Shown here: piece by piece, positions 1 through 64,000 of the stretch
Layout of the letters: each line of letters opens with the position of its first letter
Position numbering within the stretch: the first letter of the stretch is position 1
Assembly: GCA_964405685.1 (NCBI GenBank)
Contig: CAYOOP010000005.1
Span: 108,713-172,712 of the forward strand
From: an uncultured Rickettsiales bacterium
GTDB lineage: Bacteria > Pseudomonadota > Alphaproteobacteria > Rickettsiales > SXRF01
Reading direction: 5' to 3'
Length of the DNA: 64,000 bases
Notes under the pieces: model-generated
Databases searched by the model: none
Seen by the model: only the letters and a program-made list of their open reading frames with translations
What the model was told of the DNA's origin: nothing
Program-made: the position numbers and the translations under genes

Positions 1-326
1 GCATCACGCATCGCTGCCAAATCAACGACGGCGGGGACGCCCGTAAAATCCTGCATTAATACGCGGGCAGGGCGGTAGGCGATTTCGCGGTCAGAGGTTT
101 TTTGGGCAATCCAAGCGCCGAAGGCTTCGATGTCTTGCTTCGACACACTGACGCCATCTTCATTACGCAGCAGGTTTTCAAACAAAATCTTGAGGGAAAA
201 CGGCAGTTTGGAGATTTCAAACCCGAGCGCTTTGGCGGCGACGGCCACATCGTAATAGTCATAGGATTTGCCGGCGGCGGAAATGGTTTTACGGGCGCCA
301 AAAGAGTTGAGCAGCGTGCGTTTCAT
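1..326 (-). CDS. acnA: Aconitate hydratase A, N-terminal part (gene runs off the left edge)
   Basis: Minus-strand ORF open to the window edge, so it is absent from the ORF track. ATG at 326-324 follows GGAGG. Hand translation MKRTLLNSFGARKTISAAGKSYDYY...REIAYRPARVLMQDFTGVPAVVDLAAMRD matches the conserved AcnA N-terminus. Confidence 0.85.
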   Translation of the reverse strand, partial: MKRTLLNSFGARKTISAAGKSYDYYDVAVAAKALGFEISKLPFSLKILFENLLRNEDGVSVSKQDIEAFGAWIAQKTSDREIAYRPARVLMQDFTGVPAVVDLAAMRD

Positions 327-500
327 GGGACTTGCCTCCAAAAATGGTCAATTAAGAGCTTACATTATTAGACTCAAAAGCTTAAGGCTTGGTTAGCGGG
401 GGTGGGGTTTTTGGAGCCAGTTGGGGTGGTGATAAAGGTTTGTTTACCACTTTGTGCGAAAGTGCTACCATCGTGAATCAAAAATGTGGAGGGTGGAACC

Positions 501-881
501 ATGATTAAGCCAACGTTGGGCTACCACGATCAATTGCGGATGATGGCTAATAAGGAGGTGGACGCGCTGCTCTCTCAGAGTGAATATTCTGGAATACTCC
601 CTCAGACGATAAAGGACATCCTTCATGTAGGCATAGATTTAAAGAAGGCAGTGGATGATGATTTTGTGAATCGAATCACGCAAAACGGGGAAACAGAGCG
701 TGTAAATTATCACAGCTATTTGCAAGACGGGGTAGGCGCAACTGTCGAATCATATGAGTGTGAGGGCAAGTATAGCGAGGTGCCACCAGATATTCTTAGG
801 CACTTGCTGAAGCGAGGTATGCAGATACGCAGCGATGTGGATTTAGTGAGGAAATATAACAAGGGTGCTCTTGAAAGATAG
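501..881 (+). CDS. Hypothetical protein (126 aa from ATG 501; the track ORF starts at GTG 486)
   Basis: ORF 486..881. ATG at 501 follows GGAGGG. No motif recognised. Confidence 0.5.
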   Translation: MIKPTLGYHDQLRMMANKEVDALLSQSEYSGILPQTIKDILHVGIDLKKAVDDDFVNRITQNGETERVNYHSYLQDGVGATVESYECEGKYSEVPPDILRHLLKRGMQIRSDVDLVRKYNKGALER

Positions 882-919
882 AAACCATCTAACATTGCCC
901 CAATCAATTGGGACTTCTA

Positions 920-2248
920 CTACTTTAGCACAAACACACATTCCCCACCCACCACGGTTCGTATCGCTCGGCCTCTGGTTTTCCAGCTATCAAACGGCGA
1001 GTTTTTTGATTTGCTCATGAATTGTTCGGGGTCGATCGTCCATTCGGCATTTAAGTCAATCAGTGTGAGGTCGGCGCGGGCGCCTTTCTTTAAGACGCCC
1101 ACCGGTTGGTGGATGATGTCGGCGGCTTTATAGGTCATGGCACCCAGCACGTCGCACAAGCTCCATATTTTGTTGTGGTAGAGGCCAAGCGAAAGCGGAA
1201 GCATGGTTTCCAGCCCCACGATGCCGAATGCGGCGGAGGTCAGCGGTACGCGTTTGCTTTCTTGATCGTGCGGCGCGTGGTCGGTGGCGATTGCATCAAT
1301 CGTTCCGTCAACCAAACCTTCGATGACGGCGAGGCGGTCTTTTTCAGCGCGCAAGGGCGGGTTCATTTTGCTGAAAGTGCGGTATTCGAGCACGGCTTCA
1401 TCAGTGAGCGTGAAGTGGTGCGGCGCGGCTTCACACGTGATGTTGGCGAGGCCACGTTTTTTAGCGCGTCGCACGGCGTCGATGGCTTCATGCGTAGAAA
1501 TATGCAGCACGTGATATTGCCCGCCGGTGAGTTCAGCTAAGATGATGTCGCGCTCGACCATCACCGCTTCGGCCGCGTTGGGTTGGCCGGGCACGCCGAG
1601 CTGGCTGGAGATTTTTCCTTCATTCATGCACGCGCCGCAGGAGAGGTTGAGGTCTTCCGCATGCTGCGCCACTGGTACGCCGAGTTCGCGTGCATAAGTC
1701 AAGGCTTTGCGCATCAAGCCAGCGTTCATCACGGGCAGGCCGTCATCGGTAAAGCCCACACAACCAGCTTCTTTCAGCAAGCCCATTTCGGTCAGTTCTT
1801 CGCCCTTCATACCTTTGGAGATGCAGCCGTAGGGCAGCACATTCACATAGGCCGTTTCGCGTGTGCGCTTTTCGATGAAGGCGGCAACGGTGACATCATC
1901 AATCACCGGCTTGGTGTTGGGCATGCAGACGACAGTGGTAACGCCACCAGCGGCAGCGGATTTACTGCCTGTTGCAATCGTCTCTTTGTGTTCCTGGCCG
2001 GGTTCACGGAAGTGGACTTGAATATCAAGCAGGCCCGGGCAAAGCACATGGCCGCCGCAGTCGATCACTTCGGCATCTTTGGGAATATCATTTGCGAGCT
2101 TAGCACCGAAGTCGGCGATTTGATTGCCGATTGTAAGCAGCGCGCCTTTTTCATCGAGCCCTGTTTTGGGGTCGATGAGCCGCGCATTGGTATAGGCGAT
2201 TTTTTTGTCTTTGGGGAGGGATCGGGTAGGGAGGGTGAATTGGGACAT
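920..2248 (-). CDS. pyrC: Dihydroorotase
   Basis: ORF 920..2272. Contains DIQVHFREPGQEHKETIATGSKSAAAGGVTTVVCMPNT and AIATDHAPH, the amidohydrolase metal-ligand motifs. Start probably at the internal MSQFTLP. Confidence 0.85.
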   Translation of the reverse strand: MSQFTLPTRSLPKDKKIAYTNARLIDPKTGLDEKGALLTIGNQIADFGAKLANDIPKDAEVIDCGGHVLCPGLLDIQVHFREPGQEHKETIATGSKSAAAGGVTTVVCMPNTKPVIDDVTVAAFIEKRTRETAYVNVLPYGCISKGMKGEELTEMGLLKEAGCVGFTDDGLPVMNAGLMRKALTYARELGVPVAQHAEDLNLSCGACMNEGKISSQLGVPGQPNAAEAVMVERDIILAELTGGQYHVLHISTHEAIDAVRRAKKRGLANITCEAAPHHFTLTDEAVLEYRTFSKMNPPLRAEKDRLAVIEGLVDGTIDAIATDHAPHDQESKRVPLTSAAFGIVGLETMLPLSLGLYHNKIWSLCDVLGAMTYKAADIIHQPVGVLKKGARADLTLIDLNAEWTIDPEQFMSKSKNSPFDSWKTRGRAIRTVVGGECVFVLK

Positions 2249-2301
2249 GCGGGGGTTATAACAAAATTGCATTTAAAGCGCAACTGGACTAGGAACTCTC
2301 T

Positions 2302-2682
2302 ATGTTCCGTGCGTTCTTCCTTCTACTTTTCCTTGCATTCCCAGCCTTTGCGCTGACGGTGGATACTCCACTTTCGGATACGGCCCAGGAGGCGCGGGCG
2401 AAGGCCCTGTTCCATGAATATCGCTGCGTGGTGTGTGCGAGTGAGGCGCTTTCGGATTCCCCGGCAGAGGTGGCGAAAGAGATACGCGCGTTCATTCGTG
2501 GAGAGATTTCGGCGGGAAAGACAGATGCCGAAATCACCGATTTTCTGATTGCGCGCTATGGTGATGTGATCTTGATGGAACCGCCGGTGAACCGGCAAAC
2601 GTATTTACTATGGCTCTTGCCGTTTGGACTATTGGTTGTAGGCGGTGTTTTTGCGATGCGGGTGTTTAAACCCCGCGCATGA
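2302..2682 (+). CDS. ccmH: Cytochrome c-type biogenesis protein CcmH
   Basis: 126 aa with a signal peptide, an RCVVCASEALSDSPA (RCxxC...DS) motif and a C-terminal TM helix. Confidence 0.75.
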   Translation: MFRAFFLLLFLAFPAFALTVDTPLSDTAQEARAKALFHEYRCVVCASEALSDSPAEVAKEIRAFIRGEISAGKTDAEITDFLIARYGDVILMEPPVNRQTYLLWLLPFGLLVVGGVFAMRVFKPRA

Positions 2683-3553
2683 TGGCTTGCATTTCTTCCA
2701 TCTCGCCGTTGCAGTGAAGGATGAGATCGCAGCCAGCGTTTAGGGCTTTGCGCGTGCGGGTTTCGAAATCGCCACTCAATGCTTTCATAGAAAGATCATC
2801 CGTCATCAGTATGCCTTTGAAGCCAAGTTCTTGGCGGATTAGGTTGATGCAGGGTTCAGAGAAGGTGGCGACTTCTTCTGCGTCGATTGCTTCATACACA
2901 ATGTGCGCGGTCATCGCATAAGGCAGATCGCTCAGTTCTTTGAAGGGCACGAAATCCGTGCGGCGGAGTTCGCCGATGGGAGCGTCAACGCGCGGTAATT
3001 CGAGATGGCTGTCTACCGTAGCGCGGCCGTGGCCGGGGATGTGTTTAAGCACAGGTTTGACGCCGCCGTCCATGAGGCCGCGTGCCATTTCGCGTGCAAG
3101 CGTTGCGACTTGGTCGGGTTCTAAACCGTAGGCGCGGTCGGAAATGATGGGGTCGGCGCCCGTGACAGGAATATCCGCAACAGGAGCGCAGTTCACGTTG
3201 ATGCCGAGCGGCACGAGCACGTCAGCGATTGCGCGTGCTTGGTCGTAGACTTGTTTGCAGGCTCCCGCTTCGTCTTCGGCGTAACACGCGGCGAGCTTGG
3301 CGGCGGGTTGAAATTCAGGCCAGTGTGGGGGGCGAAGCCGTGCGACGCGGCCGCCTTCTTGATCAATCAGAATAGGGGTTTGCGGGTGGCCGGTGATACC
3401 GCGCAGCGTGTCCGTCAGTGCGCGTACCTGTGCAGGGTTTTCAATGTTGCGGGCGAATAGAATATAGCCGTAAGGCATCGCCTCACGGAAAAAAGCGCGT
3501 TCATCACTGCTGATGCGCGCGCCTTTTAAACCGAAGATGACCGGTGCGGCCAT
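2666..3553 (-). CDS. nagZ: Beta-N-acetylhexosaminidase (GH3)
   Basis: 295 aa with IDQEGGRVARL, KHIPGHG and MTDDLSMKAL motifs typical of NagZ. Confidence 0.8.
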   Translation of the reverse strand: MAAPVIFGLKGARISSDERAFFREAMPYGYILFARNIENPAQVRALTDTLRGITGHPQTPILIDQEGGRVARLRPPHWPEFQPAAKLAACYAEDEAGACKQVYDQARAIADVLVPLGINVNCAPVADIPVTGADPIISDRAYGLEPDQVATLAREMARGLMDGGVKPVLKHIPGHGRATVDSHLELPRVDAPIGELRRTDFVPFKELSDLPYAMTAHIVYEAIDAEEVATFSEPCINLIRQELGFKGILMTDDLSMKALSGDFETRTRKALNAGCDLILHCNGEMEEMQAIMRGV

Positions 3554-4366
3554 TTATTTTACAGGCATACAGGCAGTTTTTCCGGCGAGTGCTGCGCAGG
3601 TAGATTTGGCATCTACGCCGGAAGCGCGTAGACGGTAAAACACGCCCTTATCGCCCAAATCAGCCTTCAGCACGCTGTGGCCTTTGCCTGAAAGGGTAGG
3701 GTGTTTGGAGAGTTTTTTCCAAGCGGCTTGCGCTTCAGCTTCCGACTTGAATGCGCCAAGTTGTACGACACCGCTGCCTGCTTTTGCTTTGGCAACGGGT
3801 TTGGCTGCGGCCGCTTTTTTCACCACTTTGGGAGCAGGTACTTCTACTTTTTCACCGGGTATGGCCGAAACGCTGACGCTTGGCACTTCTTGCGGGGTTT
3901 CTACAGGCGCAGCGGCTACGGGTGCTGGTGCCGGAGCGGGTTGCATTTGCACGGTTTCAGCTGTTGCAGGGGCAGATGGTGTTTCCGCAGCCGCAGGCGC
4001 AGCATTTTCAATGGCAACGGGTTGTTCGGATTCCGGCATGAGTTTTTCAGCCGGTTTATCAACCGCGCCGGGAGCGGAGGAAATGGTTTCGAAGACCGAT
4101 TTGTCTTGATGGGGGAACTGCATCCCGCCGGGGTCAAGTGGCGCTTCTTTCGTGGGTGTGTTATCGGCTTCTACTACAAGAATATCCTCATCTTGAACAG
4201 AGGTGCTGCCCGCTTGATAGGCATACCAACCCAGGGAAACGAAGCCTGCGAGCGCAATCAGTAACACGGTGGCGGGGACGATCTTGGAACCAGAGGATTC
4301 ATATTCCTCTTCGTATTCATCTTCCGGTTCGTCATCGAACTCTTGCTCCTGGTGTCTTGCGCTCAT
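3554..4366 (-). CDS. SPOR domain-containing membrane protein
   Basis: 270 aa: acidic N-terminus, one TM helix, an Ala/Pro-rich linker and a C-terminal VVQLGAFKSEAEAQAAW...FYRLRA SPOR-like domain. Confidence 0.7.
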   Translation of the reverse strand: MSARHQEQEFDDEPEDEYEEEYESSGSKIVPATVLLIALAGFVSLGWYAYQAGSTSVQDEDILVVEADNTPTKEAPLDPGGMQFPHQDKSVFETISSAPGAVDKPAEKLMPESEQPVAIENAAPAAAETPSAPATAETVQMQPAPAPAPVAAAPVETPQEVPSVSVSAIPGEKVEVPAPKVVKKAAAAKPVAKAKAGSGVVQLGAFKSEAEAQAAWKKLSKHPTLSGKGHSVLKADLGDKGVFYRLRASGVDAKSTCAALAGKTACMPVK

Positions 4367-6105
4367 GATCTTAATTCCTCCATAGGTTCAACGCCGAGTG
4401 TGTTAAGCGCGGAAGCAACGGTGTAAGCCACTGCTTTTGCGAGTAATAGTCGTGCGGCTGTTTCTTCTTTAGCATCTTTTTTCAAAAAGCGAAGTGATAA
4501 ATCGCTATTGCCCTGGTTCCATAGTGCATGGAACGAAGCGGCGAGTTCTTGCGCGTAAAAGGCGATGCGGTGCGGCTCGCCGCTTTTCGCGGCGGACTCC
4601 ACGACACTCGGCCAACGCGCAAGCTCGCGGATGAGTGCTAAGATATCGGCATGTTGTAGATGTGTGAGGAGTTTGGGGTCTGCCGTTTCGGTGAGCGCAA
4701 GCGCTTCAGGGAATTCAGCGGCGGCAATGCGCAAAATCGATTTTGCGCGGGCGTGCGCATATTGCACGTAAAACACCGGGTTATCGCGCGTTTGGGTTTT
4801 GACGAGGTCAAAATCGAAATCGAGCGGGGCGTCGTTTTTACGCGTGAGCATAATGAAACGAAACACGTCTTTGCCAACCTCTTCGACGACTTCGCGCACG
4901 GTGATGAACGTGCCCGCACGTTTGGACATTTTCATCGGCTCGCCGCCGCGCATGAATTTGACGAGTTGGCAGAGCTTGACTTCCAGATTCACCTTGCCAT
5001 CCGACAGAGCAGATACCGCAGCTTGCAGACGCTTGACATAACCGCCGTGGTCCATGCCCAGCAGCATAATCAATTGATCATAGCCACGATTGATTTTGTC
5101 GAATTGATAGGCGATGTCGGGAGCGAAATACGTCCATGTGCCGTCGGATTTCTTGACCGCACGGTCAGCATCATCGCCAAAGGCGGTGGCTTTAAAGAGT
5201 GTTTGCGGACGGGGCTCCCAATCTTCCGGCGGTTTGCCTTTGGGTGGTTCCAGCACGCCTTCGTAGATGAGCCCTTTTTTTGCCAACCGATTTATAGCAT
5301 CTTCCACCTTACCAGCATTGGTAATTGCGCATTCGGAGGTGAAGACATCGTGGTGAATGCCAAGCAATGCCAAATCGCTTTTGATGAGTTGCATCATTGC
5401 TTCAAGCGCATAATCGCGGACGGTGGGAAGCCAAGTTTTACGGTCCTGTGCTAGCAATGTGCGGCCATGCAGCTTTACCAGTGTTTCACCGATGGGCATT
5501 AAATATTCGCCCGGATATAGACCTTCGGGAATTTCACCAATGGTTTCGCCAAGCGCTTCGCGGTAACGTAGATAGACGGAGTCTGCCACCTTATCCACCT
5601 GTGCGCCTGCGTCGTTGATGTAATATTCTTTGGTGACGCTGTATCCGGCTTTAATCAACAATGTTGCAAGCGCGTCGCCATAGATATAGCGTGCATGCCC
5701 TACATGCATGGGGCCGGTGGGGTTCACTGAAACATATTCGACATTCACCTTGATACCTTCGCCGATACGCGAATTCCCAAAGCCCACTTGTTCTTTCAAA
5801 ATGGTGGGGATGAGTGCTGTCCACGTCTCGGGTTTGAGCGTGAGGTTAATGAAACCTGGGCCAGCGACTTCGGCTTTGGCGACTTCGGGTAAGGCTTGGA
5901 TGAGTGGTAACAAAGTCGCGGCGATTTCGCGGGGATTTTTCTTGAGTTTCGAGCTCGCGACCATCGCCGCATTGGTTGCGATTTCGCCGTGGGCGATGTC
6001 TTTCGTGGGGCTTGCCTCAACGCCAGGGAATTCCGTTCCCGGAAATTCCTTGGCGAGGATAGATTTTACAGCGTTTGTAATGGTGGCGTAAGGGGTCTGG
6101 CTCAT
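4363..6105 (-). CDS. argS: Arginine--tRNA ligase
   Basis: ORF 4363..6123. Contains SVNPTGPMHVGHAR (HIGH-type) and MSKRAG (KMSK-type) motifs. Start likely at MSQTPY. Confidence 0.9.
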   Translation of the reverse strand: MSQTPYATITNAVKSILAKEFPGTEFPGVEASPTKDIAHGEIATNAAMVASSKLKKNPREIAATLLPLIQALPEVAKAEVAGPGFINLTLKPETWTALIPTILKEQVGFGNSRIGEGIKVNVEYVSVNPTGPMHVGHARYIYGDALATLLIKAGYSVTKEYYINDAGAQVDKVADSVYLRYREALGETIGEIPEGLYPGEYLMPIGETLVKLHGRTLLAQDRKTWLPTVRDYALEAMMQLIKSDLALLGIHHDVFTSECAITNAGKVEDAINRLAKKGLIYEGVLEPPKGKPPEDWEPRPQTLFKATAFGDDADRAVKKSDGTWTYFAPDIAYQFDKINRGYDQLIMLLGMDHGGYVKRLQAAVSALSDGKVNLEVKLCQLVKFMRGGEPMKMSKRAGTFITVREVVEEVGKDVFRFIMLTRKNDAPLDFDFDLVKTQTRDNPVFYVQYAHARAKSILRIAAAEFPEALALTETADPKLLTHLQHADILALIRELARWPSVVESAAKSGEPHRIAFYAQELAASFHALWNQGNSDLSLRFLKKDAKEETAARLLLAKAVAYTVASALNTLGVEPMEELRS

Positions 6106-6232
6106 GGGGTGCCAGTTACACATCTAATGCTTGCTTTTTCAAGCAATTTTATAATTGCCTCATGGCTGATGAATCCTACTGGATTCAAATAACGACAGGA
6201 AGTATAAGGAACATTCAATCTATGGGGGATGT

Positions 6233-6757
6233 ATGAAAAAGATCGTTTTTGCTTGTATGTGTGTGGTTGCCCTGGCGGCGTGTAAGCAGAAGTTTGGCCA
6301 AAATACCTATGGAGCGGGTGAGGTGGGCATCAGCCGCGCGGTGGAGTTTGGTACAATTCAATCGGTGCGTGAAGTGAACATTAAGGGCAAATCCTCCGGT
6401 ACGGGATTGTTGCTAGGCGGTGGTGCAGGGGCGGGCGGTGGTGCGTATGCAGGCAAAGGCTCCGGCAAATCGTGGGCAACCGCAGGTGGTGCGGTGGCGG
6501 GCGCGGCGCTCGGTGAGGCAATTGAGCAGGAGATTCAAAATTCCAACGGCTATGATTATATTATCTTGATGCAAAGCGGCGAGACGAAATCCATCGTGCA
6601 GGAGAAGATTGAGGGCGATGTGGTGTTTAAACGTGGTGATAAAGTCATGCTGCAATATTGTGATGCGGGCAAACACCAGAAGAAATGCGCACAGAGCTTC
6701 CAGCGCTTGTTGCCTGTCGATAGCTTCCCGCCATATGTGAAGAAAAAGCGGCGTTAA
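6233..6757 (+). CDS. Glycine-zipper outer-membrane lipoprotein (SlyB-like)
   Basis: 174 aa with lipobox VALAAC and a Gly-rich stretch LLLGGGAGAGGGAYAG...AGGAVAGAALG. Confidence 0.55.
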   Translation: MKKIVFACMCVVALAACKQKFGQNTYGAGEVGISRAVEFGTIQSVREVNIKGKSSGTGLLLGGGAGAGGGAYAGKGSGKSWATAGGAVAGAALGEAIEQEIQNSNGYDYIILMQSGETKSIVQEKIEGDVVFKRGDKVMLQYCDAGKHQKKCAQSFQRLLPVDSFPPYVKKKRR

Positions 6758-6760
6758 TGT

Positions 6761-6848
6761 CGTCATTGCGAGGAGGCAGCGCCGACAAAGCAATCCAACC
6801 TTGTAGCTAGGAGAGATGCTGGATTGCTTCACTACGCTCGCAACGACG
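6761..6848. repeat. MITE-like palindromic element, family B, copy 1
   Basis: Terminal inverted repeats CGTCATTGCGAG / CTCGCAACGACG and an internal caatccaa...ctggattgcttc pair. Fills the gap between two convergent stop codons. Second copy at 39340-39433. Confidence 0.75.
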
Positions 6849-6849
6849 G

Positions 6850-8007
6850 TTATAAAGCGCCACTCTGTTTGTAGGGCCGCATCTCAAAAATTTGCATGTA
6901 GGTATCAAGCGCGTAGCGGTCCGTCATGCCCGCGATATAGTCGCACGCGACGATAGCGGTTTGTTTGGTATTTGCACCATCCGTCAGCTTGCGCCATTCG
7001 GTGGGGAGGCATTCGGGTTCGCCCAGAAAGAAATTGAACAGTTGTTCGATCACACGCTTGGCTTTGCTCGACATGCGGTTGATGCGATAATGGCGGTACA
7101 TGCGTTCCATCAGGAAGGTTTTAAGCGCCTTGTTGGTGCGTTCCATTTCGGCGGAAAAGGTGACGAGAGGGTTGCCAGAATTTCTTACATCATCAATCGT
7201 TTTGATATTCGCTTTTTTGATATTTTCGCCTGTGGCGGCGAGCAAATCCATACACATGCGGTTGATCAACCGACGTGCAGCTTCGTGGGTTAGACGTTGT
7301 GTAGAAATGGTGGGGTGTTGTTTGTTCACTTCCGCAAACACATTGCCTACTTCTGGCACAGCCATCAAATCTTCCGGTGTAAACAGGCCTGCGCGGATGC
7401 CGTCGTCAATGTCGTGATTGTGGTAGGCGATGTCGTCTGCGAGTGAGGCAAGCTGGGCTTCCAGGCTTGGGTAGAGCGAAAGTTCAAGTTTGTTGATGTG
7501 TTCGAAGTCTACTAGTGCGCGGGGCAAAGGTTTTTTCACTGGCCCGTTGTGTTTCACCAGGCCTTCCAGTGTTTCGTAGGTGAGGTTGAGGCCATCAAAA
7601 TCCGCGTAGCGATGTTCGAGTTTGGTGACGATGCGGATGGTTTGCGCATTGTGGTCAAACCCGCCGAAAGATTCCATCGCGGCGCTCAAACCTTCCTCAC
7701 CCGCATGGCCAAAGGGCGGGTGGCCAAGGTCATGCGCGAGTGCGAGGGTTTCGGCGAGGTCTTCATTGAGTTTCAGCGCGCGTGCCAGAGAGCGCGCAAT
7801 CTGCGATACTTCCAAACTATGGGTAAGCCGCGTTCGGTAGTGGTCACCCTCGTGGTTCACAAACACCTGGGTTTTATATTCCAGCCTACGAAACGCAGTA
7901 GAATGTAAAATACGGTCGCGGTCGCGTTGATGCGGGCTGCGCATGCCACATTCTGGCTCTTTCAAAAATCGGCCGCGCGAATTTTCTGGGGTAATGGCGT
8001 AGGTCAT
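6850..8007 (-). CDS. dgt: dGTP triphosphohydrolase-like HD-domain protein
   Basis: 385 aa with RTRLTHSLEVSQIAR and LAHDLGHPPFGH HD motifs. Confidence 0.8.
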   Translation of the reverse strand: MTYAITPENSRGRFLKEPECGMRSPHQRDRDRILHSTAFRRLEYKTQVFVNHEGDHYRTRLTHSLEVSQIARSLARALKLNEDLAETLALAHDLGHPPFGHAGEEGLSAAMESFGGFDHNAQTIRIVTKLEHRYADFDGLNLTYETLEGLVKHNGPVKKPLPRALVDFEHINKLELSLYPSLEAQLASLADDIAYHNHDIDDGIRAGLFTPEDLMAVPEVGNVFAEVNKQHPTISTQRLTHEAARRLINRMCMDLLAATGENIKKANIKTIDDVRNSGNPLVTFSAEMERTNKALKTFLMERMYRHYRINRMSSKAKRVIEQLFNFFLGEPECLPTEWRKLTDGANTKQTAIVACDYIAGMTDRYALDTYMQIFEMRPYKQSGAL

Positions 8008-8060
8008 GTGTTGAGGCTACACCATCATCTCAGACGCAGCAAGTTCAAGCTATTGGGTGA

Positions 8061-8570
8061 TTAAACGTAAGAAAATGCTGCCGCTGTAGCTTGCTGCCTA
8101 ATGATTTGTTTGAGCCGATCAGCAATTGACCCGCTGTCACCCTCTCCGGCACTCACTAAATTCTGCTCAACCAATGTGTCTACTAGTTTAGGTGTAAGAG
8201 ATTGGCTTAAGGCAACACGCATTTTTTGTGCGGTATCTGTAGAGATAATTCCGTGTCTAAGAAGATTGCCAACGGAATCGCTATCGCCGGTATAATAGCG
8301 ACATTGGGTATCTCCTAGGGTTGCAGACGCAAAACAATTTACATCCGATTTAGATAGATAAAACTCGTTGCCGGGTTGGAAAAATTGTTGTGTTTTAGTT
8401 TCAGCGGGATCATCTGTTGATTCAGGCTCCCATTTTAATTCGATGCATAGGGGTTGGTTATTTTCAGGAATTATTGATGTGTTGCGTCTGGAAATACCGT
8501 CTACCATAGCAATATCATTAAGGGTCTTCTCAACATCAGCGGTGGGAAAGAAACGTACTTGTGTGGGCAT
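8061..8570 (-). CDS. Hypothetical protein (169 aa), apparently AT-richer accessory gene
   Basis: ORF with a GGAGG RBS, 11 bp downstream of the small ORF 8582-8734. No motif recognised. Confidence 0.5.
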   Translation of the reverse strand: MPTQVRFFPTADVEKTLNDIAMVDGISRRNTSIIPENNQPLCIELKWEPESTDDPAETKTQQFFQPGNEFYLSKSDVNCFASATLGDTQCRYYTGDSDSVGNLLRHGIISTDTAQKMRVALSQSLTPKLVDTLVEQNLVSAGEGDSGSIADRLKQIIRQQATAAAFSYV

Positions 8571-8581
8571 AAAACCTCCGA

Positions 8582-8734
8582 CTATACCAGTTGTTCGTTT
8601 TGGGGCGCTCGCGCATTGCGTCGTAAGACGTCAATGCTGACACGGGGATCAGGGGTATTGTCGTTATACTTAGATAACGTCGGCGGTTTTAAATTTGGTT
8701 GTTCCAATAGACTTTTGTTTTCGTCGTTTCCCAT
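8582..8734 (-). CDS. Small protein (50 aa from MGNDEN) with a TPDP...APQN tail related to the tails of ORFs 10001-10924 and 11668-12219
   Basis: Track ORF 8582..8794. The internal ATG at 8734 follows GGGGGA. The tail TPDPRVS...APQNEQLV aligns weakly to TPDPKLRGGGTITGPQQAVNVRAY. Confidence 0.4.
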   Translation of the reverse strand: MGNDENKSLLEQPNLKPPTLSKYNDNTPDPRVSIDVLRRNARAPQNEQLV

Positions 8735-8797
8735 AAATATCCCCCGTGTTTTTAATTTGAAGGCGAAACTAAACCTTGCGGTGAATAGGGGCACTCA

Positions 8798-8822
8798 GAT
8801 TTTTGTGAAACTTTTGTGACAG
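8798..8822 (-). promoter_or_regulatory. Pho-box-like 7-4-7 direct repeat, copy 3
   Basis: Minus strand reads CTGTCAC-AAAA-GTTTCAC-AAAA, 63 nt upstream of ATG 8734. The same architecture recurs at 10994-11016 and 12294-12316. Confidence 0.45.
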
Positions 8823-8838
8823 TCGCGTTGGAGGTAGG

Positions 8839-8867
8839 TTTACATGGAGGTGTATTCGCACTATACT
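8839..8867 (+). promoter_or_regulatory. Candidate sigma70-type promoter of erpA
   Basis: TTTACA (8839-8844), 17-nt spacer, TATACT (8862-8867). The -10 element ends 7 nt before the erpA ATG. Confidence 0.3.
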
Positions 8868-8874
8868 CGAAGGC

Positions 8875-9222
8875 ATGGAACCAAGCACCACGCCGTTTTC
8901 CGTGACTCCTTCCGCTGCTGCGCGCATTGCTGAATTGCTGCGCGATGAGCCGGCGGGGTCGGCATTTGTTGTTTCTGTTTTGGGCGGTGGATGTTCAGGG
9001 TTTCAATACCATTTTGATCTCGCTGTGAAGCCGCTGGAAGCAGGCGATATTGTGATTGAGGGGCAGGGCTCGAAAGTGTTGGTGGATGAGACCTCGATGG
9101 GGTTGCTTGCGGGGTCGGTGCTTGATTACACTGAAGACCTCGCGCAGGCCGGGTTTTCCATTAAAAACCCCAATGCTACCGCCAAGTGCGGTTGCGGGAA
9201 TAGTTTTTCGGTGAGTGTGTGA
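8875..9222 (+). CDS. erpA: Iron-sulfur cluster insertion protein (HesB/IscA family)
   Basis: 115 aa with GGGCSGFQY and the C-terminal CGCGNSF cysteine triad. Confidence 0.8.
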   Translation: MEPSTTPFSVTPSAAARIAELLRDEPAGSAFVVSVLGGGCSGFQYHFDLAVKPLEAGDIVIEGQGSKVLVDETSMGLLAGSVLDYTEDLAQAGFSIKNPNATAKCGCGNSFSVSV

Positions 9223-10004
9223 CTGTCTCTATCGCCACCTTCAACGTCAATTCCATCCGCGCGCGCCTGCCGAATGTGCTGGCGTGGCTGTGCGAGGCCA
9301 AGCCGGACATTGTGTTGTTGCAGGAACTCAAATGCGTAGATGAGCAATTCCCTGCGCTTGAAATTGAGGATTTGGGGTATAACTGCGCCATTTACGGCGA
9401 AAAAACCTATAACGGCGTGGCTATTCTCTCCAAATTCAAGTTGGAAGATGTTTCGCGCGGACTTCAAGGCGACGAGGCGGATACCCAGGCGCGGTATATT
9501 GAAGCACTGGTGCATACCCCTCTGGGTGTGATGCGTGTGGCCTCAGTCTATGTGCCCAATGGGCAGGAAGTAGGCAGCGATAAATTTGCTTATAAACTTA
9601 AATTTTTAGGCAGGTTATATGCAAAACTTAAAGCAATACTTGAATATGAAGAGATGGTGGTGATCGGTGGGGATTATAACGTCGCACCGGAGAATTTGGA
9701 TGTGTATGATTCTAGGCGTTTAAGTGAGACGGTATGCTTCCATTCCGAGGAGCGCAAGCGCTTGCGGAAAATACTCCACCTGGGGTATGCTGATGCCTTC
9801 CGGCAATTGCATCCGGATGATCCAGGTTTTTCCTGGTGGGATTATAGAGGTGGGGCATTTGAAGCCGGGCATGGCCTTCGCATCGACCATTTGCTGCTTT
9901 CGCCACAGGCGGCGGATCGCTTGACGGCGTGCGAAGTGCATACATCAGTCCGCGCGGCCGAAAAAGCCTCGGACCATGCGCCGGTGGTGGGGGTGTTTGG
10001 TTAA
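9219..10004 (+). CDS. xthA: Exodeoxyribonuclease III
   Basis: 261 aa with IATFNVNSIRARL, LQELK, GDYNVAP and SDHAPV motifs of the ExoIII/AP-endonuclease family. Confidence 0.85.
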   Translation: MTVSIATFNVNSIRARLPNVLAWLCEAKPDIVLLQELKCVDEQFPALEIEDLGYNCAIYGEKTYNGVAILSKFKLEDVSRGLQGDEADTQARYIEALVHTPLGVMRVASVYVPNGQEVGSDKFAYKLKFLGRLYAKLKAILEYEEMVVIGGDYNVAPENLDVYDSRRLSETVCFHSEERKRLRKILHLGYADAFRQLHPDDPGFSWWDYRGGAFEAGHGLRIDHLLLSPQAADRLTACEVHTSVRAAEKASDHAPVVGVFG

Positions 10005-10924
10005 TACGCGCGGACGTTTACGGCTTGTTGTGGGCCTGTTATGGTGCCACCACCTCTTAGTTTCGGGTCAGGCGTCCGATCCAGCGGTACTGTGGCAGAA
10101 CGCTGTGAGGCTTCAATCTGCTGCTCCCATGAAGTTTCGAGGGTTTCAAAGCGTTGCTGGCGTCGCAGCGATGCAAACACAGATTCAAATTCCTCCGCCG
10201 TCATAGCTATCACTTGACCCGTGGTGGCTTCATCTTTGACAAGTCCAGCAATCACATCCTGTTTTAGTCGTGCTTGTTGTTCAGGAGTAAGATCGGCGAG
10301 TGTGAACTCGGCGAATGCAGGCATGGTAGCTAATTCCGCGAGTTGTTGACGTCCTGTAACCTTAGGAGCGGTATGATTGTTAACCTGTATTTGCCAGTAC
10401 AGTAGGTCCGACAAGCTCTTTCTGTTGACTGCGGCATCCATTTCATTACGCCAGTGTTCCGTTAGTTCGGCATGGGTTGTCTCGTTTTTCCTTACTCTGG
10501 CTATAAGCATGTCGAATTCTGTTCCGTATGATCTCCGCCGTTCATCATCATTGGTAGGTGCAGCAAGCTGATCTCCTGCGTGTTTAGCCATAAAATTTCG
10601 GATGACGTCTGCTGTGGAATTATGGGTGCGATCTTCAATATACTGCGTTCTTAAAGTTGCAATTTCTTCGGGTGACAGGCTGGCAAGCATGACTTCTGCT
10701 TTTGCGGCAATTGTGGCGGAAAGACTGAGTAATTCCAAGTTATGTCCTGTAATACGATTGTGCGCTATTTCGCTTTTGTAATGACTAAGCTTCTTAAAGG
10801 CATCGAGCGGTGTTTGCGGATCAGCATCTTTCATCAGGCGATCGAATGAACCGGTGTCGTTTACGTCCATCCTGGCCTTGAGTGCTTGAAAGACCGGAAG
10901 TTCATTAAGGTCAATGTTAATCAT
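10001..10924 (-). CDS. Hypothetical protein P1 (307 aa), member of the tail-sharing family
   Basis: AAGGAG RBS. Two internal LA(S/D)L(S/T)PE(E/Q)...L(R/K) modules at aa 80-94 and 209-222. C-terminus is RTPDPKLRGGGTITGPQQAVNVRAY. Confidence 0.6.
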   Translation of the reverse strand: MINIDLNELPVFQALKARMDVNDTGSFDRLMKDADPQTPLDAFKKLSHYKSEIAHNRITGHNLELLSLSATIAAKAEVMLASLSPEEIATLRTQYIEDRTHNSTADVIRNFMAKHAGDQLAAPTNDDERRRSYGTEFDMLIARVRKNETTHAELTEHWRNEMDAAVNRKSLSDLLYWQIQVNNHTAPKVTGRQQLAELATMPAFAEFTLADLTPEQQARLKQDVIAGLVKDEATTGQVIAMTAEEFESVFASLRRQQRFETLETSWEQQIEASQRSATVPLDRTPDPKLRGGGTITGPQQAVNVRAY

Positions 10925-10993
10925 AAAGGACTCCTTCTGTTAGTTGTAGTTTGCCTTGCGTTTAACATTGCGTGGGAGGAGGCAGCAATGCAC

Positions 10994-11016
10994 GATTTAT
11001 GAATTTTTTGTGACAG
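10994..11016 (-). promoter_or_regulatory. Pho-box-like 7-4-7 direct repeat, copy 1
   Basis: Minus strand reads CTGTCAC-AAAA-AATTCAT-AAAT, 69 nt upstream of ATG 10924. Confidence 0.45.
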
Positions 11017-11020
11017 GGGC

Positions 11021-11063
11021 AAAGCCTCCGACCACGCGCCGGTGGTGGGGGCGCTGGGGTGAA
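11021..11063. repeat. Displaced copy of the xthA 3' terminus
   Basis: aaagcctccgaccacgcgccggtggtgggggcgctggggtgaa aligns to xthA 9963-10004 (aaagcctcggaccatgcgccggtggtgggggtgtttggttaa), stop codon included. Confidence 0.75.
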
Positions 11064-11098
11064 TATGTGTCGAATTCTGTTGAGAAAACTAGAAATTA

Positions 11099-11347
11099 AT
11101 GCCACAATCGGAGGCAGAGGTTTTGCTTATGCCTAGCATGAAAGAAATAACGGACGCGCTTGCTGTTCTGCCACTTGACGAACAAGAAAAGGTGCTGCAG
11201 GCGCTGCGCGCGGCTGACAGTGAGCGCACATTCTCGGAATTGGAAATAACAACGTTAAGAACAAGGGCGGCAACACCACCTGATGCTTATCAACCCTGGG
11301 AACGGGTGCGCGATAATATTTTGCTTGGGCTTATGTCCAAGCAATGA
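11099..11347 (+). CDS. Putative addiction-module antitoxin component
   Basis: 82 aa, or about 72 aa from MPSMKE at 11129. MKEITDALAVLPLDEQEKVLQAL resembles the small helical antitoxins that pair with ParE/RelE toxins. 4-bp ATGA overlap with the next ORF. Confidence 0.55.
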   Translation: MPQSEAEVLLMPSMKEITDALAVLPLDEQEKVLQALRAADSERTFSELEITTLRTRAATPPDAYQPWERVRDNILLGLMSKQ

Positions 11348-11667
11348 ATCCTCTTTCGCTCGTGGTCCATCCAGACGTAGCCTCAGACCTCAACTCTTTT
11401 ACAAAAAGCTATGAATACCTTGTACGCGGGCTGGGCACGCAGTTCGTGTTGGAGGTAGACTTTGTATTTGGGCGCATTGCTATTTTGCCGCGCTCATACC
11501 AGCTTTGTTTCGGCGAATTCCGGCGAGCGTTGCTGGATCGCTTTCCATTCGCGATAGGGTTTCGGGTGACAGACAAGGCGATTTATGTTGACGGAATCTT
11601 TCCAACCAAGGCCAGCCCTGACCGTATTGCAGATTTATTGAACGCACGCGCTGGTGGTGGTGTTTAG
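11344..11667 (+). CDS. ParE/RelE-family type II toxin
   Basis: 107 aa. RRALLDRFPFAIGFRVTDKAIYVDGIFPTKASP is a typical ParE/RelE C-terminal pattern. The last codons (ARAGGGV) lie inside a copy of the xthA 3' end. Confidence 0.6.
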   Translation: MNPLSLVVHPDVASDLNSFTKSYEYLVRGLGTQFVLEVDFVFGRIAILPRSYQLCFGEFRRALLDRFPFAIGFRVTDKAIYVDGIFPTKASPDRIADLLNARAGGGV

Positions 11668-11745
11668 CTAATACGCGCGGACATTTACGGCTTGTTGTGG
11701 GCCTGTTATGGTGCCACCACCGCTTAGTTCTGGGTCAGGCGTTTG
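11644..11745. repeat. ~100-bp repeat of the xthA-end / P1-end junction
   Basis: 11644-11745 aligns to 9975-10078 at roughly 90% identity by eye. It spans the xthA-like stop region and the last ~75 nt of the convergent gene. Confidence 0.8.
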
Positions 11746-12219
11746 CCTGGGGATTAGGACTAAAGATTTTGCCCATTTCTTACGTCTGTCGCTTAAAGAC
11801 ATTTGGCTGGTGTTGCGGATTTCATCGATGATAGGATCAACAAATATTTTACTAGAAGTTCTGTATCGATCTCTCGGACACAATGCAGGGTCAGATCCCT
11901 CAGGATCTGTGCGGTCCATCAAGTCCATGATCTCCTTTCGTTTCCAGCCCACTATTTGTTCCGTTAAGAATCCACGTAGAGGTTCCCATTGCTCATCTGT
12001 TAAGGACGCAAGTCGATGTTCTGCCTCCGCAGCCTTGCCGGATGAGATATATTCTCCGATAGGCGCAACCAAGGCGTCACGCTCCTGTTCGGTGCCAGAA
12101 AGAAGGGCCTTGTGTAACTGTCGAATAAGGTCTCTTGAGTGCACATACGTTAGCAAAACATCTAGGTTCTCTTCTGTCGACAATTGAGACGGCTCTGTTG
12201 GAGATGATATTTTGGACAT
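11668..12219 (-). CDS. Hypothetical protein P2 (183 aa), member of the tail-sharing family
   Basis: C-terminus QTPDPELSGGGTITGPQQAVNVRAY has its last 17 aa identical to P1. One LASLTDEQWEPLRGF module at aa 70-84. Confidence 0.6.
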   Translation of the reverse strand: MSKISSPTEPSQLSTEENLDVLLTYVHSRDLIRQLHKALLSGTEQERDALVAPIGEYISSGKAAEAEHRLASLTDEQWEPLRGFLTEQIVGWKRKEIMDLMDRTDPEGSDPALCPRDRYRTSSKIFVDPIIDEIRNTSQMSLSDRRKKWAKSLVLIPRQTPDPELSGGGTITGPQQAVNVRAY

Positions 12220-12293
12220 TGTTTAGGTCTTTCGCATTAAAAGTTTCAAGAGTCGGGAGATGGTACTGTGTCGCTTTATGCACAGCAATTAAC

Positions 12294-12316
12294 GATTTGT
12301 GAATTTTTTGTGACAG
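12294..12316 (-). promoter_or_regulatory. Pho-box-like 7-4-7 direct repeat, copy 2
   Basis: Minus strand reads CTGTCAC-AAAA-AATTCAC-AAAT, 74 nt upstream of ATG 12219, in the divergent intergenic region shared with the MarR gene. Confidence 0.45.
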
Positions 12317-12412
12317 TGGCTGTGGCCGTTGGTCTTGGTGGGGTGCAGCGTACATAAACCCTATCTTAACCACGATATGCTAGGATTAGCGGTGGATTAA
12401 CATGCCTGGAGA

Positions 12413-12880
12413 GTGGCTATGAAACAGCTTTATACCGAAACGATTTTGCTCATTGAGCGGCTGCACCGCCGGTTTTTAGATGTGGTTAATACTGAGCTGG
12501 AACGCCTGCGCATTGATGACATCAACAACGTGCAAACGCTGATTTTGTATAACATCAGCACGGAACAACTGACCATCGGTGAGTTGACCAACCGTGGTTA
12601 TTACCTTGGCTCCAACGTGTCGTATAACGTGAAGAAACTGGTGGAGAATAAATATCTGCTGCAGGAAAAAGCACCGCACGACAAGCGTTCGGTGCGGATT
12701 AAGCTCTCCGAAAAAGGCCTGAAGCTGTGCCAGCAGATTGATGCGCTGTATGAGCGCAATGTCGACGCGTTGAAAAACACTACGCCAACCGAAGCCGATA
12801 TTCAGCGGACTAACGATACGCTTTCGCGCTTGGAGCGGTTTTGGACCGATTATATTAATACGGCGTATAAGCTGAAATAA
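12413..12880 (+). CDS. MarR-family winged-helix transcriptional regulator
   Basis: 155 aa. LTIGELTNRGYYLGSNVSYNVKKLVENKYLLQEKAPHDKRSVRIKLSEKG has the MarR wHTH pattern. Start may be ATG 12419. Confidence 0.7.
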   Translation: MAMKQLYTETILLIERLHRRFLDVVNTELERLRIDDINNVQTLILYNISTEQLTIGELTNRGYYLGSNVSYNVKKLVENKYLLQEKAPHDKRSVRIKLSEKGLKLCQQIDALYERNVDALKNTTPTEADIQRTNDTLSRLERFWTDYINTAYKLK

Positions 12881-12884
12881 TTCA

Positions 12885-12972
12885 CGTCATTCCCGCGTAG
12901 GCGGGAATCTGTTCGCTTATAAAAATAGTGATTACTTTGCGAGTGGATCCCTGACCTCACGCGGGGATGACG
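12885..12972. repeat. MITE-like palindromic element, family A, copy 1
   Basis: CGTCATTCCCGCGTAGGCGGGAATC ... GCGGGGATGACG. Occupies the whole gap between the convergent MarR and thiD stop codons. Confidence 0.75.
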
Positions 12973-12973
12973 C

Positions 12974-13867
12974 TTATTTATGTTCCCACATATGCCACAG
13001 CGGGCCGGTGCCTTTGCCTAGTTTAGGCGCGTTTGTGATGGCGCCGGCGACGTAAGTGTGGGCGCGTTCCACCGCATTTTTTAAATCCATTCCGCTACCG
13101 ATAAATGTTGCGAGCGCCGAGGCCATGGTGCAGCCGGTGCCGTGGGTGTTTTTGGCCTTCAAGCGCGGTGCTTCAAAGACGGTGACGGTGGTGCCGTCAA
13201 AGAGGATGTTGAACACGTTCTTTCCCTCCAAATGCCCGCCTTTGACGAGCACGTTCCTGGGGCCAAGCTTGTGAATACGTTTTGCCGCTTCAATCATGTC
13301 TGCTTGCGAGATTATTTGCATTCCTGCCAGAATTTCTGCTTCAGGAATGTTGGGAGTAACTAAGTAAGCAAGAGGCAGGAGTTTGGTTTTAAGCGCAGCT
13401 ACCGCTTCTGTTTGCAGCAGTGCCGCACCACCTTTTGCGACCATGACGGGGTCGACCACCAACGGAATTGTTCCCCCCGCTTGCGGGGGGATACAGGGGG
13501 GAATACCCCCACCCACTGCGCTAACGCCTTTGGCGTAAGCTCCGTTACCCTCCCCCGCGAGCGGGGGAGGTTTACTAAGGGCAGATACCACTGCCTCAAT
13601 TGCCGCACTGGTCGAAAGCATTCCCGTTTTAATGGCATCCGCGCCGATATCGCTTAAGCACAATTTGATTTGCTGGGTGATGAACGTGGGTGGCACGTCG
13701 TGAATATCGAAGACGCCTTGTGTGTTTTGTGCGGTTAAGGCGGTGATCGCCGTCATCGCGTAACCGGCTAGGGCCGTTACGGTTTTGAGGTCGCCTTGAA
13801 TGCCGGCGCCGCCGCCGGAATCGGAACCGGCGATGATGAGAATGCGTGGGATCATACTAGTTGTCAT
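12974..13867 (-). CDS. thiD: Hydroxymethylpyrimidine/phosphomethylpyrimidine kinase with an in-frame repeat-derived insertion
   Basis: 297 aa with IAGSDSGGGAGIQGDLKT, VVDPVMVAKGG and THGTGCT ThiD motifs. An extra ~33 aa (PPPLAGEGNGAYAKGVSAVGGGIPPCIPPQAGG) is encoded by repeat D1. Confidence 0.85.
   Translation of the reverse strand: MTTSMIPRILIIAGSDSGGGAGIQGDLKTVTALAGYAMTAITALTAQNTQGVFDIHDVPPTFITQQIKLCLSDIGADAIKTGMLSTSAAIEAVVSALSKPPPLAGEGNGAYAKGVSAVGGGIPPCIPPQAGGTIPLVVDPVMVAKGGAALLQTEAVAALKTKLLPLAYLVTPNIPEAEILAGMQIISQADMIEAAKRIHKLGPRNVLVKGGHLEGKNVFNILFDGTTVTVFEAPRLKAKNTHGTGCTMASALATFIGSGMDLKNAVERAHTYVAGAITNAPKLGKGTGPLWHMWEHK
13470..13570. repeat. G/C-hairpin palindromic element, family D, copy 1 (inside thiD, in frame)
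   Basis: TTCCCCCCGCTTGCGGGGGGA and CCTCCCCCGCGAGCGGGGGAGG terminal hairpins. Its reverse complement matches 57886-58013 apart from a ~27-bp internal indel. Confidence 0.8.
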
Positions 13868-13926
13868 CCTGAGAGAGCGTAGCGACCGAAGGATCTAGAG
13901 ATTCTTCGCTTCGCTCAGAATGACAA
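13861..13926. repeat. MITE-like palindromic element, family C, copy 1
   Basis: ttgtcatcctgagagagcgtagcgaccgaaggatc ... gattcttcgcttcgctcagaatgacaa. Overlaps the annotated thiD ATG. Related copy at 63336-63403. Confidence 0.7.
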
Positions 13927-13941
13927 TAAAGAGAGACGGAT

Positions 13942-14433
13942 CTATTTGCAAATAGTGTAGGTCATATGGCCGAAGATGACTTCCACCTTATCGTGGCCAA
14001 AGGGCAGCAGGCATTGGCGGAATTTGACGTTGTTGCTTTTGCGGTCGGTGAATTCGCTGTTGACGATGAGGGGTTTGCGTTCGTGCATGATGTGTTTGTA
14101 GGTATCCATCAGCTTGGCAGCGGAGAGCGAGACGATTTGCGCCTCGGGGTGTTCGATGAGTTCTTCGCGATAGGCATCGATAATGCCGGGACCCAAATAA
14201 GTGTAGTTGAATTCCTTGTTTTCGAAATCGCGCACTTGGACAATGAAGCATTGGTGCCAGATGTTGTGCAGCGCGTTGTGATCGGGGTCGATGTCGTTTT
14301 CTACCGGCAGGCTGCGGTCATTGCGAATTTTATCCCAATAGTTGATGAGCTGCAGGGTGCAGCGGCGCTCGTCTTCCATATTGCGGGTGGTGCCGGTGCT
14401 GGTTGTGGTGACGGTTTGGAATGCAGGAGACAT
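13942..14433 (-). CDS. Small PAS-like (PAS_5/DUF1457-type) protein, paralog 1
   Basis: 163 aa. Shares a pattern with the next ORF: YW...R......P.E.DI.PD......W..CF.V.......F.YTYLG ... FRQCLLPFG. Confidence 0.45.
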   Translation of the reverse strand: MSPAFQTVTTTSTGTTRNMEDERRCTLQLINYWDKIRNDRSLPVENDIDPDHNALHNIWHQCFIVQVRDFENKEFNYTYLGPGIIDAYREELIEHPEAQIVSLSAAKLMDTYKHIMHERKPLIVNSEFTDRKSNNVKFRQCLLPFGHDKVEVIFGHMTYTICK

Positions 14434-14442
14434 GAACTAAGC

Positions 14443-14916
14443 CTAGATGATTTTATACCGTATGCCGCCCAAGATCGCTTCGACGCTGTCGCCGTTTCCG
14501 AGAGGGAGCAGGCATTGGCGGTAAAGCACCGTGCGGCCAAGCGCGTTGGTCAGGCCTCCCTCTTCGAGGACGGGCTTCTTGGTGTCAATGACTTTTTGAT
14601 AGCCTTTGCTGAGTTTCGAGGCGTTGAAATTCTCCAAACTATCGATGCCGCCGTTTTTGATGCCTTCGGCGTACATATAGGCAACGTTGGTGCCGAGATA
14701 GGTGTAATTGTAATCGGGTTGCAGGAGGTCTTGCGCGTGGACGAGGAAGCAATCGTCCCAGAGATCTTCGATGTCGTCGGGGTTGATGTCGGCTTCACAC
14801 GGCATCACCTTGTTGCCGCGCACACGTTCCCAATAGGCTACGAGCCTGAGCGTAATGCGGCGTTCTATTCCCGGTAGTGCAACCGCGTCTGGAGGTGGTA
14901 TTTCGTACATTTGCAT
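14443..14916 (-). CDS. Small PAS-like (PAS_5/DUF1457-type) protein, paralog 2
   Basis: 157 aa. Collinear similarity to 13942-14433 (YWERVRGNKVMPCEADINPDD...CFLV...YNYTYLG...YRQCLLPLG). Confidence 0.45.
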   Translation of the reverse strand: MQMYEIPPPDAVALPGIERRITLRLVAYWERVRGNKVMPCEADINPDDIEDLWDDCFLVHAQDLLQPDYNYTYLGTNVAYMYAEGIKNGGIDSLENFNASKLSKGYQKVIDTKKPVLEEGGLTNALGRTVLYRQCLLPLGNGDSVEAILGGIRYKII

Positions 14917-14969
14917 AGGTTTCTCCCTATCCTTGTTTCAAGCACCATTATAGCGCGAACTCGGTAAAT

Positions 14970-14986
14970 GCGGCGTTAAATGCCGC
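14970..14986 (-). terminator. Weak hairpin downstream of the small membrane-protein gene
   Basis: Minus strand reads GCGGC-ATTTAAC-GCCGC followed by ATTT. The stem is only 5 bp. Confidence 0.25.
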
Positions 14987-15008
14987 GGGCATTTATCTCA
15001 AATGCAAT

Positions 15009-15347
15009 CTATCTGTCGGCGTGGAAGTGGTGCAAAATACGGTGAAATATAGGGGCGAGGAATAGCCCGCCGCAGATGATGAGGAACAGCCCGCAGTAAA
15101 TTGCGTAGGCCGAGGCGAAGAGTTTTCCGGCCTCTGTGTGCAGCGGGTCAATCTCACCCATGCCGCCTAGGATCATCGAGGCATTCAGCAGCGCGTCGAT
15201 CCATGGCATGGATTCGGTGTAGTGATAGCCGCAGACTCCGACGATGAGGGAGATTGCAATCAGGATGAGCGTAAGCCCACCCCACGCCAACATGCGGTTG
15301 ATGAACGCAGCGTGTGAGATGATGGGTTTGGAGCGGTGTTCGAACAT
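15009..15347 (-). CDS. Small two-TM ion-channel-like membrane protein (112 aa)
   Basis: Track ORF 15009..15629 truncated to the internal MFEHRSKP. Two TM helices flank a pore-loop-like SMILGGMGEIDP. The upstream part of the track ORF runs through the mfd-tail remnant and into the 3' end of the same-strand parE-like gene in another frame. Confidence 0.4.
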   Translation of the reverse strand: MFEHRSKPIISHAAFINRMLAWGGLTLILIAISLIVGVCGYHYTESMPWIDALLNASMILGGMGEIDPLHTEAGKLFASAYAIYCGLFLIICGGLFLAPIFHRILHHFHADR

Positions 15348-15354
15348 GGGAGTT

Positions 15355-15450
15355 TTATACCATGGCTTTGATAAGTTGGCCAATAAACGGCTTAAGCTTC
15401 GGCACAATCTTCGTTTTATCCTCAAAATCCTCCATATAAACCAGCGATTG
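15355..15450 (-). repeat. Displaced copy of the mfd 3' end
   Basis: 15383-15450 matches mfd 16116-16183 with 1 mismatch in 68 bp. It continues in diverged form to its own stop (KPFIGQLIKAMV* versus KPFIGQLTAAVG* in mfd). Confidence 0.85.
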
Positions 15451-15456
15451 AGTGAT

Positions 15457-15771
15457 TTATCCCAAATGCAGCTGTGGTTCCATGCGCTCGTGGAGGATGT
15501 CGACGATGAGAATCTGGCCGTTTTGTTCGAAATAAAACACCACATGCTTTTCAACGGCAAGGCTGCGTAGGCCGAAGAATAACGCATCGCGAGGCTTGCC
15601 AAGTTGTGGAAACTCCCGCAAGCTTTCACAGGCGCTCATTAGAGTTTTAAGATAGATACGCCGTTGGTTTTCGCCGAAGTGATGCTCCGTATGTCTGCCG
15701 ATTTCAAGCAGACGGCCTTCCGCGCGTAGCGAATATTTCAACGCTAGAGACATGTTATTGTTCAGTGTCAA
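15457..15771 (-). CDS. parE: ParE-family type II toxin
   Basis: 104 aa, or 98 aa from MSLALKY at 15753. EIGRHTEHHFGENQRRIYLKTL ... HVVFYFEQNGQILIVDILHERM is typical of ParE. Confidence 0.7.
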   Translation of the reverse strand: MTLNNNMSLALKYSLRAEGRLLEIGRHTEHHFGENQRRIYLKTLMSACESLREFPQLGKPRDALFFGLRSLAVEKHVVFYFEQNGQILIVDILHERMEPQLHLG

Positions 15772-16018
15772 GACGCTTCATAACAGCTTCATAGGAGAGC
15801 GTCTTGACTTTACCCCGCATGACTTGTTCGACGCCTATTTCAAGCTCGCGCTTGAGCTCTGCAAGTTTTTGTTCGTATTGTTCAGAAGCAGCGTTTCCAT
15901 TGAGGCGGCGAATAGCTTCGCGCACAACCTCGCTGGCGTTGCCGTAAAGCCCGCTTTCTACCTTGCTGTGAATGATGTTTGCAAGTTCTTGGGTCAGAGA
16001 TATATTCATTGCAATCAT
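15755..16018 (-). CDS. parD: ParD-family (RHH/COG3609-like) antitoxin
   Basis: 87 aa. MNISLTQELANIIHSKVESGLYGNASEVVREAIRRL is the ParD N-terminal pattern. Lies immediately upstream of parE. Confidence 0.7.
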   Translation of the reverse strand: MIAMNISLTQELANIIHSKVESGLYGNASEVVREAIRRLNGNAASEQYEQKLAELKRELEIGVEQVMRGKVKTLSYEAVMKRLDTEQ

Positions 16019-16087
16019 GTGGCACCTCCATCTCGGGTGATGGTGCCATAAAACCCAAAAAATGTCAAACTTTGCGCAATAAATTGT

Positions 16088-19000
16088 TTAACCCACGGCG
16101 GCGGTTAACTGTCCTATAAACGGCTTAAGCTTCGGTACAATCTTCGTTTTATCCTCAAAATCCTCCATATAAACCAGCGATTGGTCGGGCTTCAACTTCA
16201 GGCGGGTGGGGTGTTTCCCGATGAAGGTAATGAGTTTTTCCACTTCGCGTACCGCGCGCTCTTTGAAGCTAATCACCGCGCCTTTCGGGCCGACATCGAG
16301 CCGTGCAATGGCGGCTTTGAAGCAGAGTTGTTTGAGGAGGACGGTGGAAAGCAGGTTTTCGACTTCTTCGGGAAGCGGGCCAAAACGGTCGATGAATTCG
16401 GCGTGAAGTGCTTCCACCTCCTCTTCCGTTTTCATGCTGGCGGCGCGTTTGTAGAGGCCCATCCGTAATTCTAAATCCGCCACGTAGGTTTCGGGGATCA
16501 AGACCGGAATGCCAAGGTTGATTTGGGGAGACCACTCCTGCACACGCACTTCTGCTTCGCCGCTGTGCTTGAGTGCGGCAATCGCCTCTTCCAACATATG
16601 TTGATAAAGCTCGACACCGACTTCGCGAATATGGCCGGATTGTTCTTCGCCGACGAGATTTCCAAATCCGCGGATGTCCATGTCGTGGCTGGCAAGCGTG
16701 AATCCGGCGCCTAGGCGGTCAAGCGTTTGCATGACTTCGAGACGGCGCACCGCTTGGTGGGTGATGGTTTGCGGGGGGATAATAAAATACGCATACGCCC
16801 GCTGCTTGCCGCGACCGACACGGCCGCGCATTTGGTAGAGCTGGCCGAGGCCAAAACGATCGGCGCGGTTGATAATAATCGTGTTGGCGGTTTGTACATC
16901 AAGGCCAGATTCGATGATGGAGGTGGAAATCAGCACGTCGACCTCGCCGTCGTAAAACTTCGTCATGATGGATTCGAGTTCGCTTGGGCTCATCTGTCCG
17001 TGCGCGAGCGCGAAGGAAAGTTCGGGCGTAAGCTCGCGCATTTGCTTGTACAAATCATCCATATCGGCGATGCGCGGGGTGACGATGAAGCTGCGGCCGC
17101 CGCGGTGTTTTTCGCGCATCAACGCTTCGCGGATGATGACGGGGTCAAACGGCATGACGAAGCTGCGGATGGCGAGGCGATCAATGGGTGGTGTCGTAAT
17201 CAAACTCAAATCGCGCACGCCGGAGAGGGCGAGTTGCAGCGTGCGCGGAATGGGCGTTGCCGTAAGTGTCAGCACGTGCACGTCGGTTTTCAATTCCTTC
17301 AAACGCTCTTTTTGTTTCACGCCGAAATGCTGTTCTTCATCGACTATCACGAGGCCGAGGTTTTTGAACTCAATGCCTTTGGCAAGCAGTGCATGTGTGC
17401 CGATGACGATGTCGATGGTGCCATCAGCAATGCCTTCTTTCGTGGCTTTTTGAGTGTTAGCATCTACTAGCCGTGAAAGCTGGCTGACGCGAATGGGGAA
17501 ATCGGCGAAGCGATTTTTAAACAGAGTATAATGCTGGCGTGCGAGGAGACTCGTGGGGACGATAATCGCCACTTGGCGATTAGTTGTCAGTTGACAGTTG
17601 TCAGTTGACAGGAACGCTTCACTGTCAACTGGTAACTGGTGACTGGTAACTACCGCGAAAGCGGCGCGCAGTGCCACTTCGGTTTTGCCGAAGCCGACGT
17701 CGCCGCAGACCAGACGGTCCATAGGTTTGCCGCTGTTTAAGTCGGCAAGCACATCGTCAATGGCACGTGCCTGATCTTCCGTTTCGGCAAAGCCGAAGCC
17801 ACGTGAAAATTCTTCAAGCGTGCCGCTTTCGGCGTGGATGCGTGCACCTGCTTTGAGCGCGCGCTGCGCGGCGGTTTTGATGAGTGCTTCAGCTGCAAGC
17901 TGGATGCGCTCTTTCATACGCGATTTACGCATTTGCCACTGCGCGGCACCGAGTTTATCGAGCGCTACACCTTCGGTTTCCGAGCCGAAGTGCGACAGCA
18001 CATCCATGTTCTCTACGGGTACAAAAAGCTTATCGTCATTATCGTAAATGATTTTCAGGCAATCATGTGCTGCGCCGAGCACGTTCAGTGTTTCCAGTGT
18101 TTCAAACCGGCCGATGCCGTGTTCGCGATGTACCACCAATTCGCCGTATGCGAACTGCGCGGCTTCTTGCAAAAAGACATCGGTTTTCTTTTTGCTTTTG
18201 CGATCTGCAATCCGCACGCCGAGCAACTCGGTTTCGGTCAAGATGGTAAAATCAGGTGTAGCAAAACCTTTCGCCAGCGGTAGATGCGCAACGCCAACGC
18301 CGTGTTCAGGAATGCTTTCAAGATTGTGGAGATGATGCAGATTAATCGCGTCAATCCCCTCAATACGCAAGCGCTCACGCAGGCGATCCGCCGAGCCGCG
18401 CGTGGCGGCGGCGAGGATGGTAGGGGTCGCTGAAAGCCTCTGTTTCAGGGCGGCGTAGGGGTTGGAATCAGTGATGGCGAGCACGGCTTGTGTGCGTAGG
18501 GATGTTTTGCCTTCGAAGGGGGTAAGCGTCACGCTTTCGTGTGCAGCGAGTTCGCTTTCGCTTAGGTAAAATGCTGCAGGTGGTAGCGGATGATAAGGGC
18601 TGGCGTGGGGAAGCTTGTCGGTGCGCAAACGTGCATCGTAATAATCCTGAATCAAGGCTTCGCGTTCGGCGAGGATATCAGCGGTGGTGGGCGCCCACAC
18701 GAGTGTTGCGCCGGGTGCGTAGTCTGGCAAGGTGGCGGTGGTTTCGTAGAAGAGAGGGAGAAAAAATTCGAGGCCGGGGATGCGCGCGCCGCTCGAGATT
18801 GCTTCATACATCGCACTCCCTTGTTGCTGCGCGCCGAAGTGTTCGCGGTAGCGTGTGCGAAAGCATTCGATGCTGTCTTGCGTCAGCCAGATTTCGCTCG
18901 CGGCTTCTAAAAATAAACTATCCGCATCGGCAAGGCTACGCTGGGTGAAGGGGTCAAACCGGCGAATGGTTTCGATGGTGTTGCCGAAGAGATCGAGGCG

Positions 19001-19507
19001 AAATCCCTGCTCTTCGCCGCTCGGGATAATATCGATCATGCTGCCGCGCAGCGCGTATTCTCCGGGCTCCATCGCTTTACCGGAGCGGCGATAGCCAGCG
19101 TTTTCCAGAAATTGTACGAAGGCTTCGTGGTTGATAGTTTCATTTTTTTTGAGGTTAAAACGCGTGGTGCCGGCCACGTCTTTCGGCATCACACGCTGGG
19201 TGATGGCGGCGACAGTGGTGAGGATGATCGGCGCGTCAACGCTTTTAGCAAGTGCGTGTAGCGTGTGAATGCGCTGGCTCACAATCGTGGGATTAGGCGA
19301 GGCGCGGTCATACGGTAGCGTATCCCACGCAGGAAAATGTAGGACGCTTCGGCCTTTAATAAAAAAGGGCAGGGCGGCGGATGCTTGCGACAACTCGCGA
19401 TCGTTTGTGCAGATGTAGATGAGCGCTTTTTTGGGTGATGCTTCCGCGACCGTAGCAAGAGCATAAACGCCTGCGCCTTCTGCGACTCCGCCTACGAGCC
19501 TGTTCAT
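16088..19507 (-). CDS. mfd: Transcription-repair coupling factor with an in-frame palindromic insertion
   Basis: 1139 aa with GDVGFGKTEVALRAAF (Walker A), DEEQHFGV, LTLTATPIPRTL and QLYQMRGRVGRG motifs. An extra 24 aa lies between Walker A and VAIIVPT. Confidence 0.9.
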   Translation of the reverse strand: MNRLVGGVAEGAGVYALATVAEASPKKALIYICTNDRELSQASAALPFFIKGRSVLHFPAWDTLPYDRASPNPTIVSQRIHTLHALAKSVDAPIILTTVAAITQRVMPKDVAGTTRFNLKKNETINHEAFVQFLENAGYRRSGKAMEPGEYALRGSMIDIIPSGEEQGFRLDLFGNTIETIRRFDPFTQRSLADADSLFLEAASEIWLTQDSIECFRTRYREHFGAQQQGSAMYEAISSGARIPGLEFFLPLFYETTATLPDYAPGATLVWAPTTADILAEREALIQDYYDARLRTDKLPHASPYHPLPPAAFYLSESELAAHESVTLTPFEGKTSLRTQAVLAITDSNPYAALKQRLSATPTILAAATRGSADRLRERLRIEGIDAINLHHLHNLESIPEHGVGVAHLPLAKGFATPDFTILTETELLGVRIADRKSKKKTDVFLQEAAQFAYGELVVHREHGIGRFETLETLNVLGAAHDCLKIIYDNDDKLFVPVENMDVLSHFGSETEGVALDKLGAAQWQMRKSRMKERIQLAAEALIKTAAQRALKAGARIHAESGTLEEFSRGFGFAETEDQARAIDDVLADLNSGKPMDRLVCGDVGFGKTEVALRAAFAVVTSHQLPVDSEAFLSTDNCQLTTNRQVAIIVPTSLLARQHYTLFKNRFADFPIRVSQLSRLVDANTQKATKEGIADGTIDIVIGTHALLAKGIEFKNLGLVIVDEEQHFGVKQKERLKELKTDVHVLTLTATPIPRTLQLALSGVRDLSLITTPPIDRLAIRSFVMPFDPVIIREALMREKHRGGRSFIVTPRIADMDDLYKQMRELTPELSFALAHGQMSPSELESIMTKFYDGEVDVLISTSIIESGLDVQTANTIIINRADRFGLGQLYQMRGRVGRGKQRAYAYFIIPPQTITHQAVRRLEVMQTLDRLGAGFTLASHDMDIRGFGNLVGEEQSGHIREVGVELYQHMLEEAIAALKHSGEAEVRVQEWSPQINLGIPVLIPETYVADLELRMGLYKRAASMKTEEEVEALHAEFIDRFGPLPEEVENLLSTVLLKQLCFKAAIARLDVGPKGAVISFKERAVREVEKLITFIGKHPTRLKLKPDQSLVYMEDFEDKTKIVPKLKPFIGQLTAAVG
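17581..17652. repeat. 72-bp heptamer-built palindrome inside mfd (in frame)
   Basis: Arms TAGTTGTCAGTTGACAGTTGTCAGTTGACAG and CTGTCAACTGGTAACTGGTGACTGGTAACTA flank the loop GAACGCTTCA. Each arm is a run of 7-bp units. Confidence 0.8.
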
Positions 19508-19625
19508 AATCTTACTCCAGCTTGCTGCAAACGGTATTTTCTGCGCTTCCGTTGCTCATGTAGTGAACACTACACTCCGCTACGGTTCTCGAAAATACCG
19601 TTTTCGCTAGCGCCGGAATAAGATT
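19508..19625. repeat. MITE-like palindromic element, family G, abutting the mfd start codon
   Basis: Arms aatcttactccagcttgctgcaaacggtattttc (19508-19541) and gaaaataccgttttcgctagcgccggaataagatt (19591-19625). Confidence 0.7.
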
Positions 19626-19645
19626 CTGAGCAGGCTCTAACGTTG

Positions 19646-19909
19646 TCATTTCGTGGCCTGCAGCCGTTTAATCAGCGGAGCGTATTTCTCGGGGAGGACT
19701 TGGGAGTTGGGGTTGCTGACAGCTTCCCAAATGTCCCAGTCCTGCTCGTCTAGAAGTTCCTCAAACAGGTCGAGTTCTGCGGGATTTAGGTTGGCAAGGT
19801 GGCTTTCTGCAAAGCGGCCGAGGACAATGTCCGTCTCCTTGCAACCGCGGTGGAGACTGCGGAACAAAATTTTCTTGCGTCTGACGTCGTCTATTAACGG
19901 ATTATTCAT
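19646..19909 (-). CDS. sdhE: Succinate dehydrogenase flavinylation factor (SdhE/SDHAF2, DUF339)
   Basis: Track ORF 19646..19945. From MNNPL it has RKKILFRSLHRGCKETDIVLGRF and ELLDEQDWDIW, characteristic of SdhE. Confidence 0.7.
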   Translation of the reverse strand: MNNPLIDDVRRKKILFRSLHRGCKETDIVLGRFAESHLANLNPAELDLFEELLDEQDWDIWEAVSNPNSQVLPEKYAPLIKRLQATK

Positions 19910-19947
19910 GCTATGTTGGGTAGACTTAATCCAAAGGGAAATCAAGC

Positions 19948-20856
19948 ATGTTCCTCGGTTATAGAAGCAACGATGCGACGATCACCATTACGCAGGATAA
20001 TGCGCGGAAGGTGGTGCGTATTCATGAGATTAACCCCGCGGCTGAAGACGTGCTTGGGTTTAAAAACGATGAAATCGCCGGCCAGCCGCTGGTATTTCTG
20101 CTGCCGGAGCGTATCGGCAATTTGCTCGAAGAATATGTGGAATACGACCACGACGGCAACGATGTGGGCGCGGTGCTCAGTAAGGTGCAGAGTTTTTGCC
20201 TTACCAGCAAGCAGCGCAGCGAGCTTGCCTTTCGCTTGAAAGTATTGCGTGCAACGCCGATTAATGGCTGCGATCAATTCAAATTGATTTTGCATGATAC
20301 GCAGTCGGGCCGTCGCACCGAAGCGTTCCGTGCGCTGCTCAGGGAAAATTTCAAAGGCCATGAGGTGCTCGATATCAAGACCGGCCTGCCGGACCGCGCA
20401 TCCATTGTGAAGGACACGGAATTTGTCCTGTTTTATGTGGGTAAGGGCGAGCTGAAGGCCAGCATGGCAGTGCTTGAGATCAATGATTTTGAGGTGCTGG
20501 TGCGTGAGCACAGCGAGGCGGACATGATGGCGGCGATTCGCCACGCGAGCAGCATCATCCGCCGTAATTTACGGACCGATGACGTCATTGGATATCTGGC
20601 GCCGAAGCGTTTAGGTGTGATTTTGTTTGATACCACCGCTGAGTCCTCTCTTATGGTGCTCAATCGCCTGCGCTGGCTCATTGCGGCGGATGCCTATGTG
20701 GGTGCGGATAAAAAACCTCTGCCGCTCACCGTCAGCATCGGCTACGCACAGATGAACAGCGATACCGGCAAAACGATTTTGCGTAGCGTTGAAGATTATT
20801 TGGACACCAATCCTGTGCAAGGCAACACCGTGCACGAAGTGACGATGGTAGCGTAA
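19948..20856 (+). CDS. PAS-like plus degenerate GGDEF domain protein
   Basis: 302 aa. DIKTGLPDR and LEINDF match GGDEF-domain landmarks, but the GGDEF position reads YLAPKRLGVIL. Confidence 0.6.
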   Translation: MFLGYRSNDATITITQDNARKVVRIHEINPAAEDVLGFKNDEIAGQPLVFLLPERIGNLLEEYVEYDHDGNDVGAVLSKVQSFCLTSKQRSELAFRLKVLRATPINGCDQFKLILHDTQSGRRTEAFRALLRENFKGHEVLDIKTGLPDRASIVKDTEFVLFYVGKGELKASMAVLEINDFEVLVREHSEADMMAAIRHASSIIRRNLRTDDVIGYLAPKRLGVILFDTTAESSLMVLNRLRWLIAADAYVGADKKPLPLTVSIGYAQMNSDTGKTILRSVEDYLDTNPVQGNTVHEVTMVA

Positions 20857-20880
20857 TTCTTTTAAGATCGCTAGGTTTCT

Positions 20881-21462
20881 ATGCAATGGCATTGGCACGA
20901 GTGGCCGTCTCTTCTCCATCATCTGCCGCATTCGGTGACGGATTTGCTGCACCGCGAGGATAAGCAGCTGGTGGATGTAGGTATTGGCGGGTTTACAGTT
21001 GCCGTTCCCAAAGAAGACCAAAAGCACAAATTGATCATTCCCGAAGCGCCGGACATTGTGGCGATTGAAAAGGCGATAGACCCTGCGGTTGCGCGCTCGC
21101 AGCAAAACATGGAGCTTTTAATCCATGATTATCTGCATACCCTGCCGGTGTATGTGCCGAGCAGCAAAGCGGCAGAGCAATTGCTCGAGCACTGGCGTAA
21201 GATTATGCTGGAACAACCCCAGCGCATCGCTGAGGCAAAGGAAGCGTTTTGGAACAGCGAAAAGGCCAAAGCGTACTGGCAAGAGCGGCTGAAACATATC
21301 CACCCCGACCATATCGTCTATCAGGGGGATTGGGAACTGGCCGCCGGCACACCCGTGCCACCGCCTGAAATTCAAAGCGCCATGCAGCAGAAAAAATGGC
21401 AGGATCTGGTGATCCGCCAACGGCTTTCCGCGGTGACGGAGTATTTCAATCGTACGCGGTGA
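20881..21462 (+). CDS. Hypothetical protein (193 aa)
   Basis: ORF only. No motif recognised. Confidence 0.4.
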   Translation: MQWHWHEWPSLLHHLPHSVTDLLHREDKQLVDVGIGGFTVAVPKEDQKHKLIIPEAPDIVAIEKAIDPAVARSQQNMELLIHDYLHTLPVYVPSSKAAEQLLEHWRKIMLEQPQRIAEAKEAFWNSEKAKAYWQERLKHIHPDHIVYQGDWELAAGTPVPPPEIQSAMQQKKWQDLVIRQRLSAVTEYFNRTR

Positions 21463-21464
21463 AG

Positions 21465-22943
21465 TTATTTGGTAGGACAGTTCGTGATTCTATTGGTGAA
21501 TACACCGCGACATTGATCTTGAAGCCATGGCTGCATTTCCGGCATTTCGGCTTCGATGATGTCTTTTAGTGTTCCTACTTCAGCTACGCCTCTCAAATAA
21601 TCCTTAGCCTCATATGTACCTTGCGCGTGATCCAGAATACTACCTATCATAAGCAGGAGTAGGCCAGGATTGGTAACATTTTTCTCGATAATAAATTCAC
21701 GAGCCTCTGGATGATCGCGCCAGAATTGAATGTTGTTTTGTTGGCGTCTCCCATCGATTTCCTTGGCTGCTGATGTAATAGGGGATTTGGTCTCGGCATC
21801 GAAGGTTCCGTTGACTCCTAGCATTCTTGCGGTATTGATGACATTGGCCTTTGACAGTAATCGTGCGGCAATTTCATGATGCAGGTGGGCCTTGTCTAAT
21901 ACGACGTCTAAATTATGCCCCGCATAGGCGCGTGACCCTCTTTTGGTGAGTTTGGTAACGCCACGCGTGAGGATGTCAGACACCTTGTCATTAGTGCTGG
22001 TTGCGCGCAGTGCTGCTAATGCGTCTATCTCTGCTTGGATCGTGGTTTTTAGAGTGCTGTCGCTTCGTACATCAAGCGAGGCAGCTAGTGTTCTAATGGT
22101 GTTTGTAAGGAGAACGGCATCCGTATTGGGTGATTTCTCTAGCCTTTTAAGGCCGCTTTCTAATTCACTAATATCCGCTGCTTCAGGTCTACGCGCGTCT
22201 CTCAGATGTCTTTCAGCCAACTCAACTTTTTGAGTAGCATCGTTCACTTGACGAGTTTCTTCGATCGCGGCTTCTTCAGCTAAGGCGGCTTCCTGTTTTA
22301 GGCGACGCTTCTGCTCTTTTTTACGGCGCGGATCTGGTACGTAACATACGTTGTCATGGGTGCCAATATCTGTTCGGATTGGTGGTAACCCTTGATGGGT
22401 GCCAATTAAGGTTAGCAATTCCATATGTCTTGGAATCGCGCTAACAGTAAGAGTGCGGTTTTTAGGCATAATAACTAAGGTGTGTCTTGTGGTGGGGCCT
22501 GCAAATGCCATTAAGGATGCTCGTTCATCATATGCCCCATCTTTTTTGCAGAGGTATTGTTGTAGCACTTCCATTAAAGCAAACTTGGCGTTTTGCACAC
22601 TATTGTTTAGGCCGGAGCCTGTATTTTGGAAGGTGATGCTTACGCGATTGGGCACTCCACCACTACCGGGTTGGTAGCGATAACCATCCCTTTGCATCAG
22701 CTGTTCCAGATTCGCACGTTCTGTACCTGCTAAAAGATCAGGATAGTGGTTCACGTAGGACATAGCCCCAGCAAATGCTTTTGCGTGGTCTTCATCCAGC
22801 ACGTCTTGGGTAATAGTCACGCCTTTAATGTTGTCAGCGCCAGGTTGAGAACCAAGCGGTTCCAGAATTTTTATGACTTGATTGATGATTGCAATGCGCC
22901 CACCTGGTGACTCATCTGCCATTTCAATGTTTGGGAGTTTCAT
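21465..22943 (-). CDS. Large hypothetical protein (492 aa) with a charged central helical segment
   Basis: Appears AT-richer than its flanks. Central segment RRKKEQKRRLKQEAALAEEAAIEETRQVNDATQKVELAERHLRDARR. No signal peptide or known motif recognised. Confidence 0.55.
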   Translation of the reverse strand: MKLPNIEMADESPGGRIAIINQVIKILEPLGSQPGADNIKGVTITQDVLDEDHAKAFAGAMSYVNHYPDLLAGTERANLEQLMQRDGYRYQPGSGGVPNRVSITFQNTGSGLNNSVQNAKFALMEVLQQYLCKKDGAYDERASLMAFAGPTTRHTLVIMPKNRTLTVSAIPRHMELLTLIGTHQGLPPIRTDIGTHDNVCYVPDPRRKKEQKRRLKQEAALAEEAAIEETRQVNDATQKVELAERHLRDARRPEAADISELESGLKRLEKSPNTDAVLLTNTIRTLAASLDVRSDSTLKTTIQAEIDALAALRATSTNDKVSDILTRGVTKLTKRGSRAYAGHNLDVVLDKAHLHHEIAARLLSKANVINTARMLGVNGTFDAETKSPITSAAKEIDGRRQQNNIQFWRDHPEAREFIIEKNVTNPGLLLLMIGSILDHAQGTYEAKDYLRGVAEVGTLKDIIEAEMPEMQPWLQDQCRGVFTNRITNCPTK

Positions 22944-23095
22944 AGGCCGTTTTGTGCTTGGTTCAACAAGGGAACATAATACACATTAATTATTAAAAAT
23001 AAACCAATAAAGCCGCTTTTAGGCAAAGTGATATCGCATTAACCATTTACTAACCTTAGCTTGGTATGATAATTGCATGAATAGGGAGAACGGGC

Positions 23096-24556
23096 ATGCA
23101 ACAAAGCTTACAGCTTAGGCAATCCAACCAGTTGGTGATGACCCAGCAGTTACAACAGTCGATCAAGCTGTTGCAACTGAATTCTTTGGAACTGAGCGCT
23201 TTTATTGCGCTGGAATGCGAAAGAAACCCCTTTTTACAAGCCGAAGACCCCGAGCACGAAGCGTCGGACGCTCCGGAAGAGCGCGTAGAAACTCCCGAAT
23301 CACAGGATGAAGGTGAGCCAGAAGCGGCGATTGAAGAACCGCCTGCGCAGGAATTTGAGGGTGATAGTTTTGATGCGTCGGGCGCGTATGATTATACGCC
23401 GAGCGAGCGCATCACCATTGTTGCGCGCAATAAAGACGGCGACGTGTTTGAGGATGAGGACGCGCAGGGAAAAGAGGTCACGCTGCACGAACATCTGATG
23501 ACGCAGCTTGGCGTTGCCGTCACGGACCCGATTTACCGCGCCATCGGCGAGCGTTTGATCGATGCGGTGGATGAGGCCGGTTACATCAAGGATGATTTGG
23601 GCGAGCTTGCGGAGCAACTCGGCACGAGCTTGCAGATGGTGGAAGAGGTGCTTGCGACGGTTCAGAAATTTGACCCGGCGGGTGTGGGCGCGCGCAATCT
23701 TGCGGAATGTTTGACGTTGCAACTCATCGAGCAAAACCGGCTGGACCCGGCGATGCAGAGCTTGCTTGCGAATTTGGATTTGATTGGTAAGGGCCAGCTT
23801 GCACAGCTTCAGCGCAAATGTGGTGTGGATGAGGACGATTTTAAAGAAATGATCGCGGAGATTCGTGCGCTGAACCCGAAACCGGGGTTGGTTTACGAGC
23901 ACGAAACCACGCAGACGGTGGAGCCGGATGTCATTGTCAAACGCGACAACACCGGCAAATGGCGGGTGGAACTGGCGCAAAGCGCGATGCCGCGCGTGCT
24001 GGTGAACCGTCAATACATCGCCGAAATTGGTTCCAAAGCGCAAGGCGCGGATAAAAAATTCATCACCGAAAATATTGGCAATGCGAATTGGTTAGTGAAA
24101 GCACTGGATCAGCGCGCGAATACGATTTTGAAAGTGGCAACCGAGCTGGTCGCCGAACAGGAGGGGTTCTTCCGCCTCGGCATCCACTATTTAAAGCCGC
24201 TGACGCTCAAAGACATCGCCGCTGCCACCGGCTTCCACGAAAGCACCGTCAGCCGCGTGACGACGAATAAATACATGATGACGCCCAGAGGCCTCTTCGA
24301 GCTCAAATATTTCTTCACCTCCAGCGTCTCCCACGCGCGCGGCGGGGACGATGTGTCGAGTGAAACGGTCAAACACATGATCCGCGAATTGATTGAAGCT
24401 GAAGTATCTACCAAACCCTTATCCGATGACGACATCGCCGAAAAACTCGGGCAAAAAGGCGTCACCGTCGCCCGCCGCACGGTGGCCAAATACCGCGAAG
24501 CATTGCATATTCCTTCGTCTACGCATCGCAAGCGCTTGAACGCGGCGAGGGGCTGA
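23096..24556 (+). CDS. rpoN: RNA polymerase sigma-54 factor
   Basis: 486 aa with an N-terminal Q/L-rich region, an acidic linker and the C-terminal RpoN box ARRTVAKYRE. Confidence 0.9.
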   Translation: MQQSLQLRQSNQLVMTQQLQQSIKLLQLNSLELSAFIALECERNPFLQAEDPEHEASDAPEERVETPESQDEGEPEAAIEEPPAQEFEGDSFDASGAYDYTPSERITIVARNKDGDVFEDEDAQGKEVTLHEHLMTQLGVAVTDPIYRAIGERLIDAVDEAGYIKDDLGELAEQLGTSLQMVEEVLATVQKFDPAGVGARNLAECLTLQLIEQNRLDPAMQSLLANLDLIGKGQLAQLQRKCGVDEDDFKEMIAEIRALNPKPGLVYEHETTQTVEPDVIVKRDNTGKWRVELAQSAMPRVLVNRQYIAEIGSKAQGADKKFITENIGNANWLVKALDQRANTILKVATELVAEQEGFFRLGIHYLKPLTLKDIAAATGFHESTVSRVTTNKYMMTPRGLFELKYFFTSSVSHARGGDDVSSETVKHMIRELIEAEVSTKPLSDDDIAEKLGQKGVTVARRTVAKYREALHIPSSTHRKRLNAARG

Positions 24557-24562
24557 ATTAAC

Positions 24563-24672
24563 CGTCATTCCCGCGAAAGCGGGAATCTAGCGTCCGCCGT
24601 CTGGCGGACAAGAAGCAACCTTTTTACGGCGTAGACACGCCTTACTGGATCCCGTCTTTCGACGGGATGACG
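24563..24672. repeat. MITE-like palindromic element, family A, copy 2
   Basis: CGTCATTCCCGCGAAAGCGGGAATC ... CCCGTCTTTCGACGGGATGACG. Fills the gap between the convergent rpoN and ispB stops. Confidence 0.75.
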
Positions 24673-24676
24673 ATAA

Positions 24677-25696
24677 TTAAAACACCCGTGTCTCACAAAA
24701 ATCAACAATGTTGCCTAACGCCTCCCGTGCCGGGGTGGGCGGGAGTTTGGCGAGGGCGCGGCGAGCGTCGTCGCAATGGGTTTTGATGGTGGTTTTTAGT
24801 TCGTCGAAAATTTTGTGTTTGTGCATGAGTTCCATGGCGTGTTCGAGGTCGCCTTCGTGCTGTTCGCGTTCGCCCATGGCGCGTTCCCAGAATTGTTTCT
24901 CTTCTGTGCTCGCGTGTTTATAGGCGAGCAGGACGGGCAGGGTGAGTTTGCCTTCGCGGAAGTCGTCGCCTACGGTTTTGCCGAGGGTGTGCTCATCGGC
25001 GGTGTAATCAAGCAAGTCATCGACGATTTGGAAGGCAAGGCCGAGCGCGTTGCCGAAATGGGCGAGGGTTTTGCGGTGCTCGATTTTGCCGGTGATGACG
25101 GGGCTGATTTCGCACGCTGCCTCAAATAGCGCGGCGGTTTTGGCGTTGATGATGTCGTAATAGGTTGCGACTGAGGTGCTGACGTTGCCCTGGACGGTCA
25201 TTTGCAGCACTTCGCCTTTGGAGATCACCGCGGCGGCGTGGCTTAAAATATCGAGCACGTCGATGGTGCCATCCTCTACCATTAGGCGGAAGGATTGGGA
25301 GAAGAGGAAATCGCCTACCAGCACGCTCACCTTATTGCCAAACACTTCGTTGGCGGTGGCGAGGCCGCGGCGGAGTTTGCTTTCGTCCACCACGTCATCG
25401 TGGAGCAGCGTTGCCGTGTGAATAAATTCGACGGCGGCGGCCAAGGGAATGTGGCGGGTGTTGTTGGTGCTAAGGGCTTGTGCGGAAAGCAGGGTGAGCA
25501 GGGGGCGCAGGCGCTTGCCGCCGGAAGCGATGATGTGTTCGGCGGTGGATTTGATCAGCGGAATTTCGTGTTCGACGATGGTGAGGATAAGCGTGTTGAC
25601 GGCCTGCAAATCCTTCTCGGCGATTGCAAGCGCAGATTTCAGCAACTCATTCGGGCCGCTGGGTTTTCTATTTAAAAGCGCGCTCGCGTGTGACAC
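24677..25696 (-). CDS. ispB: Polyprenyl (octaprenyl-type) diphosphate synthase
   Basis: 339 aa with LLHDDVVDE and FQIVDDLLD aspartate-rich motifs. Confidence 0.8.
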   Translation of the reverse strand: MSHASALLNRKPSGPNELLKSALAIAEKDLQAVNTLILTIVEHEIPLIKSTAEHIIASGGKRLRPLLTLLSAQALSTNNTRHIPLAAAVEFIHTATLLHDDVVDESKLRRGLATANEVFGNKVSVLVGDFLFSQSFRLMVEDGTIDVLDILSHAAAVISKGEVLQMTVQGNVSTSVATYYDIINAKTAALFEAACEISPVITGKIEHRKTLAHFGNALGLAFQIVDDLLDYTADEHTLGKTVGDDFREGKLTLPVLLAYKHASTEEKQFWERAMGEREQHEGDLEHAMELMHKHKIFDELKTTIKTHCDDARRALAKLPPTPAREALGNIVDFCETRVF

Positions 25697-25971
25697 TAGG
25701 AATAATAGATGAGGGTATTGGTGATGAATTGCAGCGCCAAAATGAGCACCATGGGCGAGAGATCGAGGCCGCCCAAATGGGGTATGTATTTGCGGATGGG
25801 GCGTAAGAGCGGTTCTACCAGGCGGTCGAGTACCTCCATCACTTTGCGCACAAAGGGTTGGTAGGGATTGACGATGTTGAAATAGACCAACATGCTCAAG
25901 ATGACCCAGGCGAATAGGACATAGTTGTAGAGACTGATAATTTGGATGATAAGGACGATGATCGGGTTCAT
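25696..25971 (-). CDS. yggT: YggT-family membrane protein
   Basis: Track ORF 25696..26001. From MNPIIVL it has two TM segments and the GGLDLSP motif typical of YggT. Confidence 0.6.
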   Translation of the reverse strand: MNPIIVLIIQIISLYNYVLFAWVILSMLVYFNIVNPYQPFVRKVMEVLDRLVEPLLRPIRKYIPHLGGLDLSPMVLILALQFITNTLIYYS

Positions 25972-26123
25972 GAGGTGCCTTTCGTTGTGAGCCTTATACA
26001 AGGCTTTGGCAAGATCGGCAATGTGGTTTCTGTTGCGTATTTACTACAATAATCCTCAAAAAGAGAAAGGCGAGGGCGATAGGGTGAGGGAGTAAAGCGT
26101 TTTAATGCTACTATGGCCGCGTT

Positions 26124-26984
26124 ATGGCTTCCCAACCCGATGAAAATGCAACGCTTAGCATCACGGCGTTTATTGTCGCCGATACCTTGTGCGCGCTGCA
26201 GAAAACCGGCAAGTGGAAGCATTTACTGGATGGCATTGATGTCGATGCATACCGCCAATCGAAGAAAAAGGCGGAGGCGAATAGTTGGACGTTGAAGCTT
26301 ATGTCTGCCGTGCCCGCAGCGCTTAAAATCTGGACGATCAATACGCTGATTACCGCGCGGCTGGCGCAGCATTATGCGCTTCGCAAAACCACGATCCGTT
26401 CGTGGGTGGAGCCGCTGGTGGCAAGCTCGCGGGCGCAAGTGGTGGTGCTTGGGGCGGGGCATGATTTTCTGGCGCAGACCTTGGCGGCGAAATTTAGCGA
26501 TGTGTCGTTCATAGAGCTTGATCGGTGGAATGCGCGCAAGGAGTATGCAGGACTTACGAATATTCGCTTCGTGCAATGCGACTTTGTGAAAGAGTCGCTG
26601 GCGGAAGTGTTGCGGAAAAGTGGGTTCGATGTGTCGCTGCCTAGCGTGTTCATCGCCGAAGGGGTGCTGATGTATCTAAGTGAGGCCGAAGTGAAGCTCT
26701 TGTTTCAGGAGGTGAAGCAATTGGTGGGGCAGTCCCCATGCGCGTTTATTTTTACGGCGATTCGTTCGACCCAGGAACATACGACGCTGGTGGGGGGGAT
26801 TGCCAAAAAAATCATGAGTAATAATCGTGAGATGTATCAGTGGGCTATGGACAGCGAGCATATTCACGATTTTTTGGGAGCGGTTGGGTTCAAGCTTGAG
26901 AAAACCTCTTTATACAATGAATTGCACGGACTTCTTAATATGAAAAAATCAGAGGGTGAGAATATTTATTGTGCTATTTCGTAA
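26124..26984 (+). CDS. Class I SAM-dependent methyltransferase (LCMT/TIGR00027-like)
   Basis: 286 aa with VVVLGAGHDF (SAM motif I), IELD and VFIAEGVLMYL motifs. Confidence 0.7.
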   Translation: MASQPDENATLSITAFIVADTLCALQKTGKWKHLLDGIDVDAYRQSKKKAEANSWTLKLMSAVPAALKIWTINTLITARLAQHYALRKTTIRSWVEPLVASSRAQVVVLGAGHDFLAQTLAAKFSDVSFIELDRWNARKEYAGLTNIRFVQCDFVKESLAEVLRKSGFDVSLPSVFIAEGVLMYLSEAEVKLLFQEVKQLVGQSPCAFIFTAIRSTQEHTTLVGGIAKKIMSNNREMYQWAMDSEHIHDFLGAVGFKLEKTSLYNELHGLLNMKKSEGENIYCAIS

Positions 26985-27175
26985 CAAACTAGGAAAATAA
27001 TTCCTATATTGTTGACATATTGGTCGTTTTATTGTAGCCAGGGGGAGGAAGCGAGTGCAATGTGGCTCAATAGTTAATAATTTATTAGCAAGCGACGCCA
27101 TAGTTAAATATTTGTTTACATTTGATCGATGTTCGAGTATGCGCTCTCAAATATGGATCATGATGGAGAACGACG

Positions 27176-27892
27176 ATGGGCGAGAACGATGTTGTAAATT
27201 TCCTGCCGGAAGATGAAAAGACCTTGGAAGAGGCGCTTGCCAAGCGCTATTCGTCGAAAGGTTCGATTGCTCACGAGCCGGTGGTCTATGAATTCACGAC
27301 CGACCGCGCGCTCCTGCACCAATACTACCAACTCCGCGAACACATGTATCGCAAAGCGTTTAAGACCGACAAATTCGTCGGCCAAGAAGATGTGTATGAC
27401 AAGTTGAGCCATATCTTAATCGCCCGCCGCGGCAAGCTCTGCGTGGGCGGCATGCGCATTACGGTGCGTGAGGCTGATGAGGTGTTTGATTTGCCGATGG
27501 AAACGTCGGGCTTTTCTCTGAAAAATGCGCTGCCGGAGCTCGACCTTGGCATGTACCGCCACGCGGAAATTTCCCGTTTCGCCATTTTGGATAGCGAAGA
27601 AGACAAAGAGATTCTCTACAACATGTGCAAAGTGCTTTACGACAAGCTGTTGCAACTCGAAGTGGACTATGGCTTCGCGCGTTGCACCAAGCTGATGGCG
27701 CGCAGCTGGAAAATGTTCGCCAATAAATTCGGCTCCATCGGCACGCACGTGCGCGACGATATCAACCTGCCGGAAAACCCGCTGCACCCGGACATTCAGT
27801 GGTATTTGAATGTGTTTGTATCGCCGTATCTGCCGGCGAACGCGCCTGTAGAAACGGTGGAAGCGGAAGCGAACACCAGGGTGCTCCACTAG
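27176..27892 (+). CDS. LuxI-fold acyltransferase (autoinducer-synthase / N-acyl-amino-acid-synthase-like)
   Basis: 238 aa. Collinear with LuxI landmarks: LREHMY (LRxxVF), EDVYD (ExDxxD), GGMRIT (xxxRIL), ALPEL (TFPELL), AEISRFAI (WELSRFAI). The conserved Trp after the first motif is absent. Confidence 0.55.
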   Translation: MGENDVVNFLPEDEKTLEEALAKRYSSKGSIAHEPVVYEFTTDRALLHQYYQLREHMYRKAFKTDKFVGQEDVYDKLSHILIARRGKLCVGGMRITVREADEVFDLPMETSGFSLKNALPELDLGMYRHAEISRFAILDSEEDKEILYNMCKVLYDKLLQLEVDYGFARCTKLMARSWKMFANKFGSIGTHVRDDINLPENPLHPDIQWYLNVFVSPYLPANAPVETVEAEANTRVLH

Positions 27893-27958
27893 CTGAAAAC
27901 CATTTCCTTGATGGGAAAGTGATGGTACTAGAGGACCTGTAAACACGGGGTACACCTC

Positions 27959-29338
27959 ATGACCGACGAAGCCAAAAAATACACCGTCAACGGCCCGAAA
28001 GGGTGGCCGTTTTTTGGGTTGTTGAGAGAATCGCTGAAAGACCCATTGAAATTAGCGGTGCGTTTGTCTCAGGAGTATGGCGATATTATTCCGCTGACAG
28101 TGCTAGGGCAGCGCGTAATCCAGGTGAATCACCCGGATTTGGTGAAACATGTATTGGTTGAAAACCACAAGAATTACAGAAAAAGCAATCCCTATATTCG
28201 TTTTGAATCCGTGCTTGGTAAGGGCTTGTTTACCAGCGAAGGTGAGAAATGGCGGCGCGATCGGCAGAAAATTCAACCGATGTTTAAGCGCGAGCAAATT
28301 GAGGGATATTATTTTGATGTTATCAGCCAGATCGCCGACAAATATCATCGGCGGTGGACGCAGCTTACGGCTTCGGGGGCGGCACGCATCAACATCACCG
28401 CTGAAATGGCGGATATTACGTTGGAGGTGGTAACCAAGCTTGTGTTTGGCAGCCAGCTTTCCGATGCGGCCATTGCCGATATTCATCGCGCGTATGATGA
28501 GTTTATGGAATATCTACGGTTGCCGAGGCTCTTTCCTAAACTTGACCTACGCAAGCTTGCCCGTTTTCCTAGCTACCGGCGGTTTGAACAGCATTTGAAT
28601 GTGTTGAAAAGCTTGTTTGCGGATCTGCTGCAGCAGTACAAGCAGGGAGAGCAAACGGAAACATTGAATATGTTGGCGCTGTTGGTGGAAGCGCAGAAAA
28701 ATGACCCGGAACATTTTTCCGATGCGGAATTGCTCGATCAATGCTTCACCATGATTTTTGCAGGGTTTGAAACCACATCGATTTTGATGCAGTGGATGTG
28801 GAAAGTGCAGGATGAGAGGCCAGATGTACGGGAAGTGCTGCGTCAGGAGATTGCGCTTCAAACATCGGCGGGGCTGAACTATCAGGCTGTGAGTGGAATG
28901 GACCGTTTAAGTGCTTTTTTCCACGAAACAAGCCGGCTTTATCCGCCTATATGGTTAATTGGCAAGCAACCAATCGCTGATGATTGGTATGGCGATTATC
29001 ATGTGAAGAAGGATACGCTGGTGGTGATTCCCCAATTCACCATGCAGCGTCATCCGCGTTATTGGGAAAACCCTAATGCCTTTATTCTCGAACGGTTTTT
29101 GCCGTTGTCTGATGTGGTGTACGATACCGGGTTGTTTTTCCCTTTCTCGCACGGCCCTAGGAAATGCAGTGGGTTTAAGCTAGCGGAAATGGAAGCGAAG
29201 GTGATTTTTGCCAAGCTGCTGCCCTTCTTTGATGTTTCCATGCTCAACAGTGCATTAAACGGTTTTGACCCCGGTATTTCGCTCAAACCTGGCACTCCCC
29301 TTATTGCAGAGATTCGGCCGGTTACAGTGTCTCAATAA
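27959..29338 (+). CDS. Cytochrome P450 (CYP4-like clan)
   Basis: 459 aa with FAGFETTS (I-helix), ETSRLYPP (ExxR) and FSHGPRKCSGFKLAEME (haem Cys loop). Confidence 0.85.
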   Translation: MTDEAKKYTVNGPKGWPFFGLLRESLKDPLKLAVRLSQEYGDIIPLTVLGQRVIQVNHPDLVKHVLVENHKNYRKSNPYIRFESVLGKGLFTSEGEKWRRDRQKIQPMFKREQIEGYYFDVISQIADKYHRRWTQLTASGAARINITAEMADITLEVVTKLVFGSQLSDAAIADIHRAYDEFMEYLRLPRLFPKLDLRKLARFPSYRRFEQHLNVLKSLFADLLQQYKQGEQTETLNMLALLVEAQKNDPEHFSDAELLDQCFTMIFAGFETTSILMQWMWKVQDERPDVREVLRQEIALQTSAGLNYQAVSGMDRLSAFFHETSRLYPPIWLIGKQPIADDWYGDYHVKKDTLVVIPQFTMQRHPRYWENPNAFILERFLPLSDVVYDTGLFFPFSHGPRKCSGFKLAEMEAKVIFAKLLPFFDVSMLNSALNGFDPGISLKPGTPLIAEIRPVTVSQ

Positions 29339-29511
29339 GGCCGTTTGTGTTAATGGGGTGTTAAATTCGTGTGATAATCCTGCAACTCTTGCGGTCTGTA
29401 ACCGCCCCAAAACCGGCTATTTTCAAGCGTTAGGACTATATAGATAAACTTTTAAGCGTATTTTAAGCGAATTGCGTTTAACTCGGCCTCATCACCAATT
29501 GCGGAGGCTTT

Positions 29512-31491
29512 ATGCGCAACACGATTAACAAGCGTCTTATTCTTTCCACCATGCTCTATAGCATTGTCGGCGGAACTTACGCACAGGCAGCGGACGATAG
29601 CGTGCTGAACCTCTCGCTCGATCAGCTGAGTGAGATCGAGGTGACGTCCGTCTCCAAGAAAGCGGAGAAAGCAAAAGATGCGCCTGCGGCCATCTATGTT
29701 ATCACCCAAGAAGATATTCGCCGCTCAGGCATGACCAAATTGCCGGAACTCTTCCGCATGGTACCGGGCATGTCGGTAGCGCAAGCGGGTTCGAACGGTT
29801 GGGCCATCTCTGAACGTGGGTTCAATGATAAATTTGCTAACAAAGCACTCGTGCTGATTGATGGGCGCACCGTTTATAGCCCCATGTTCTCCGGGGTGCT
29901 GTGGGACGCGCAGGACGTGGTGCTTGAAGACATTGAACGTATTGAGGTGATTCGTGGTCCGGGTGCAACCCTGTGGGGCGCAAACGCAGTAAACGGTGTG
30001 ATCAACATCATCACCAAATCGGCTAAAGATACGCAAGGCAGTATGGCCGTTGCCGGTACGGGTACCTTGGACAGAGCCAATACGGTTCTTCGTCATGGTA
30101 TGAAAGTGGGCGAAGATACGTATGTGCGCACTTACGCAAAATATAATAATACCGATGAATTAAGGTCGCAGGCGGGCGATGGCGCTCAAGACGAATGGCA
30201 CAAAGAACAAGCAGGTTTCCGTGCGGATAGTAAGCTCAATGCAACCGATGATTTAACGGTGCAGGGGGATGTGTACCATGCATTAGAAAACAACTTGTAC
30301 TATCTGCCAGATCTTACGGCAGGTGCGTTGGTAACGCCTGCGCAGGTCGATGTGCAAGTCTCGGGTGCAAACTTGTTGATGCGTTACAATACCAATCTCT
30401 CCAATCAGTCGGCCCTTACTTTCCAAGCCTATTACGATGGTACGGACCGGAAGATTATTTCTTACAACAACCACACCGATACGCTCGACTTTGACTTGCA
30501 GCACGTGTGGACTGGCTTTACCGATCAGGAAATCGTTTCGGGTTTAGGGTATCGCTTAATCGCAGATAGCAATAAATACACCTACTACTACACGCTGACT
30601 GATTTGGATCGTAACGATCAGCTATTCAGTGCGTTTGTGCAGGATAAAATCGCCCTAGCGGATGATATCTTCCTCACTCTCGGTTCCAAATTTGAGCATA
30701 ATGATTATACGGGCTTTGAATATCAGCCGAGCGCCAGAATGTCGTGGCTGATTAATGAAGATCGGATGATGTGGGGTTCCGTTGCTCGTGCCATTCGTAC
30801 GCCTAACCGTTTCTCTGAAACCGGCTTACTTAAAGCAGCAGCAGGCGGTGGTGGATATTTAGTTTCTCACCCAAATCCGAACCTCGAATCGGAGCAATTG
30901 ATTGCTTATGAAATGGGGTATCGTTTCAAGCCGACGCAAAATACCAGTGTGGATTCTTCGGTGTTTTATAACGACTATAGCAATGTCGCAATCGGTAGCC
31001 TAGGCGCAGCCTATGCGGTTGTTGATCCTTTGCTTGGTGTCATCGGGCAACGTGATTTGGACGCAAGCAACAACAACGCCGCGCGTTCGTTCGGGATTGA
31101 GATCGATGGTAAGATGGACATCAGCCAAAACTGGCAGTTAGCCGCCGGGTATAGCTACATCGATCTGAAGTTTGCTCACCCATCTACGGGTTTTACGTTC
31201 GAAGGCAAAGAGCCGCGTAACCAATTCAACGTGCGTTCGACTTACAAACTTATGGACAACGTAGAAATGAGCAACGCGCTTTATTACGTGGATAATCTGC
31301 GTGGGATTAACGTGAAATCTTATCCGCGGTTTGATACGCGCCTGGGCTGGAACCCGATGCCGAATCTGGAGTTGAGCTTAACGGGGACCAACTTGTTGCG
31401 TGATCAGCACCAAGAGTTCAACGGCTTCGTCTACCAAGGCACGGCGGAAGTTCCGCGTGCTGTTTATGCTAACGCAACGCTGAAATTTTAA
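29512..31491 (+). CDS. TonB-dependent outer-membrane receptor
   Basis: 659 aa with a signal peptide, a plug domain (DAPAAIYVITQEDIRRSG, IEVIRGPGATLWGANAVNGVINIITK) and a terminal ...NATLKF. Confidence 0.8.
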   Translation: MRNTINKRLILSTMLYSIVGGTYAQAADDSVLNLSLDQLSEIEVTSVSKKAEKAKDAPAAIYVITQEDIRRSGMTKLPELFRMVPGMSVAQAGSNGWAISERGFNDKFANKALVLIDGRTVYSPMFSGVLWDAQDVVLEDIERIEVIRGPGATLWGANAVNGVINIITKSAKDTQGSMAVAGTGTLDRANTVLRHGMKVGEDTYVRTYAKYNNTDELRSQAGDGAQDEWHKEQAGFRADSKLNATDDLTVQGDVYHALENNLYYLPDLTAGALVTPAQVDVQVSGANLLMRYNTNLSNQSALTFQAYYDGTDRKIISYNNHTDTLDFDLQHVWTGFTDQEIVSGLGYRLIADSNKYTYYYTLTDLDRNDQLFSAFVQDKIALADDIFLTLGSKFEHNDYTGFEYQPSARMSWLINEDRMMWGSVARAIRTPNRFSETGLLKAAAGGGGYLVSHPNPNLESEQLIAYEMGYRFKPTQNTSVDSSVFYNDYSNVAIGSLGAAYAVVDPLLGVIGQRDLDASNNNAARSFGIEIDGKMDISQNWQLAAGYSYIDLKFAHPSTGFTFEGKEPRNQFNVRSTYKLMDNVEMSNALYYVDNLRGINVKSYPRFDTRLGWNPMPNLELSLTGTNLLRDQHQEFNGFVYQGTAEVPRAVYANATLKF

Positions 31492-31499
31492 GGGTACCC

Positions 31500-32006
31500 A
31501 TGCGGTTTTTCAAAACCCTGTCGCTCGGGCTGACGGTGGCGCTTTTGGCGCTGCAACCAGCGCGTGCGCAGGAACCCACCGAATATAACGTCAAAGCGGC
31601 CTTCGTTTATAACTTCACGAAATTCGTGGAGTGGCCGGGGGAGAGGGCGATTGGTTCGGTCAGCAGCATCAATATTTGTATGGTCGGCGGCAATCCGTTC
31701 GGCGAATCCATGGCGGTGTTTAAAAAAGCCAGCAGCGAGAAATTGAAACTCAACGTCGTGGATCGCAGCGCCGGGTCACTTGCTGGCTGCCATATTGCAT
31801 TTTTCAGCAGCGGCACGCCTACGGGTATTGGCGAGGGGATTTTGACGGTCGGTGAGGCTGATGGGTTTATTGATAATGGCGGGATGATTGGGTTCAAGCT
31901 CGTCAACAACAAGGTCAAATTGGAAGTTAACAAAACGGTGGCCGCGGCAGGCGGGCTGAAGATCAACCCGCAGCTGCTCGAGGTCGCCATTCGCGTGATA
32001 AAGTAG
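31500..32006 (+). CDS. YfiR-family periplasmic protein (DUF4154)
   Basis: 168 aa with a signal peptide and the YNVKAAFVYNFTKFVEWP signature. Confidence 0.7.
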   Translation: MRFFKTLSLGLTVALLALQPARAQEPTEYNVKAAFVYNFTKFVEWPGERAIGSVSSINICMVGGNPFGESMAVFKKASSEKLKLNVVDRSAGSLAGCHIAFFSSGTPTGIGEGILTVGEADGFIDNGGMIGFKLVNNKVKLEVNKTVAAAGGLKINPQLLEVAIRVIK

Positions 32007-32009
32007 CCT

Positions 32010-33533
32010 ATGGTTAGTTTGCGCAACACGTCGATTAAACAACACCTAACATTGATGATCATGGCGATCAGCACAATTTCGGTGTTGCTGACGACGTTTG
32101 CCATTTCGATCATCGGCGTGCACAATTTGAAGAGTAATATCTTGGATGGGTTGGTGACGTCGGCCAACATCGTCGGCGACCGAAACAAAGCTATCCTAGC
32201 GTTCGGTGATCCTGCGGATGCGGAGAAAAATTTGGAGAGCGTGTTTACCGTGCGCAACGAAGTGTTGCACGCGTGTTTGTATAATGGCATGGGCGTGTTG
32301 TTCGCGTCCTACCATGGCGCTGAACAAGCGAAAGAGTGCCCAACGGATAACCAAAACCGTGCCTTGATTGGCAGCGAGCATGCGGAGGTGATGCAGCCGA
32401 TTATCGACGGCGGCACGGTGGGTTTTATGTATATTGAATCCACGCTCGATGAAGTATCGCGGTTCGTGCGCAAGCAGTTTCAGATTGCTTTAAGCGTGAC
32501 GTTCGCGGTGTTGGTGGTGTCATATGTGCTGGCAATCCGGTTGCAGGCGCTTATTTCCAAGCCGATCTTAAGCTTAACACAAACGGCGCGGGCGGTATCG
32601 CTCGATAAGGATTACAATATTCGTGCAGCGCCGTTTGAGGGGCAGCCGATGGGCGAGCGCAATGAGCTTTCCACTTTGACCAATGCGTTTAACACCATGC
32701 TTACCGAAATCGGTGCGCGTGATACGCGTTTGAAGCAACAATACACCGAACTCGAACGCGCGAAAGATGCGGCTGAAGCCGCGAACCGCGCGAAATCGCA
32801 GTTCTTAGCCAATATTTCGCACGAATTGCGCACACCGCTCAATGCGATTATCGGGTTTTCTTCCATCATTTCGAATCAGCTGTTTGGGCCTTTGGGCGAT
32901 GGCAAATACCTTGAATATTCCAAGGACATCAACGATTCAGGCACGCATTTGCTTGAGATCATCAATGATATTCTCGATCTTTCCAAAGCCGAGGCCGGCA
33001 AGCTTTCGCTGAATTATGAAGAAGTCCATGTGCCGAAGGCGATTTTGAAATGTATCAATATTATTTCCGACCGTGCGGAGCGCGGGAAGGTCAAGGTCAC
33101 CTATGACGCACCGCGCACGCTGCCGCCGTTAATGGCGGACCGTTTGCGTTTTATTCAGATTTTGCTCAACGTGCTTTCGAATGCGGTGAAATTTACGCAA
33201 GAAGGCGGCACGGTGCATGTTTCCGTGCATACGGTGCTGGAGGGGAACGATATTGCGAGCTTCACCATCGCGGTTGCCGATACCGGCATCGGCATGAGCG
33301 AAGACGATATTCAAAAAGCCTTCCAAAGCTTCGGCCAGGTGGACAGCGGCTTGAATCGCAAATACGAAGGCGCAGGCCTCGGCATTCCGCTCACCAAACA
33401 ATTGATCGAATTGCACAAGGGTACGCTTGAAATCAACAGCGCCCCCGGCAAGGGTACGACGGTCTATATGAACTTCCCAGCCGTGCCGCCTGAGGGGTTG
33501 GTGATGGGTGTGTCGAATGTTGGACTTTTCTAA
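32010..33533 (+). CDS. Membrane sensor histidine kinase (periplasmic sensor-HAMP-HisKA-HATPase)
   Basis: 507 aa with two TM helices, the H-box SHELRTPLNAIIGFS, and N/G boxes (LLNVLSNAVKFT, DTGIGM, GAGLGIP). No response regulator lies adjacent. Confidence 0.8.
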   Translation: MVSLRNTSIKQHLTLMIMAISTISVLLTTFAISIIGVHNLKSNILDGLVTSANIVGDRNKAILAFGDPADAEKNLESVFTVRNEVLHACLYNGMGVLFASYHGAEQAKECPTDNQNRALIGSEHAEVMQPIIDGGTVGFMYIESTLDEVSRFVRKQFQIALSVTFAVLVVSYVLAIRLQALISKPILSLTQTARAVSLDKDYNIRAAPFEGQPMGERNELSTLTNAFNTMLTEIGARDTRLKQQYTELERAKDAAEAANRAKSQFLANISHELRTPLNAIIGFSSIISNQLFGPLGDGKYLEYSKDINDSGTHLLEIINDILDLSKAEAGKLSLNYEEVHVPKAILKCINIISDRAERGKVKVTYDAPRTLPPLMADRLRFIQILLNVLSNAVKFTQEGGTVHVSVHTVLEGNDIASFTIAVADTGIGMSEDDIQKAFQSFGQVDSGLNRKYEGAGLGIPLTKQLIELHKGTLEINSAPGKGTTVYMNFPAVPPEGLVMGVSNVGLF

Positions 33534-33577
33534 CATGAGTGGTATATCACAGAAATAACTCACAATTGGTAACACTT

Positions 33578-34996
33578 ATGACCACATCCCCCATGAACAA
33601 AACAGGCACGCGCACGGAATCGGATTCGTTTGGCAATATCGAAGTTGCCTCCGACAAATATTGGGGTGCGCAGACGGAGCGTTCGCTTGGCAATTTTAAG
33701 ATCGGCGTGCAGACGATGCCGTTGCCGCTCATTCATGCGTTTGGGATTTTGAAAGCTTCGGCGGCGAAGGTGAACATGCAGCTTGGTGTGCTTGATAAAA
33801 CAATTGGTGAGACGATTGTGAAGGCGGCAACTGAAGTGGCCGACGGAAAGCTGGATGCGCATTTCCCGTTGGTGGTGTGGCAGACGGGTTCGGGTACGCA
33901 GACCAACATGAATGTGAATGAAGTGATTTCCAACCGCGCGATTGAGATGCTGGGTGGCGAGATGGGGTCCAAAAAACCCGTGCACCCGAATGACCATGTG
34001 AACATGGGGCAATCGAGTAACGATAGCTTTCCGACGGCGATGCATATTGCTGCGGTGCAAGAGGTGGAACACCGCTTACGTCCGGCGCTAAAACATTTGC
34101 ACGCCGCGCTTGAGGCGAAGACGAAAGAGTTTAAAGACATCATCAAAATCGGCCGCACGCATTTGCAGGATGCAACGCCGCTGACGCTTGGCCAGGAATT
34201 TTCAGGCTATGCGGCGCAGATTGAATATCTACTGAAAGTGATCAGCTTGGATGCAGCGGTGTACCCGGTGCTCGCGCTCGCGCAAGGCGGCACGGCGGTG
34301 GGCACGGGCCTAAACGCCAAAAAAGGGTTTGCGGAGGCGTTTGCGAAAGAAGTGGCGAGCGTGACGAAGCTGCCTTTCTTTTCTGCACCGAATAAGTTTT
34401 ATGCATTGGCAACGCACGACCCGCTGGTGACGCTTTCGGGGTTGCTGAATACGGCCGCGACCGCGCTGATGAAAATTGCCAATGATATTCGCTTGTTGGG
34501 CTCGGGCCCGCGCTGCGGTATTGGTGAGTTGAGCCTGCCAGAAAATGAACCGGGCTCTTCGATTATGCCGGGGAAAGTGAACCCAACGCAATCCGAAGCG
34601 ATGACGATGGTTGCGGCGCAAGTGATGGGCAACAATGTGGCGGTGACGATTGGCGGTTCCAATGGGCATTTTGAGCTCAACGTGTTCAAACCGGTGATCA
34701 TCCACAACGTACTGCAGTCGATTCGCTTATTGGCGGATGCATGCGTGAGCTTTACGGATAATTGTGTGGTGGGCATTGAAGCCAACAAAGAACGTATCAA
34801 CAAGCTGATGTATGAATCGCTGATGTTGGTGACGGCTTTGAATCCCCACATCGGTTATGACAACGCCGCAAAGATCGCCAAAAAAGCGCACAAAGAAGGC
34901 ACGAGTTTGAAAGAGGCGGGAATGGCGCTGGGCCTGCTTACCTCTGAGCAATTCGACCAGTGGGTGAAGCCGGAATCCATGCTGGGCGAACGCTAA
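33578..34996 (+). CDS. fumC: Class II fumarate hydratase
   Basis: Track ORF 33539..34996. Contains [16 protein letters not shown] and [11 protein letters not shown]. The start is ambiguous (33578 or 33593). Confidence 0.9.
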
Positions 34997-35039
34997 ACAA
35001 CCACTTGATTTTGCGACTAATCCATGATGTAAATGCACC

Positions 35040-37580
35040 ATGCGCTACGTCGACGAGAATGCTTCTAATCCCCGCGACTTCGTCCGCCGCCGGAAATTGC
35101 CGACGGTGTGGCAATACGTGCTCGTTTTCCTCGGATTCTATGGGTTGTTGATCGGTACCTTTGTGGTGGCGGGCACCACGCTTAATTTCACGGTGATTAC
35201 TCTGTTTTGGGTGGGCGCAATCGCGGCGCTTATTACGTTTACGATCCAAACCTCGCGCGATATTGTACTCGCCACCGAATACCAAAACTCCATTTTTGCA
35301 AGTGCGGTTGGTATCCAATCGCTTTTTACTATCATCGCTCGTGAAGACGGGTCGGTGATTTATTTCGACAAGGCGTTGCAAAAAATGTTTCCGGGCTTTA
35401 GCCGGTTTACGCAGCGGGATGTCGGCAAGTTCTTAGAAATCGCTGGGGCGTCGCCAGCGCATACGGACAGTGTACTCACTGCGGTGACGTCGATGCAACA
35501 TTTGCGCCAGTTGCTTGCGCTTAAGGATGGCAACGGCAATCCGGTGCAGGTGGTGCTCAACATCGAGCCGATTACGTACCCGGCTAAATTTGCGGTGTTG
35601 CGTGCACGGGAGTTTGTAGAGCGTGGAGGCGCGCCGAGCCACAGCGATATGGACCGCATGGCACCGTATTTAAGCTTCTTGCGTCAGGTGGCGGATAAGC
35701 TGCCGCTTGCCGTGATTGCAACGGATGCGGCGGGCGCTATCAATTACATCAATGCGCAGGCGGAAACACTCATTGGGTATACGCAAGGAATGCTTGCGCA
35801 GGCGCAGGTGGCGCTGGGTTCGATTGTTCGGCCGAAGCAAGGCGAACTGCGAGTGTACAACGGTGAAGCGGTTATCACGGGCCGTAGTGGAGAAGCGTTC
35901 TCGGCGCTGGTTGATATCAGCACCGTGGGCGATGACCGCACGAAGCCTGATGGTGTGGTGGCACTTATCTATCCGCCGCAACCCGTCACAACCGAAGCGA
36001 TGGCTGCGCCGGTAGTTGCAGATAGCACGATGGTGCGCGCGAGTGTAGAAAATGTGGAAGACTTTATCGCCAATGCGCCGATTGCGATTGTGCGGGTCAG
36101 TGCGAGTGGCGCTATTGCCTATGCCAACCGCGCCTTCCACGACCTCACGCAGAATTCCCTGCGCCATCAATTGCCGCGCAACATTGTGGATATCGTGACG
36201 GAAAGCAAACGGGTAGAAGCCGCTGATCAGTTCCGTAAGATTCTCAATTTCCACGCACCTAAAACGGCGATTCCATTGGAATTTACGCTCCCCAACCGCG
36301 CGCAGGTCGCGGTGTCCATGTATGTCAGCAAGTTGGCGCCGGGTGAAACGGTGCTGTATTTGATTGACGTCACCGAGCAGAAAAATCTGGAGCTGCGCTT
36401 CTCGCACTCGCAGAAAATGCAAGCGGTGGGTCAGCTCGCAGGCGGTGTGGCGCACGACTTTAACAACTTGCTCACCGCGATGATCGGCTTCTGCGATCTG
36501 CTGCTGATGCGCCATCCGGCAGGGGATCAATCGTTTGCCGACATCATGCAGGTGAAGCAAAATGCCAACCGTGCGGCCAATTTGGTGCGCCAGTTGCTCG
36601 CCTTCTCGCGTCGCCAAACCTTGCAGCCGAAAATGTTGGACGCGACCGATGTGCTGGCCGAGCTTTCGAATTTGATTCGCCGGTTGATCGGCGAAAACAT
36701 CGAACTCAAAATGGTGCACGGCCGCAATCTTGGTATGATCAAGGCGGACCAAGGGCAGCTGGAGCAGGTGATCATCAACCTCGCAGTGAATGCGCGCGAT
36801 GCGATGATAGGCGGTGGTGTGCTTTCGATTACGACGACACTGGCGATGGTGCAGGGCGACCATAACCTGCCGAGCGATTACATTGCGCCTTCTGAGGAAG
36901 ATGCGGCGATTCCTGCGGGTGAATATATCGTGATTGAAGTTACTGATACCGGCACCGGTATTCCGCCGGATGTGGTACAGAAAATTTTTGAACCGTTCTT
37001 CTCCACCAAAGAAGTGGGCTCTGGTACTGGGCTTGGGTTATCCACGGTATATGGCATCATCAAGCAAACCGGCGGCAATATTTACGTGCGGAGCAAAGAA
37101 GGCCAGGGCACGTCGTTCTTCCTCTATTTCCCACGGTTCAAAGCCGAAGCAACCGAAGTGCGCGCGCAGGTGGATGCCGAAGCGGCGTCCGACAAGCAAG
37201 GCGGCGATTTGACTGGCATCGGCACGATTTTATTGGTGGAAGACGAAACGCCAGTGCGCACCTTCGCGGCACGGGCGCTCCGCAACAAAGGTTATACGGT
37301 GATGGAAGCCGATTGCGGCGAAACGGGGCTCGAGATGGTGCGCAACCACGGCACGTTTGATTTGATTATTACCGACGTGATCATGCCGGGCATGAACGGC
37401 CCTTCGATGATCGAGCGCATTATGCAAAATCATTCCGACATTAAAGTGATCTTTATTTCCGGCTACGCCGAGGACGTGTTCATGCACAGTTACGGCGCTG
37501 AGCGCAGCTTCAATTTCCTCGCCAAACCTTTCACGCTGAAGCAGCTGGCGAGCAAGGTTAAAGAAGTGCTTTCGCGCTGA
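35040..37580 (+). CDS. cckA: Hybrid sensor histidine kinase/response regulator, CckA-like
   Basis: 846 aa: TM N-terminus, PAS-like regions, GGVAHDFNNLLTAMIGFCDLL...IMQVKQNANRAANLVRQLLAFSRRQ (as I recall the CckA DHp region), HATPase and a C-terminal receiver (ILLVEDE...DLIITDVIMPGMNG). Confidence 0.7.
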   Translation: MRYVDENASNPRDFVRRRKLPTVWQYVLVFLGFYGLLIGTFVVAGTTLNFTVITLFWVGAIAALITFTIQTSRDIVLATEYQNSIFASAVGIQSLFTIIAREDGSVIYFDKALQKMFPGFSRFTQRDVGKFLEIAGASPAHTDSVLTAVTSMQHLRQLLALKDGNGNPVQVVLNIEPITYPAKFAVLRAREFVERGGAPSHSDMDRMAPYLSFLRQVADKLPLAVIATDAAGAINYINAQAETLIGYTQGMLAQAQVALGSIVRPKQGELRVYNGEAVITGRSGEAFSALVDISTVGDDRTKPDGVVALIYPPQPVTTEAMAAPVVADSTMVRASVENVEDFIANAPIAIVRVSASGAIAYANRAFHDLTQNSLRHQLPRNIVDIVTESKRVEAADQFRKILNFHAPKTAIPLEFTLPNRAQVAVSMYVSKLAPGETVLYLIDVTEQKNLELRFSHSQKMQAVGQLAGGVAHDFNNLLTAMIGFCDLLLMRHPAGDQSFADIMQVKQNANRAANLVRQLLAFSRRQTLQPKMLDATDVLAELSNLIRRLIGENIELKMVHGRNLGMIKADQGQLEQVIINLAVNARDAMIGGGVLSITTTLAMVQGDHNLPSDYIAPSEEDAAIPAGEYIVIEVTDTGTGIPPDVVQKIFEPFFSTKEVGSGTGLGLSTVYGIIKQTGGNIYVRSKEGQGTSFFLYFPRFKAEATEVRAQVDAEAASDKQGGDLTGIGTILLVEDETPVRTFAARALRNKGYTVMEADCGETGLEMVRNHGTFDLIITDVIMPGMNGPSMIERIMQNHSDIKVIFISGYAEDVFMHSYGAERSFNFLAKPFTLKQLASKVKEVLSR

Positions 37581-38203
37581 TGTGGAATGGCCCGGTCGAT
37601 AATTATTGCGAACGTTTGACGCCAGATTTGCTGGCGGAGCCGCTTAATTTTGTAAGTAACGCAGCGTTTTTAATCGCGGCCTATGCTTTATGGAAATTGT
37701 ATCGCAAGCAACCTCAACGCGCGCCGCTAGTTTTGTTGCTGATTGTGCTCATTGCCGTGGTCGGGGTGGGCAGTGCGTTGTTTCACTCGTTTGGCAATAC
37801 GCTGACGCTGTTTATGGATATCGTTCCCATTCTTGTGTTCCTCTCCACTTATGTTTTTGCCTATGTACGGTTGATGTTACAAAAATCGGTGGGGATGGCT
37901 TGGGGTGCGATGGTGTTGTTTGTGCTGCTTAATACCTATGCTGTAGCGGCGATTCCTGCGTCTTATCAGTTTAACGGAACGTCGGGTTATTTTGTTGCTT
38001 ATGTGGTGCTGATTCTGATGGCGATGAAATATACGCCGCTTTGGTGCGCGGTGACAATTTTTACGGTGTCGATGGTGTTTCGCAGCCTTGATATGCAGCT
38101 GTGCGATGCATGGCCGTTGGGCACGCATTTCTTGTGGCACGCGCTCAATGGCATCACGCTCTATCTGGCGGTGAAAGCATTGATGGGAAAGCCCGCCACA
38201 TGA
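37580..38203 (+). CDS. Ceramidase-like multi-TM membrane protein
   Basis: 207 aa with about 6 TM helices and an N-terminal YCE...EPLNFVSN pattern, as in the alkaline ceramidase/PAQR-like family. Weak call. Confidence 0.4.
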   Translation: MWNGPVDNYCERLTPDLLAEPLNFVSNAAFLIAAYALWKLYRKQPQRAPLVLLLIVLIAVVGVGSALFHSFGNTLTLFMDIVPILVFLSTYVFAYVRLMLQKSVGMAWGAMVLFVLLNTYAVAAIPASYQFNGTSGYFVAYVVLILMAMKYTPLWCAVTIFTVSMVFRSLDMQLCDAWPLGTHFLWHALNGITLYLAVKALMGKPAT

Positions 38204-38865
38204 GCACGTTTTTTATCACCTCCAGCGGTACCGGCGTGGGTAAAACCTTGGTGACAGCAGCACTGGTGCACCAGCTTAAAGGGCAGGGCGTGGTGGCGCT
38301 TAAACCGGTGATTAGCGGATATGATGCGACGGATGAAACATCAGACACCGCGGTGTTGCTAAAAGCACAAGGCCTTGCCGCGACGCCGGAGAATATTCAC
38401 CGCGTTTCGCCGTTTCGGCTTAAAGCCCCGCTTTCACCGAATATCGCCGCAGAGCGCGAAGGCAAAACACTGGCGCTGGCGGATATTGTTGCGCATTGCC
38501 AGGGAGAAAAAGGTGCGTGTATTACGTTGATAGAAGGCGTAGGCGGGGTGATGGCACCGCTCAATAATCGTGCGACGGTGCTTGATTGGATGCATGCGCT
38601 AAAGGCACCGGTGATCTTGGTGGTGGGGAGTTATTTGGGGTCCATTAGCCATGCACTCACCGCTTTTGCTGCGCTGCAACAAAAAGAGATAAAAATTGCA
38701 GGGGTGGTGGTAAGTCAATCGCTCGAAGAGCCACTGCCGCTGGCGGAAACGGTGCAGACATTGCAGCAATTCATAGCAGTGCCAATGGTCACATTGCCGC
38801 GCGTGAACGTGTCGCCTGCGTATCAACATTGTCCGGAGTTGGTGGGGTTATGCAAAAACTTCTAG
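38200..38865 (+). CDS. bioD: Dethiobiotin synthase
   Basis: Track ORF 38101..38865 trimmed to MSTFFITSSGTGVGKT (P-loop). IEGVGGVMAP is present. ATGA overlap with the upstream stop. Confidence 0.7.
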   Translation: MSTFFITSSGTGVGKTLVTAALVHQLKGQGVVALKPVISGYDATDETSDTAVLLKAQGLAATPENIHRVSPFRLKAPLSPNIAAEREGKTLALADIVAHCQGEKGACITLIEGVGGVMAPLNNRATVLDWMHALKAPVILVVGSYLGSISHALTAFAALQQKEIKIAGVVVSQSLEEPLPLAETVQTLQQFIAVPMVTLPRVNVSPAYQHCPELVGLCKNF

Positions 38866-39383
38866 AGCTCTTAAACAGGGCCGAAGCTTTTAGCAAAAAA
38901 CAGCGCGAGCGGGCGCGGGAGCGCCGCAAACGGCCGATGTCGCCGTTTGGTGTAGGCTATGGCTCGTTTCATGAACGCATGATTGCGGCGATGGTCGATT
39001 TGCTGCTGGTTAGTTTCGTGACGACGCCGCTGATGCAGCCTCCCATCAACGCGGAGGTCTGGGCGATGAATTCCTTGGTGCAAGCGGTGGTGATTGGAAC
39101 GTATTGCCTCACCTGGTGGTATTTCTACGCGGCGACGCCGGGGAAGATGATTTTCCGTCTGCACATCGTCGATATGAAAACCGGATTGCCGATCAAGCGC
39201 CCGCAGGCAATGAAGCGTATCGTGGCCTACGTGCTATCCACGGTTTCTATCATCGGGATTTTCTGGATGCTATGGAACAAAGACCGTCGTTGTCTGCATG
39301 ATCTTATCGCAGAAACGGCGGTGGTGAAACGGCCAAAAACGTCATTGCGAGGAGGTGAAACCGACGCGGCAATCCAGCCCTGA
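38850..39383 (+). CDS. RDD-family membrane protein with a MITE-encoded C-terminal tail
   Basis: TM-rich protein with a WNKDRRCLHDLIAETAV (RDD-type) motif. The last 14 aa (SLRGGETDAAIQP) are encoded by repeat B2. Confidence 0.55.
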   Translation: MQKLLELLNRAEAFSKKQRERARERRKRPMSPFGVGYGSFHERMIAAMVDLLLVSFVTTPLMQPPINAEVWAMNSLVQAVVIGTYCLTWWYFYAATPGKMIFRLHIVDMKTGLPIKRPQAMKRIVAYVLSTVSIIGIFWMLWNKDRRCLHDLIAETAVVKRPKTSLRGGETDAAIQP

Positions 39384-39433
39384 GGCTAGGAGAGATTCTG
39401 GATTGCTTCGTCGCTACGCTTCTCGCAATGACG
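39340..39433. repeat. MITE-like palindromic element, family B, copy 2
   Basis: CGTCATTGCGAGGAGG ... CTCGCAATGACG. Homologous to 6761-6848. Ends 1 nt before the tatA stop codon. Confidence 0.75.
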
Positions 39434-39434
39434 T

Positions 39435-39605
39435 TTATTTTTTCTCAGAATCCTGCGTAATGGTCTTGTCGTCTTCCTTCAGGCCCTCGCGCAAGTTGCG
39501 CACGCCTTTGCCGATGTCGCCCATCACGCGCGGGAGTTTGCCGGCGCCGAAGATGACGAAGATGATGATCAGCAGCAGTAGCAAGTGTGAGAAGCTCATG
39601 CCCAT
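39435..39605 (-). CDS. tatA: Twin-arginine translocase subunit TatA/E
   Basis: Hand-translated 56-aa ORF, below the track cutoff: [51 protein letters not shown] lies upstream. The start may be the second ATG at 39599. Confidence 0.75.
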
Positions 39606-39670
39606 AAGGCCTCCTGGTAATGTTTCGTTAAACGTCCCCTGCTATATAACGTAAGCAAAGGGGTTCACCA

Positions 39671-40162
39671 ATGATTTTATTTGCCGCTTTGGTTCTGCTG
39701 ATGGTGCTGGTGGTGGTGTATGACGCCACGCGCTATATTATTCCCAATTGGCTCAATGGCCTGGTGTTACTGCTATACCCGTTCCATGTAGCGACCGCAA
39801 CGGTTGCGATCGACTGGCGGATGGCCTTGCTTGGCATGCTGGTGATGTTTGTGGTCGGGTTTTTCACGTATGCGATGAAGTGGATGGGCGCGGGGGATGT
39901 GAAGCTCTTAGCCGCACTCGCGCCCTGGGTTGGCTGGGGGAAGGGTTTGCTTGAATATGCGCTTTATGTGGCCGTTGCCGGAGGCGCGCTTTCGCTGGCG
40001 CTGATACTGATCCGCAAGCTCATCCCCTGGATCATGAAATTGCCCGACCACCCCTACACTAAAATACTTCGTGAAGGTTCGCCTGTGCCTTATGGCCTGG
40101 CAATCGCCGGGGTTTTCCTCGGGTTTTTATTGACCGCGCGCATTCCGGGAATCGCGTACTAA
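39671..40162 (+). CDS. cpaA: A24-family prepilin peptidase (CpaA/TadV type)
   Basis: 163 aa, polytopic, with catalytic Asp contexts VYDATRYIIPN and GAGDVKLLAAL. Confidence 0.7.
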   Translation: MILFAALVLLMVLVVVYDATRYIIPNWLNGLVLLLYPFHVATATVAIDWRMALLGMLVMFVVGFFTYAMKWMGAGDVKLLAALAPWVGWGKGLLEYALYVAVAGGALSLALILIRKLIPWIMKLPDHPYTKILREGSPVPYGLAIAGVFLGFLLTARIPGIAY

Positions 40163-40270
40163 CCCCATTTGTCATCATATTGTAACTTTCCTTTTACTAT
40201 CGGTTGGTGCATTGCCTATAGGCGTGCCAAGATTTCTGGGGCTAATTAATAACAAAATTGAGGGGATACT

Positions 40271-41605
40271 ATGTTTACAACTACAGAAACATTTGCCGTT
40301 CCAGCCGATAAAATGACCGCTGCGGCAACGCTGCCAACTGATTGGCAGGAAGCCACACTGATTGGCCGCGTTATGACTAAGGATGGTCCATCTGTTGTAT
40401 TTGTGCGTGAGGACGGTAAGGTAGTGGATATTACCAAATCCTATCCAACCACCACCGATTTATTTGAAGAAGAAGACCCTGCGGCACAGGCACGTCGTGC
40501 AGCACTTACGGGACAGGTGATTGGTAATGTTGATGATATTATTGCAAACTCTTCTGTGCGCGATCCCAATAAGCCTTATATGCTCGCTCCCACAGACTAT
40601 CAGGAAATACACGCTGCCGGTGTTACCTTTACGAAGTCCATGATTGAGCGGATTATTGAGGAGGCAGCAACACTAAAAGCGACGGGCCCCGATGGTAAGA
40701 TTGATGATGCCAAATTGGACACGCTACGCGACGAAATTAATGCACAAGTCCAAGCAATCGTAGGAGAAGGAAAGAAATTCTCTGATGTAAAACCAGGTTC
40801 TCCTGAAGCTATTAGAATATTGCAAGAAATGCTAAAGCAAGGCATCTCCAAACATTACCCTCAAGTTGGACTGGGTGAAGAGGGTGAAGAATTTTGTAAA
40901 GCGGTGACTGCCGTGGGGCATGGTGCACAAGCAGGATATACGACTCCAAAAGAGGGCATTGATTCTTGGGTTAACCCCGAACCGGAAGTGGTCCTTGTTG
41001 CCAACTCAAAAGGAAAGATTGTTGGTGCTGCAGCAGGTAACGATGGTAATGACAGGGACAAAGAGGGCAGATCACTGGCCTATCTATACCGTGCCAAAGT
41101 TGTCAATGGCAGCACAGTCATTGGCCCGTTTATTCGCGTATTTGATAAAGATTTTAATCTGGATTCAATCCGTAACACGGAGGTTTCACTGAAAGTAACA
41201 CGTCAAGATGGCAGTGTTAAATTTGAAGGCAAAAACAGAATGGGTGAGATGACACGCGAGCCGAAAGATATTGTAGCCGCCGCCTTTGATGCGGAACGCC
41301 AACACCCCGAAGGGTTAGCCATATTCTTAGGCACGTCGATTATTCCTGAAAAAGATGACAGAGGAAATAAATTCACTCATGAACCTGGCGATATCGTGAC
41401 TATTGGAACGCCTGAACTTGGTCATTTTACCAATGTTATGCTGCCCGCTAATAGAGTGCAGGGTTTAGAACAAGGACCCTTGGCGCGTGCTCGTAACCTT
41501 GCCCAACGTAATTTGCTGCTACAAGAAACCCTACAAAAAACCACGTCTTATGCCGAAAATTGGGGTAGCAAACGCGGCGATGATTTAGCGGTGCATCTTT
41601 TGTAA
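40271..41605 (+). CDS. Fumarylacetoacetate hydrolase (FAH)-family protein
   Basis: 444 aa, appears AT-richer. C-terminal half has NPEPEVVLV...GNDGNDRD...IGPFI...GDIVTIGTPELG, consistent with the FAH fold and its metal ligands. Confidence 0.5.
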   Translation: MFTTTETFAVPADKMTAAATLPTDWQEATLIGRVMTKDGPSVVFVREDGKVVDITKSYPTTTDLFEEEDPAAQARRAALTGQVIGNVDDIIANSSVRDPNKPYMLAPTDYQEIHAAGVTFTKSMIERIIEEAATLKATGPDGKIDDAKLDTLRDEINAQVQAIVGEGKKFSDVKPGSPEAIRILQEMLKQGISKHYPQVGLGEEGEEFCKAVTAVGHGAQAGYTTPKEGIDSWVNPEPEVVLVANSKGKIVGAAAGNDGNDRDKEGRSLAYLYRAKVVNGSTVIGPFIRVFDKDFNLDSIRNTEVSLKVTRQDGSVKFEGKNRMGEMTREPKDIVAAAFDAERQHPEGLAIFLGTSIIPEKDDRGNKFTHEPGDIVTIGTPELGHFTNVMLPANRVQGLEQGPLARARNLAQRNLLLQETLQKTTSYAENWGSKRGDDLAVHLL

Positions 41606-41611
41606 TACCGT

Positions 41612-44254
41612 TTACTGCCCGACAATCCGCTTAGCGACGAACGCTTCGAGAGAGGCGGTGTCGGTGCGGACCGTGTAGGCTTCGATGGGGCCAGCGATGT
41701 TGAGGCCGAAGGTGGACATGGTGGTGGCGCCCAGTTGCGGGAATTGGAATTTGGCGTCGAGGTTCATTTTCCAGGGGAGCAGTTCGATCTGCCCGCCAAT
41801 GACGCCCGTGGTTTGCGTGGTGGTGGTAAGGCCGAGGCCGGGGGTTTTGAAGATGGCTTGTTGCAGGTTGATGTTGCCGTCGACGCTGAATTCGCTGGTG
41901 CCGCTGCTTACCATTTGTTCTACACCTTTGACCACATCTCCCGTGTTGCGGGCGGCTTGCGTGGTTTCCAAAATGCCTTGCAGATTAAAGCCGGGCACAC
42001 GCACGCCGCGCGCGGTGACGGTAGCGCGCATATTCGCTTGCTTCAACCATTCGAGGAAATTGATGCCCGAGGTGGTGACGTTACCACTGACGTTTGCCCG
42101 GCCGGTGATGGAAGAAGGCAGCGCGAAGCGTTGCAGCAGATCTTCCACATGGATGTTGTAGAGGGCAAAATTGCATGAAAGCGCCGGTACTTTTCCACCG
42201 GTGATATTGCCGTTCATCGATATTTGGCCACCTAATATGTTGAACCCAAAATTCTGGATTTGCAGTTGCTGGTCTTTCAGCGTCGCTTTGGCTTTGAAAA
42301 AGCCGTAGGTGGTATCCTCCAGTTTGAAGTCAGCAATGTTGATATCAAATTCGCCATCCAGCAAATCTGTCCATGAGAAATCAAACAACTCTTCAGAAAA
42401 ACGCGAGGTTTTATTGGTGGGGTCGATCCATGGTCTGGAAGGTTTGTCGCCCTCCAGCTTGGTATAGGCCGAATCAAAAAACGGGGCGGCGAGAATAAGT
42501 GTAAGCCGTGGGCGTGGACCGCTGGCATTCAGTGTCACCGTGCTGCGCAGCGTGCCTTCGGGGAGCCCCAGTTCAATATTGCTGAGTGAAAGCTCGCCGG
42601 GCTTGGCAATGATGTGCATATTGCCGATGGTGCCGGTGCGGTCTAAGAAGGTAAAGCCGTCTAACCAGACGTTTAAATCAATAATGCCGGTGAGCCGTTT
42701 AAGCCACTGGAACTCGTTGCCGTTTAGGAGCGAAAGCTTGTAGGTGCCGCCGGCGCTTTCCTGCTTCGCTTTGCGCCAGGCGTTGCGGAAGTAATCAAGA
42801 TTAACGCCCTTGATGCGGATTTCTGCTTCCGAGCGGGTGATGTTTTCAAAATAGGTGGAAAGGCCGCCGGTGAAATTAATATCCCCCAGTTTGACTGCCG
42901 CTTCTGATACGCGGAATTGTTCGTTTGACCAGAAAATATTACTCGCCAAGCTATATTCGCCCAGGTTTTCATCAGGCAGGCTAGTGGCGGTGGGTTCAAA
43001 GCTGGCCAAAAATGCTTTTAAGCTTTTACCTTCGAGCAATCCTTTGCCTTCGATGCGTGCACCGAGTGCGCGGTCGGTGTAACGGCCGTTGAAGGTGAAC
43101 ACAGAACCGTCTTCGGTGGCCACGCTGATATCGCGCAGTGTGATATCAATACCGCCATATTCGACATTGGCGCTCGCGTCTTTCAAGGTGCGTGTACCAA
43201 GCGTTAATGCGGTGGTTTTAGCGAGGACGATGATGTCATAATCCTCTTTCACCACCTCGTTGCTATCCGCCGCTGGGCGGGAGGCTTTGAGTAGGTTGGC
43301 AACAATCGGCGTAAATGGTGTAAGGTTAAACGTATCCGCCTGTACATCCACCGCCAGGGTCGGCAAACCGCGTAGTGCCCCGTAGGCGGAAATCCTGCCT
43401 TTAGCGCCGCCAATGGTTGCATCCGCGCTGTGAAGCCACAGTTCACCATTGCCTAAGGTCGCATCGCCTTTCACGTCGAGGGTTTGGGTAGGATTGCTTT
43501 TTTCAGGTTGTTTTGCGGATTCGACTTTGGGAATCCAGGTGCTTAAATTTGTGTGTAATGAGAATGTACCAGGTGTTTCGCCACCTGCTGCGGGTAGGGT
43601 ACCGCTGAATTCGGCGTGGCTACCGTCTTTGGTTGCGAGAGTGATCGTAAGCGGTTGCCCGGCGTCTAGCCCGCTGGTGATGTTGAGGGTAGCCTCTCGC
43701 TCTGAGGTGCGGCCTTGGAGGGAGAGATTGAGCGATGAAGCTTCACATTTCAACACGCCGTTGACGGTCTCTACCCGCGTGATTGCATCGCTGCCGGCGC
43801 GTTGCAGGTTCACCTCGCCGTTTTGAACTGTAAATACCCCCGGCATGGCGCAGAGTTGCTTGAGAGCGGGTTGCAACGAAGTATCAGCTTCAACGAGGTT
43901 AAACGTCGGACTGCCCAGTACAATCGCCGGGTGCTTGCCACCGGAAAACAGCCCAGCCCAGCCGAGATTGAGTTTCCCGGTGCGGGCGGAGAGGATGGGT
44001 TTGTCATCCCCAATCGTAATATCACTCAGTGCCACATGCGGTGAGGGGAAGGGGGAAATACCGCCCTGAATAGTCAATTTCACAGGCACGCCGCTCGCCT
44101 TGGAAAGTGACTCGATCAGGCTGGTTTGCAAATGCTCTTTATTCACAAACATCGGTGCGACAAAAGCCGCAACCAGCAATAGCGCCAGCGCGCCTAACAC
44201 CGGCTTCACATAAGGAATTTTGGGCGGGAATTTCAATTGTTTGAGCGGGGGCAT
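41612..44254 (-). CDS. AsmA-family outer-membrane biogenesis protein
   Basis: 880 aa with a single N-terminal TM helix, then a long beta-rich repetitive periplasmic region of AsmA-like composition. Confidence 0.6.
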   Translation of the reverse strand: MPPLKQLKFPPKIPYVKPVLGALALLLVAAFVAPMFVNKEHLQTSLIESLSKASGVPVKLTIQGGISPFPSPHVALSDITIGDDKPILSARTGKLNLGWAGLFSGGKHPAIVLGSPTFNLVEADTSLQPALKQLCAMPGVFTVQNGEVNLQRAGSDAITRVETVNGVLKCEASSLNLSLQGRTSEREATLNITSGLDAGQPLTITLATKDGSHAEFSGTLPAAGGETPGTFSLHTNLSTWIPKVESAKQPEKSNPTQTLDVKGDATLGNGELWLHSADATIGGAKGRISAYGALRGLPTLAVDVQADTFNLTPFTPIVANLLKASRPAADSNEVVKEDYDIIVLAKTTALTLGTRTLKDASANVEYGGIDITLRDISVATEDGSVFTFNGRYTDRALGARIEGKGLLEGKSLKAFLASFEPTATSLPDENLGEYSLASNIFWSNEQFRVSEAAVKLGDINFTGGLSTYFENITRSEAEIRIKGVNLDYFRNAWRKAKQESAGGTYKLSLLNGNEFQWLKRLTGIIDLNVWLDGFTFLDRTGTIGNMHIIAKPGELSLSNIELGLPEGTLRSTVTLNASGPRPRLTLILAAPFFDSAYTKLEGDKPSRPWIDPTNKTSRFSEELFDFSWTDLLDGEFDINIADFKLEDTTYGFFKAKATLKDQQLQIQNFGFNILGGQISMNGNITGGKVPALSCNFALYNIHVEDLLQRFALPSSITGRANVSGNVTTSGINFLEWLKQANMRATVTARGVRVPGFNLQGILETTQAARNTGDVVKGVEQMVSSGTSEFSVDGNINLQQAIFKTPGLGLTTTTQTTGVIGGQIELLPWKMNLDAKFQFPQLGATTMSTFGLNIAGPIEAYTVRTDTASLEAFVAKRIVGQ

Positions 44255-44302
44255 ACTCCATAAAGTTACACCAAAACCCCATCTGATGACAAGGTGTTGT
44301 AT

Positions 44303-44318
44303 CTAAAGATATCTTTAG
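44303..44318. promoter_or_regulatory. Perfect 16-bp palindrome in the asmA-nuoG divergent intergenic region
   Basis: CTAAAGATATCTTTAG, 64 nt upstream of the nuoG ATG. Confidence 0.3.
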
Positions 44319-44381
44319 GTTGCATCCGCGTGTGCGCATGGTAAAACGCTTTCGTCTTACTTTGATAGAGCGTTTATATTT

Positions 44382-46439
44382 ATGCCAAAACTGACGATTG
44401 ACGGACACGAAATAGAAGTTGAACCCGGTACGGTGATTATTCAAGCTGCCGAGCAGCTCGGAATCGAAATTCCCCGGTTTTGTTACCATGATCGCCTGGC
44501 CATTGCCGGCAATTGCCGCATGTGCTTGGTGGAAGTTTCGCCAGGCCCGCCGAAGCCGCAGGCCAGTTGCGCGCTGCCGTGCGCGGACAATATGGTAGTG
44601 AAAACCAATACCGAGATGGTGAAAAAAGCCCGTGAAGGGGTGATGGAGTTCTTGCTCATCAACCACCCGCTCGATTGCCCGATTTGCGACCAGGGCGGCG
44701 AGTGCGATTTGCAGGATCAAGCGATTGCGTATGGCAAAGGCAAGAGCCGCTATAAGGAAGAAAAGCGCTCGGTGCCGGATAAATACATGGGCCCGCTGGT
44801 GTCGACCTTCATGAACCGCTGCATTCATTGCACGCGGTGTGTGCGGTTTATTACGGATGTGGCCGGTGTGCCGGACTTGGGCGGCTTGGGCCGCGGCGAA
44901 CATATGGAAATTGGAACGTATGTTGAAAAAGCGATCGGCTCGGAACTTTCAGCCAATATTATTGACCTGTGTCCCGTGGGCGCGTTGACATCAAAGCCGT
45001 ATGCCTATGCGGCGCGGTCGTGGGAGCTCACGAAAACGGAAACGGTGGATGTGCTGGATGCCGTCGGCTGCAATATCCGCGTGGATTCGCGAGGGTCGGC
45101 GGTGATGCGTGTGCTGCCGCGTGTGCATGAAGACATCAACGAGGAATGGATTTCCGATAAGTCGCGCTATGCGTGCGATGGCTTAAAAACACAGCGGCTG
45201 GACCGTCCATACGTTCGTGGTGCCGATGGCAAGCTCAAAGCGGCAAGCTGGGAGCAAGCATTGCAAACGGTTGTGCATAAAATGAAACAGCTGGAGCCTT
45301 CTGAGATTGCCGCTATAGCGGGCAATCTTGCGTGCACGGAGAGCATGTTTGCACTGAAACAACTCATGGACAGTATCGAATCGCACAATCTCGATTGTCG
45401 TCAGGATGGCGCGAAATTGCCGACGGCCAAGCGTGGCGATTATTTATTTAATGGTACGATTGCGGGCATTGAAGACGCCGATACGATTGTGCTGATTGGC
45501 GCGAACCCGCGCAAAGAGGCCTCGCTTGTGAATGCACGCATTCGGAAGAGCTGGAAAAATGGTGGTTTGAAAGAGGTGTTCGTCATCGGCCCGGCGACGG
45601 ATTTGACCTATCCGTCTACTTCGCTCGGGAGCGACCCACGCATATTGAAAGATCTGGTGGCCGGCAAGCACGATGCATTTAAAACATTGAGTGCGGCGAA
45701 AAAACCGATGGTGATACTTGGGACTGCAGCGCTTGCGCGTGAAGATGGCGCGGCGATTTACGAAACCGCGAAGCAGTTGGCAGAAAAAATAAATGCGAGC
45801 TTTAATGTGCTGCACCACGCGGCGGCGCGGGTAGGGGGCCTGGATGTTGGCTTTGTGCCGGGGGCTAGCGGCAAGGACATGAGCGGCATTGTTGAGGCTT
45901 CCAAATCCGGCGACATTAAAATGGTCTATTTGCTTGGTGTCGACGAAATCGACATGTCGCATTTCGGCAAAGCGTTTGTGGTGTACCAGGGCCATCACGG
46001 TGACATTGGCGCCCATCGCGCGGATGTGATTTTGCCCGGCGCGGCCTATACGGAAAAAGATGCTACTTACGTGAACATGGAAGGGAGAGCGCAACGCGCA
46101 GTCCGCGCGGTGTTCGCTCCGGGTGAAGCGAAGGAAGACTGGGCGATTATCCGTGCCATCTCCGGTGCACTGGGCGCGCAATTGCCGTATGACACACTCG
46201 CGCAACTGCGCGAAGTGATGATCGCGGCGCATCCGCATTTAGGCCAGATTGATACGGTTGTTCTGGCGGATGTTTCGCCAGCCAACCCGCCAAAACCCGG
46301 GCAGGGTGCGATTCTGGCGAAGGCGCTGGAGGAGTGGACTGCGAATTTTTATAGGACCGATCCGATTTCGCGTGCGTCCAAAACCATGGCCGAGTGTACC
46401 AAGCAAATCGGCGAATTTTTGCAAAAAGAGGCGGCGTAA
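44382..46439 (+). CDS. nuoG: NADH-quinone oxidoreductase subunit G
   Basis: 685 aa with an N-terminal 2Fe-2S motif and 4Fe-4S cysteine motifs (CYHDRLAIAGNCRMC, HPLDCPICDQGGEC, CIHCTRC). Confidence 0.9.
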   Translation: MPKLTIDGHEIEVEPGTVIIQAAEQLGIEIPRFCYHDRLAIAGNCRMCLVEVSPGPPKPQASCALPCADNMVVKTNTEMVKKAREGVMEFLLINHPLDCPICDQGGECDLQDQAIAYGKGKSRYKEEKRSVPDKYMGPLVSTFMNRCIHCTRCVRFITDVAGVPDLGGLGRGEHMEIGTYVEKAIGSELSANIIDLCPVGALTSKPYAYAARSWELTKTETVDVLDAVGCNIRVDSRGSAVMRVLPRVHEDINEEWISDKSRYACDGLKTQRLDRPYVRGADGKLKAASWEQALQTVVHKMKQLEPSEIAAIAGNLACTESMFALKQLMDSIESHNLDCRQDGAKLPTAKRGDYLFNGTIAGIEDADTIVLIGANPRKEASLVNARIRKSWKNGGLKEVFVIGPATDLTYPSTSLGSDPRILKDLVAGKHDAFKTLSAAKKPMVILGTAALAREDGAAIYETAKQLAEKINASFNVLHHAAARVGGLDVGFVPGASGKDMSGIVEASKSGDIKMVYLLGVDEIDMSHFGKAFVVYQGHHGDIGAHRADVILPGAAYTEKDATYVNMEGRAQRAVRAVFAPGEAKEDWAIIRAISGALGAQLPYDTLAQLREVMIAAHPHLGQIDTVVLADVSPANPPKPGQGAILAKALEEWTANFYRTDPISRASKTMAECTKQIGEFLQKEAA

Positions 46440-46440
46440 T

Positions 46441-47397
46441 ATGCGTATCGGTGCGTTTGCTCTTACGGTTCTTGCATCGTCCACCGCCTATGCCGCTAGC
46501 TGGCCCAGTGCGCTGACCTATAAAGGCCAGCCGATTACCCGCTGTTTGGAAGCGTTGCCGATGGAGGAGGCGTCGCGCAGTAAGCCGCTGGATCTCGCGG
46601 CGTGTTCTGCTCCCGATCCGCAAATACAGGACAGCGAACCCAATCAAGATTTAATTTCGCAAGGCTTCATTGGTCGCAGCTACACCACGGGCGAGGGCGC
46701 AAATCCCGCCTATGGTTACTACAAGGTGCTTGGCCCTTATCGCGGTGGCTATTTGGTGTATGGTTTGTGGAGCGGCGGCGGCTTGGCCCAATTCTCTTCG
46801 CTCGATGTCATCAAACGCAAAGGCGACACCATTTGGGTCGAGCGCGAAATCGCGAGTGGCGACCGTTGCAATAATGGCATCACTGAAGCGTGGCTCGAGC
46901 GTGGCAAGTTATTTTATAAGGTCAACTTCACACCCTACGATATTATTGTACACGCAGATATTCCCGTGACGGTGAAAACCTCCGACGATTTGGAAAGCAC
47001 GCCAACCAGCTGTTTTGCGACCGCTACATTTGCGCAGTCGCGCGACAATCAGCCTGATTTTTATGTCATGGCGCTGAATCAGGAAAACCCTGATGCGCTA
47101 ATTTCCGATGTTGAGTGGACGCGAAACTACCGTTATCAGACCTGTTTTAACACTCTGTTCTTAGATGCGTTGCAGTCGGGCTCGGTTTCGTTTGATAAAA
47201 AGGCGCTCACCGCCTGGGTCAAAGGGTTTTATGAAACCTGCGTGAATCAAAAAGTGATTGATGAAAAACCGTTTGAAGTCAACCCCCCAGAGCCAACGCC
47301 ACAGTCCATTGAAGTAAAGCCAATGGACGCGCCGGTCGAAGTGCCGATGATTTATTCGGAGCCCGATAGCGGCGTGGATCAAGGAGACGGCCAATGA
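46441..47397 (+). CDS. Secreted hypothetical protein (318 aa) embedded between nuoG and nuoH
   Basis: Track ORF 46249..47397 trimmed to the ATG 1 nt after the nuoG stop. Signal peptide [18 protein letters not shown], several Cys, a Pro/Glu-rich tail. The stop overlaps the nuoH start. Confidence 0.6.
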
Positions 47398-48392
47398 TGG
47401 AGTTGATCAACATCCTCATGCCGCTGCTGATTATTGTCGGCAAAATCCTGCTGGTTGTCGTACCACTACTGATTTGCGTGGCGATGCTCACCTATTTCGA
47501 GCGCAAAGTCATCGCGGCGATGCAGCTGCGCAAAGGTCCGAATATGATTGGTCCGTTTGGGTTGCTGCAAGCATTTGCCGATGGCGCGAAATTGTTTCTG
47601 AAAGAGACGATTATTCCGTCTGAGTCCAACAAAGTGATTTTTTTCCTTGCGCCCATGCTTACGTTTTCGCTGGCGCTGCTTGGCTGGGCGGTGATTCCGA
47701 TTTCAGAGTATTTCGTGATCGCCGATATCAACGTCGGTATTCTTTATCTCTTTGCGATTTCTTCGCTCGGCGTCTACGGCATCATCATGGCCGGGTGGGC
47801 GAGCAATTCGAAATACGCGTTTTTGGGTGCGATTCGCTCCTCCGCGCAGATGGTTTCTTATGAAGTGTCGATCGGCTTTGTCATCGTCACGGTGCTGATG
47901 GTCGTCGGCTCACTCAATCTAAACGACATCGTGCACGCGCAGGCAGACGGTTGGTTTGCCTTCTCGCCGCTCTTTCCGATGTTCATCGTCTTCTTCATTT
48001 CCGCGCTTGCTGAAACCAACCGCCATCCATTTGATCTGCCGGAGGCCGAAGGTGAATTGGTTGCCGGTTACAACGTTGAATATTCATCCATGACCTTCGC
48101 GCTGTTTTTCCTCGGTGAATACGCGAATATGATTTTGATGTCGGGCATGGTGACCATCCTCTTCCTCGGTGGTTGGCTGCCCCCGCACCACGCGCTTGCC
48201 TTTATTCCTGGCGGTATTTGGTTTGCGCTAAAAGTCTCCGTCTGCCTCTTCGTTTTCATCTGGGCACGCGCCACCTTGCCGCGCTATCGCTACGATCAAC
48301 TCATGCGCCTGGGCTGGAAGATCTTCCTGCCGTTTTCGCTGCTGTGGGTGGTGGTGATTGCCGCTTGGGTCGTCTTTTTTCAGGGGCATTAA
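47394..48392 (+). CDS. nuoH: NADH-quinone oxidoreductase subunit H
   Basis: 332 aa with [17 protein letters not shown] and [18 protein letters not shown] motifs. Confidence 0.9.
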
Positions 48393-49013
48393 GTGATCGA
48401 GCACGCTATGACATGGCTGGTCGAATTGGTGCATAGCTTGGGCTATGTGGGGCTGTTTATTCTCACGGCGATGGAAAGTATGTTCTTTCCAATTCCGTCC
48501 GAAACTACGATGATTCCTGCCGGTTACCTCGTGCATCAGGGTGAGTGGAACATGGCGGTGGTGTGGATCATCGGCGTTACGGGTACGATTGTGGGTTCGC
48601 TTCTGAATTACTGGATTGCGTACATCATGGGCCGTCCATTTCTGGAACGCTACGGCAAATATATGTTCTTCGATCAGGCGCGCATGGCGCAGATGGAAGA
48701 GTATTTTAAAGTGCACGGAGAGATTTCGATTTTCACTTCACGTTTTATTCCCGGCGTGCGCCATGTGATTTCGTTCCCTGCGGGCCTTGCGAAAATGGAT
48801 CTGAAGCGCTTCACGTTTTTTACTGCTTTGGGCGGCGGCATGTGGATGACGGTGTTGATGTTCGTCGGCTATCAAATCGGTGACAATAAAGACTTGGTTC
48901 ACAAGTATATGCCCTATATAACACTCGCGTGTATCATCGGTGTGGCGGCGCTTATCACCTATTACGTCTGGCGCCACCGCAGCAAAAAGAAGGTCATGAA
49001 TGGCACTGTTTAA
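48393..49013 (+). CDS. dedA: DedA-family membrane protein embedded between nuoH and nuoI
   Basis: 206 aa with [19 protein letters not shown] and [16 protein letters not shown] DedA signatures. Starts directly after the nuoH stop and overlaps nuoI by 14 nt. Confidence 0.75.
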
Positions 49014-49488
49014 ACGTACCGCGCGCGCATTTTTGTTGACCGAGCTGGTGGTCGGCTTTGGCATCACGCTTAAATACATGTTCAAAAAACCGGTGACGAT
49101 CAACTATCCGTACGAAAAAGGCCCGCTTTCTCCGCGTTTCCGCGGTGAGCACGCGCTGCGTCGCTATCCCAACGGCGAAGAACGTTGCATCGCCTGCAAA
49201 CTCTGCGAGGCGATTTGCCCTGCGCAAGCGATCACCATCGAAGCCGAACCGCGCGAAGATGGCAGTCGCCGCACCACACGTTATGACATTGACATGACCA
49301 AGTGCATCTACTGCGGCCTGTGCCAGGAAGCTTGCCCGGTGGATGCGATCGTCGAAACCCCAAATTTTGAATTCGCAACGTTTACGCACGAAGAACTGCT
49401 CTACGACAAAAACAAACTCCTCGAAAACGGCGAACGCTGGGAACCGGCGATTGCTGCTAATTTGTTGAAAGATGCGGCGTACAGGTAA
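49000..49488 (+). CDS. nuoI: NADH-quinone oxidoreductase subunit I
   Basis: 162 aa with two ferredoxin motifs, [12 protein letters not shown] and [12 protein letters not shown]. Confidence 0.9.
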
Positions 49489-49496
49489 AACTCATA

Positions 49497-49935
49497 CCCT
49501 CTCCCGCGTGCGGGAGAGGGTTAGGGAGAGGGTGGATAGACAAGGAGAAACCATTGCGGGAAAACGCCAAACTTAAGCAAGCCAAGCAATTGCGGAAGCA
49601 GATGACGGAAGCTGAGAACTTGTTGTGGTATTATTTGCGCGCCGAAAGATTTTTGGGTTTCAAGTTTCGTCGCCAGGTGCCCATAGAAGGTTATGTTGCG
49701 GATTTTGCCTGTGTTCACCCTCCGGTCATTATCGAGGTTGATGGCGGTGGGCATACCACACAACAAGAAAAAGATAAAATACGCGATGAAGTCTTGCGAA
49801 AACGTGGCTATAAGGTATTACGTTTTTGGAATAATGAGGTATTCGAGAATATTGAAGGCGTGTCGATGACGATTAAAAATGCACTTGAGACTTCCCCTCT
49901 CCCCCACCCCTCTCCCGCACGCGGGCGAGGGGAGA
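49497..49935 (+). mobile_element. DUF559 gene bracketed by ~39-bp inverted repeats (family E), inserted between nuoI and nuoJ
   Basis: Left end CCCTCTCCCGCGTGCGGGAGAGGGTTAGGGAGAGGGTGG (49497-49535). Right end CCCCTCTCCCCCACCCCTCTCCCGCACGCGGGCGAGGGGAG (49893-49935) is approximately its reverse complement. Confidence 0.65.
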
Positions 49936-49952
49936 AGGTCTGCGTGTTATGA
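49554..49952 (+). CDS. DUF559 (Vsr-like endonuclease fold) domain protein
   Basis: 132 aa with a TTG start after AAGGAG. MTEAENLLWYYLR...FRRQVPIEGYVADFAC...IIEVDGGGH...VLRFWNNEV is the DUF559 pattern. The tail SPLPHPSPARGRGE is repeat-encoded, and the stop overlaps the nuoJ ATG. Confidence 0.75.
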   Translation: MRENAKLKQAKQLRKQMTEAENLLWYYLRAERFLGFKFRRQVPIEGYVADFACVHPPVIIEVDGGGHTTQQEKDKIRDEVLRKRGYKVLRFWNNEVFENIEGVSMTIKNALETSPLPHPSPARGRGEKVCVL

Positions 49953-50551
49953 CCGAACTCATTCCCACCCTCTTATTCTACATCTTCGCAGCCGGGGTGC
50001 TCGGTTCGGCGGTGATGGTGGTTGCGGCGCGGAACCCCGTGCACTGCGTATTGTTTTTGATTTTCTCGTTCTTTAACGCCGCCGGTTTATTTGTGCTGCT
50101 TGGCGCCGAGTATTTGGCGATGACGCTGGTGATTGTCTATGTTGGCGCAGTGGCCGTGTTGTTCCTGTTCGTGGTGATGATGCTGAATATTGACCTTGCA
50201 CAGGTCCGCCAAGGATTTTTAAAGCATATGAGTGTGGGTATGACGATTGCGGGAACGCTGGCCTTTGAACTTTTGCTCGTGGTCTACCTCTCGTTGCTTA
50301 ACCCCGGCATACTCGCCGCAGCCCGCAACCCAACTTATTCCGAGCGTGACCTCACCAACACCCATGCGCTGGGCCAGGTGATCTATACGGATTATTTGCT
50401 CGCGTTCCAAATGTCCGGCCTCGTGCTGCTGGTTGCCATGATCGGCGCTATTGTGCTGACGCTTCGCCACCGCCCCGGCGTGCGCAAACAAGTGATTTCC
50501 AAGCAGCTCGCGCGCAAGCGCGAAGATGCAATTGAGATTGTGAGGCACTAA
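49949..50551 (+). CDS. nuoJ: NADH-quinone oxidoreductase subunit J
   Basis: 200 aa. TM protein with [32 protein letters not shown]. Confidence 0.85.
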
Positions 50552-50877
50552 TGGACACAGAATTCTTCGGTTCCATCGGCATATTTCACTATCTCGTAGT
50601 CTCGAGCCTGCTGTTCATGCTCGGCATTTGCGGCATATTCCTCAACCGCAAAAACGTGATTACGATTTTGATGTCGATTGAGTTGATGCTGCTTGCCGTG
50701 AACATCAATTTCGTCGCCTTCTCCGTCAAACTCGGTGATCTTTCCGGTCAGATATTCGCCATGTTCGTGCTTACCGTCGCCGCGGCCGAAGCCGCGATCG
50801 GCCTTGCTATCCTCGTTATTTTCCATCGCAACAAAGGGTCGATTGCCGTGGAAGACATTCATGAGTTGAAGGGTTGA
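50551..50877 (+). CDS. nuoK: NADH-quinone oxidoreductase subunit K
   Basis: 108 aa with [24 protein letters not shown] and [13 protein letters not shown]. Confidence 0.85.
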
Positions 50878-50878
50878 T

Positions 50879-52825
50879 ATGATCGCAGCGATTGTCTTTT
50901 TACCCCTCCTCGCCGCGCTGATTGTTGGCCTAAACAGCCGCCGGATTTCCGACGGTGCGGCGCACTGCATCACCTCCGGCGCGATGGTCGTTTCCGCCAT
51001 CTTGTCCTTCTCCATCTTCATGCAATTCGCGCATCACGGCATGGCCGAGCCCGGTATGTTCGAAACGGTGGTTTATAAAGTGCATTTATTGCAATGGATC
51101 AATTCTGGGGATTTTTCTGCCGAGTGGTTGCTGCGTGTTGATGCACTCACCGCGGTGATGTTGCTCGTGGTCACGAACGTCTCTGCCGTCGTGCATCTCT
51201 ACTCGCGCGGTTACATGCACGAAGACCCGCACCAGCCGCGCTTTATGGCGTATCTCTCGCTATTTACCTTCTTTATGTTGATGTTGGTAACGTCCGACAA
51301 TCTCGTGCAACTCTTCGTGGGCTGGGAAGGCGTGGGCCTGTGCTCCTATTTGCTTATCGGCTTCTGGTACAAAAAGAAAGAAGCCTGCGCGGCCGCCATT
51401 AAAGCGTTCCTCGTCAACCGCGTGGGCGACATCGGCTTCGCGCTCGGCATTTTCGCGGTTTATTCGCTCTTCGGCAGCGTGCAATTCGATACGATTTTTA
51501 GCCGCGTGGAGGAATTAAAAGACGCACGTTTCATGTTCCTCGGTCATGAGTTCCACGCGCTCACCGTTACCTGCATTTTGCTCTTCATCGGCTGCATGGG
51601 TAAATCCGCGCAAATAGGCCTCCATACCTGGTTGCCGGATGCGATGGAAGGCCCCACGCCTGTTTCCGCACTCATCCACGCCGCGACGATGGTGACCGCC
51701 GGTGTATTCCTCCTCGTCCGCTGTTCACCACTGTTCGAACAAGCGCCCACGGCGCTAATGGTCGTAACTGTCGTTGGCGCAACCACCGCATTTTTCGCCG
51801 CAACTGTCGGCATGGTGCAAAACGATATCAAGCGGGTGATTGCGTATTCCACCTGCTCGCAGCTTGGCTATATGTTTTTTGCGTGCGGCGTGGGTGCGTA
51901 TGGCGCGGCGATTTTCCACCTTATGACCCACGCGTTTTTCAAAGCGTTGCTGTTCCTTGGTGCCGGCTCAGTGATTCACGGCATGAGCGGCGAGCAGGAC
52001 ATGCGCAAGATGGGCGGGATTTGGAAAATCATGCCTGTGACCTATGCGATGATTTGGATTGGTTCGCTGGCGCTTGCGGGCATTCCGTTCTTTGCCGGAT
52101 TTTATTCGAAAGATTTGATTTTGGAAGCGGCCTATGCGCATGGCGGCGTAGGCTTATTTGCGTTCTGGATCGGTATTGCTGCGGCGTTCATCACTGCGTT
52201 TTATTCCGGCCGGTTGATATTCATGACCTTCCACGGCACATCCCGCGCGGATCGCCATGTGCTCGAACACGCGCATGAATCGCCGACGTATATGCTGGCA
52301 CCGCTTTCATGGTTGGTATTGGGTAGCATCTTCGCTGGTGCGCTTGGCATGCTGGTGTTTGGCATGGCCTCGGGCGATACGCGGTTTTGGCAAGCCTCGA
52401 TTGCATCGCATGAAGCGATTGAACTCGCGCACCATGTGCCCACCTGGGTGCAGTTAATTGCAACGGTAATTGCGGTTGCAGGCCTTGCATTTTCGTACAA
52501 CCTCTATATGCGCCGCGCGGATATACCTGGTAAAATCGCTGCGAAATTCCCTGGTATTTACAAATTCCTGCTTAACAAATGGTATTTCGATGAGTTGTAT
52601 GACTTCCTATTTGTGAATCCCGCCAAGCGGCTTGGGTATTGGCTGTGGAAGCGCATTGATGCGGGGACGATTGATCGCCTGGGGCCAAACGGTGCGGCGG
52701 CGGTGTCCAAATTTGCAAGCAAGCGCGCGACGAAATTGCAAACGGGGTATGTCTATCACTATGCATTTGCCATGTTAATCGGCGTGCTCGGCTTTGTTAC
52801 TTGGGTGGTGTTTCATGTGCTTTAA
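50879..52825 (+). CDS. nuoL: NADH-quinone oxidoreductase subunit L
   Basis: 648 aa. Antiporter-like subunit with FVGWEGVGLCSYLLIGFW and WLPDAMEGPTPVSALIHAATMVTAGV. Confidence 0.9.
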   Translation: MIAAIVFLPLLAALIVGLNSRRISDGAAHCITSGAMVVSAILSFSIFMQFAHHGMAEPGMFETVVYKVHLLQWINSGDFSAEWLLRVDALTAVMLLVVTNVSAVVHLYSRGYMHEDPHQPRFMAYLSLFTFFMLMLVTSDNLVQLFVGWEGVGLCSYLLIGFWYKKKEACAAAIKAFLVNRVGDIGFALGIFAVYSLFGSVQFDTIFSRVEELKDARFMFLGHEFHALTVTCILLFIGCMGKSAQIGLHTWLPDAMEGPTPVSALIHAATMVTAGVFLLVRCSPLFEQAPTALMVVTVVGATTAFFAATVGMVQNDIKRVIAYSTCSQLGYMFFACGVGAYGAAIFHLMTHAFFKALLFLGAGSVIHGMSGEQDMRKMGGIWKIMPVTYAMIWIGSLALAGIPFFAGFYSKDLILEAAYAHGGVGLFAFWIGIAAAFITAFYSGRLIFMTFHGTSRADRHVLEHAHESPTYMLAPLSWLVLGSIFAGALGMLVFGMASGDTRFWQASIASHEAIELAHHVPTWVQLIATVIAVAGLAFSYNLYMRRADIPGKIAAKFPGIYKFLLNKWYFDELYDFLFVNPAKRLGYWLWKRIDAGTIDRLGPNGAAAVSKFASKRATKLQTGYVYHYAFAMLIGVLGFVTWVVFHVL

Positions 52826-52844
52826 TTCCTTACACATCATCGGT

Positions 52845-52951
52845 GTCATCCCGTCGAATGACGGGATCCAGCGCTTCGCTCACGCGAAGCAAAAAGAGTC
52901 CTATTGCGCGGCAGACGCCGCTTACTGGATTCCGTCATTCGACGGGATGAC
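52845..52951. repeat. MITE-like palindromic element, family A, copy 3 (between nuoL and nuoM)
   Basis: GTCATCCCGTCGAATGACGGGATCC ... GGATTCCGTCATTCGACGGGATGAC. Occupies most of the 138-bp nuoL-nuoM spacer. Confidence 0.75.
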
Positions 52952-52963
52952 AAGTGAGGTGCC

Positions 52964-54451
52964 ATGACCAACATTCTCACCCTGTTGATGCTACTACCGC
53001 TGATGGGCGCGGGGATGATTGCTTTGCTAACACCGGGCGACGATAAAGACGGCGCGACGGAAGCGAAATACATCGCGCTGGGGACGACGATCATTGCGCT
53101 TGCCGTTTCGCTACTTATTTGGGGCAAATTTAATTCCGCTACGCATGAATTCCAATTCGTTGAGCGCTATGCATGGTTTGATGGTTTGAACATCAGCTAT
53201 CACCTCGGGATTGACGGCATTTCACTGTTTATGGTGATGCTGACGACGATGCTTATGCCCGTATGCATTCTTTGCAGCTGGCAAGCGATCACCACGCGCG
53301 TGCGTGCGTTTATGATTTGTTTCTTGGTGCTCGAAGCTTTTGTCATCGGCGTGTTCTGCGCGCTCGACCTCTTGCTGTTTTACATTCTCTTCGAAGGCAT
53401 GCTAATTCCGATGTATTTGATCATCGGTATTTGGGGTGGCAAAGAACGCATCTACGCGGCGTTTAAATTCTTCTTGTATACGCTTGCTGGCTCCGTGCTC
53501 TTCCTCGCAGCGTTGGTGTATGTTTACATGGTGATCGGTACGACGGATATTCCAACCCTGATGGTGAAACTACCGGAGCTTCCGATCGCAACCCAGCAGT
53601 GGCTCTGGCTTGCGCTCTTTGCCTCGTTTGCGGTGAAAGTGCCGATGTGGCCGGTCCATACCTGGCTGCCGGATGCGCATGTGCAAGCGCCGACGGCGGG
53701 ATCTGTGATCCTGGCGGGTATTTTGCTGAAGATGGGTGCCTATGGATTCCTGCGGTTCTCGCTACCGATGTTGCCGGACGCTTCACAAAGTTTCGCGCCG
53801 CTCATGTTTACGCTCAGCATCATCGCTGTGGTGTATACCTCGCTGGTAGCCCTCGTGCAGGAGGATATGAAAAAGCTGATTGCGTATTCATCCGTGGCGC
53901 ATATGGGTTTTGTCACGCTTGGGATTTTCACCTTTAATCAACAAGGCGTTGAAGGTGCGATTATTCAAATGATCAGCCACGGCCTCGTCTCCGGCGCGCT
54001 CTTCCTTTGCGTTGGCGTGGTGTATGACCGTTTGCACACACGCGAAATTGCGCGCTACGGTGGTGTTGCGAATGTGATGCCGAAATACGCCATGTTGTTT
54101 ATGTTCTTCACCATGGCTTCTGTGGGCTTGCCGTCCACCTCCGGCTTTGTGGGGGAATTCCTTGTGCTGCTTGGCACGTTTGAACGCGATACACGGCTTG
54201 CGTTGCTCGCTGCCACCGGCATGGTCCTTGGTGCGGCCTATGCGTTGTGGCTCTACCGTAAGGTGATGTTCGGCAATGTTGCGAATGACGATGTGAAAAA
54301 ACTGACCGATGTAAACGGCCGCGAGTGGTTCTACCTCACGGGTATTGCGGTGCTGGTATTGTGGCTGGGGATTTACCCCACCAGCTATCTCGAGCCGCTG
54401 CGCGCAAGCGTTGCGCATCTGCTCACCCAAGTCAATGGAGGTGCGCAGTGA
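52964..54451 (+). CDS. nuoM: NADH-quinone oxidoreductase subunit M
   Basis: 495 aa with WLPDAHVQAPTAGSVILAGILLKMG and YSSVAHMGF. Confidence 0.9.
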   Translation: MTNILTLLMLLPLMGAGMIALLTPGDDKDGATEAKYIALGTTIIALAVSLLIWGKFNSATHEFQFVERYAWFDGLNISYHLGIDGISLFMVMLTTMLMPVCILCSWQAITTRVRAFMICFLVLEAFVIGVFCALDLLLFYILFEGMLIPMYLIIGIWGGKERIYAAFKFFLYTLAGSVLFLAALVYVYMVIGTTDIPTLMVKLPELPIATQQWLWLALFASFAVKVPMWPVHTWLPDAHVQAPTAGSVILAGILLKMGAYGFLRFSLPMLPDASQSFAPLMFTLSIIAVVYTSLVALVQEDMKKLIAYSSVAHMGFVTLGIFTFNQQGVEGAIIQMISHGLVSGALFLCVGVVYDRLHTREIARYGGVANVMPKYAMLFMFFTMASVGLPSTSGFVGEFLVLLGTFERDTRLALLAATGMVLGAAYALWLYRKVMFGNVANDDVKKLTDVNGREWFYLTGIAVLVLWLGIYPTSYLEPLRASVAHLLTQVNGGAQ

Positions 54452-55902
54452 GCCCGCTTTCTGGAATGCTCGGATTTATCCCCGAACTATTTCTACTCGC
54501 AAATAGCATCATTTTGTTGCTTTACGGTTTGTACGTGCACCCTAAAGCCAACACAAAATTCGTGGTGCTGACGGCAACCGTATTGCTGGGTACATTGGTG
54601 CTGGAATGTTTTTATAGCGGTACAACGATTTATGCGTTCCAAGGTATGGTGGTGAACGATGGGTTTACCAAATTCGCTAAAATCCTGACGCTGATTTCCG
54701 CGTTGCTCGTGTTGATGGTTTCGTCGCACTGGCTCACTACCGGCGAAGGCCGGCCGTTTGAATTCATGGTGCTGACGTGTTTTGCAACGCTTGGGCTGCT
54801 CATTCTGATTTCCGCGCAAGACCTCCTCATTCTCTACATGGCCCTCGAACTGGCGAGCTTACCGATGTATGTGCTGGCGAGCTTTGAGCGAGATTCCACT
54901 AAATCCACCGAAGCAGGCCTTAAATATTTTGTGCTCGGCGCGTTGTCTTCGTGCCTGCTGCTATTTGGTATTTCGTTGGTGTACGGTTTCGGCGGCAGCA
55001 CCAGCTTCGATTCGCTGATTCAGCTGTTTGCCTCCTTCGGTGAGGAAGACGCGCAGATTTCACAAGCGCTCATCGTTGGCATGGTGTTTGTGATTGTGGG
55101 GCTGTGCTTCAAAATTTCCGCTGTGCCGTTTCATATGTGGACGCCGGATGTCTATGAGGGGGCACCCACGCCGGTGGTCTCCTTCTTTGCCGTAGTGCCG
55201 AAAGTGGCCGTGCTGGCACTTACTATTCGCGTGCTCATGCAGCTGTTCGCGCCTCTTGCTGAACAATGGCAACAGCTGCTGGTGTTCGCTTCGTTTGCGT
55301 CCATGTTGGTGGGCGCGCTCGGTGCGCTCTTGCAACAAAACATCAAACGCCTGTTGGCGTACAGTTCCATCGGCCATGTCGGGTTCATGCTGATGGGTTT
55401 GGCCACCAACACCGTCATCGGCGTGCAAAGCGTGCTGATTTATCTGGGGCTTTATATTTTCATGAGCATCGGCGCATTCGGTTGCTTGCTGCTCATGCGC
55501 CGCGACGGGCATGCGATGGAAACGATGGCGGACCTCGCAGGTCTATCCAAACTAAAACCGCGCTCGGCATTCCTCATGGCTGTGTTCATGTTCTCCATGG
55601 CCGGCATTCCGCCGATGGCGGGGTTCTTTGGTAAAATGTATGTGGTGCTAGCGGCGATGAGCCACGGCCTCATTGAGCTTGCAATTGCAGGTCTCTTAAT
55701 CAGCGTGGTTTCGTGCTATTATTATTTGCGCGTCGTCAAAGTCATGTATTTTGATCAGACGCCAGGGGACGTGGACATCATTAAAGCGCCGTTGCTCAGG
55801 TTCGCAGTGTCGATCTCGGCGATTATCACGCTTGCGTATATCCTCGCTCCTGCGCTATTAGTAAGTTATGCCAAAGCAGCAGCCGATGCCTTATTCCAGT
55901 GA
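54448..55902 (+). CDS. nuoN: NADH-quinone oxidoreductase subunit N
   Basis: Track ORF 54325..55902 trimmed to the GTG overlapping the nuoM stop (alternative ATG 54466). Contains FHMWTPDVYEGAPTPV and YSSIGHVGF. Confidence 0.85.
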   Translation: MSPLSGMLGFIPELFLLANSIILLLYGLYVHPKANTKFVVLTATVLLGTLVLECFYSGTTIYAFQGMVVNDGFTKFAKILTLISALLVLMVSSHWLTTGEGRPFEFMVLTCFATLGLLILISAQDLLILYMALELASLPMYVLASFERDSTKSTEAGLKYFVLGALSSCLLLFGISLVYGFGGSTSFDSLIQLFASFGEEDAQISQALIVGMVFVIVGLCFKISAVPFHMWTPDVYEGAPTPVVSFFAVVPKVAVLALTIRVLMQLFAPLAEQWQQLLVFASFASMLVGALGALLQQNIKRLLAYSSIGHVGFMLMGLATNTVIGVQSVLIYLGLYIFMSIGAFGCLLLMRRDGHAMETMADLAGLSKLKPRSAFLMAVFMFSMAGIPPMAGFFGKMYVVLAAMSHGLIELAIAGLLISVVSCYYYLRVVKVMYFDQTPGDVDIIKAPLLRFAVSISAIITLAYILAPALLVSYAKAAADALFQ

Positions 55903-56671
55903 TGCATCTCAATCAGCGCTTCACAGCCTGCTGAACGATTACCATTTGCTGACCTACGAAGAACTGGATTCCACCAATGAAGAAGCGCGGCGCATTGCCC
56001 ACGGTGGCGGTGCGCATGGCGCGGTGATTTGGGCGAAGCGTCAAACCGCCGGTCGCGGCCGCGCTGGGCGGGCCTGGGTGTCGGAAGAGGGAAACCTCTT
56101 CGTTTCGATGTTGATTCACCCGCCGAAAGATGTCGGTCAGTTGTCGCAGCTTTCGTTCGTTGCCGCGGTTGCGGTGTGCGATGCGATTAAGGGCATTTTA
56201 CCCAATCCCGAACGGGTCAAACTCAAATGGCCGAATGATATTTTGGTAGACGGCTGCAAAATCGGCGGCATCTTGCTCGAATCCTTCCAAACCAAAGGCG
56301 ATAATCTGCCGTGGGTGGTGGTGGGGGTAGGGGTTAATGTGGATTCGTTCCCCACGGATGTGCAATTCCCGGCGACCAGTTTGAAAGAAGAAGGTGTGGA
56401 ACTGATCTCTGCGAAAATCGTGCTTGCGCGGCTTATCCATTGTTTCATTGAACGCTACAACCAATGGGCACGCAAAGGCTTCACGCCGATTCGTAAAAGT
56501 TGGCTGGATGTGGCCTATGGATTGAAAAATGAAGTGCGCGTGTCGCTCCCGCAGGAAGAAATTCACGGCCTGTTTAAGGGGCTGGATGACGACGGCGGGA
56601 TTATTGTAGAACTTTCGCCGCGTAAAAACCGCACGATTCACGCGGGCGATGTATTTATTTTTCAGGAATAG
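55868..56671 (+). CDS. birA: Biotin--[acetyl-CoA-carboxylase] ligase
   Basis: 267 aa with the GRGRAGRAW biotin-binding loop and KWPNDIL. Confidence 0.8.
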   Translation: MPKQQPMPYSSDASQSALHSLLNDYHLLTYEELDSTNEEARRIAHGGGAHGAVIWAKRQTAGRGRAGRAWVSEEGNLFVSMLIHPPKDVGQLSQLSFVAAVAVCDAIKGILPNPERVKLKWPNDILVDGCKIGGILLESFQTKGDNLPWVVVGVGVNVDSFPTDVQFPATSLKEEGVELISAKIVLARLIHCFIERYNQWARKGFTPIRKSWLDVAYGLKNEVRVSLPQEEIHGLFKGLDDDGGIIVELSPRKNRTIHAGDVFIFQE

Positions 56672-56679
56672 GAGGGAGT

Positions 56680-56967
56680 ATGGCGGAGCAGTATTTAGAG
56701 ATGACTTGGGCGCGCGTCCTAACCATCTGGTGGGCGTATCTTTGGAGAGCGGTGCTTGCAGGATTTATAGTTGGACTCGTTATTGGATTTATCATTGGTG
56801 TAATGGCTGGTGTAATGGGTACCTATCAGACAAATCCGGCAGGCGTTGGATCAATAATTAGTATTTTTGGTGCTCTTGCTGGGGCTGTAACTAGTGTGTA
56901 CATGCTAAAGAGAGTGCTTGCTAAGCAATTCAAAGATTTTAGAATTGTGCTCATACCTAATGAATAA
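56680..56967 (+). CDS. Small hydrophobic membrane protein (95 aa)
   Basis: GGAGGG RBS and two or three TM segments rich in G/I/V. No motif recognised. Confidence 0.45.
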   Translation: MAEQYLEMTWARVLTIWWAYLWRAVLAGFIVGLVIGFIIGVMAGVMGTYQTNPAGVGSIISIFGALAGAVTSVYMLKRVLAKQFKDFRIVLIPNE

Positions 56968-56978
56968 GGAGGGTTGCT

Positions 56979-57122
56979 ATGAGAAAACTATGGATTTTAT
57001 TGGCGCTACCCTTGCTGCTTGCGGCATGTGACAAAAAAATTGAAGACTTAAAAAGCCCATGCGTTGGTGCGGAAGGTAGTCCGTGTGACAAGCGCGCGCC
57101 AGCCGGTAACCCGCAAAGCTAG
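56979..57122 (+). CDS. Tiny lipoprotein (47 aa)
   Basis: Hand-translated MRKLWILLALPLLLAACDKKIEDLKSPCVGAEGSPCDKRAPAGNPQS. Lipobox LLAAC and AGGAGGG RBS. Below the track cutoff. Confidence 0.45.
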   Translation: MRKLWILLALPLLLAACDKKIEDLKSPCVGAEGSPCDKRAPAGNPQS

Positions 57123-59965
57123 TGGCGCTTCACTCCATTCCTCCGCATTTGCCGTTTTTGGAAACCCTAGCGGATGAAATCTTGGCGCCGCGTGAAGCAC
57201 TTGCTGACGCATTGATTTTACTGCCTTCACGCCGCAATTGCCGTGCGTTGACGCAAGTGCTGGTAGAACGTTCCACTGAGCAGGCGCTGCTGTTGCCGCG
57301 CATTGCTCCGCTTGGGGAAGTGGATGAGGATGCGCTGACATTGGAGCTTGCACTCGGCGGCGACATGATCGAATTCCTGCCCGCCATTTCCCGCATGGAG
57401 CGTATTGCGCGGTTGGCTGCTATGTTTGGGGATGCGCTGCCGCAGCACCATTCCATCATGCTTGCGCGATCGCTCGGTGAATTGATGGATGAATTTGAGC
57501 GCGCGCAGGTGCCGCTTTCGGCGCTTGAAACCTTGGTGCCGGAGCTTTACGCGCAGCATTGGCAAAAGGTGATCGACGTGCTGAAAATCGCGATTCGCCA
57601 GTGGCCGCGAGAATTGGAAAAATTAGAAAAACAAAATCCCATTGCGCGGCGTAATCAATTGGTCGCGGCGCTCATCAAGCATTGGAGGGAACATCCACCT
57701 GCGTACCCTATTATTGCTGCGGGTTCTACGGCCAGTACCAGGGCAACGGCGGATTTACTGGCGGCCATCGCAGAGCTGCCAAATGGCAAGGTGGTGCTGC
57801 CGGGGCTTGCAAATGTTTCGGAGGATTATTGGAATGCGGTGGATTTGGCGCATCCGTATTATTTTTTGAAAAGATTCCTAGAGAACCTCCCCCGCTTGCG
57901 GGGGAGGGCAACGAAGCTTACGCCTTTAGGCGTTAGCGTAGTGGGTGGGGGAACATTGTCTACCCCCCTTGAAAAAGGGTTCCCCCCTGAATCCCCCCGC
58001 AAGCGGGGGGAACTATTTTTGTCCGCCTTTGCGCCGCCGGAAATGATTCCACAGTGGCAGCATGAGGAGATTGATCTGGCGTCGGCGACGGAGGGGTTGA
58101 CGCTACTTGAAGTAGAAAACGAATTCGAGGAAGCACGCACTGTGGCGCTTGCCGCGCGGGAAGCACTGGAAGACCCTAATGCGAAAGTGATGATTGTTAC
58201 CGAGTCGCGTGACCACGCAGCGCTGATTTCTTCTGCCTTAAAACGCCACGGCATCGAGGCGGATGCGAGCCACGGGCTTAATTTGCTGCAAACTGAAGTA
58301 GTGACGTTTTTGCGATTAGTATTGGCTTGCGCGGAAGAGACAAGTGCAGTCAATCTCCTTGCACTTCTAAAACATCCACTGGCCCGCGCGGGGCTTACGC
58401 GTGCAGAATGCTTGCAAGCAGCGCGGGAAATGGATGTGCAGCTTCGTGGCTATGCACTTTTAGATGTGTTTCATGCGCTGGAGCACGAGGAATTAAGCGA
58501 TGCCGCGCGTGCGGTGGTGGCGACACTAAAAGTGGCTATAACGCCACTTGCACGCGCACTCAAGCATCCACACATCGCAGTTACGGAATTGATACGGTTG
58601 CATATCAGCGTAGCCGAACAATTAGCGGAGGATTTGTGGAAAGGGGAGCAGGGGCAGGCGGTCGCCGAGGTATTGGCAGAACTTGCAACATCACTCGCGC
58701 CGATGGGTGCGGTGCAGGGGGCGCTATATAGTAAGATATTCGAGGAATTGCTGGCGCAGGAATATTATCAGGCGCCTTATGGCACGCACCCGCGGCTTAG
58801 CATTTTGTCATCCCAAGAAGCGCGTTTGCTCTCGGCAGATCTGGTGATTGTGGCGGGTATGGTGGAAGGGCAAATGCCCCCTGCGGCGATTCCCAACCCC
58901 TGGATGGGGCGGCACATGATGGAGGCGCTTGGGCTGCATCTGCCGGAGACGGCAGCGAGCCGCACCGCGCACGATATGTTGATGTTGAGCCACGCCAAGC
59001 GCCTGGTGCTTTCGCGGCCGCGGCATGTGGGCGGTAACCCTGCGGAACCCTCGCGCTATATCACCCGGCTCACACTGTATTTGAAAAGTAAGGATGAGGG
59101 GTTTTATGCCAGCCTTCAGAATACGCGCATTCCGGCGTTGCTCAAGCAACTGGACGCAGCGGCGCTGAATAGTGTCGCTCAGCCCGCGCCTACGCCGCCC
59201 ACTGCCGTGCGGCCACGCAGATTCACGGTGTCGGAAATTGAGACCCTGCTGCGCGACCCTTACGCCATTTATGCCAAACATATTTTGAAATTAAAACCGC
59301 TGGAGGTTTTGCAACGCGCGCCGGATGCGGCGCTTTTTGGCAAGGTGATGCATAAGGTATTGGAGCGTTTTTCAACCATGGTGCCGGATACGGAACAGTT
59401 CCGCGCTGTGGGTGTGGAGGTAATGCGTACTATGCTGCATCAAACCGCGACCATCGCTTTGTGGCAGCCACGAATGGATGCGTTGATGGAGGAGTTGGTT
59501 GCACTGGAACGTGCGCGGCGTGTGGATATTACATCGCTCAAAGCCGAAACATCACTCGCAAAAACATTTGCGATTGGCGATCTACAGATTGAACTGCGTA
59601 CGCGCATTGATCGGCTGGAAGAACATCGTGATGGCGGCCAAGTACTTACGGATTATAAAACAGGTGCAGTGCTTGAGGCGAGCAGGGTGAAATCCGGAAA
59701 AGCGCCGCAATTGCCGCTGATGGCGATGATTGTAGAAGGTGTTTCAGGCAAGCCGGTGACAGAGCTTGAATATTGGAATGTCAGTGGCCGCGCGGGGCTT
59801 GAACCTAGCACGACTCCATATACCCCCGAGCTGCGCGCTAAAGCGGAAGCAGGTTTCAAGCAGCTCATGGAAGTGTTTTTGCAGGTAGATACGCCGTATA
59901 TCGCCACGCGTGACGATGAGTGGAATGACTATGCGCATTTGGAGCGAACTGCAGAGTGGGTTTGA
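57122..59965 (+). CDS. addB: Double-strand break repair protein AddB (alphaproteobacterial type) with an in-frame repeat insertion
   Basis: 947 aa with an AddB-like N-terminus (LPFLETLADEIL) and a C-terminal PD-(D/E)xK-like region (LTDYKTG). Residues PRLRGRATKLTPLGVSVVGGGTLSTPLEKGFPPESPRKRGE are encoded by repeat D2. Confidence 0.8.
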   Translation: MALHSIPPHLPFLETLADEILAPREALADALILLPSRRNCRALTQVLVERSTEQALLLPRIAPLGEVDEDALTLELALGGDMIEFLPAISRMERIARLAAMFGDALPQHHSIMLARSLGELMDEFERAQVPLSALETLVPELYAQHWQKVIDVLKIAIRQWPRELEKLEKQNPIARRNQLVAALIKHWREHPPAYPIIAAGSTASTRATADLLAAIAELPNGKVVLPGLANVSEDYWNAVDLAHPYYFLKRFLENLPRLRGRATKLTPLGVSVVGGGTLSTPLEKGFPPESPRKRGELFLSAFAPPEMIPQWQHEEIDLASATEGLTLLEVENEFEEARTVALAAREALEDPNAKVMIVTESRDHAALISSALKRHGIEADASHGLNLLQTEVVTFLRLVLACAEETSAVNLLALLKHPLARAGLTRAECLQAAREMDVQLRGYALLDVFHALEHEELSDAARAVVATLKVAITPLARALKHPHIAVTELIRLHISVAEQLAEDLWKGEQGQAVAEVLAELATSLAPMGAVQGALYSKIFEELLAQEYYQAPYGTHPRLSILSSQEARLLSADLVIVAGMVEGQMPPAAIPNPWMGRHMMEALGLHLPETAASRTAHDMLMLSHAKRLVLSRPRHVGGNPAEPSRYITRLTLYLKSKDEGFYASLQNTRIPALLKQLDAAALNSVAQPAPTPPTAVRPRRFTVSEIETLLRDPYAIYAKHILKLKPLEVLQRAPDAALFGKVMHKVLERFSTMVPDTEQFRAVGVEVMRTMLHQTATIALWQPRMDALMEELVALERARRVDITSLKAETSLAKTFAIGDLQIELRTRIDRLEEHRDGGQVLTDYKTGAVLEASRVKSGKAPQLPLMAMIVEGVSGKPVTELEYWNVSGRAGLEPSTTPYTPELRAKAEAGFKQLMEVFLQVDTPYIATRDDEWNDYAHLERTAEWV
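57886..58013. repeat. G/C-hairpin palindromic element, family D, copy 2 (inside addB, in frame)
   Basis: Terminal hairpins CCTCCCCCGCTTGCGGGGGAGG and TCCCCCCGCAAGCGGGGGGA. Inverted orientation relative to 13470-13570. Confidence 0.8.
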
Positions 59966-59975
59966 TCTATTATTT

Positions 59976-60000
59976 CCCCTCTACCCCGTGGGGGAGAGGG
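59976..60000. repeat. Solo family-E-like hairpin just after the addB stop
   Basis: CCCCTCTACCCCGTGGGGGAGAGGG, an imperfect hairpin related to the ends of the DUF559 unit. Confidence 0.5.
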
Positions 60001-60010
60001 AACAAAGTAC

Positions 60011-60219
60011 TTATACCAAAGCAACGAAGTTTCATGACATTTATCACCGTCATTCCGTCGCAAGACGGAATCCAGTAAGCGGCGTCTGCCGCGTAGAAAG
60101 ATCATAACGCTGCTTGCTGCAGCTACTGGATTCCGTGTCTGTTCCTTGAGCACCCTTGCAAGCAAGGCTACTCAAGGGCACGGAATGACGGTGTCATGTT
60201 ATTTCGTTGCTTTGGTATT
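60011..60219. repeat. Composite ~210-bp palindromic element with a family-A-like core
   Basis: Outer arms TATACCAAAGCAACGAAGTTTCATGACA...CCGTCATTCCG and CGGAATGACGG..TGTCATGTTATTTCGTTGCTTTGGTAT. The core has gtcattccgtcgcaagacggaatcc. Confidence 0.7.
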
Positions 60220-60640
60220 AGGTTTCTAGCGTTTCTAAGCGGTGGATGCGCTCATAAAGCGAGCGGGTGCGGGTTAAGAGGTCGCACACGGCGCGGGGAA
60301 GCACACGGTCGATGTGAGGGGTATCAAACGTGCAGGTTTCAATGCATTGCAGTGGAAACATGGCTTTCAATTCTTCTGTGGTGATTTCACCGGCGTGGAC
60401 GGCGCGGCGAGCAAGCACCCAGGCCATGACGCTGGAAAGGCGCAAGGTGATGCGCGACATTTCGGCGGAATAAACGAGCTTGGCGGCGTGGTTCAGCATT
60501 TGCTGGTCTAGGCTCGACTTGGCAAAGAAATAGTTGCGTGTTTCGGTGAGCAGTGCCATCGTTTCGTCGAAAAGACGCGGCAGGAATACGCCGTCGGCGA
60601 TTTTGGTTTTAGAAGAAGAAAGTTCACGTTGTGTGTGCAT
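60218..60640 (-). CDS. DUF1465-family protein (RcdA-like protease adaptor family)
   Basis: 140 aa. YSAEMSRITLRLSSVMAWVLARRAVHAGEIT and LYERIHRL resemble the DUF1465/RcdA pattern as I recall it. Confidence 0.55.
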   Translation of the reverse strand: MHTQRELSSSKTKIADGVFLPRLFDETMALLTETRNYFFAKSSLDQQMLNHAAKLVYSAEMSRITLRLSSVMAWVLARRAVHAGEITTEELKAMFPLQCIETCTFDTPHIDRVLPRAVCDLLTRTRSLYERIHRLETLET

Positions 60641-60729
60641 GGTCGCTCCTTACAAGTTAATTAACATTAACATATTCTAAGGGCTAATGTATATTAATGT
60701 TTTGTTAAGATGGAAGACTGTTTTTATAA

Positions 60730-63700
60730 ATGGATAAAAAACAAGAGCTTATAGCTACATCTCCGGACGTAAATGTCTGGGTTTCGGCCAATGCGGGGGC
60801 GGGAAAGACCCGTATTTTGACCCATCGCGTCCTGCGCCTGCTTGCCGAAGGCGCGCCGCCTTCGTCCATTTTGTGCCTCACCTATACCAATGCCGGGGCG
60901 GCGGAAATGCGTGCACGCATCATCAAAGAAGTGGGTCGCTGGGCGACGATTAAAAGCGATGCGTGCGCGGTATCGCTGGAGACATTGCTGGGCCGTGCGC
61001 CGGATTCAGATACGATCGCACGCGCGCAATCGCTCTTCGCGCAGATTGTCGACCGGGATGATGCTCTGCGGATTGAAACAATCCACGCCTTTTGCCAATC
61101 GCTATTGCGCAGGTTCCCGCTTGAGGCCCATATCTTCCCGCATTTTACACTCATGGATAATCAGGAAGTGCAGCTACTTGCGGGCCACTGCCTGATGCGG
61201 CTTTTAAGCCGTACGCAAGAGAGTGCAACACTCAAAGAAAGCCTTTCGTTTCTGGCGACTAGCCGTGCAGACGGTAGTTTACGAAAAATGGCACTTAGCA
61301 TGGTGGCACAACAGATAAAATGGCGGCGGTTTTTTGCACGTACGGATGTGGAAGATTATATTCGTGATTACGCCAAGCGTCTGCAGGTGGATCTAGGTGC
61401 GGATTTGAAGGCCACCTATTTTAGCTACACGCCTGCGGAGTTGAGCGTGTTGCGCGCTTGTGTACAGAAGATGTTGGCGAGTGGGGGGAAGCTGGATAAA
61501 CAGCGCGGTGCGGTGCTTGCGCGCTGGTTTGAAACGCAGACGCAGGCGGATGCGTATGTGGATGCGTGGCTCACGGAAAAAGAAACGCTGGTTGCGAATA
61601 TGGTGTCCAAAGCCGCTGGATTGAGCGAAGCGGAAGCCCAGGCGATGGATGCCGAACGTTTGCGCGTAGAGGCGTATTTGAAAGCACGGAGCAGCCTAGC
61701 GCTCTTAACCGAAACCAAGCATGTGCTGACGTTTGCGGAAGGCCTACTCGCACTGTACGAACACGAAAAACAAGCGCGCGGATGGATGGATTTTGACGAC
61801 ATGATCGCAGGTGCAGAAAGCTTGCTGGGCGCAAGCGCCATGCGTGACTGGGTGCTGTATAAATTAGACAGCGCGATTCATCATGTGTTGATTGATGAAG
61901 CGCAGGACACGAGCCCTTCGCAGTGGCGCATTGTCGAGGCGCTCACCGAAGAATTTTTTGCCGGCGCGGGACTGGAGCACCCGCGTAGCTTGTTTGTGGT
62001 GGGGGATTTTAAGCAGTCTATTTTCAGTTTCCAGGGTGCGGATGCGGATTTGTTTCTCGCGATGAAAACGCAAATTAAAGAACGTGCGGAAGCTGCGGGC
62101 GTGATGTTTTATGAGCTGGCGCTTGAGGAATCCTATCGTTCCACCGCGCCGGTGTTGCAAGCCGTAGACACTATATTTCAGCCCATGATGCCTGACATTC
62201 GTCACGTGCTGACGCGCAAAAATCAGGCGGGCAAGGTGGTGCTGTGGCCACTGGTGACGGTGGAGAAAGCAGAAAAGCAAGAGGGTTGGGCGTTGCCGCA
62301 GACTGAAGTGCGCGCAACAGCGGAAGAAAAACTGGTAGCGGCACTTGTTGCGGAAATTGCGGGATGGATTGGTGTGCGTGACTTGCCGGCCAAAGGCCGC
62401 AAGGTGCAGCCTGGCGATGTTATGATTTTGCTGAAGAAACGTGGCACGCTGGCGATGCGTCTGGTGAATGCGTTCAAAGCCAGAGGAATCCCGGTTTCCG
62501 GGGCGGACCGCATGGTGCTTGCAGACCATTTGGCGGTGCAGGATATGCTGGCGTTGCTCAAATTCGCGCTACTGCCGCAGGATGATTATACGCTCGCCTG
62601 TGTGCTCAAATCGCCGTTGTGTGGGCTTACAGAAGATGCATTGTTTGAACTGGCGCATAGGCGCATAGGGACATTATTTGAAGCACTTAAAACTTCATCG
62701 CATACACAAGCAATCGAGCTGCTCAGCAGCGTGCTTGCGCTTGCGGATAAACGCCCGCCATCGGCGCTGATGGCTGAAGTGCTGGGGTATGGTATGCGCC
62801 GGAATTTTGCAGCGCGGCTCGGGGCGGATGCGCTTTCGGTGCTCGACACATTGCTGCAAACCGCGCATGAATATGAAGCGTTGCATCCGCCAAGTGTGCA
62901 GGGTTTTGTCCATTTCATGGAGCAGGTGGAGACGGAATTCACGCGCGGGAATGCCAGTGAAAACGTGGTGCGGGTGATGACGGTACATGGTGCAAAAGGC
63001 TTGCAAGCGCCGATTGTGATACTGCCGGATGCGGCCTCGCCCTTATCCGCGCCCGAGCAACTCACCTGGCAAAAAGGCGAACCGCGCTTGCTGCCGCCGG
63101 ATAAAGGCTCGTACGGCATTGCTGATGACGTGAAGGACGCGCGCAGAAACTCTATGCAAAGCGAATATTTGCGCTTGTTCTACGTGGCGCTAACGCGGGC
63201 GGAGGATGAGCTGTATATTCTAGGCTATACGGGCAGAAGTGTACCGGAAACCAGCTGGTACACGCTCGCGCAAAAAGCGCTCACACCGATTTCAGAACCT
63301 CTGGAAACCCCTGTGGGGCGGGGGGTTGCAGTTATTTGTCATCCTGAGCGTAGCGAAGGATCTCTATGCCCGCAAAAGGTCCTTCGCTACGCTCAGGATG
63401 ACAGGGAAATACCAAAATGGGCGACCACGCCGGTTGCGCTCGAGCCTATGTACACTGCGCCGGTACTGCCTTCGAAGCAGGATGCGGAAAGCGAGAACAC
63501 CGCGCCTTCGCCGCTCGCGCGTGACGTTGCGGTTGCACGCGGGCGGATGGTGCATCACCTGTTGCAATATTTGCCGGAGATAGAGCAGGGACGGCGCGCA
63601 GCGGTTGCAAAGCTCTTTTTAGCACGGCGTTATGCGGACGCTGAGGAAGACGTACGCGAACAAGTGGTGCGGGATGTAGTGCGGTTGATGGATCATCCGG

Positions 63701-64000
63701 AATTTGGATGTGTGTGGAATGGTAAGCGCGAAGTGCCTGTTGCCGGGCGTATTGATGGGAAGTTGGTGGCCGGACAGGTAGATGCGCTGGCGTTTCGAGG
63801 GAATGAACTCTGGGTGGTGGATTATAAAACGAGCGCCGTGCCGCCGGCATCAACGGGAGGCGTGCCAGAGGCGTACCGCAAGCAAATGGCGCTTTACGGC
63901 GCGGTGCTCACCCAGGCCTACCCTAACCACCGCGTGCGGACTTTTTTGTTGTGGACGACGAGTCTCACACTTATGGAGCTTGACGAAAGCATGGTTGAGA
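60730..64000 (+). CDS. addA: Double-strand break repair helicase AddA (runs off the right edge) with an in-frame repeat insertion
   Basis: Frame-1 ORF open to the window end, so it is absent from the track. MDKKQELIATSPDVNVWVSANAGAGKTRILTHR (Walker A), VLIDEAQDTSP, and VVDYKT near the end. Residues VICHPERSEGSLCPQKVLRYAQDD are encoded by repeat C2. Confidence 0.85.
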   Translation, partial: MDKKQELIATSPDVNVWVSANAGAGKTRILTHRVLRLLAEGAPPSSILCLTYTNAGAAEMRARIIKEVGRWATIKSDACAVSLETLLGRAPDSDTIARAQSLFAQIVDRDDALRIETIHAFCQSLLRRFPLEAHIFPHFTLMDNQEVQLLAGHCLMRLLSRTQESATLKESLSFLATSRADGSLRKMALSMVAQQIKWRRFFARTDVEDYIRDYAKRLQVDLGADLKATYFSYTPAELSVLRACVQKMLASGGKLDKQRGAVLARWFETQTQADAYVDAWLTEKETLVANMVSKAAGLSEAEAQAMDAERLRVEAYLKARSSLALLTETKHVLTFAEGLLALYEHEKQARGWMDFDDMIAGAESLLGASAMRDWVLYKLDSAIHHVLIDEAQDTSPSQWRIVEALTEEFFAGAGLEHPRSLFVVGDFKQSIFSFQGADADLFLAMKTQIKERAEAAGVMFYELALEESYRSTAPVLQAVDTIFQPMMPDIRHVLTRKNQAGKVVLWPLVTVEKAEKQEGWALPQTEVRATAEEKLVAALVAEIAGWIGVRDLPAKGRKVQPGDVMILLKKRGTLAMRLVNAFKARGIPVSGADRMVLADHLAVQDMLALLKFALLPQDDYTLACVLKSPLCGLTEDALFELAHRRIGTLFEALKTSSHTQAIELLSSVLALADKRPPSALMAEVLGYGMRRNFAARLGADALSVLDTLLQTAHEYEALHPPSVQGFVHFMEQVETEFTRGNASENVVRVMTVHGAKGLQAPIVILPDAASPLSAPEQLTWQKGEPRLLPPDKGSYGIADDVKDARRNSMQSEYLRLFYVALTRAEDELYILGYTGRSVPETSWYTLAQKALTPISEPLETPVGRGVAVICHPERSEGSLCPQKVLRYAQDDREIPKWATTPVALEPMYTAPVLPSKQDAESENTAPSPLARDVAVARGRMVHHLLQYLPEIEQGRRAAVAKLFLARRYADAEEDVREQVVRDVVRLMDHPEFGCVWNGKREVPVAGRIDGKLVAGQVDALAFRGNELWVVDYKTSAVPPASTGGVPEAYRKQMALYGAVLTQAYPNHRVRTFLLWTTSLTLMELDESMVE
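63336..63403. repeat. MITE-like palindromic element, family C, copy 2 (inside addA, in frame)
   Basis: ttgtcatcctgagcgtagcgaaggatc ... ccttcgctacgctcaggatgaca, a near-perfect hairpin related to 13861-13926. Confidence 0.8.

Follow-up and report, generated by a model that had tools for sequence, protein, structure and literature searches.

Candidate Pho boxes upstream of orphan genes in a 64-kb window of an uncultured Rickettsiales bacterium

The question raised by this locus is whether three genes of the 64-kb stretch of DNA analysed here (the window) are placed under one regulator by a common upstream site and, if so, which regulator that would be. The minus strand carries all three sites, and the window has exactly three occurrences of the motif CTGTCACAAAA(RW)TTCAYAAA. 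Site 1 (8802-8822) reads CTGTCAC-AAAA-GTTTCAC-AAA, site 2 (10996-11016) CTGTCAC-AAAA-AATTCAT-AAA and site 3 (12296-12316) CTGTCAC-AAAA-AATTCAC-AAA, where a sequence-only reading of the same DNA had placed them. That reading had found no further copy by eye and was right: both strands of the 64 kb were scanned with the pattern CTGTCACAAAARWTTCAYAAA, allowing up to three mismatches, and matches were obtained only at 8822-8802, 11016-10996 and 12316-12296. The chance expectation from shuffled sequences is 0.02 sites per window, and a count of three was reached in 0 of 100 shuffles. All three sites are correctly oriented and start 88-97 nt upstream of the start codons. Between the sites and the start codons at 8734, 10924 and 12219 there are 63, 69 and 74 nt, exactly as reported earlier, so that "similar" describes the distance better than "fixed", the word used then. 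The conserved block (D2) is also longer than the motif then described, comprising about 32-38 nt (8789-8826, 10983-11020 and 12283-12320). Its identity is 89% between copies 2 and 3 and 63% between copies 1 and 2, and the sequences on either side of site 1 show no relation to those around sites 2 and 3.

The genes behind the sites have no recognisable link to phosphate. Site 1 is located in the divergent intergenic region shared with erpA and is the proposed distal Pho box of a two-gene unit on the minus strand. The first gene of this unit is a 50-aa ORF (8582-8734) with the SD-like sequence GGGGGA and no Pfam match, followed after 11 nt by a 169-aa ORF (8061-8570, minus strand, SD GGAGG), with which it is probably co-transcribed. 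The 169-aa protein retrieved only itself among 5.8 billion proteins searched, and its AlphaFold model has a pLDDT of 36. Site 2 precedes a 307-aa ORF (10001-10924, minus strand, SD AAGGAG), convergent with xthA and overlapping it at the stop codons, and site 3 precedes a 183-aa ORF (11668-12219, minus strand). The 307-aa protein is predicted to be all-helical with a disordered C-terminal tail, and among 1.84 billion representatives it matched only itself and the tail of its 183-aa paralogue. This tail, the last 25 residues, is all that the two proteins have in common and was found in only these two proteins of one genome. The 50-aa ORF contains TPDP 20 residues before its end, as does the tail of the 307-aa and 183-aa proteins, a weak resemblance which is possibly due to chance. 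Judged by these searches, all four encoded proteins are species-specific orphans. The genes had been described as unrelated-looking, which does not apply to the 307-aa and 183-aa genes, sharing their last 25 codons and 19 nt past the stop, although it does describe their bodies, which are unalignable.

The likeness of sites 2 and 3 is explained by their surroundings. Both are contained in a 1058-bp tandem duplication, which also copied the 3' end of xthA. Unit A (9963-11020) starts with the native xthA 3' end (9963-10000, plus strand, encoding KASDHAPVVGVFG and the stop; Pfam Exo_endo_phos for the xthA product), and unit B starts with a relic of it (11021-11058, plus strand, KASDHAPVVGALG), abutting site 2. 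The order of elements is the same in both units: xthA tail (D3, 87% identical), gene 3' end (91%), promoter block (89%). The repeat pairs D3, D4 and D7 all show a start-to-start spacing of 1058, so that collinear blocks, constant spacing and comparable identity are found together as in a tandem segmental duplication. The gene 3' end (D1) is present in two copies of 94 nt that are 91% identical, each made up of 25 terminal codons, a stop and 19 further nt. Copy a (9982-10075) closes the 307-aa gene (25 codons: TPDPKLRGGGTITGPQQAVNVRAY), and its 19 extra nt belong to the xthA 3' end as well; copy b (11649-11742) closes the 183-aa gene. The gene bodies of the duplicated units are not homologous and the leaders are equally unalignable, while the 38-nt promoter block was retained. 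Between 11057 and 11665 the relic xthA end is interrupted by 609 bp of inserted DNA, with a 19-nt direct repeat on its flanks (11038-11056 and 11647-11665). This insertion holds a pair of plus-strand ORFs overlapping by 4 nt (11099-11667), one antitoxin-like (82 aa) and one ParE-like (107 aa). In D1 copy b, the 19 nt past the stop have come to serve as the final codons of the ParE-like ORF. The latter matches ParE2 (8c26_A) over its full length with an E value of 0.005, and no Pfam match was obtained for either member of the pair. On this collinearity, sites 2 and 3 are paralogous, that is, copies by descent; being copies made by duplication, they are not independent evidence and the window effectively holds two independent sites.

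As to the nature of the sites, nothing else in the window fits the E. coli Pho consensus CTGTCAYAWAWCTGTCAY as well as they do: site 1 agrees at 16 of 18 positions and sites 2 and 3 at 15 of 18, and matches scoring 13-14 of 18 occur at background frequency. All three contain two 7-bp direct repeats near CTGTCAY separated by a 4-nt A-rich spacer (AAAA), with a period of 11 bp. The first half-site, CTGTCAC, agrees at 7 of 7 positions, and the second (AATTCAY or GTTTCAC) at only 4-5 of 7, with the half-site consensus CTGTCAY. No sigma-70 promoter with a -35 was found upstream of the three genes. The -10-like hexamers TAGTTT (8766-8771, minus strand) and TACCAT (12260-12265, minus strand) are located at positions 52-57 from the starts of sites 1 and 3, giving TAnnnT at +52. 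Site 2 has only a weaker, extended -10-like element there, TGtTAAACG (10959-10967, minus strand, positions 50-58), which resembles the TGgTAAAC found at the same place in one of the loci described below (L041). The proximal box expected to fill the -35 region is degenerate or poor at all three sites, and the classical position of a single box abutting the -10 is unused. The earlier proposal of one regulon under an OmpR/PhoB-type response regulator is partly supported. The Pho-box reading stands up well, if indirectly: the half-sites, spacers, 11-bp period and a -10-like element at +52 with no -35 agree with it, but sites 2 and 3 do not count as independent instances.

The same 21-mer was retrieved from other genomes, and the resulting set comprises 91 exact occurrences from GTDB genomes, one JGI contig and the window; as the scanned 21-mer fixes the motif positions, the set informs on what surrounds them and not on conservation within them. 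Counted from the motif start, offsets 51/52 stand out in these 91 sites by a strong enrichment of TAnnnT. The hexamer was identified at offsets 51-53 in 26 sites, including sites 1 and 3 of the window but not site 2, against about 2 sites per offset elsewhere. Four good half-sites are present in the promoters sharing this geometry in Acidithiobacillia (L006, L020, L027 and L066). Position is kept as well as geometry: upstream of the orthologous orphan genes of two other alphaproteobacterial MAGs (L041 and L086, 70% aa identity) only the 24-nt motif and a TGnTAnAC -10 are retained, the rest of the intergenic region having diverged, which constitutes a phylogenetic footprint.

These data bear on two other accounts of the block. 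It is quite improbable that it is shared sequence with no regulatory role, a duplication leftover at sites 2 and 3 with a chance or relic match at site 1. Sites 2 and 3 do occupy equivalent places in two tandem units of period 1058, in both of which the xthA tail and the gene 3' end are kept at comparable identity (87-91%); however, site 1 has only the motif in common with them and still fits 21 of 21 pattern positions where 0.02 matches per window are expected by chance, the 38-nt block was kept while leaders and gene bodies became unalignable, and the motif recurs at a constant distance from the -10 in many genomes and at orthologous positions. The sequence-only reading had itself considered that the motif might be just a duplicated segment lacking positional conservation; this holds for sites 2 and 3 as regards the duplication, and fails for the independent site 1 and for the position kept in the orthologous pair. 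The second account, in which an alternative sigma factor of the ECF type would recognise TGTCAC as its -35 and CGT as its -10, is very unlikely. Alphaproteobacterial EcfG promoters read GGAAC-N16-17-CGTT, and sites 2 and 3, reading GTCAC-N15-CGT(T/G), are loosely similar, but the spacing is one or two nt too short, CGT is absent at that position in site 1, positions 23-26 are not conserved among the 27 sites of common geometry, and it is a sigma-70-type -10 that is enriched, 52 nt downstream.

Control by a divergent MarR-family gene (12413-12880, plus strand; Pfam HTH_27 and MarR_2) had been offered as an alternative. Its product would bind the motif and control the three genes, and divergent neighbours are commonly regulated by MarR proteins. 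The gene starts 97 bp from site 3, the third of the listed sites at 12316, and not from the second copy as had been written. MarR dimers bind palindromes or pseudopalindromes, usually in their own or the divergent promoter, whereas all three sites are head-to-tail repeats of 11-bp period. The MarR gene is 3.6 kb from site 1 and 1.4 kb from site 2, neither of which has a MarR gene nearby, and a homologue of the MarR protein was identified in none of the 89 other motif loci (tblastn, E <= 1e-8). With a direct repeat, two of three sites far off and no homologue in those loci, this regulator is very unlikely.

The genes following the 21-mer in other genomes also bear on the identity of the binder. 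Pfam assignments for 57 downstream proteins include two PstS-type proteins, two polyphosphate kinases and one OmpR/PhoB-type regulator; by locus, in other Proteobacteria, the 21-mer precedes pstS (L052), a PstS-type gene (L069), ppk (L032 and L084) and a phoB-like gene (L042). The pstS locus, from a Rhodospirillales MAG, comprises a phoR-like kinase gene, three tandem half-sites and then a phosphate-binding protein gene (PDB 9jwy_A, E 1e-90). In uncultured alphaproteobacteria the 21-mer precedes solitary VirB2 pilin genes (L082 and L048) and Pfam-less orphans, the latter in 15 of 15 scanned. Among the sites occupied by PhoB in E. coli, as mapped by ChIP-seq, are TGTCACAAAAGAATCACT and TGTCATAAAGTTGTCACG, so sites nearly identical to the 21-mer are bound in vivo by PhoB, and many PhoB sites in that species are transcriptionally inert (PMC10294691).

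Some of these targets would also suit another OmpR/PhoB-family regulator with a PhoB-like half-site preference, such as CenR or a lineage-specific host-interaction regulator, responding to something other than phosphate, for example envelope or host cues. This is possible, though unlikely. The VirB2 genes and the orphans resemble a host-interaction regulon more than phosphate scavenging, and a site upstream of the expected -35, at about -63 to -46, is also the usual class I activation position in the OmpR family. The chvI gene of A. tumefaciens reportedly complements an E. coli phoB mutation, to go by the title of Mantis and Winans 1993. The CenR consensus TGA-N8-TGA (PMC9275681) is present in the reverse complement of the motif, but its information is too low to discriminate. 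Against such a regulator, the full 7-bp CTGTCAC is the PhoB half-site, and the identical 21-mer with the same geometry is found upstream of pstS beside phoR in an alphaproteobacterium (L052). Sites of the ChvI/BvrR type were also compared: the ChvI consensus published for Caulobacter is TTGC-N3-GCAA and that for S. meliloti consists of GCC direct repeats (PMC9731502); both are GC-rich and unlike CTGTCAC-N4-nnTTCAY.

The reading preferred here, held with moderate confidence, is that each site belongs to a sigma-70 promoter of the Pho-box type that depends on an activator and would be switched on by PhoB~P on phosphate limitation. No pst gene, pho gene or OmpR-family regulator gene was identified within the 64-kb window. 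With neither pst nor pho genes in the window, the identity of the regulator is reached indirectly, and we infer that PhoB, rather than a PhoB-like paralogue, would be the binder in this organism. The invariant 18-bp unit CTGTCAC-AAAA-nnTTCAY would be a strong, promoter-distal box to which a phosphorylated winged-helix response regulator of the PhoB type binds as a head-to-tail dimer, and the next 18 bp (positions 23-40) a weak proximal box replacing the -35. With the putative -10 hexamer at positions 52-57, transcription would start near position 64 and the transcripts would have leaders some 24-33 nt long. When phosphate is limiting, the distal box would be filled by PhoB~P, which would spread cooperatively over the proximal box and recruit RNA polymerase. 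The three units, encoding the four orphan proteins, would thus respond to phosphate and are probably switched on together when it is low.

Among known systems the closest is pstS of E. coli, the promoter sequence of which, used as a query, matches 5,423 genomes. The pstS start codon lies 106 nt downstream of the beginning of that promoter's distal box, and TATTTT is located at +51. Both the E. coli promoter and the window sites have CTGTCA(T/C) as the first half-site of a 7-4-7 direct repeat, a distal box that begins 51-52 nt before a -10 or -10-like element, no -35 and a start codon about 90-107 nt from the box start. In E. coli, however, all four half-sites are recognisable and a phosphate transporter lies downstream, whereas the window sites have a strong distal pair with a degenerate proximal one and precede orphans. 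The pstS promoter of the Rhodospirillales MAG (L052) shares the 21-mer letter for letter and carries its -10-like hexamer at +51; it differs in having a third perfect half-site CTGTCAC after the 21-mer and a canonical Pho gene as target.

Regulons rich in lineage-specific genes offer further parallels. PmrA, an OmpR-family regulator of Legionella and Coxiella, recognises a tandem-repeat site upstream of Dot/Icm effector genes. It is similar in placing a tandem-repeat site at a set distance from the -10 of many unrelated, lineage-specific genes, but its half-site is of the TTAA type, and no type IV secretion genes were found among the window ORFs scanned, the VirB2 genes behind the motif being found only in other organisms. 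In terminal reassortment, described for type III effectors, unrelated bodies carry a common promoter and a signal-bearing terminus. The 307-aa and 183-aa genes likewise share a 38-nt promoter block (89%) and a 94-nt 3' end (91%) that encodes a 25-residue tail predicted to be disordered, around unalignable bodies; unlike that case, the tail is present in only two genes of one genome, and local duplication with body replacement accounts for the pattern equally well. Finally, in the intracellular Waddlia chondrophila a PhoB-family regulator was located by ChIP-seq mostly at promoters of hypothetical proteins and at the secretion gene sctE (PMC4989314). Waddlia belongs to another phylum, its regulator has another binding consensus, and intracellular life and secretion are features of Waddlia; its regulon nevertheless parallels the orphan and VirB2 targets of the motif in uncultured alphaproteobacteria.

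Three copies of a Pho-box-like motif, that is, the PhoB direct repeat in 7-4-7 layout with CTGTCAY half-sites, are located on the minus strand: site 1 (CTGTCACAAAAGTTTCACAAA, 8822-8802), site 2 (CTGTCACAAAAAATTCATAAA, 11016-10996) and site 3 (CTGTCACAAAAAATTCACAAA, 12316-12296). Every site precedes a co-oriented ORF, and the gaps given in the sequence-only reading (63, 69 and 74 nt, for the starts at 8734, 10924 and 12219) were confirmed. By eye, the motif had not been noticed elsewhere in the window, and a search with the degenerate 21-mer (up to three mismatches, both strands) identified only these three, with 0.02 expected from shuffles. Scored with the E. coli Pho consensus CTGTCAYAWAWCTGTCAY, the sites reach 16, 15 and 15 of 18 matches, being the best three in the window, where scores of 13-14 of 18 are as frequent as in shuffles. 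The motif is genuine and its occurrence is not random.

The block kept in a three-way alignment of the upstream regions is about 32-38 nt long and comprises the motif plus A-TGC at positions 28-32 (offsets here and below are counted from the motif start); flanks and leaders of the three sites are unrelated. A-TGC is identical and at the same offset in all three sites (8791-8795, 10985-10989 and 12285-12289, minus strand) and no conservation of it was identified in other genomes; its identity may be due to chance because sites 2 and 3 are paralogous. A separate intergenic array was observed at 40170-40197 (plus strand), with three half-sites at an 11-bp period (TGTCAT-N5-TGTAAC-N5-TTTTAC) and TACTAT 9 nt past the second one. 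It lies 101 nt upstream of a 444-aa gene (ORF 40271-41605) with a weak FAA-hydrolase match, and could be a fourth, weaker Pho-type promoter, although its consensus score of 13/18 is at background level.

The window is alphaproteobacterial, with a G+C content of about 52%, and encodes CckA, a Caulobacter-type FtsN, RpoN and nuo genes. A 3.2-kb contig from the public run SRR7369912 is 100% identical to positions 6801-10046. Site 1 is followed by a 50-aa ORF and, after a gap of 11 nt, a 169-aa ORF, site 2 by a 307-aa ORF and site 3 by a 183-aa ORF, with an HD-domain hydrolase gene, erpA, xthA, a MarR-family gene and thiD as housekeeping neighbours. None of the four proteins contains a Pfam domain, nor was an N-terminal signal peptide seen by eye. 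Among 5.8 billion proteins, a word-indexed search matched the 307-aa and 169-aa proteins to nothing but themselves, and an exhaustive HMMER run with the 307-aa query against 1.84 billion representatives recovered, besides the query, only the 183-aa protein's tail. AlphaFold models built without alignment were all-helical with a disordered C-terminus and of low confidence for the 307-aa protein (mean pLDDT 50) and unusable for the 169-aa protein (mean pLDDT 36), both being of insufficient quality for fold searches. No credible Rfam match (one sub-threshold chance match, E 0.23) and no tRNA were identified in 7500-13500. Elsewhere, the nuo (complex I) row at 47394-52825 is broken by unrelated genes, namely a VTT-domain membrane protein gene (48393-49013) and a DUF559 endonuclease-like gene (49554-49952).

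Repeat analysis identified two tandem units around sites 2 and 3. Unit A (9963-11020) runs from the final 38 nt of xthA through the convergent 307-aa gene and its leader to the 38-nt promoter block. Unit B begins at 11021, straight after site 2, with a relic of the xthA end (87% identity, still reading KASDHAPVVGALG), followed by the 183-aa gene and by the promoter block of site 3, which is 89% identical to that of site 2. A 94-nt stretch with 91% identity is common to the 3' ends of both genes; it spans the final 25 codons, the stop codon and the next 19 nt, and encodes the C-terminal tail TPDPxLxGGGTITGPQQAVNVRAY. The genes had been described as unrelated-looking, which holds for the unalignable bodies of the 307-aa and 183-aa genes but not for this common 3' end. 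No residual homology was identified between the two bodies, the leaders are likewise unalignable, and short non-collinear DNA matches were judged to be chance. The promoter blocks of sites 2 and 3 are paralogous, copies by descent, and site 1, which has only the motif in common with the other two, counts as independent. Three blocks of about 90% identity around non-homologous bodies are not accounted for by uniform divergence: either one body was replaced or the ends were homogenised.

The motif could be read as a functionless relic of this duplication, but such a relic leaves site 1 unexplained, as well as the survival of only the block in the duplicated units and the conservation across genomes described below. 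With promoter and 3'-end modules kept around non-homologous bodies, the tandem units are a small case study of new-gene assembly. A profile search for a wider family of the shared tail gave no match at E <= 10, and a codon-degenerate DNA search of JGI metagenomes found no copy. The 50-aa ORF (8582-8734, minus strand) has TPDP exactly 20 residues from its end, as in the 307-aa and 183-aa proteins, the rest of its tail being dissimilar (5/25 identities); the match may be left over from a mini-gene ancestral to all three, or may be chance.

The relic of the xthA end in unit B is interrupted by a 609-bp insertion (11057-11665) with a 19-nt direct repeat on both sides. This insertion carries an 82-aa antitoxin-like and a 107-aa ParE-like ORF (11099-11667, plus strand) that overlap by 4 nt, and the xthA relic supplies the toxin ORF with its final six codons. 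Neither ORF has a Pfam match; the 107-aa one matches ParE2 (PDB 8c26_A) over its full length at E 0.005. Two further types of repeat were observed. The first, a palindromic element that measures roughly 100-135 nt and contains two G/C hairpins (CCCCCGCnnGCGGGGG), is placed in frame in two protein-coding genes, thiD (13468-13570, minus strand) and an AddB-like gene (57885-58012, plus strand). Its two copies are well alignable and point the same way with respect to the genes that host them, the hairpin has 4 matches in the window against 0.04 expected, and the thiD copy adds about 33 residues (PPPLAGEGNGAYAKGVSAVGGGIPPCIPPQAGG) between positions 95 and 96 of the ThiD profile, which is reminiscent of the Rickettsia palindromic elements. 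The second is a G/C hairpin (TTCCCGCnnnnGCGGGAA; 2 matches against 0.01 expected) with two intergenic copies, in the gap between the MarR gene and thiD (12890-12907) and after rpoN (24568-24585), and may be a REP-like element or a terminator.

The motif was also identified in other genomes. A scan with CTGTCACAAAANNTTCAYAAA of GTDB, one genome per species, returned 89 stretches, the window's own sites not being among them, where roughly 9 are expected by chance at uniform composition. Many of these matches are plainly Pho promoters, their three or four half-sites recurring every 11 bp, as in four Acidithiobacillia loci (L006, L020, L027 and L066), one of Allomesorhizobium (L003) and one of Rhodospirillales (L052). 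In the latter the 21-mer has a phoR-like kinase gene on one side and a periplasmic phosphate-binding protein gene (PDB 9jwy_A, E 1e-90) on the other. A Pfam scan of 57 downstream proteins identified two PstS-type binding proteins, two polyphosphate kinases, one OmpR/PhoB-type regulator and three TonB-dependent receptors.

A -10-like hexamer is enriched at a set distance from the motif. When 91 sites are anchored at the motif start, TAnnnT occurs 12 times at offset 51 and 14 times at offset 52, against about 2 per offset elsewhere; the 26 of the 91 sites with the hexamer at offsets 51-53 take in four-half-site Pho promoters, the pstS of L052 and two sites of the window. Site 1 has TAGTTT and site 3 TACCAT, both at positions 52-57, and site 2 has a weaker element, TGtTAAACG, at positions 50-58. 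The extended motif was found in JGI metagenomes in one unrelated contig, also with the -10 at +52. Positions 23-40 are weakly Pho-like, with C23, T26 and A28 enriched. The E. coli pstS promoter region contains two Pho boxes. The sequence that we take to be this promoter matches 5,423 E. coli genomes and stops 42 nt short of pstS, so that 106 nt separate the beginning of the distal box from the start codon; TATTTT is found at +51. The window sites thus resemble E. coli pstS, a two-box Pho geometry with the 21-mer as distal box. In vivo PhoB sites of E. coli such as TGTCACAAAAGAATCACT have nearly the same sequence (PMC10294691), and the predicted PhoB boxes of S. meliloti overlap the -35 or sit further upstream (PMC3616915). 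No sigma-70 promoter with -35 and -10 was detected upstream of the three target genes, as is expected for activator-dependent promoters.

The proposal of a PhoB-type regulon is therefore favoured by the sequence, the spacing to the -10 and the cross-genome pstS context, but no pst, pho or OmpR-family gene was identified in the 64-kb window. The motif is best read, and probably so, as the strong distal box in activator-dependent promoters of the PhoB type. The main rival is a PhoB-like paralogue as the binding protein, which we consider unlikely. The divergent MarR gene at 12413, put forward as the alternative regulator, is an improbable one given that the site is a direct repeat and two of the three sites are far from this gene; no homologue of this MarR was identified in the other motif loci (tblastn, E <= 1e-8). 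ChvI/BvrR is the usual host-interaction regulator of alphaproteobacteria. The published ChvI consensus is GC-rich and differs from the motif (PMC9731502). CenR could also be the binding protein, its consensus TGA-N8-TGA (PMC9275681) being present in the reverse complement of the motif, but this consensus is too short to discriminate. Two other promoter types were rejected: sigma-54, as by sequence reading the TGC lies 22 nt, not 5 nt, past the CAC of TGTCAC, and an ECF-type promoter, since site 1 lacks CGT and +52 is where a sigma-70-type -10 is over-represented.

Uncultured alphaproteobacterial MAGs account for about 22 of the GTDB matches; their G+C contents span 43-65%, and several carry a Rickettsiales label. 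Here the distance from motif to start codon is 92-114 nt and the genes, inserted among housekeeping genes, encode hydrophilic proteins; no Pfam domain was identified in the 15 of these proteins scanned. Exceptions are TrbC/VirB2 pilin genes: in a SXRF01 MAG (L082, 6004-6680) the exact 21-mer precedes two tandem VirB2 genes, divergent from a Ppx/GppA exopolyphosphatase gene, and in a mouse-gut alphaproteobacterial MAG (L048, 2460-2930) it precedes a solitary TrbC/VirB2 gene. These two MAGs are unrelated and the VirB2 genes sit among housekeeping genes. The SXRF01 MAG contains four exact sites in all, the VirB2 one included, and a fifth near-match. Loci L086, whose FumC is 79% identical to that of the window, and L041 contain orthologous orphans (70% identity) downstream of dnaE; their promoters have kept the motif and a TGnTAnAC -10, the rest of the intergenic region having diverged, and the next orphan in L086 carries its own near-copy of the motif. 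With orphans placed among core genes, each with its own box, the arrangement of the window has parallels in other alphaproteobacterial MAGs. In another MAG a canonical single-box Pho promoter (CTGTCATCAAACTGTCAT, 10 nt, TATGCT; L021, 4623-5559, minus strand) precedes a 298-aa hypothetical protein with a HELSH (HExxH) motif, and the 21-mer is found before another orphan of the same MAG. The link of the motif to orphans and VirB2 pilins in uncultured alphaproteobacteria is suggestive, in a limited sample.

If the PhoB-type reading is correct, four orphan proteins gain a regulatory context, namely induction through PhoB under phosphate limitation, and the window neatly illustrates how lineage-specific genes join a conserved regulon when they acquire a strong distal Pho box. 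The interest is in the targets, orphans assembled from conserved promoter and 3'-end modules, and in the recurrence of orphans and VirB2 pilins behind the motif. The box with its -10 spacing before Pfam-less orphans and solitary VirB2 pilin genes is a concrete lead and points to a way in which host-associated alphaproteobacteria might tie secretion-related genes to phosphate status. In a wider reading, which is speculative and quite improbable, a PhoB-type regulator would have been co-opted in uncultured, probably host-associated alphaproteobacteria to drive fast-evolving lineage-specific proteins and type IV pilin genes, low phosphate being the cue for secretion or effectors; new members would keep the promoter block and the 25-residue disordered tail, a candidate export signal, with the body swapped. 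No paper describing orphan genes each with their own box in alphaproteobacterial MAGs was found, and the closest precedent comes from the intracellular Waddlia, whose PhoB regulon consists mostly of hypothetical proteins and includes a type III secretion gene (PMC4989314).

What the first reader, a model, noticed from the sequence alone, without database searches (positions are those of the whole stretch)
9963..12350. Repeated copies of the xthA 3' end partition a stack of accessory cassettes
The last ~43 bp of xthA (9963-10004) recur at 11021-11063, with a stop codon at the equivalent position. A longer junction copy, covering the xthA end plus the convergent gene end, also recurs: 9975-10078 versus 11644-11745 at about 90% identity by eye. 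A third, much weaker remnant may lie at ~12323-12350 (gccgttggtcttggtggggtg).

The copies delimit three units: P1 with its operator, the antitoxin/ParE-like pair, and P2 with its operator. The toxin ORF terminates inside one copy: its ...ARAGGGV* mirrors xthA ...APVVGVFG*.

This is the footprint expected from repeated integration at an att site overlapping the 3' end of xthA, or from recombination-driven cassette accretion. No integrase or transposase lies in the window.
Basis: seen in the sequence. Interest (0 to 1): 0.65.

Follow-up and report, generated by a model that had tools for sequence, protein, structure and literature searches.

The report
Gene cassettes stacked at xthA's end
Three small gene modules (two orphan genes and a toxin-antitoxin pair) have been inserted one after another at the very end of the DNA-repair gene xthA; each is bounded by a copy of that gene's last 25-42 bases, and related bacteria have the same spot empty or filled differently.

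Summary
The repeats are real. The last 42 bp of xthA (9963-10004) recur at 11021-11062. A 94-bp junction (9982-10075) recurs at 11649-11742 at 91% identity. A 38-bp upstream element (10983-11020) recurs at 12283-12320. The proposed third remnant (12321-12354) is not statistically supported.

Four related metagenomic contigs settle what the repeats mean:
- L135 has xthA running straight into the marR operator, so the site is empty.
- L051 has an unrelated 320-bp filler.
- L048 has only the toxin-antitoxin pair.
- The window has P1 + TA + P2, 2,363 bp in all (9992-12354).

The TA pair is far less diverged between window and L048 (dS 0.4-0.7) than the flanking core genes (dS 1.5-2.3). It therefore moved horizontally and landed at the same spot in both genomes.

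P1 and P2 are orphan genes. They share only a 25-aa tail, an xthA-like terminus and the upstream element.

Each junction is chimeric around one core, ACCAC|GCGCCG|GTGGT. This is the footprint of serial integration at an att-like site in the xthA 3' end. The recombinase must act in trans, because none is recognisable in the window.

The mechanism is inferred, not shown. The closest known parallel is tandem accretion of integrase-less, att-flanked elements (CIMEs), here in unusually small, integron-like single-gene form. Interest is moderate.

The parts
9219..10004 (+). xthA (exodeoxyribonuclease III, 261 aa), the target gene. Its present last ~12 nt (GTGTTTGGTTAA) are supplied by the P1 cassette.
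   Evidence: Pfam Exo_endo_phos, E 4e-26. Orthologues at 82-85% aa identity in L135, L050, L048 and L051.
9963..10004 (+). A1: the functional xthA terminus, inferred attL of the P1 cassette. It contains the core ACCAT|GCGCCG|GTGGT.
9992..12354 (.). The whole 2,363-bp stack (P1 + TA + P2), absent from the empty site in L135.
   Evidence: L135 1-796 aligns to window 9196-9991 and L135 812-966 to window 12355-12508.
10005..10078 (-). B1: conserved left end of the P1 cassette. It encodes the shared 25-aa C-terminal tail TPDPxLxGGGTITGPQQAVNVRAY.
   Evidence: 91% identical to 11671-11745. Identity drops to background right after 10078.
10001..10924 (-). P1: a 307-aa orphan ORF with a strong Shine-Dalgarno sequence (AAGGAG) and an internal repeat. 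Its stop codon overlaps the xthA stop.
   Evidence: only itself and P2 in 5.8e9 proteins; no family; internal repeat, p = 0.001.
10983..11020 (.). D3-1: conserved right end of the P1 cassette, 59-96 nt upstream of the P1 start. It carries tandem TTTGTGA(A/C) repeats 11 nt apart.
11021..11062 (+). A2: displaced former xthA terminus (KASDHAPVVGALG*), contiguous with the TA module as in L048. Inferred attR of P1 and attL of TA.
   Evidence: L048 9041-9682 aligns to window 11021-11662 at 85.8%. It matches real xthA ends in distant genomes.
11129..11347 (+). Antitoxin-like ORF (72 aa), with a 4-bp ATGA overlap with the toxin ORF. A promoter-like site lies at 11080-11108.
11344..11667 (+). ParE-like toxin (107 aa). 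Its last ~7 codons read into the xthA-like repeat.
   Evidence: Profile hit to PDB 8c26 ParE2, E 0.0015. Homologues P0004 (87%) and P0005 (49%). dS 0.41 vs L048.
11644..11670 (+). A3: chimeric junction. The left half matches A2 at 15/16 nt (CACGCGCTGGTGGTGG). The right half matches the P-type xthA terminus (GTGTTTAGCTAA). Inferred attR of TA.
11671..11745 (-). B2: conserved left end of the P2 cassette, encoding the shared tail.
11668..12219 (-). P2: a 183-aa orphan ORF, predicted helical with a disordered tail.
   Evidence: (exhaustive HMMER: only itself and the P1 tail).
12283..12320 (.). D3-2: conserved right end of the P2 cassette, 64-101 nt upstream of the P2 start.
12321..12354 (.). A4: a 34-nt G-rich spacer of unresolved origin. 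It sits where a displaced original xthA terminus would be expected, but shows no significant similarity to one.
12355..12880 (+). marR operator/promoter (TAAACCCTATCTTAACC...) and marR-family gene (12419-12880). This is the right-hand conserved flank.

Best explanation
The last ~25-42 bp of xthA act as an attachment site at which small DNA modules have been inserted one after another.

Each incoming module carries its own xthA-like terminus. Insertion therefore rebuilds the end of xthA and pushes the previous terminus downstream, where it remains as a direct repeat.

The most parsimonious order is P2 first, then the toxin-antitoxin module, then P1, each at the xthA-proximal site.

The crossovers lie in a shared core, (G)ACCAC|GCGCCG|GTGGT(GG): two 5-bp inverted arms around a 6-bp spacer. 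The modules carry no recombinase. The joining enzyme, most likely a tyrosine-type site-specific recombinase, must be encoded elsewhere and act in trans.

P1 and P2 belong to one cassette family:
- a variable orphan gene;
- a conserved right end, the 38-bp D3 element that probably contributes to the gene's promoter;
- a conserved left end of 72 bp that encodes a shared 25-aa tail, followed by the xthA-like terminus.

Shown: the repeats, the insertion polymorphism, the chimeric junctions and the separate history of the TA module.
Inferred: circular intermediates, the recombinase, the order of events and any function of D3 and of the tail.
For: 1. Insertion polymorphism at exactly this point: L135 empty, L051 with a 320-bp filler, L048 with TA only, the window with 2,363 bp.
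2. Every module is bounded by xthA-terminus copies.
   - A1 and A2 flank P1 (42 nt, E 1e-5).
   - A2 and A3 flank TA in the window (15/16 nt, 0-1 of 1000 shuffles by scoring scheme).
   - In L048 the xthA end and the toxin end flank TA (22-31 nt). This is the longest direct repeat in that region; p is about 0.001 with lenient scoring and 0.04 with strict scoring.
3. The junctions are chimeric as conservative recombination predicts.
   - The right part of A1 equals the right part of the P2-borne terminus (GTGTTT.G.TAATACGCG).
   - The right part of A2 equals the L048 type (TGAATAT.TGTCG).
   - The only block shared by all is GCGCC/TGGTGGTGG.
4. A2 and A3 both keep an open xthA reading frame with a stop codon. 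A2 differs from A1 and L048 mostly by synonymous or conservative changes. This is read directly and is expected of former functional termini.
5. The TA module has its own history. Its pS is 0.32-0.46 (dS 0.41-0.70) against pS 0.64-0.71 (dS 1.5-2.3) for eight flanking core genes. Yet it sits at the xthA stop in both genomes, and the window's closest relative, L135, lacks it.
6. The conserved ends of P1 and P2 have sharp boundaries: 80-100% identity falls to about 25% within 10 nt. The gene bodies are unalignable at DNA level, as expected for cassettes with cis-acting ends.
7. The core is not dispersed in the window. B, D3 and the P gene bodies occur nowhere in 1.29 Mb of related loci.
Against: - No recombinase gene is recognisable in the 64-kb window, and none is linked to the modules in L048. 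The enzyme is hypothetical.
- No circular form, excision product or second occupied site was seen.
- No other member of the P family was found: not in 5.8e9 proteins, not in JGI metagenomes and not in IMG/VR. Tail-only matches below about 85% identity would, however, fall under the significance threshold.
- The distal junction of P2 (12321-12354) does not look like an xthA terminus. The oldest event therefore lacks its expected attR.
- L050 has a good core and no insertion.
- The 5-6-5 dyad lies in a conserved coding motif (DHAPVV) and could be coincidental.
- Only four comparator contigs exist, all about equally distant (77-85% XthA identity).
Confidence: 0.55

Rival explanations
1. Accretion without a dedicated recombinase. 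DNA taken up from relatives (by transformation, gene transfer agents or similar) was joined by the host's general recombination. This could be a Campbell-type single crossover of a circularised fragment, or homology-facilitated illegitimate recombination. The anchor would be the conserved, G-rich xthA terminus, which behaves as a recombination hot spot.
For: - No integrase or transposase in the window.
- The modules are tiny and lack any mobility gene.
- The shared block is the most conserved piece of xthA across genomes, so it is the natural place for homology-dependent joining.
- A3 contains GCTGGTGG, the E. coli Chi sequence (relevance for this AddAB-type organism is unknown).
- The distal P2 junction has no recognisable repeat, as illegitimate joining would give.
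- The pattern of different cassettes between the same conserved genes resembles the Neisseria minimal mobile elements, which move by flanking homology (my own knowledge, not tested here).
Against: - Replacement by flanking homology does not duplicate the target end, yet three junctions here carry such duplications.
- The identical stretches are only 15-16 nt, below what RecA-type exchange normally needs (established knowledge).
- Three independent events, plus one in L048, all cross over in the same ~16 nt.
- P cassettes carry a ready-made xthA terminus with stop codon, which suggests adaptation to this site.
Confidence: 0.27
2. Local segmental duplication. An ancestral unit (xthA terminus + P gene + D3) native to this lineage was duplicated in tandem. 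The TA module then inserted between the copies, and the two P bodies were later replaced or diverged. The P units would then not be mobile.
For: - P1 and P2 share both ends in the same order and orientation.
- Their bodies share a weak common motif, AExxLAxL(S/T)xE (P1 internal repeat p = 0.001; P2 vs P1 p = 0.046). This is compatible with distant paralogy.
- No P family member is known outside this genome.
Against: - Ends at 89-91% identity beside bodies with no DNA similarity and different lengths (846 vs 474 nt), with sharp boundaries, cannot arise by simple divergence.
- The closest relative, L135, has no P gene at all and an intact empty site, so P is not ancestral to the locus.
- A duplication would put the two P units next to each other. 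An extra insertion event at the same core would still be needed for TA.
Confidence: 0.12
3. Assembly artefact. The repeats caused a chimeric join of sequences that are not contiguous in the organism.
For: Short-read unitigs break inside the 94-nt repeat. The graph there is formally ambiguous: L001 could join either L134 or L046.
Against: - The exact shared stretch is only about 38 nt, shorter than ordinary reads.
- Copy-specific variants on either side agree with the window order.
- Three independent unitigs tile the region at 100% identity.
- The D3-A2-TA and A3-B2 joins lie inside single unitigs (L134).
- L048 independently shows the xthA-TA-marR backbone.
Confidence: 0.04

Closest known systems
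Tandem accretion of integrated elements at the 3' end of a gene, including integrase-less att-flanked relics (CIMEs, cis-mobilizable elements). Examples are the ICESt1/CIME family at the fda 3' end in Streptococcus thermophilus and the islands at ssrA in Dehalococcoides (PMC5704250, PMC3146451).
   Same: - Serial insertions at the 3' end of one housekeeping gene.
- Each element supplies a replacement terminus.
- Displaced termini remain as direct repeats between the elements.
- The resident units lack integration genes, and relatives show empty or differently filled sites.
   Different: - The units are 0.6-1.06 kb and hold one gene or one TA pair, against several kb to tens of kb.
- No related integrase-bearing element is known.
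- The target is xthA, for which a full-text search found no report as an att site among the top hits.
- The two P units look like purpose-built cassettes with conserved ends, not decayed islands.
Integron gene cassettes, including the TA cassettes of chromosomal superintegrons.
   Same: - Promoter-proximal stacking of very small, mostly single-gene, recombinase-less units.
- Each unit has a conserved cis element at the ORF's 3' end, and ORFs read into that element.
- A TA pair sits in the array, and the newest unit lies nearest the attachment site.
   Different: - No intI, attI or Pc.
- No attC-like imperfect palindrome or GTTRRRY core at the boundaries.
- The attachment site lies inside a protein-coding gene's 3' end.
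- The P cassettes carry their own upstream element and are transcribed towards the attachment site.
Minimal mobile elements of Neisseria and similar 'variable slot between conserved genes' loci (from my own knowledge).
   Same: Different whole-gene cassettes, or none, between the same two conserved genes in related genomes, with no mobility genes.
   Different: Those move by homologous recombination in the flanking genes and leave no duplicated gene ends. Here every unit is bounded by a copy of the xthA terminus.
ParE/RelE-type type II toxin-antitoxin modules.
   Same: - A small upstream antitoxin-like ORF overlaps a ~100-aa toxin ORF by 4 bp.
- The toxin profile matches ParE2 (PDB 8c26), E 0.0015, over 80 residues.
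- A homologue lies on a plasmid-like contig.
   Different: - No Pfam, NCBIfam or PADLOC hit.
- Only three family members among 5.8e9 proteins.
- The conserved C-terminal histidine region reads FPTKA.
- Activity is untested.

Membership tests
CIME-like / tandemly accreted integrative elements | Each unit is flanked by direct repeats (attL/attR) that include the 3' end of the target gene. | tested here: met
   P1: A1/A2, 42 nt. TA: A2/A3, 15/16 nt in the window, and 22-31 nt in L048. P2: the left repeat is present, but the right junction is not recognisable.
CIME-like / tandemly accreted integrative elements | Presence/absence polymorphism with a precise empty site in relatives. | tested here: met
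   L135 is empty, L051 has a filler and L048 has TA only.
CIME-like / tandemly accreted integrative elements | Derivation from, or mobilisation by, a cognate integrase-encoding element (ICE, IME or prophage) with the same att specificity. | not testable with these tools
   No integrase in the 64-kb window. The rest of the genome is not available. No related element was found in any collection.
CIME-like / tandemly accreted integrative elements | Excision as a circle or restoration of attB. | not testable with these tools
   This needs reads or an experiment.
Integron cassette array | An intI integrase gene with attI and Pc next to the array. | tested here: not met
   No phage-integrase-family hit in any ORF of 150 aa or more. 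The array starts in xthA.
Integron cassette array | attC sites: imperfect inverted repeats with RYYYAAC...GTTRRRY cores that fold as hairpins. | tested here: not met
   No GTTRRRY at any boundary, and a single RYYYAAC at 10960 inside a 5' leader. The junction folds are no better than shuffles, z from -1.8 to +1.0.
IS / MITE-type transposable element | Terminal inverted repeats and a short target-site duplication. | tested here: not met
   Left ends vs reverse-complemented right ends of P1, P2 and TA score no better than shuffles. The flanking repeats are 16-42 nt, too long for a transposase target duplication.
ParE/RelE toxin with upstream antitoxin | Sequence or fold membership of the toxin. 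| tested here: inconclusive
   Three-sequence profile vs PDB: ParE2 8c26_A, E 0.0015, query residues 6-84. Pfam, NCBIfam and PADLOC give no hit at their thresholds. The AlphaFold model has pLDDT 50, too low for a fold search, though its strand-helix-helix-helix-strand-strand order is compatible.
ParE/RelE toxin with upstream antitoxin | Two-gene operon, small antitoxin first, overlapping or adjacent ORFs. | tested here: met
   11129-11347 and 11344-11667 overlap by ATGA. The same pair is in L048, and a homologous pair is on L049.
PhoB/OmpR-type regulated promoter (Pho box) for the D3 element | Two 7-bp direct repeats (E. coli CTGTCAT) with 11-bp periodicity replacing the -35 element (PMC4415409). 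| tested here: inconclusive
   On the P-gene strand D3 reads CTGTCAC-AAAA-AATTCA(C/T)-AAAT. The first repeat matches 6/7 and the second 3/7. No sigma-70-like promoter is predicted on that strand. No pho-regulon gene in the window is available for comparison. This is a lead only.

The most novel reading that the evidence does not exclude
This could be the first sighting of an integron-like but integron-independent cassette system.
- The units would be miniature, promoter-bearing, single-gene cassettes.
- Their ~150-bp conserved junction (D3 + xthA-mimic + tail-coding segment) would be an attP recognised by a chromosomal recombinase that targets the xthA 3' end.
- The shared 25-aa C-terminal tail, predicted disordered, would be a common export or targeting signal that lets the host sample orphan proteins.
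Probability: 0.12. Interest if true: 0.8.

Novelty: new variant of a known kind. Interest (0 to 1): 0.5.

Why it matters
Serial accretion at the 3' end of a gene is well known for large islands that carry or once carried an integrase. This locus shows the same footprint at the scale of single genes. It has a clean empty, partly filled and fully filled series among relatives, and a TA module whose separate history can be measured.

If a trans-acting recombinase is behind it, the locus would be a second, non-integron way for bacteria to stack and exchange individual genes at a fixed chromosomal address. The xthA terminus would also be a defined, portable landing pad.

The two orphan genes share a tail and an upstream element, so they may form a family with common regulation or targeting in an uncultured alphaproteobacterial lineage.

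If general recombination did the joining instead, the locus remains a well-documented example of a short, conserved coding end acting as a recombination hot spot.

Tried and rejected
- **Rfam**, 8500-13000, E up to 1: no RNA family.
- **Folding of the junction repeats on both strands:** not better than shuffles. A structured RNA or an attC-like hairpin is therefore not supported.
- **Pfam, NCBIfam, PADLOC and PHROGs** on P1, P2, antitoxin, toxin and the P0 ORFs: nothing significant.
- **Homologue searches.** P1 against 5.8e9 proteins found only itself and P2. P2 by exhaustive HMMER against 1.84e9 representatives found only itself, the P1 tail and a spurious repeat protein, P0006.
- **Tail and B-core searches.** The tail profile found nothing in JGI metagenomes or IMG/VR. 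The B core as DNA found nothing in IMG/VR.
- **GTDB genome scan with XthA:** the nearest hit is 60% identical. Upstream synteny (argS-HD-erpA-xthA) is conserved but the downstream side is not, so this scan gave no help for the interval.
- **MarR scan of metagenomes:** 80 loci, none closer than 78% identity and none with xthA upstream on the same strand.
- **AlphaFold models** of the toxin (3-sequence alignment) and of P2 (single sequence): pLDDT 50 and 44, too poor for fold searches, which I therefore did not run.
- **The third remnant.** I tested it as an xthA remnant against five xthA termini and against the L048 toxin end, with three scoring schemes. It was not significant.
- **P0 flanks.** I tested whether the P0 insertion shares ends with P1/P2 beyond the D3-like motif. 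It does not.
- **Terminal inverted repeats and integron core motifs** at the boundaries: absent.
- **Literature search** for xthA as an integration site: nothing relevant among the top hits.

Full report
**1. What is in the sequence**

The region reads as follows.
- xthA lies at 9219-10004 on the + strand.
- P1 is a convergent 307-aa ORF at 10001-10924 on the - strand. Its stop codon overlaps the xthA stop.
- A 38-bp element that I call D3 lies at 10983-11020.
- A copy of the last 42 bp of xthA lies at 11021-11062 (A2).
- A two-gene operon follows: a 72-aa ORF at 11129-11347 and a 107-aa ORF at 11344-11667, which overlap by ATGA.
- A third, shorter copy of the xthA terminus lies at 11644-11670 (A3). 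The 107-aa ORF ends inside it.
- P2 is a 183-aa ORF at 11668-12219 on the - strand.
- A second D3 lies at 12283-12320.
- A 34-nt G-rich spacer lies at 12321-12354 (A4).
- The marR leader and gene follow, from 12355.

**2. Are the repeats real?**

Yes, for two of the three claimed copies.
- A self-comparison against the whole window gives 9982-10075 vs 11649-11742 at 91% over 94 nt (E 9e-27).
- It gives D3 vs D3 at 89% over 38 nt (E 4e-6).
- It gives 9963-10006 vs 11021-11065 at 84% (E 1e-5).
- The 17-nt core CGCGCCGGTGGTGGGGG, with up to three mismatches, occurs only at 9977, 11035 and 11647 in 64 kb (0.31 expected).
- The A2 copy also matches the true 3' ends of xthA genes from distant bacteria. 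It is therefore xthA-derived sequence and not a generic repeat.
- The proposed third remnant (12323-12350) does no better than shuffled sequence against any xthA terminus I could find. I treat it as unexplained.
- Three independently assembled unitigs from the same samples tile 6801-13499 at 100% identity. They break only inside the exact part of the 94-nt repeat. The arrangement is therefore unlikely to be an assembly artefact.

**3. The decisive comparison**

The organism is a poorly sampled alphaproteobacterium. The nearest species representative has only 60% XthA identity.

Protein searches nevertheless recovered four contigs from relatives with 82-85% XthA identity.
- **L135** is the closest. 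Its xthA stop is followed after 2 nt by the marR operator TAAACCC..., in a 67-bp intergenic region. L135 1-796 aligns to window 9196-9991 and L135 812-966 to window 12355-12508. This is an empty site, and window 9992-12354 (2,363 bp) is inserted material.
- **L051** has xthA, 320 bp of unrelated sequence, then marR.
- **L048** has xthA, the same two-gene operon, then marR, with no P1 and no P2. L048 9041-9682 aligns to window 11021-11662 at 85.8%. A2 plus the operon therefore corresponds to 'xthA terminus plus operon' in L048.
- **L050** has xthA in a rearranged context with no insertion.

**4. The toxin-antitoxin module has its own history**

Between the window and L048, eight flanking core genes have pS 0.64-0.71 (dS 1.5-2.3). 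The 72-aa gene has pS 0.46 (dS 0.70) and the 107-aa gene pS 0.32 (dS 0.41).

The five genomes are about equidistant, and the window's nearest relative lacks the module. The module was therefore exchanged or acquired well after these lineages split, yet it sits at the xthA stop in both.

In L048 the module is bounded by an imperfect direct repeat: CGCGCCGGTGGTGGGGGTGTTG in xthA and CGCGCCGGCAGTAGTGGGATTG at the toxin end. This is the longest direct repeat in that region. It extends to 31 columns with p of about 0.001 under lenient scoring and 0.04 under strict scoring. In the window the corresponding pair is CACGCGCCGGTGGTGG / CACGCGCTGGTGGTGG (15/16; 0-1 of 1000 shuffles by scoring scheme).

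A distant homologue of the toxin ends at ...NQRSN. The extra residues AGGGV or AGSSGIDE in the window and L048 are therefore read-through into the junction repeat.

The label 'ParE-like' rests on a three-sequence profile hit to ParE2 (PDB 8c26, E 0.0015, 80 residues) and on the operon layout. Curated libraries give nothing, and the structure model is too poor to use.

**5. P1 and P2 are one cassette family with orphan cargo**

- The two proteins share only their last 25 residues, at 88% identity.
- At DNA level, identity is 80-100% across the xthA-like terminus and the tail-coding 72 bp. It falls to background within about 10 nt. It rises again only in D3.
- Neither body has a homologue in 5.8e9 or 1.84e9 proteins, nor any family assignment.
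- P1 contains an internal repeat (p = 0.001). Its motif AExxLAxL(S/T)PE recurs weakly in P2 (p = 0.046). The bodies may therefore be very distant relatives.
- Only one of the three frames through the 72-bp segment is open, and both ORFs enter it in that frame (read). The P2 tail is predicted to be coil. Too few substitutions exist to tell whether the tail is a functional peptide or merely a translated cis element.
- D3 lies 59-96 nt upstream of the P1 start and 64-101 nt upstream of the P2 start. It consists of tandem TTTGTGA(A/C) repeats 11 nt apart. On the gene strand it reads CTGTCAC-AAAA-AATTCAC, which resembles half a Pho box (PMC4415409). No sigma-70-type promoter is predicted on that strand. 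This is a lead only.

**6. How the junctions fit together**

- All three xthA-type copies share GCGCC/TGGTGGTGG. In its best form (A2, L048) this block sits in ACCAC|GCGCCG|GTGGT, two 5-bp inverted arms around a 6-bp spacer.
- To the right of the shared block, A1 continues like the P2-borne terminus (GTGTTTGGTTAATACGCG vs GTGTTTAGCTAATACGCG).
- A2 continues like L048 (…TGAATATGTGTCG vs …TGAATATCTGTCG).
- To the left of the block, A3 continues like the toxin gene.
- Each junction is thus a chimera of 'what was there' and 'what came in', crossing over in the same ~16 nt.
- Both A2 (…APVVGALG*) and A3 in the xthA frame (…VVVFS*) keep an open frame and a stop. This is expected of sequences that once served as the working end of xthA.

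The simplest history is:
1. The site is empty, as in L135.
2. P2 enters with its own terminus.
3. The TA module enters at the xthA-proximal copy.
4. P1 enters at the new proximal copy.

The alternative is that P2 entered at the toxin-end copy. That would require an extra deletion of the ~25 nt that follow the toxin in L048, and it is no better supported by the distal junction.

**7. Mechanism**

The footprint has four features: a rebuilt target terminus, displaced termini left as direct repeats, a common short crossover region with dyad symmetry, and repeated use in independent events and genomes. This is the footprint of conservative site-specific integration and tandem accretion, as described for integrative elements and their integrase-less relics, the CIMEs (PMC5704250; also PMC3146451).

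The enzyme is missing. Pfam scans of about 46 ORFs of 150 aa or more in the window show housekeeping genes only: nuo, rpoN, mfd, an AddB-like nuclease and two-component systems.
- I put site-specific integration by a trans-acting recombinase at 0.55.
- I put recombinase-independent joining at the conserved G-rich terminus at 0.27.
- I put a local duplication history at 0.12.
- I put an assembly artefact at 0.04.

Transposon-type and integron-type mechanisms fail their defining tests. There are no terminal inverted repeats, the flanking repeats of 16-42 nt are too long for a target-site duplication, there is no attC-like structure or core, and there is no intI.

**8. Novelty and score**

The kind of event is known. 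The variant is unusual in three ways.
- The units are 0.6-1.06 kb and carry one gene or one TA pair.
- Two of them look like purpose-built cassettes with conserved ends and orphan cargo.
- The target is the coding 3' end of xthA.

The evidence base is one genome plus four short comparator contigs, and the mechanism is inferred. I rate it a new variant of a known kind, with interest 0.5.

Noticed in passing
window 8008-8856: A third segment is absent from L048, where the HD-domain gene and erpA are only 13 bp apart. It holds two minus-strand orphan ORFs (8061-8570, 169 aa; 8582-8794, 70 aa). At its right end is a D3-like motif (8802-8823, TTTGTGAAACTTTTGTGACAG). This is the third and last occurrence of that motif in the window. 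The 70-aa ORF contains DNTPDPRV, similar to the start of the P1/P2 tail (p about 0.01). No other end similarity to P1/P2 was found. The segment also supplies the -35 hexamer of the best erpA promoter match (8839-8867).
   Followed up: partly
window 11650-11657: The junction copy at the toxin end contains GCTGGTGG, identical to the E. coli Chi sequence. The xthA copies read GCCGGTGG. The window also encodes an AddB-like nuclease (57122-59965, PDDEXK_1). Whether this organism's recombination hot-spot sequence resembles Chi is unknown.
   Followed up: no
L048 5470-6137: The related genome carries a RelE/MqsA-type toxin-antitoxin pair between argS and the next gene. The pair is absent from the window (argS 4363-6123, next gene 6233-6757). 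This is another small TA indel between these genomes.
   Followed up: no
L049 7890-8571: The only distant homologue of the toxin (49% identity), with an upstream antitoxin-like ORF, lies on a 12-kb JGI contig. That contig also carries ParA, a replication-initiator (RPA) gene, methyltransferases and an IS transposase, so the context is plasmid- or phage-like. No xthA-like core follows the toxin there.
   Followed up: partly
L050 7352-8455 vs window 9217-10006 and 16146-17575: In one relative, xthA lies directly downstream of mfd and is followed by a YkuD-domain gene. The start of xthA is therefore also a rearrangement breakpoint in this clade. Upstream synteny (argS-HD-erpA-xthA) is otherwise conserved across many Alphaproteobacteria, while the side downstream of xthA is not.
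   Followed up: no
window 12371-12405: The marR leader contains an inverted repeat, TTAACCAC-N17-GTGGATTAA, which is a likely MarR operator. It lies outside the inserted stack and is conserved in position in L135, L048 and L051.
   Followed up: no
window 13942-14916: Two adjacent paralogous PAS_5-domain genes (163 and 157 aa) lie on the minus strand downstream of thiD.
   Followed up: no
L135 770-809; L051 1180-1225: The empty-site relative has a degenerate core (GCGCCTGTTATGG instead of GCGCCGGTGGTGG). L051 has GCACCGGTGACCGG and an xthA longer by 8 codons. Core quality may relate to occupancy, but L050 has a good core and no insertion.
   Followed up: partly

Follow-up and report, generated by a model that had tools for sequence, protein, structure and literature searches.

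The window analyzed here, a 64-kb stretch (64,000 nt) of the genome of an uncultured alphaproteobacterium, holds two copies of one short repeated element, each lying in frame within a housekeeping gene. The first copy (13471..13572, minus strand; nhmmer E=4e-32) is 102 nt, or 34 codons, long and lies in thiD, encoding the hydroxymethylpyrimidine/phosphomethylpyrimidine kinase (12974..13867, minus strand; Pfam Phos_pyr_kin), and the second (57885..58013, plus strand; nhmmer E=2.3e-29) is 129 nt long and lies in addB (57122..59965, plus strand; Pfam PDDEXK_1). Apart from two indels of 26 and 1 nt (27 nt in total), the aligned copies are ~93% identical; the original prediction had likewise recognized one element in both genes, at coordinates within 1–2 nt of these, with an internal indel of ~27 bp. 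Both host genes are open and undisrupted, as had also been claimed, encoding proteins of 297 aa (ThiD) and 947 aa (AddB) with their Pfam domains present, and the mini-element contains no ORF of its own.

The boundaries of both copies are inverted G/C hairpins with stems of 9–10 bp, with CCTCCCCCGC-nn-GCGGGGGAGG at the start of each copy and TCCCCCCGC-nn-GCGGGGGGA at its end. These ends, checked against the sequence, had been quoted correctly. In copy 1, the left terminal hairpin, 5′ in the reading direction of thiD, is CCTCCCCCGC-GA-GCGGGGGAGG (13549..13570) and the right terminal hairpin is TCCCCCCGC-TT-GCGGGGGGA (13472..13491), and a search for G/C hairpins located those of copy 2 at 57886..57907 (left) and 57992..58011 (right). 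The 64-kb window contains no perfect G/C-rich hairpin with a stem of ≥8 bp besides these four end sites, and the motif CCCCCGCNNGCGGGGG occurs at four sites in the 64 kb compared to 0.04 expected, a count reached in 0/100 shuffles. A solo hairpin of the same class (CCCTCTACCCCGTGGGGGAGAGGG) is located at 59977..60000, 12 nt past the addB stop codon. The terminal inverted repeat of the mini-element has a 16-nt core with 15/16 identical positions (1/2000 shuffles as high, p∼0.0005). As single-stranded DNA, copy 1 is predicted to fold into four hairpins (-34.9 kcal/mol, z=-4.85) and copy 2 into a structure of -40.3 kcal/mol (z=-5.97), with z ranging from -4.4 to -6 for the predicted folds of the element copies. 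Across five family members, base pairing is kept in 98.9% of hairpin cells, with compensatory double changes at four hairpin pairs and a single non-pairing cell, a mismatch in a copy within a peptidase-C26 gene described below; the conserved part of the element is the hairpin pairing. The element has a G+C content of 63–68% in a host genome of ∼52% G+C. An Rfam scan of the whole window recovered no known RNA family.

Reading frames and inserted peptides

The 102-nt copy gives ThiD a 33-aa insert, PPPLAGEGNGAYAKGVSAVGGGIPPCIPPQAGG, and the 129-nt copy gives AddB the peptide (N)LPRLRGRATKLTPLGVSVVGGGTLSTPLEKGFPPESPRKRGE, both as predicted originally. Alignment with PDB 7r8y, in which ThiD residues 99–131 (33 aa) stand for two residues of the structure, placed the insert in the turn between a helix and the conserved PLVVDPVM strand, confirming the earlier placement just before VVDPVM, and the Pfam Phos_pyr_kin match is divided in two by it. 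The AlphaFold2 (AF2) model of ThiD, built with 120 homologs, had a mean pLDDT of 89.7, mostly >89 across an intact fold, and the three 10-residue blocks of the insert had pLDDT values of 46–53 and next to no secondary structure, apart from one 3-residue helical turn. In this model, then, the insert forms a disordered loop and leaves the fold intact. In AddB, the insert lies in a variable-length linker after the conserved HP(Q/Y)xxLK motif, and in the peptidase-C26 protein it directly precedes the conserved VNSxHHQ strand. The invariant family residues are retained in both ThiD and AddB.

Since thiD is a minus-strand gene and addB a plus-strand gene, the two copies share polarity relative to their host genes, and all three intragenic copies have one and the same orientation in this respect; the description of the addB copy as inverted is therefore correct for the chromosome but not for the genes. 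The element ends are read as PPPLAGEG...PPQAGG in ThiD and the C26 protein and as PRLRGRATK...SPRKRGE in AddB, because the indels shift the end frames and leave only the middle frame common to all. Counting open frames, the 102-nt copy has two of three in the sense direction and one of three in the antisense direction (3/6 in total), and the 129-nt copy has one of three in each (2/6 in total). Totals of 3/6 and 2/6 are the commonest outcome in composition-preserving shuffles, so that openness is no greater than base composition predicts and six-frame stop avoidance is not apparent; the original view that the element is readable without stops in both orientations is not supported by the same counts, and the host genes use one orientation only. 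The in-frame state probably reflects a survival filter without special coding design, and what counts for retention of the frame is the 3n length of both variants.

Further copies, relatives and age

A third in-frame copy was found elsewhere in the assembly, on a different contig, within a peptidase-C26/GATase gene (P0121; L124 10498–10599); it matches the ThiD copy in orientation and in the 33-aa peptide that it encodes. It was recovered by a protein search with the concatenated translated open frames, and because this search missed AddB itself, it does not constitute an exhaustive census. The three intragenic copies, in unrelated genes of one assembly, are 93–96% identical outside indels. 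The thiD and C26 copies have four differences over 99 coding nt (∼96% identity), and all four are synonymous changes at third-codon positions (P∼0.006), a hint of protein-level constraint that a model of junk loops did not foresee. No direct repeat indicating a target-site duplication was found in the flanks of the three intragenic copies; their left flanks are A/T-rich and have in common a weak YTAS motif 5–8 nt upstream. The GTAG and CGTC tags are absent from the hairpin feet of both window copies. CGTC-tagged repeats, which are a separate class, also occur in the window.

A profile of the three copies detected nothing more in either the window or L124, but did match a 155-nt intergenic relative on the same contig as the window (L130 17243–17397; E=1.4e-5), 0.4 kb past the right edge of the window, beyond which 1.5 kb of contig sequence was covered. 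In the part of the assembly covered, the search for copies that had been proposed thus yielded a third in-frame copy and an intergenic relative. Similar elements were also observed in a Rickettsiales MAG (L041, intergenic) and, at a different place, in the genome encoding the closest AddB (64% identity; L129); the latter is a copy of the intergenic type, with ∼90% similarity when the region in common is compared by eye. A scan of JGI metagenomes with the central block of the element returned 0 matches; two matches to the right-end pattern lacked hairpins and were dismissed as chance matches.

The thiD site is empty in a syntenic relative (L121; ThiD 73% identical), and the closest AddB (64% identical) also lacks the element; the best named AddB matches, at 35–38% identity, are from Magnetospirillum. 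In the ortholog alignments that had been proposed, the closest ThiD and AddB both lack the insert, and these empty sites show the copies in these genes to be recent insertions.

The DUF559 cassette and its hairpin class

A candidate full-length relative of the mini-element is present in the window between nuoI and nuoJ (49489..49948, plus strand), in the form of a cassette encoding a DUF559 endonuclease (PF04480; Vsr-like PD-(D/E)xK). Its longest ORF spans 49554–49952 (plus strand), of which 49602–49952 is called as a gene in the ENA assembly, and its hairpins (49497–49520 and 49908–49931) are inside terminal inverted repeats of ∼37 nt that are identical at 34/37 positions. The left end of the cassette matches the left end of the mini-element at 26/31 positions (0/2000 shuffles as high), and its left hairpin is identical over 24/24 nt to that of the 155-nt intergenic mini-copy; the likeness of the right ends is weak (p∼0.03). 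These alignments show homology, chiefly on the left, between the ends of the mini-element and those of the DUF559 cassette. The family is not an isolated one, its ends being related both to the cassette hairpins and to a widespread hairpin class.

In a scan of a genome collection, the left hairpin CCTCCCCCGCNNGCGGGGGAGG alone was found at ≥120 loci across many Proteobacteria, and none of the ≥120 loci listed contained the full element, so the hairpin alone is generic. A DUF559 ORF was located within 200 nt in 4/120 of the hairpin loci listed, with none near in the other 116/120; conversely, 4/6 DUF559 matches were ≤200 nt from a hairpin, for which a rough estimate of chance gives P∼1e-3. Of three adjacent loci examined, two (L083, L099) have DUF559 bracketed by inverted hairpins, and REPIN-like hairpin doublets also exist, for example at L083. 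Hairpins lay inside long open frames less often than random positions did (63% vs. 83%), a comparison that is uninformative in G/C-rich genomes, and among 10 hairpin-holding frames seven had no Pfam match and only one (LysA, L022) had domains spanning the hairpin.

With the DUF559 ORF of the window as query, 24,545 matches were obtained among 1.84 billion cluster representatives. In the best 150 of these 24,545, a hairpin-encoded C-terminal tail, ‘xPxPxxPPxxG’, was present in 59, compared to 0.7% of controls, and 42 were proteins of ≥300 aa with DUF559 embedded or fused. Pfam annotation of 30 of these 42 long proteins identified HsdS (many), DNA methylases, Ham1, RecO (twice), Pth, HPPK, peptidase M14, LipB, EarP, and DUF5915, with DUF559 alone in a minority. 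Nearly all 42 have flanks consisting of hairpin-encoded peptides, and this is also seen in those with an HsdS or methylase context. A reading of all long DUF559 proteins as mobile insertions was tempered, as many of the fusions join restriction-modification components and those in HsdS or methylase contexts could be functional.

Inserts at the ThiD loop also recur elsewhere. Inserts of ≥13 aa were found at this loop in 17/120 ThiD homologs, as opposed to 0/120 at other ThiD sites, and in two homologs a whole DUF559 domain is in frame at the loop (P0008, P0021; DNA L122, L123). In another ThiD (L127), the insert is a miniature of this kind: its two ends align with the L123 element (left 39/42 identical, right 38/46), and the ∼360 nt between them are deleted. 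A full-length-to-miniature relation within the class is thereby shown at the ThiD site of other bacteria. Occupied ThiD sequences have nearest neighbors, at 75–84% identity, that are mostly unoccupied. In the L122/L123/L127 group, identity is 60% between inserts and 66% between hosts, values that would fit repeated gains as well as a single ancient gain with many later losses. Its ∼96% identity to a copy within a different gene of the same genome makes the window insert independent of that group. Judged from these homologs, the hairpin/DUF559 class has a hot spot in the ThiD loop; AddB was considered as a second hot spot and set aside, since linker inserts of the hairpin type were found in only 2–3/120 AddB homologs.

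DUF559 proteins are treated as Vsr-like repair nucleases, for example Caulobacter VsrA (PMC12907096), and the Vsr-like clan with DUF559 includes the homing endonuclease I-Bth0305I (PMC3424549, PMC3239194). DUF559 genes are also enriched among predicted targets of programmed inversion (PMC9881135), which fits their inverted-repeat flanks. Our literature search on DUF559 returned no description of a hairpin-bounded mobile cassette. We know of no transposase or homing activity shown for DUF559 proteins. A link between the in-frame mini-element and DUF559 cassettes is plausible on the sequence matches above and is apparently undescribed.

Origin and persistence of the in-frame copies

The element is probably a young, low-copy, non-autonomous palindromic MITE/REPIN-like element of the DUF559-linked hairpin class, kept in these genes by a survival filter. 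A REPIN consists of two REP hairpins that move as a unit. The 102- and 129-nt variants, with inverted G/C hairpins at their ends, would belong to a broad proteobacterial class of G/C hairpins that typically brackets DUF559 (Vsr-like) endonuclease genes, and they would have inserted into A/T-richer stretches where thiD, addB, and the peptidase-C26 gene encode linkers or turns at the protein surface. Copies would persist because their length is a multiple of three and the frame in use happens to lack stops, and translation would therefore yield disordered, Pro/Gly-rich loops tolerated by the host folds. The element would move by a dedicated mechanism, with mobility perhaps supplied in trans by the DUF559 nuclease. 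More tentatively, and with a good deal of doubt, the mini-element may be the ORF-less form of a so far undescribed class of G/C-hairpin-bounded, read-through homing or transposing DUF559 cassettes. Such cassettes would enter conserved coding genes with neither intron nor intein, be tolerated as in-frame loops or inserted domains, recur at favored sites such as the ThiD turn that precedes the PLVxDPVM strand, and be prone to decay into hairpin miniatures. Weighing against the favored reading are the weak right-end match, the lack of a visible target-site duplication at the three copies, the usual view of DUF559 proteins as Vsr-like repair nucleases, the potentially functional nature of the restriction-modification fusions, the 4/4 synonymous differences between the thiD and C26 copies, and the number of near-identical copies known, which is three, from the window and part of the assembly.

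The principal alternative is that the element is a REP/REPIN or an ordinary MITE moved in trans by a conventional enzyme from elsewhere in the genome, either a RAYT (REP-associated tyrosine, or Y1, transposase) or an IS transposase, with DUF559 as a passenger or preferred neighbor of the hairpins that has no role in mobility. We regard this as fairly unlikely, yet several observations suit it: the occurrence of CCTCCCCCGCNNGCGGGGGAGG alone at ≥120 loci, 116/120 of those listed having no nearby DUF559, REPIN-like doublets such as that at L083, the poor match of the right end to the cassette, and the missing target-site duplication, as in IS200/IS605 and RAYT mechanisms. On the other side, no RAYT-like motif was found within the 64-kb window, the hairpins lack the GTAG/CGTC tags typical of REP superfamilies (PMC3733652), and the three near-identical copies are all intragenic, unlike REPs, while the adjacency of DUF559 and hairpins exceeds chance (rough P∼1e-3) and the hairpin-encoded tail of DUF559 proteins is conserved.

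Two further accounts concern the copies themselves. The inserted peptide could be a selected module, such as an interaction or regulatory loop, with the DNA repeat kept for the sake of a useful peptide, and the identical 33 aa in ThiD and the C26 protein, with 4/4 differences synonymous (P∼0.006), are what this would lead one to expect; it is nonetheless improbable, since AddB reads both element ends in another frame, the AF2 model gives the insert pLDDT values of 46–53 and a single 3-residue helical turn, hairpin pairing is conserved with compensatory changes, an intergenic family member exists, and the closest orthologs have no insert. Least credible of all is an assembly or binning artifact, or host genes that are decaying pseudogenes in the MAG. 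The source is indeed a short-read metagenome assembly of ∼14.5x coverage (ERZ3430527), and repeats can mislead assemblers, but every copy is flanked on both sides by the same gene, in frame and with all invariant residues kept, repeats of 102–129 nt are shorter than a typical read-pair span, the window is identical to NODE_30 (174,311 bp) of ENA ERZ3430527 over the 16,878 nt compared, and analogous inserts occur in many independent assemblies.

Under the favored reading, the behavior of in-frame selfish DNA, long seen mainly as a curiosity of Rickettsia, is extended to a G/C-rich family in an alphaproteobacterial genome of free-living type that also contains a candidate protein partner. If DUF559 mobilizes the hairpins, this would give a role to a family of >24,000 cluster representatives now regarded as of unknown function or as Vsr-like repair proteins. 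Such mobilization would likewise account for the Pro/Gly-rich ‘SPxRGEG...PxPxPPxxGEG’ segments that are common in proteobacterial protein predictions, and would make it possible to test by experiment how mobile DNA gives rise to new protein loops and inserted domains. In practical terms, inserts of this kind interrupt Pfam domains and can lead annotation and ortholog alignment astray.

Comparison with known mobile and repetitive elements

The systems compared include the Rickettsia palindromic elements (RPEs), as described in the summary of Ogata et al. (2000, 2002) given in PMC10969869. Like RPEs, the element is a palindromic repeat (102 and 129 nt here, ∼100–150 bp in RPEs), lies in frame in unrelated housekeeping genes (here thiD, addB, and the peptidase-C26 gene), is translated at positions compatible with the protein fold, and holds no recognizable transposase; to this extent, the likeness to RPEs drawn by the original prediction is upheld. 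The two differ in that the present element is 63–68% G+C, has a long G/C hairpin at either end, is known from three near-identical copies rather than dozens, and resides in an uncultured alphaproteobacterium of ∼52% G+C that is not Rickettsia; coding in both orientations and avoidance of stops are likewise not seen here (3/6 and 2/6 open frames, one host orientation). RPEs are A/T-rich and were compared with this element by description, not by sequence; its 63–68% G+C makes homology to RPE families unlikely. The element also has a candidate protein-coding relative in the DUF559 cassette, and to our knowledge none has been reported for RPEs.

The REP/REPIN-RAYT system offers a second parallel, as REPs are short, G/C-rich imperfect palindromes, often in inverted pairs (PMC3733652, PMC3184786), and a protein-coding gene likewise lies between copies of the repeat, as in the RAYT arrangement. 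Here, however, this gene is DUF559, not a Y1 transposase; the GTAG/CGTC tags (PMC3733652) are lacking; and the copies lie inside genes, whereas REPs are defined as extragenic, high-copy repeats. The Vsr-like ‘EDxHD’ homing endonuclease I-Bth0305I shares the nuclease fold clan of the full-length cassettes (PMC3239194, PMC3424549), and the class recalls homing genes in its patchy presence at one precise site, the ThiD loop, and in its apparent decay into miniature remnants. Unlike homing genes, the cassette has no intron or intein features and is translated through, and the mini-element of the window is ORF-less and occupies three non-homologous sites, a distribution that classical homing leaves unexplained.

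Among MITEs, to which the element is similar in being small and non-coding with terminal inverted repeats and strong predicted secondary structure, both intergenic and intragenic sites are likewise occupied, with some in-frame fusions. The differences are that no target-site duplication is detectable at the three copies here and that the candidate full-length relative encodes a Vsr-like PD-(D/E)xK nuclease, not a DDE or IS transposase. In-frame insertion has been described for RPE, ERIC, Coxiella QMITE1/2, and Anabaena MITEs (PMC10969869, PMC5896051), and in-frame translation is not confined to the Rickettsia elements, as ERIC, QMITE, and the Anabaena MITEs show. In-frame elements of the MITE/RPE-like kind are thus already known, and the family described here is a new one.

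Insert sites in ThiD and AddB

Hairpin-encoded inserts occupied the same ThiD turn in 17 of 120 homologues (P0007-P0115; DNA in loci L122, L123, L127, and L128), two of which carried a complete in-frame DUF559 domain at that turn, and none of the 120 homologues had an insert at any other ThiD site. The thiD copy of the palindromic element in the window (13471-13572) was compared with the copy in the peptidase-C26 gene on another contig of the same assembly (L124 10498-10599); the two differed at 4 nt, all of them synonymous third-codon positions (P ~0.006), a pattern possibly reflecting protein-level constraint on a loop that was modelled as disordered. In the closest AddB relative (L129 3001-5769), the position of the addB insert of the window was filled by a different 57-nt linker (TPPSFTLPDKGEGNERS) containing a weak hairpin-like remnant, and this site may have been occupied earlier.

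DUF559 domains and their hairpin borders

Within the window, the otherwise contiguous nuoI-nuoJ junction was interrupted by an ORF encoding a DUF559 (Vsr-like) endonuclease (49489-49948), which lies in the same orientation as the NADH dehydrogenase operon and is flanked by 37-nt terminal inverted hairpin repeats. Among the cluster representatives matching this ORF (P0252-P0387), DUF559 domains bordered by hairpin-encoded peptides were either embedded in frame in, or fused to, other proteins: HsdS subunits of Type I systems in many cases, and also DNA methylases, Ham1, RecO, LipB, EarP, Pth, and HPPK. Those in restriction-modification contexts may be functional fusions or may be insertions.

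Related hairpins outside the insert sites

An intergenic member of the element family, 155 nt long (not a multiple of three), was located ∼0.4 kb past the right end of the window (L130 17243-17397), with a thioredoxin gene on one side and a glnA-like gene on the other; it shares an identical left hairpin with the DUF559 cassette. Another hairpin of this class (59977-60000) stands alone 12 nt 3′ of the addB stop codon, and may be a terminator or an element remnant. Elsewhere, the generic hairpin lay in frame inside the LysA (diaminopimelate decarboxylase) ORF of a Gallionella MAG, near residue 340 (L022 5463-5484), a further in-frame case, from a betaproteobacterial host.

Other repeats in the window

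Recurring segments of 38-94 nt, 87-91% identical, were spaced ∼1.1-2.2 kb apart around several minus-strand ORFs (8789-8826, 9963-10075, 10983-11058, 11649-11742, and 12283-12320) and probably represent 3′ ends and upstream regions conserved among paralogous genes. Two direct copies of a 97-nt sequence (15354-15450 and 16087-16183), 733 nt apart and 87% identical, lie near the end of a 1139-aa ORF on the minus strand (16088-19507). Additionally, the window contained a second class of palindromic repeats, unrelated to the element and starting with CGTC, of CGTCATTCCCGCGTAGGCGGGAATCT and CGTCATTGCGAGGAGG... types, at 12885, 24563, 24645, 52845-52951, 55602, 60048-60190, and 63337-63403, and also at 6761-6830 and 39340-39409. 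At the positions checked (12885, 52845-52951, and 60048-60190), these repeats fell between the main ORFs, and the class resembles the CGTC-tagged REP superfamily (PMC3733652).
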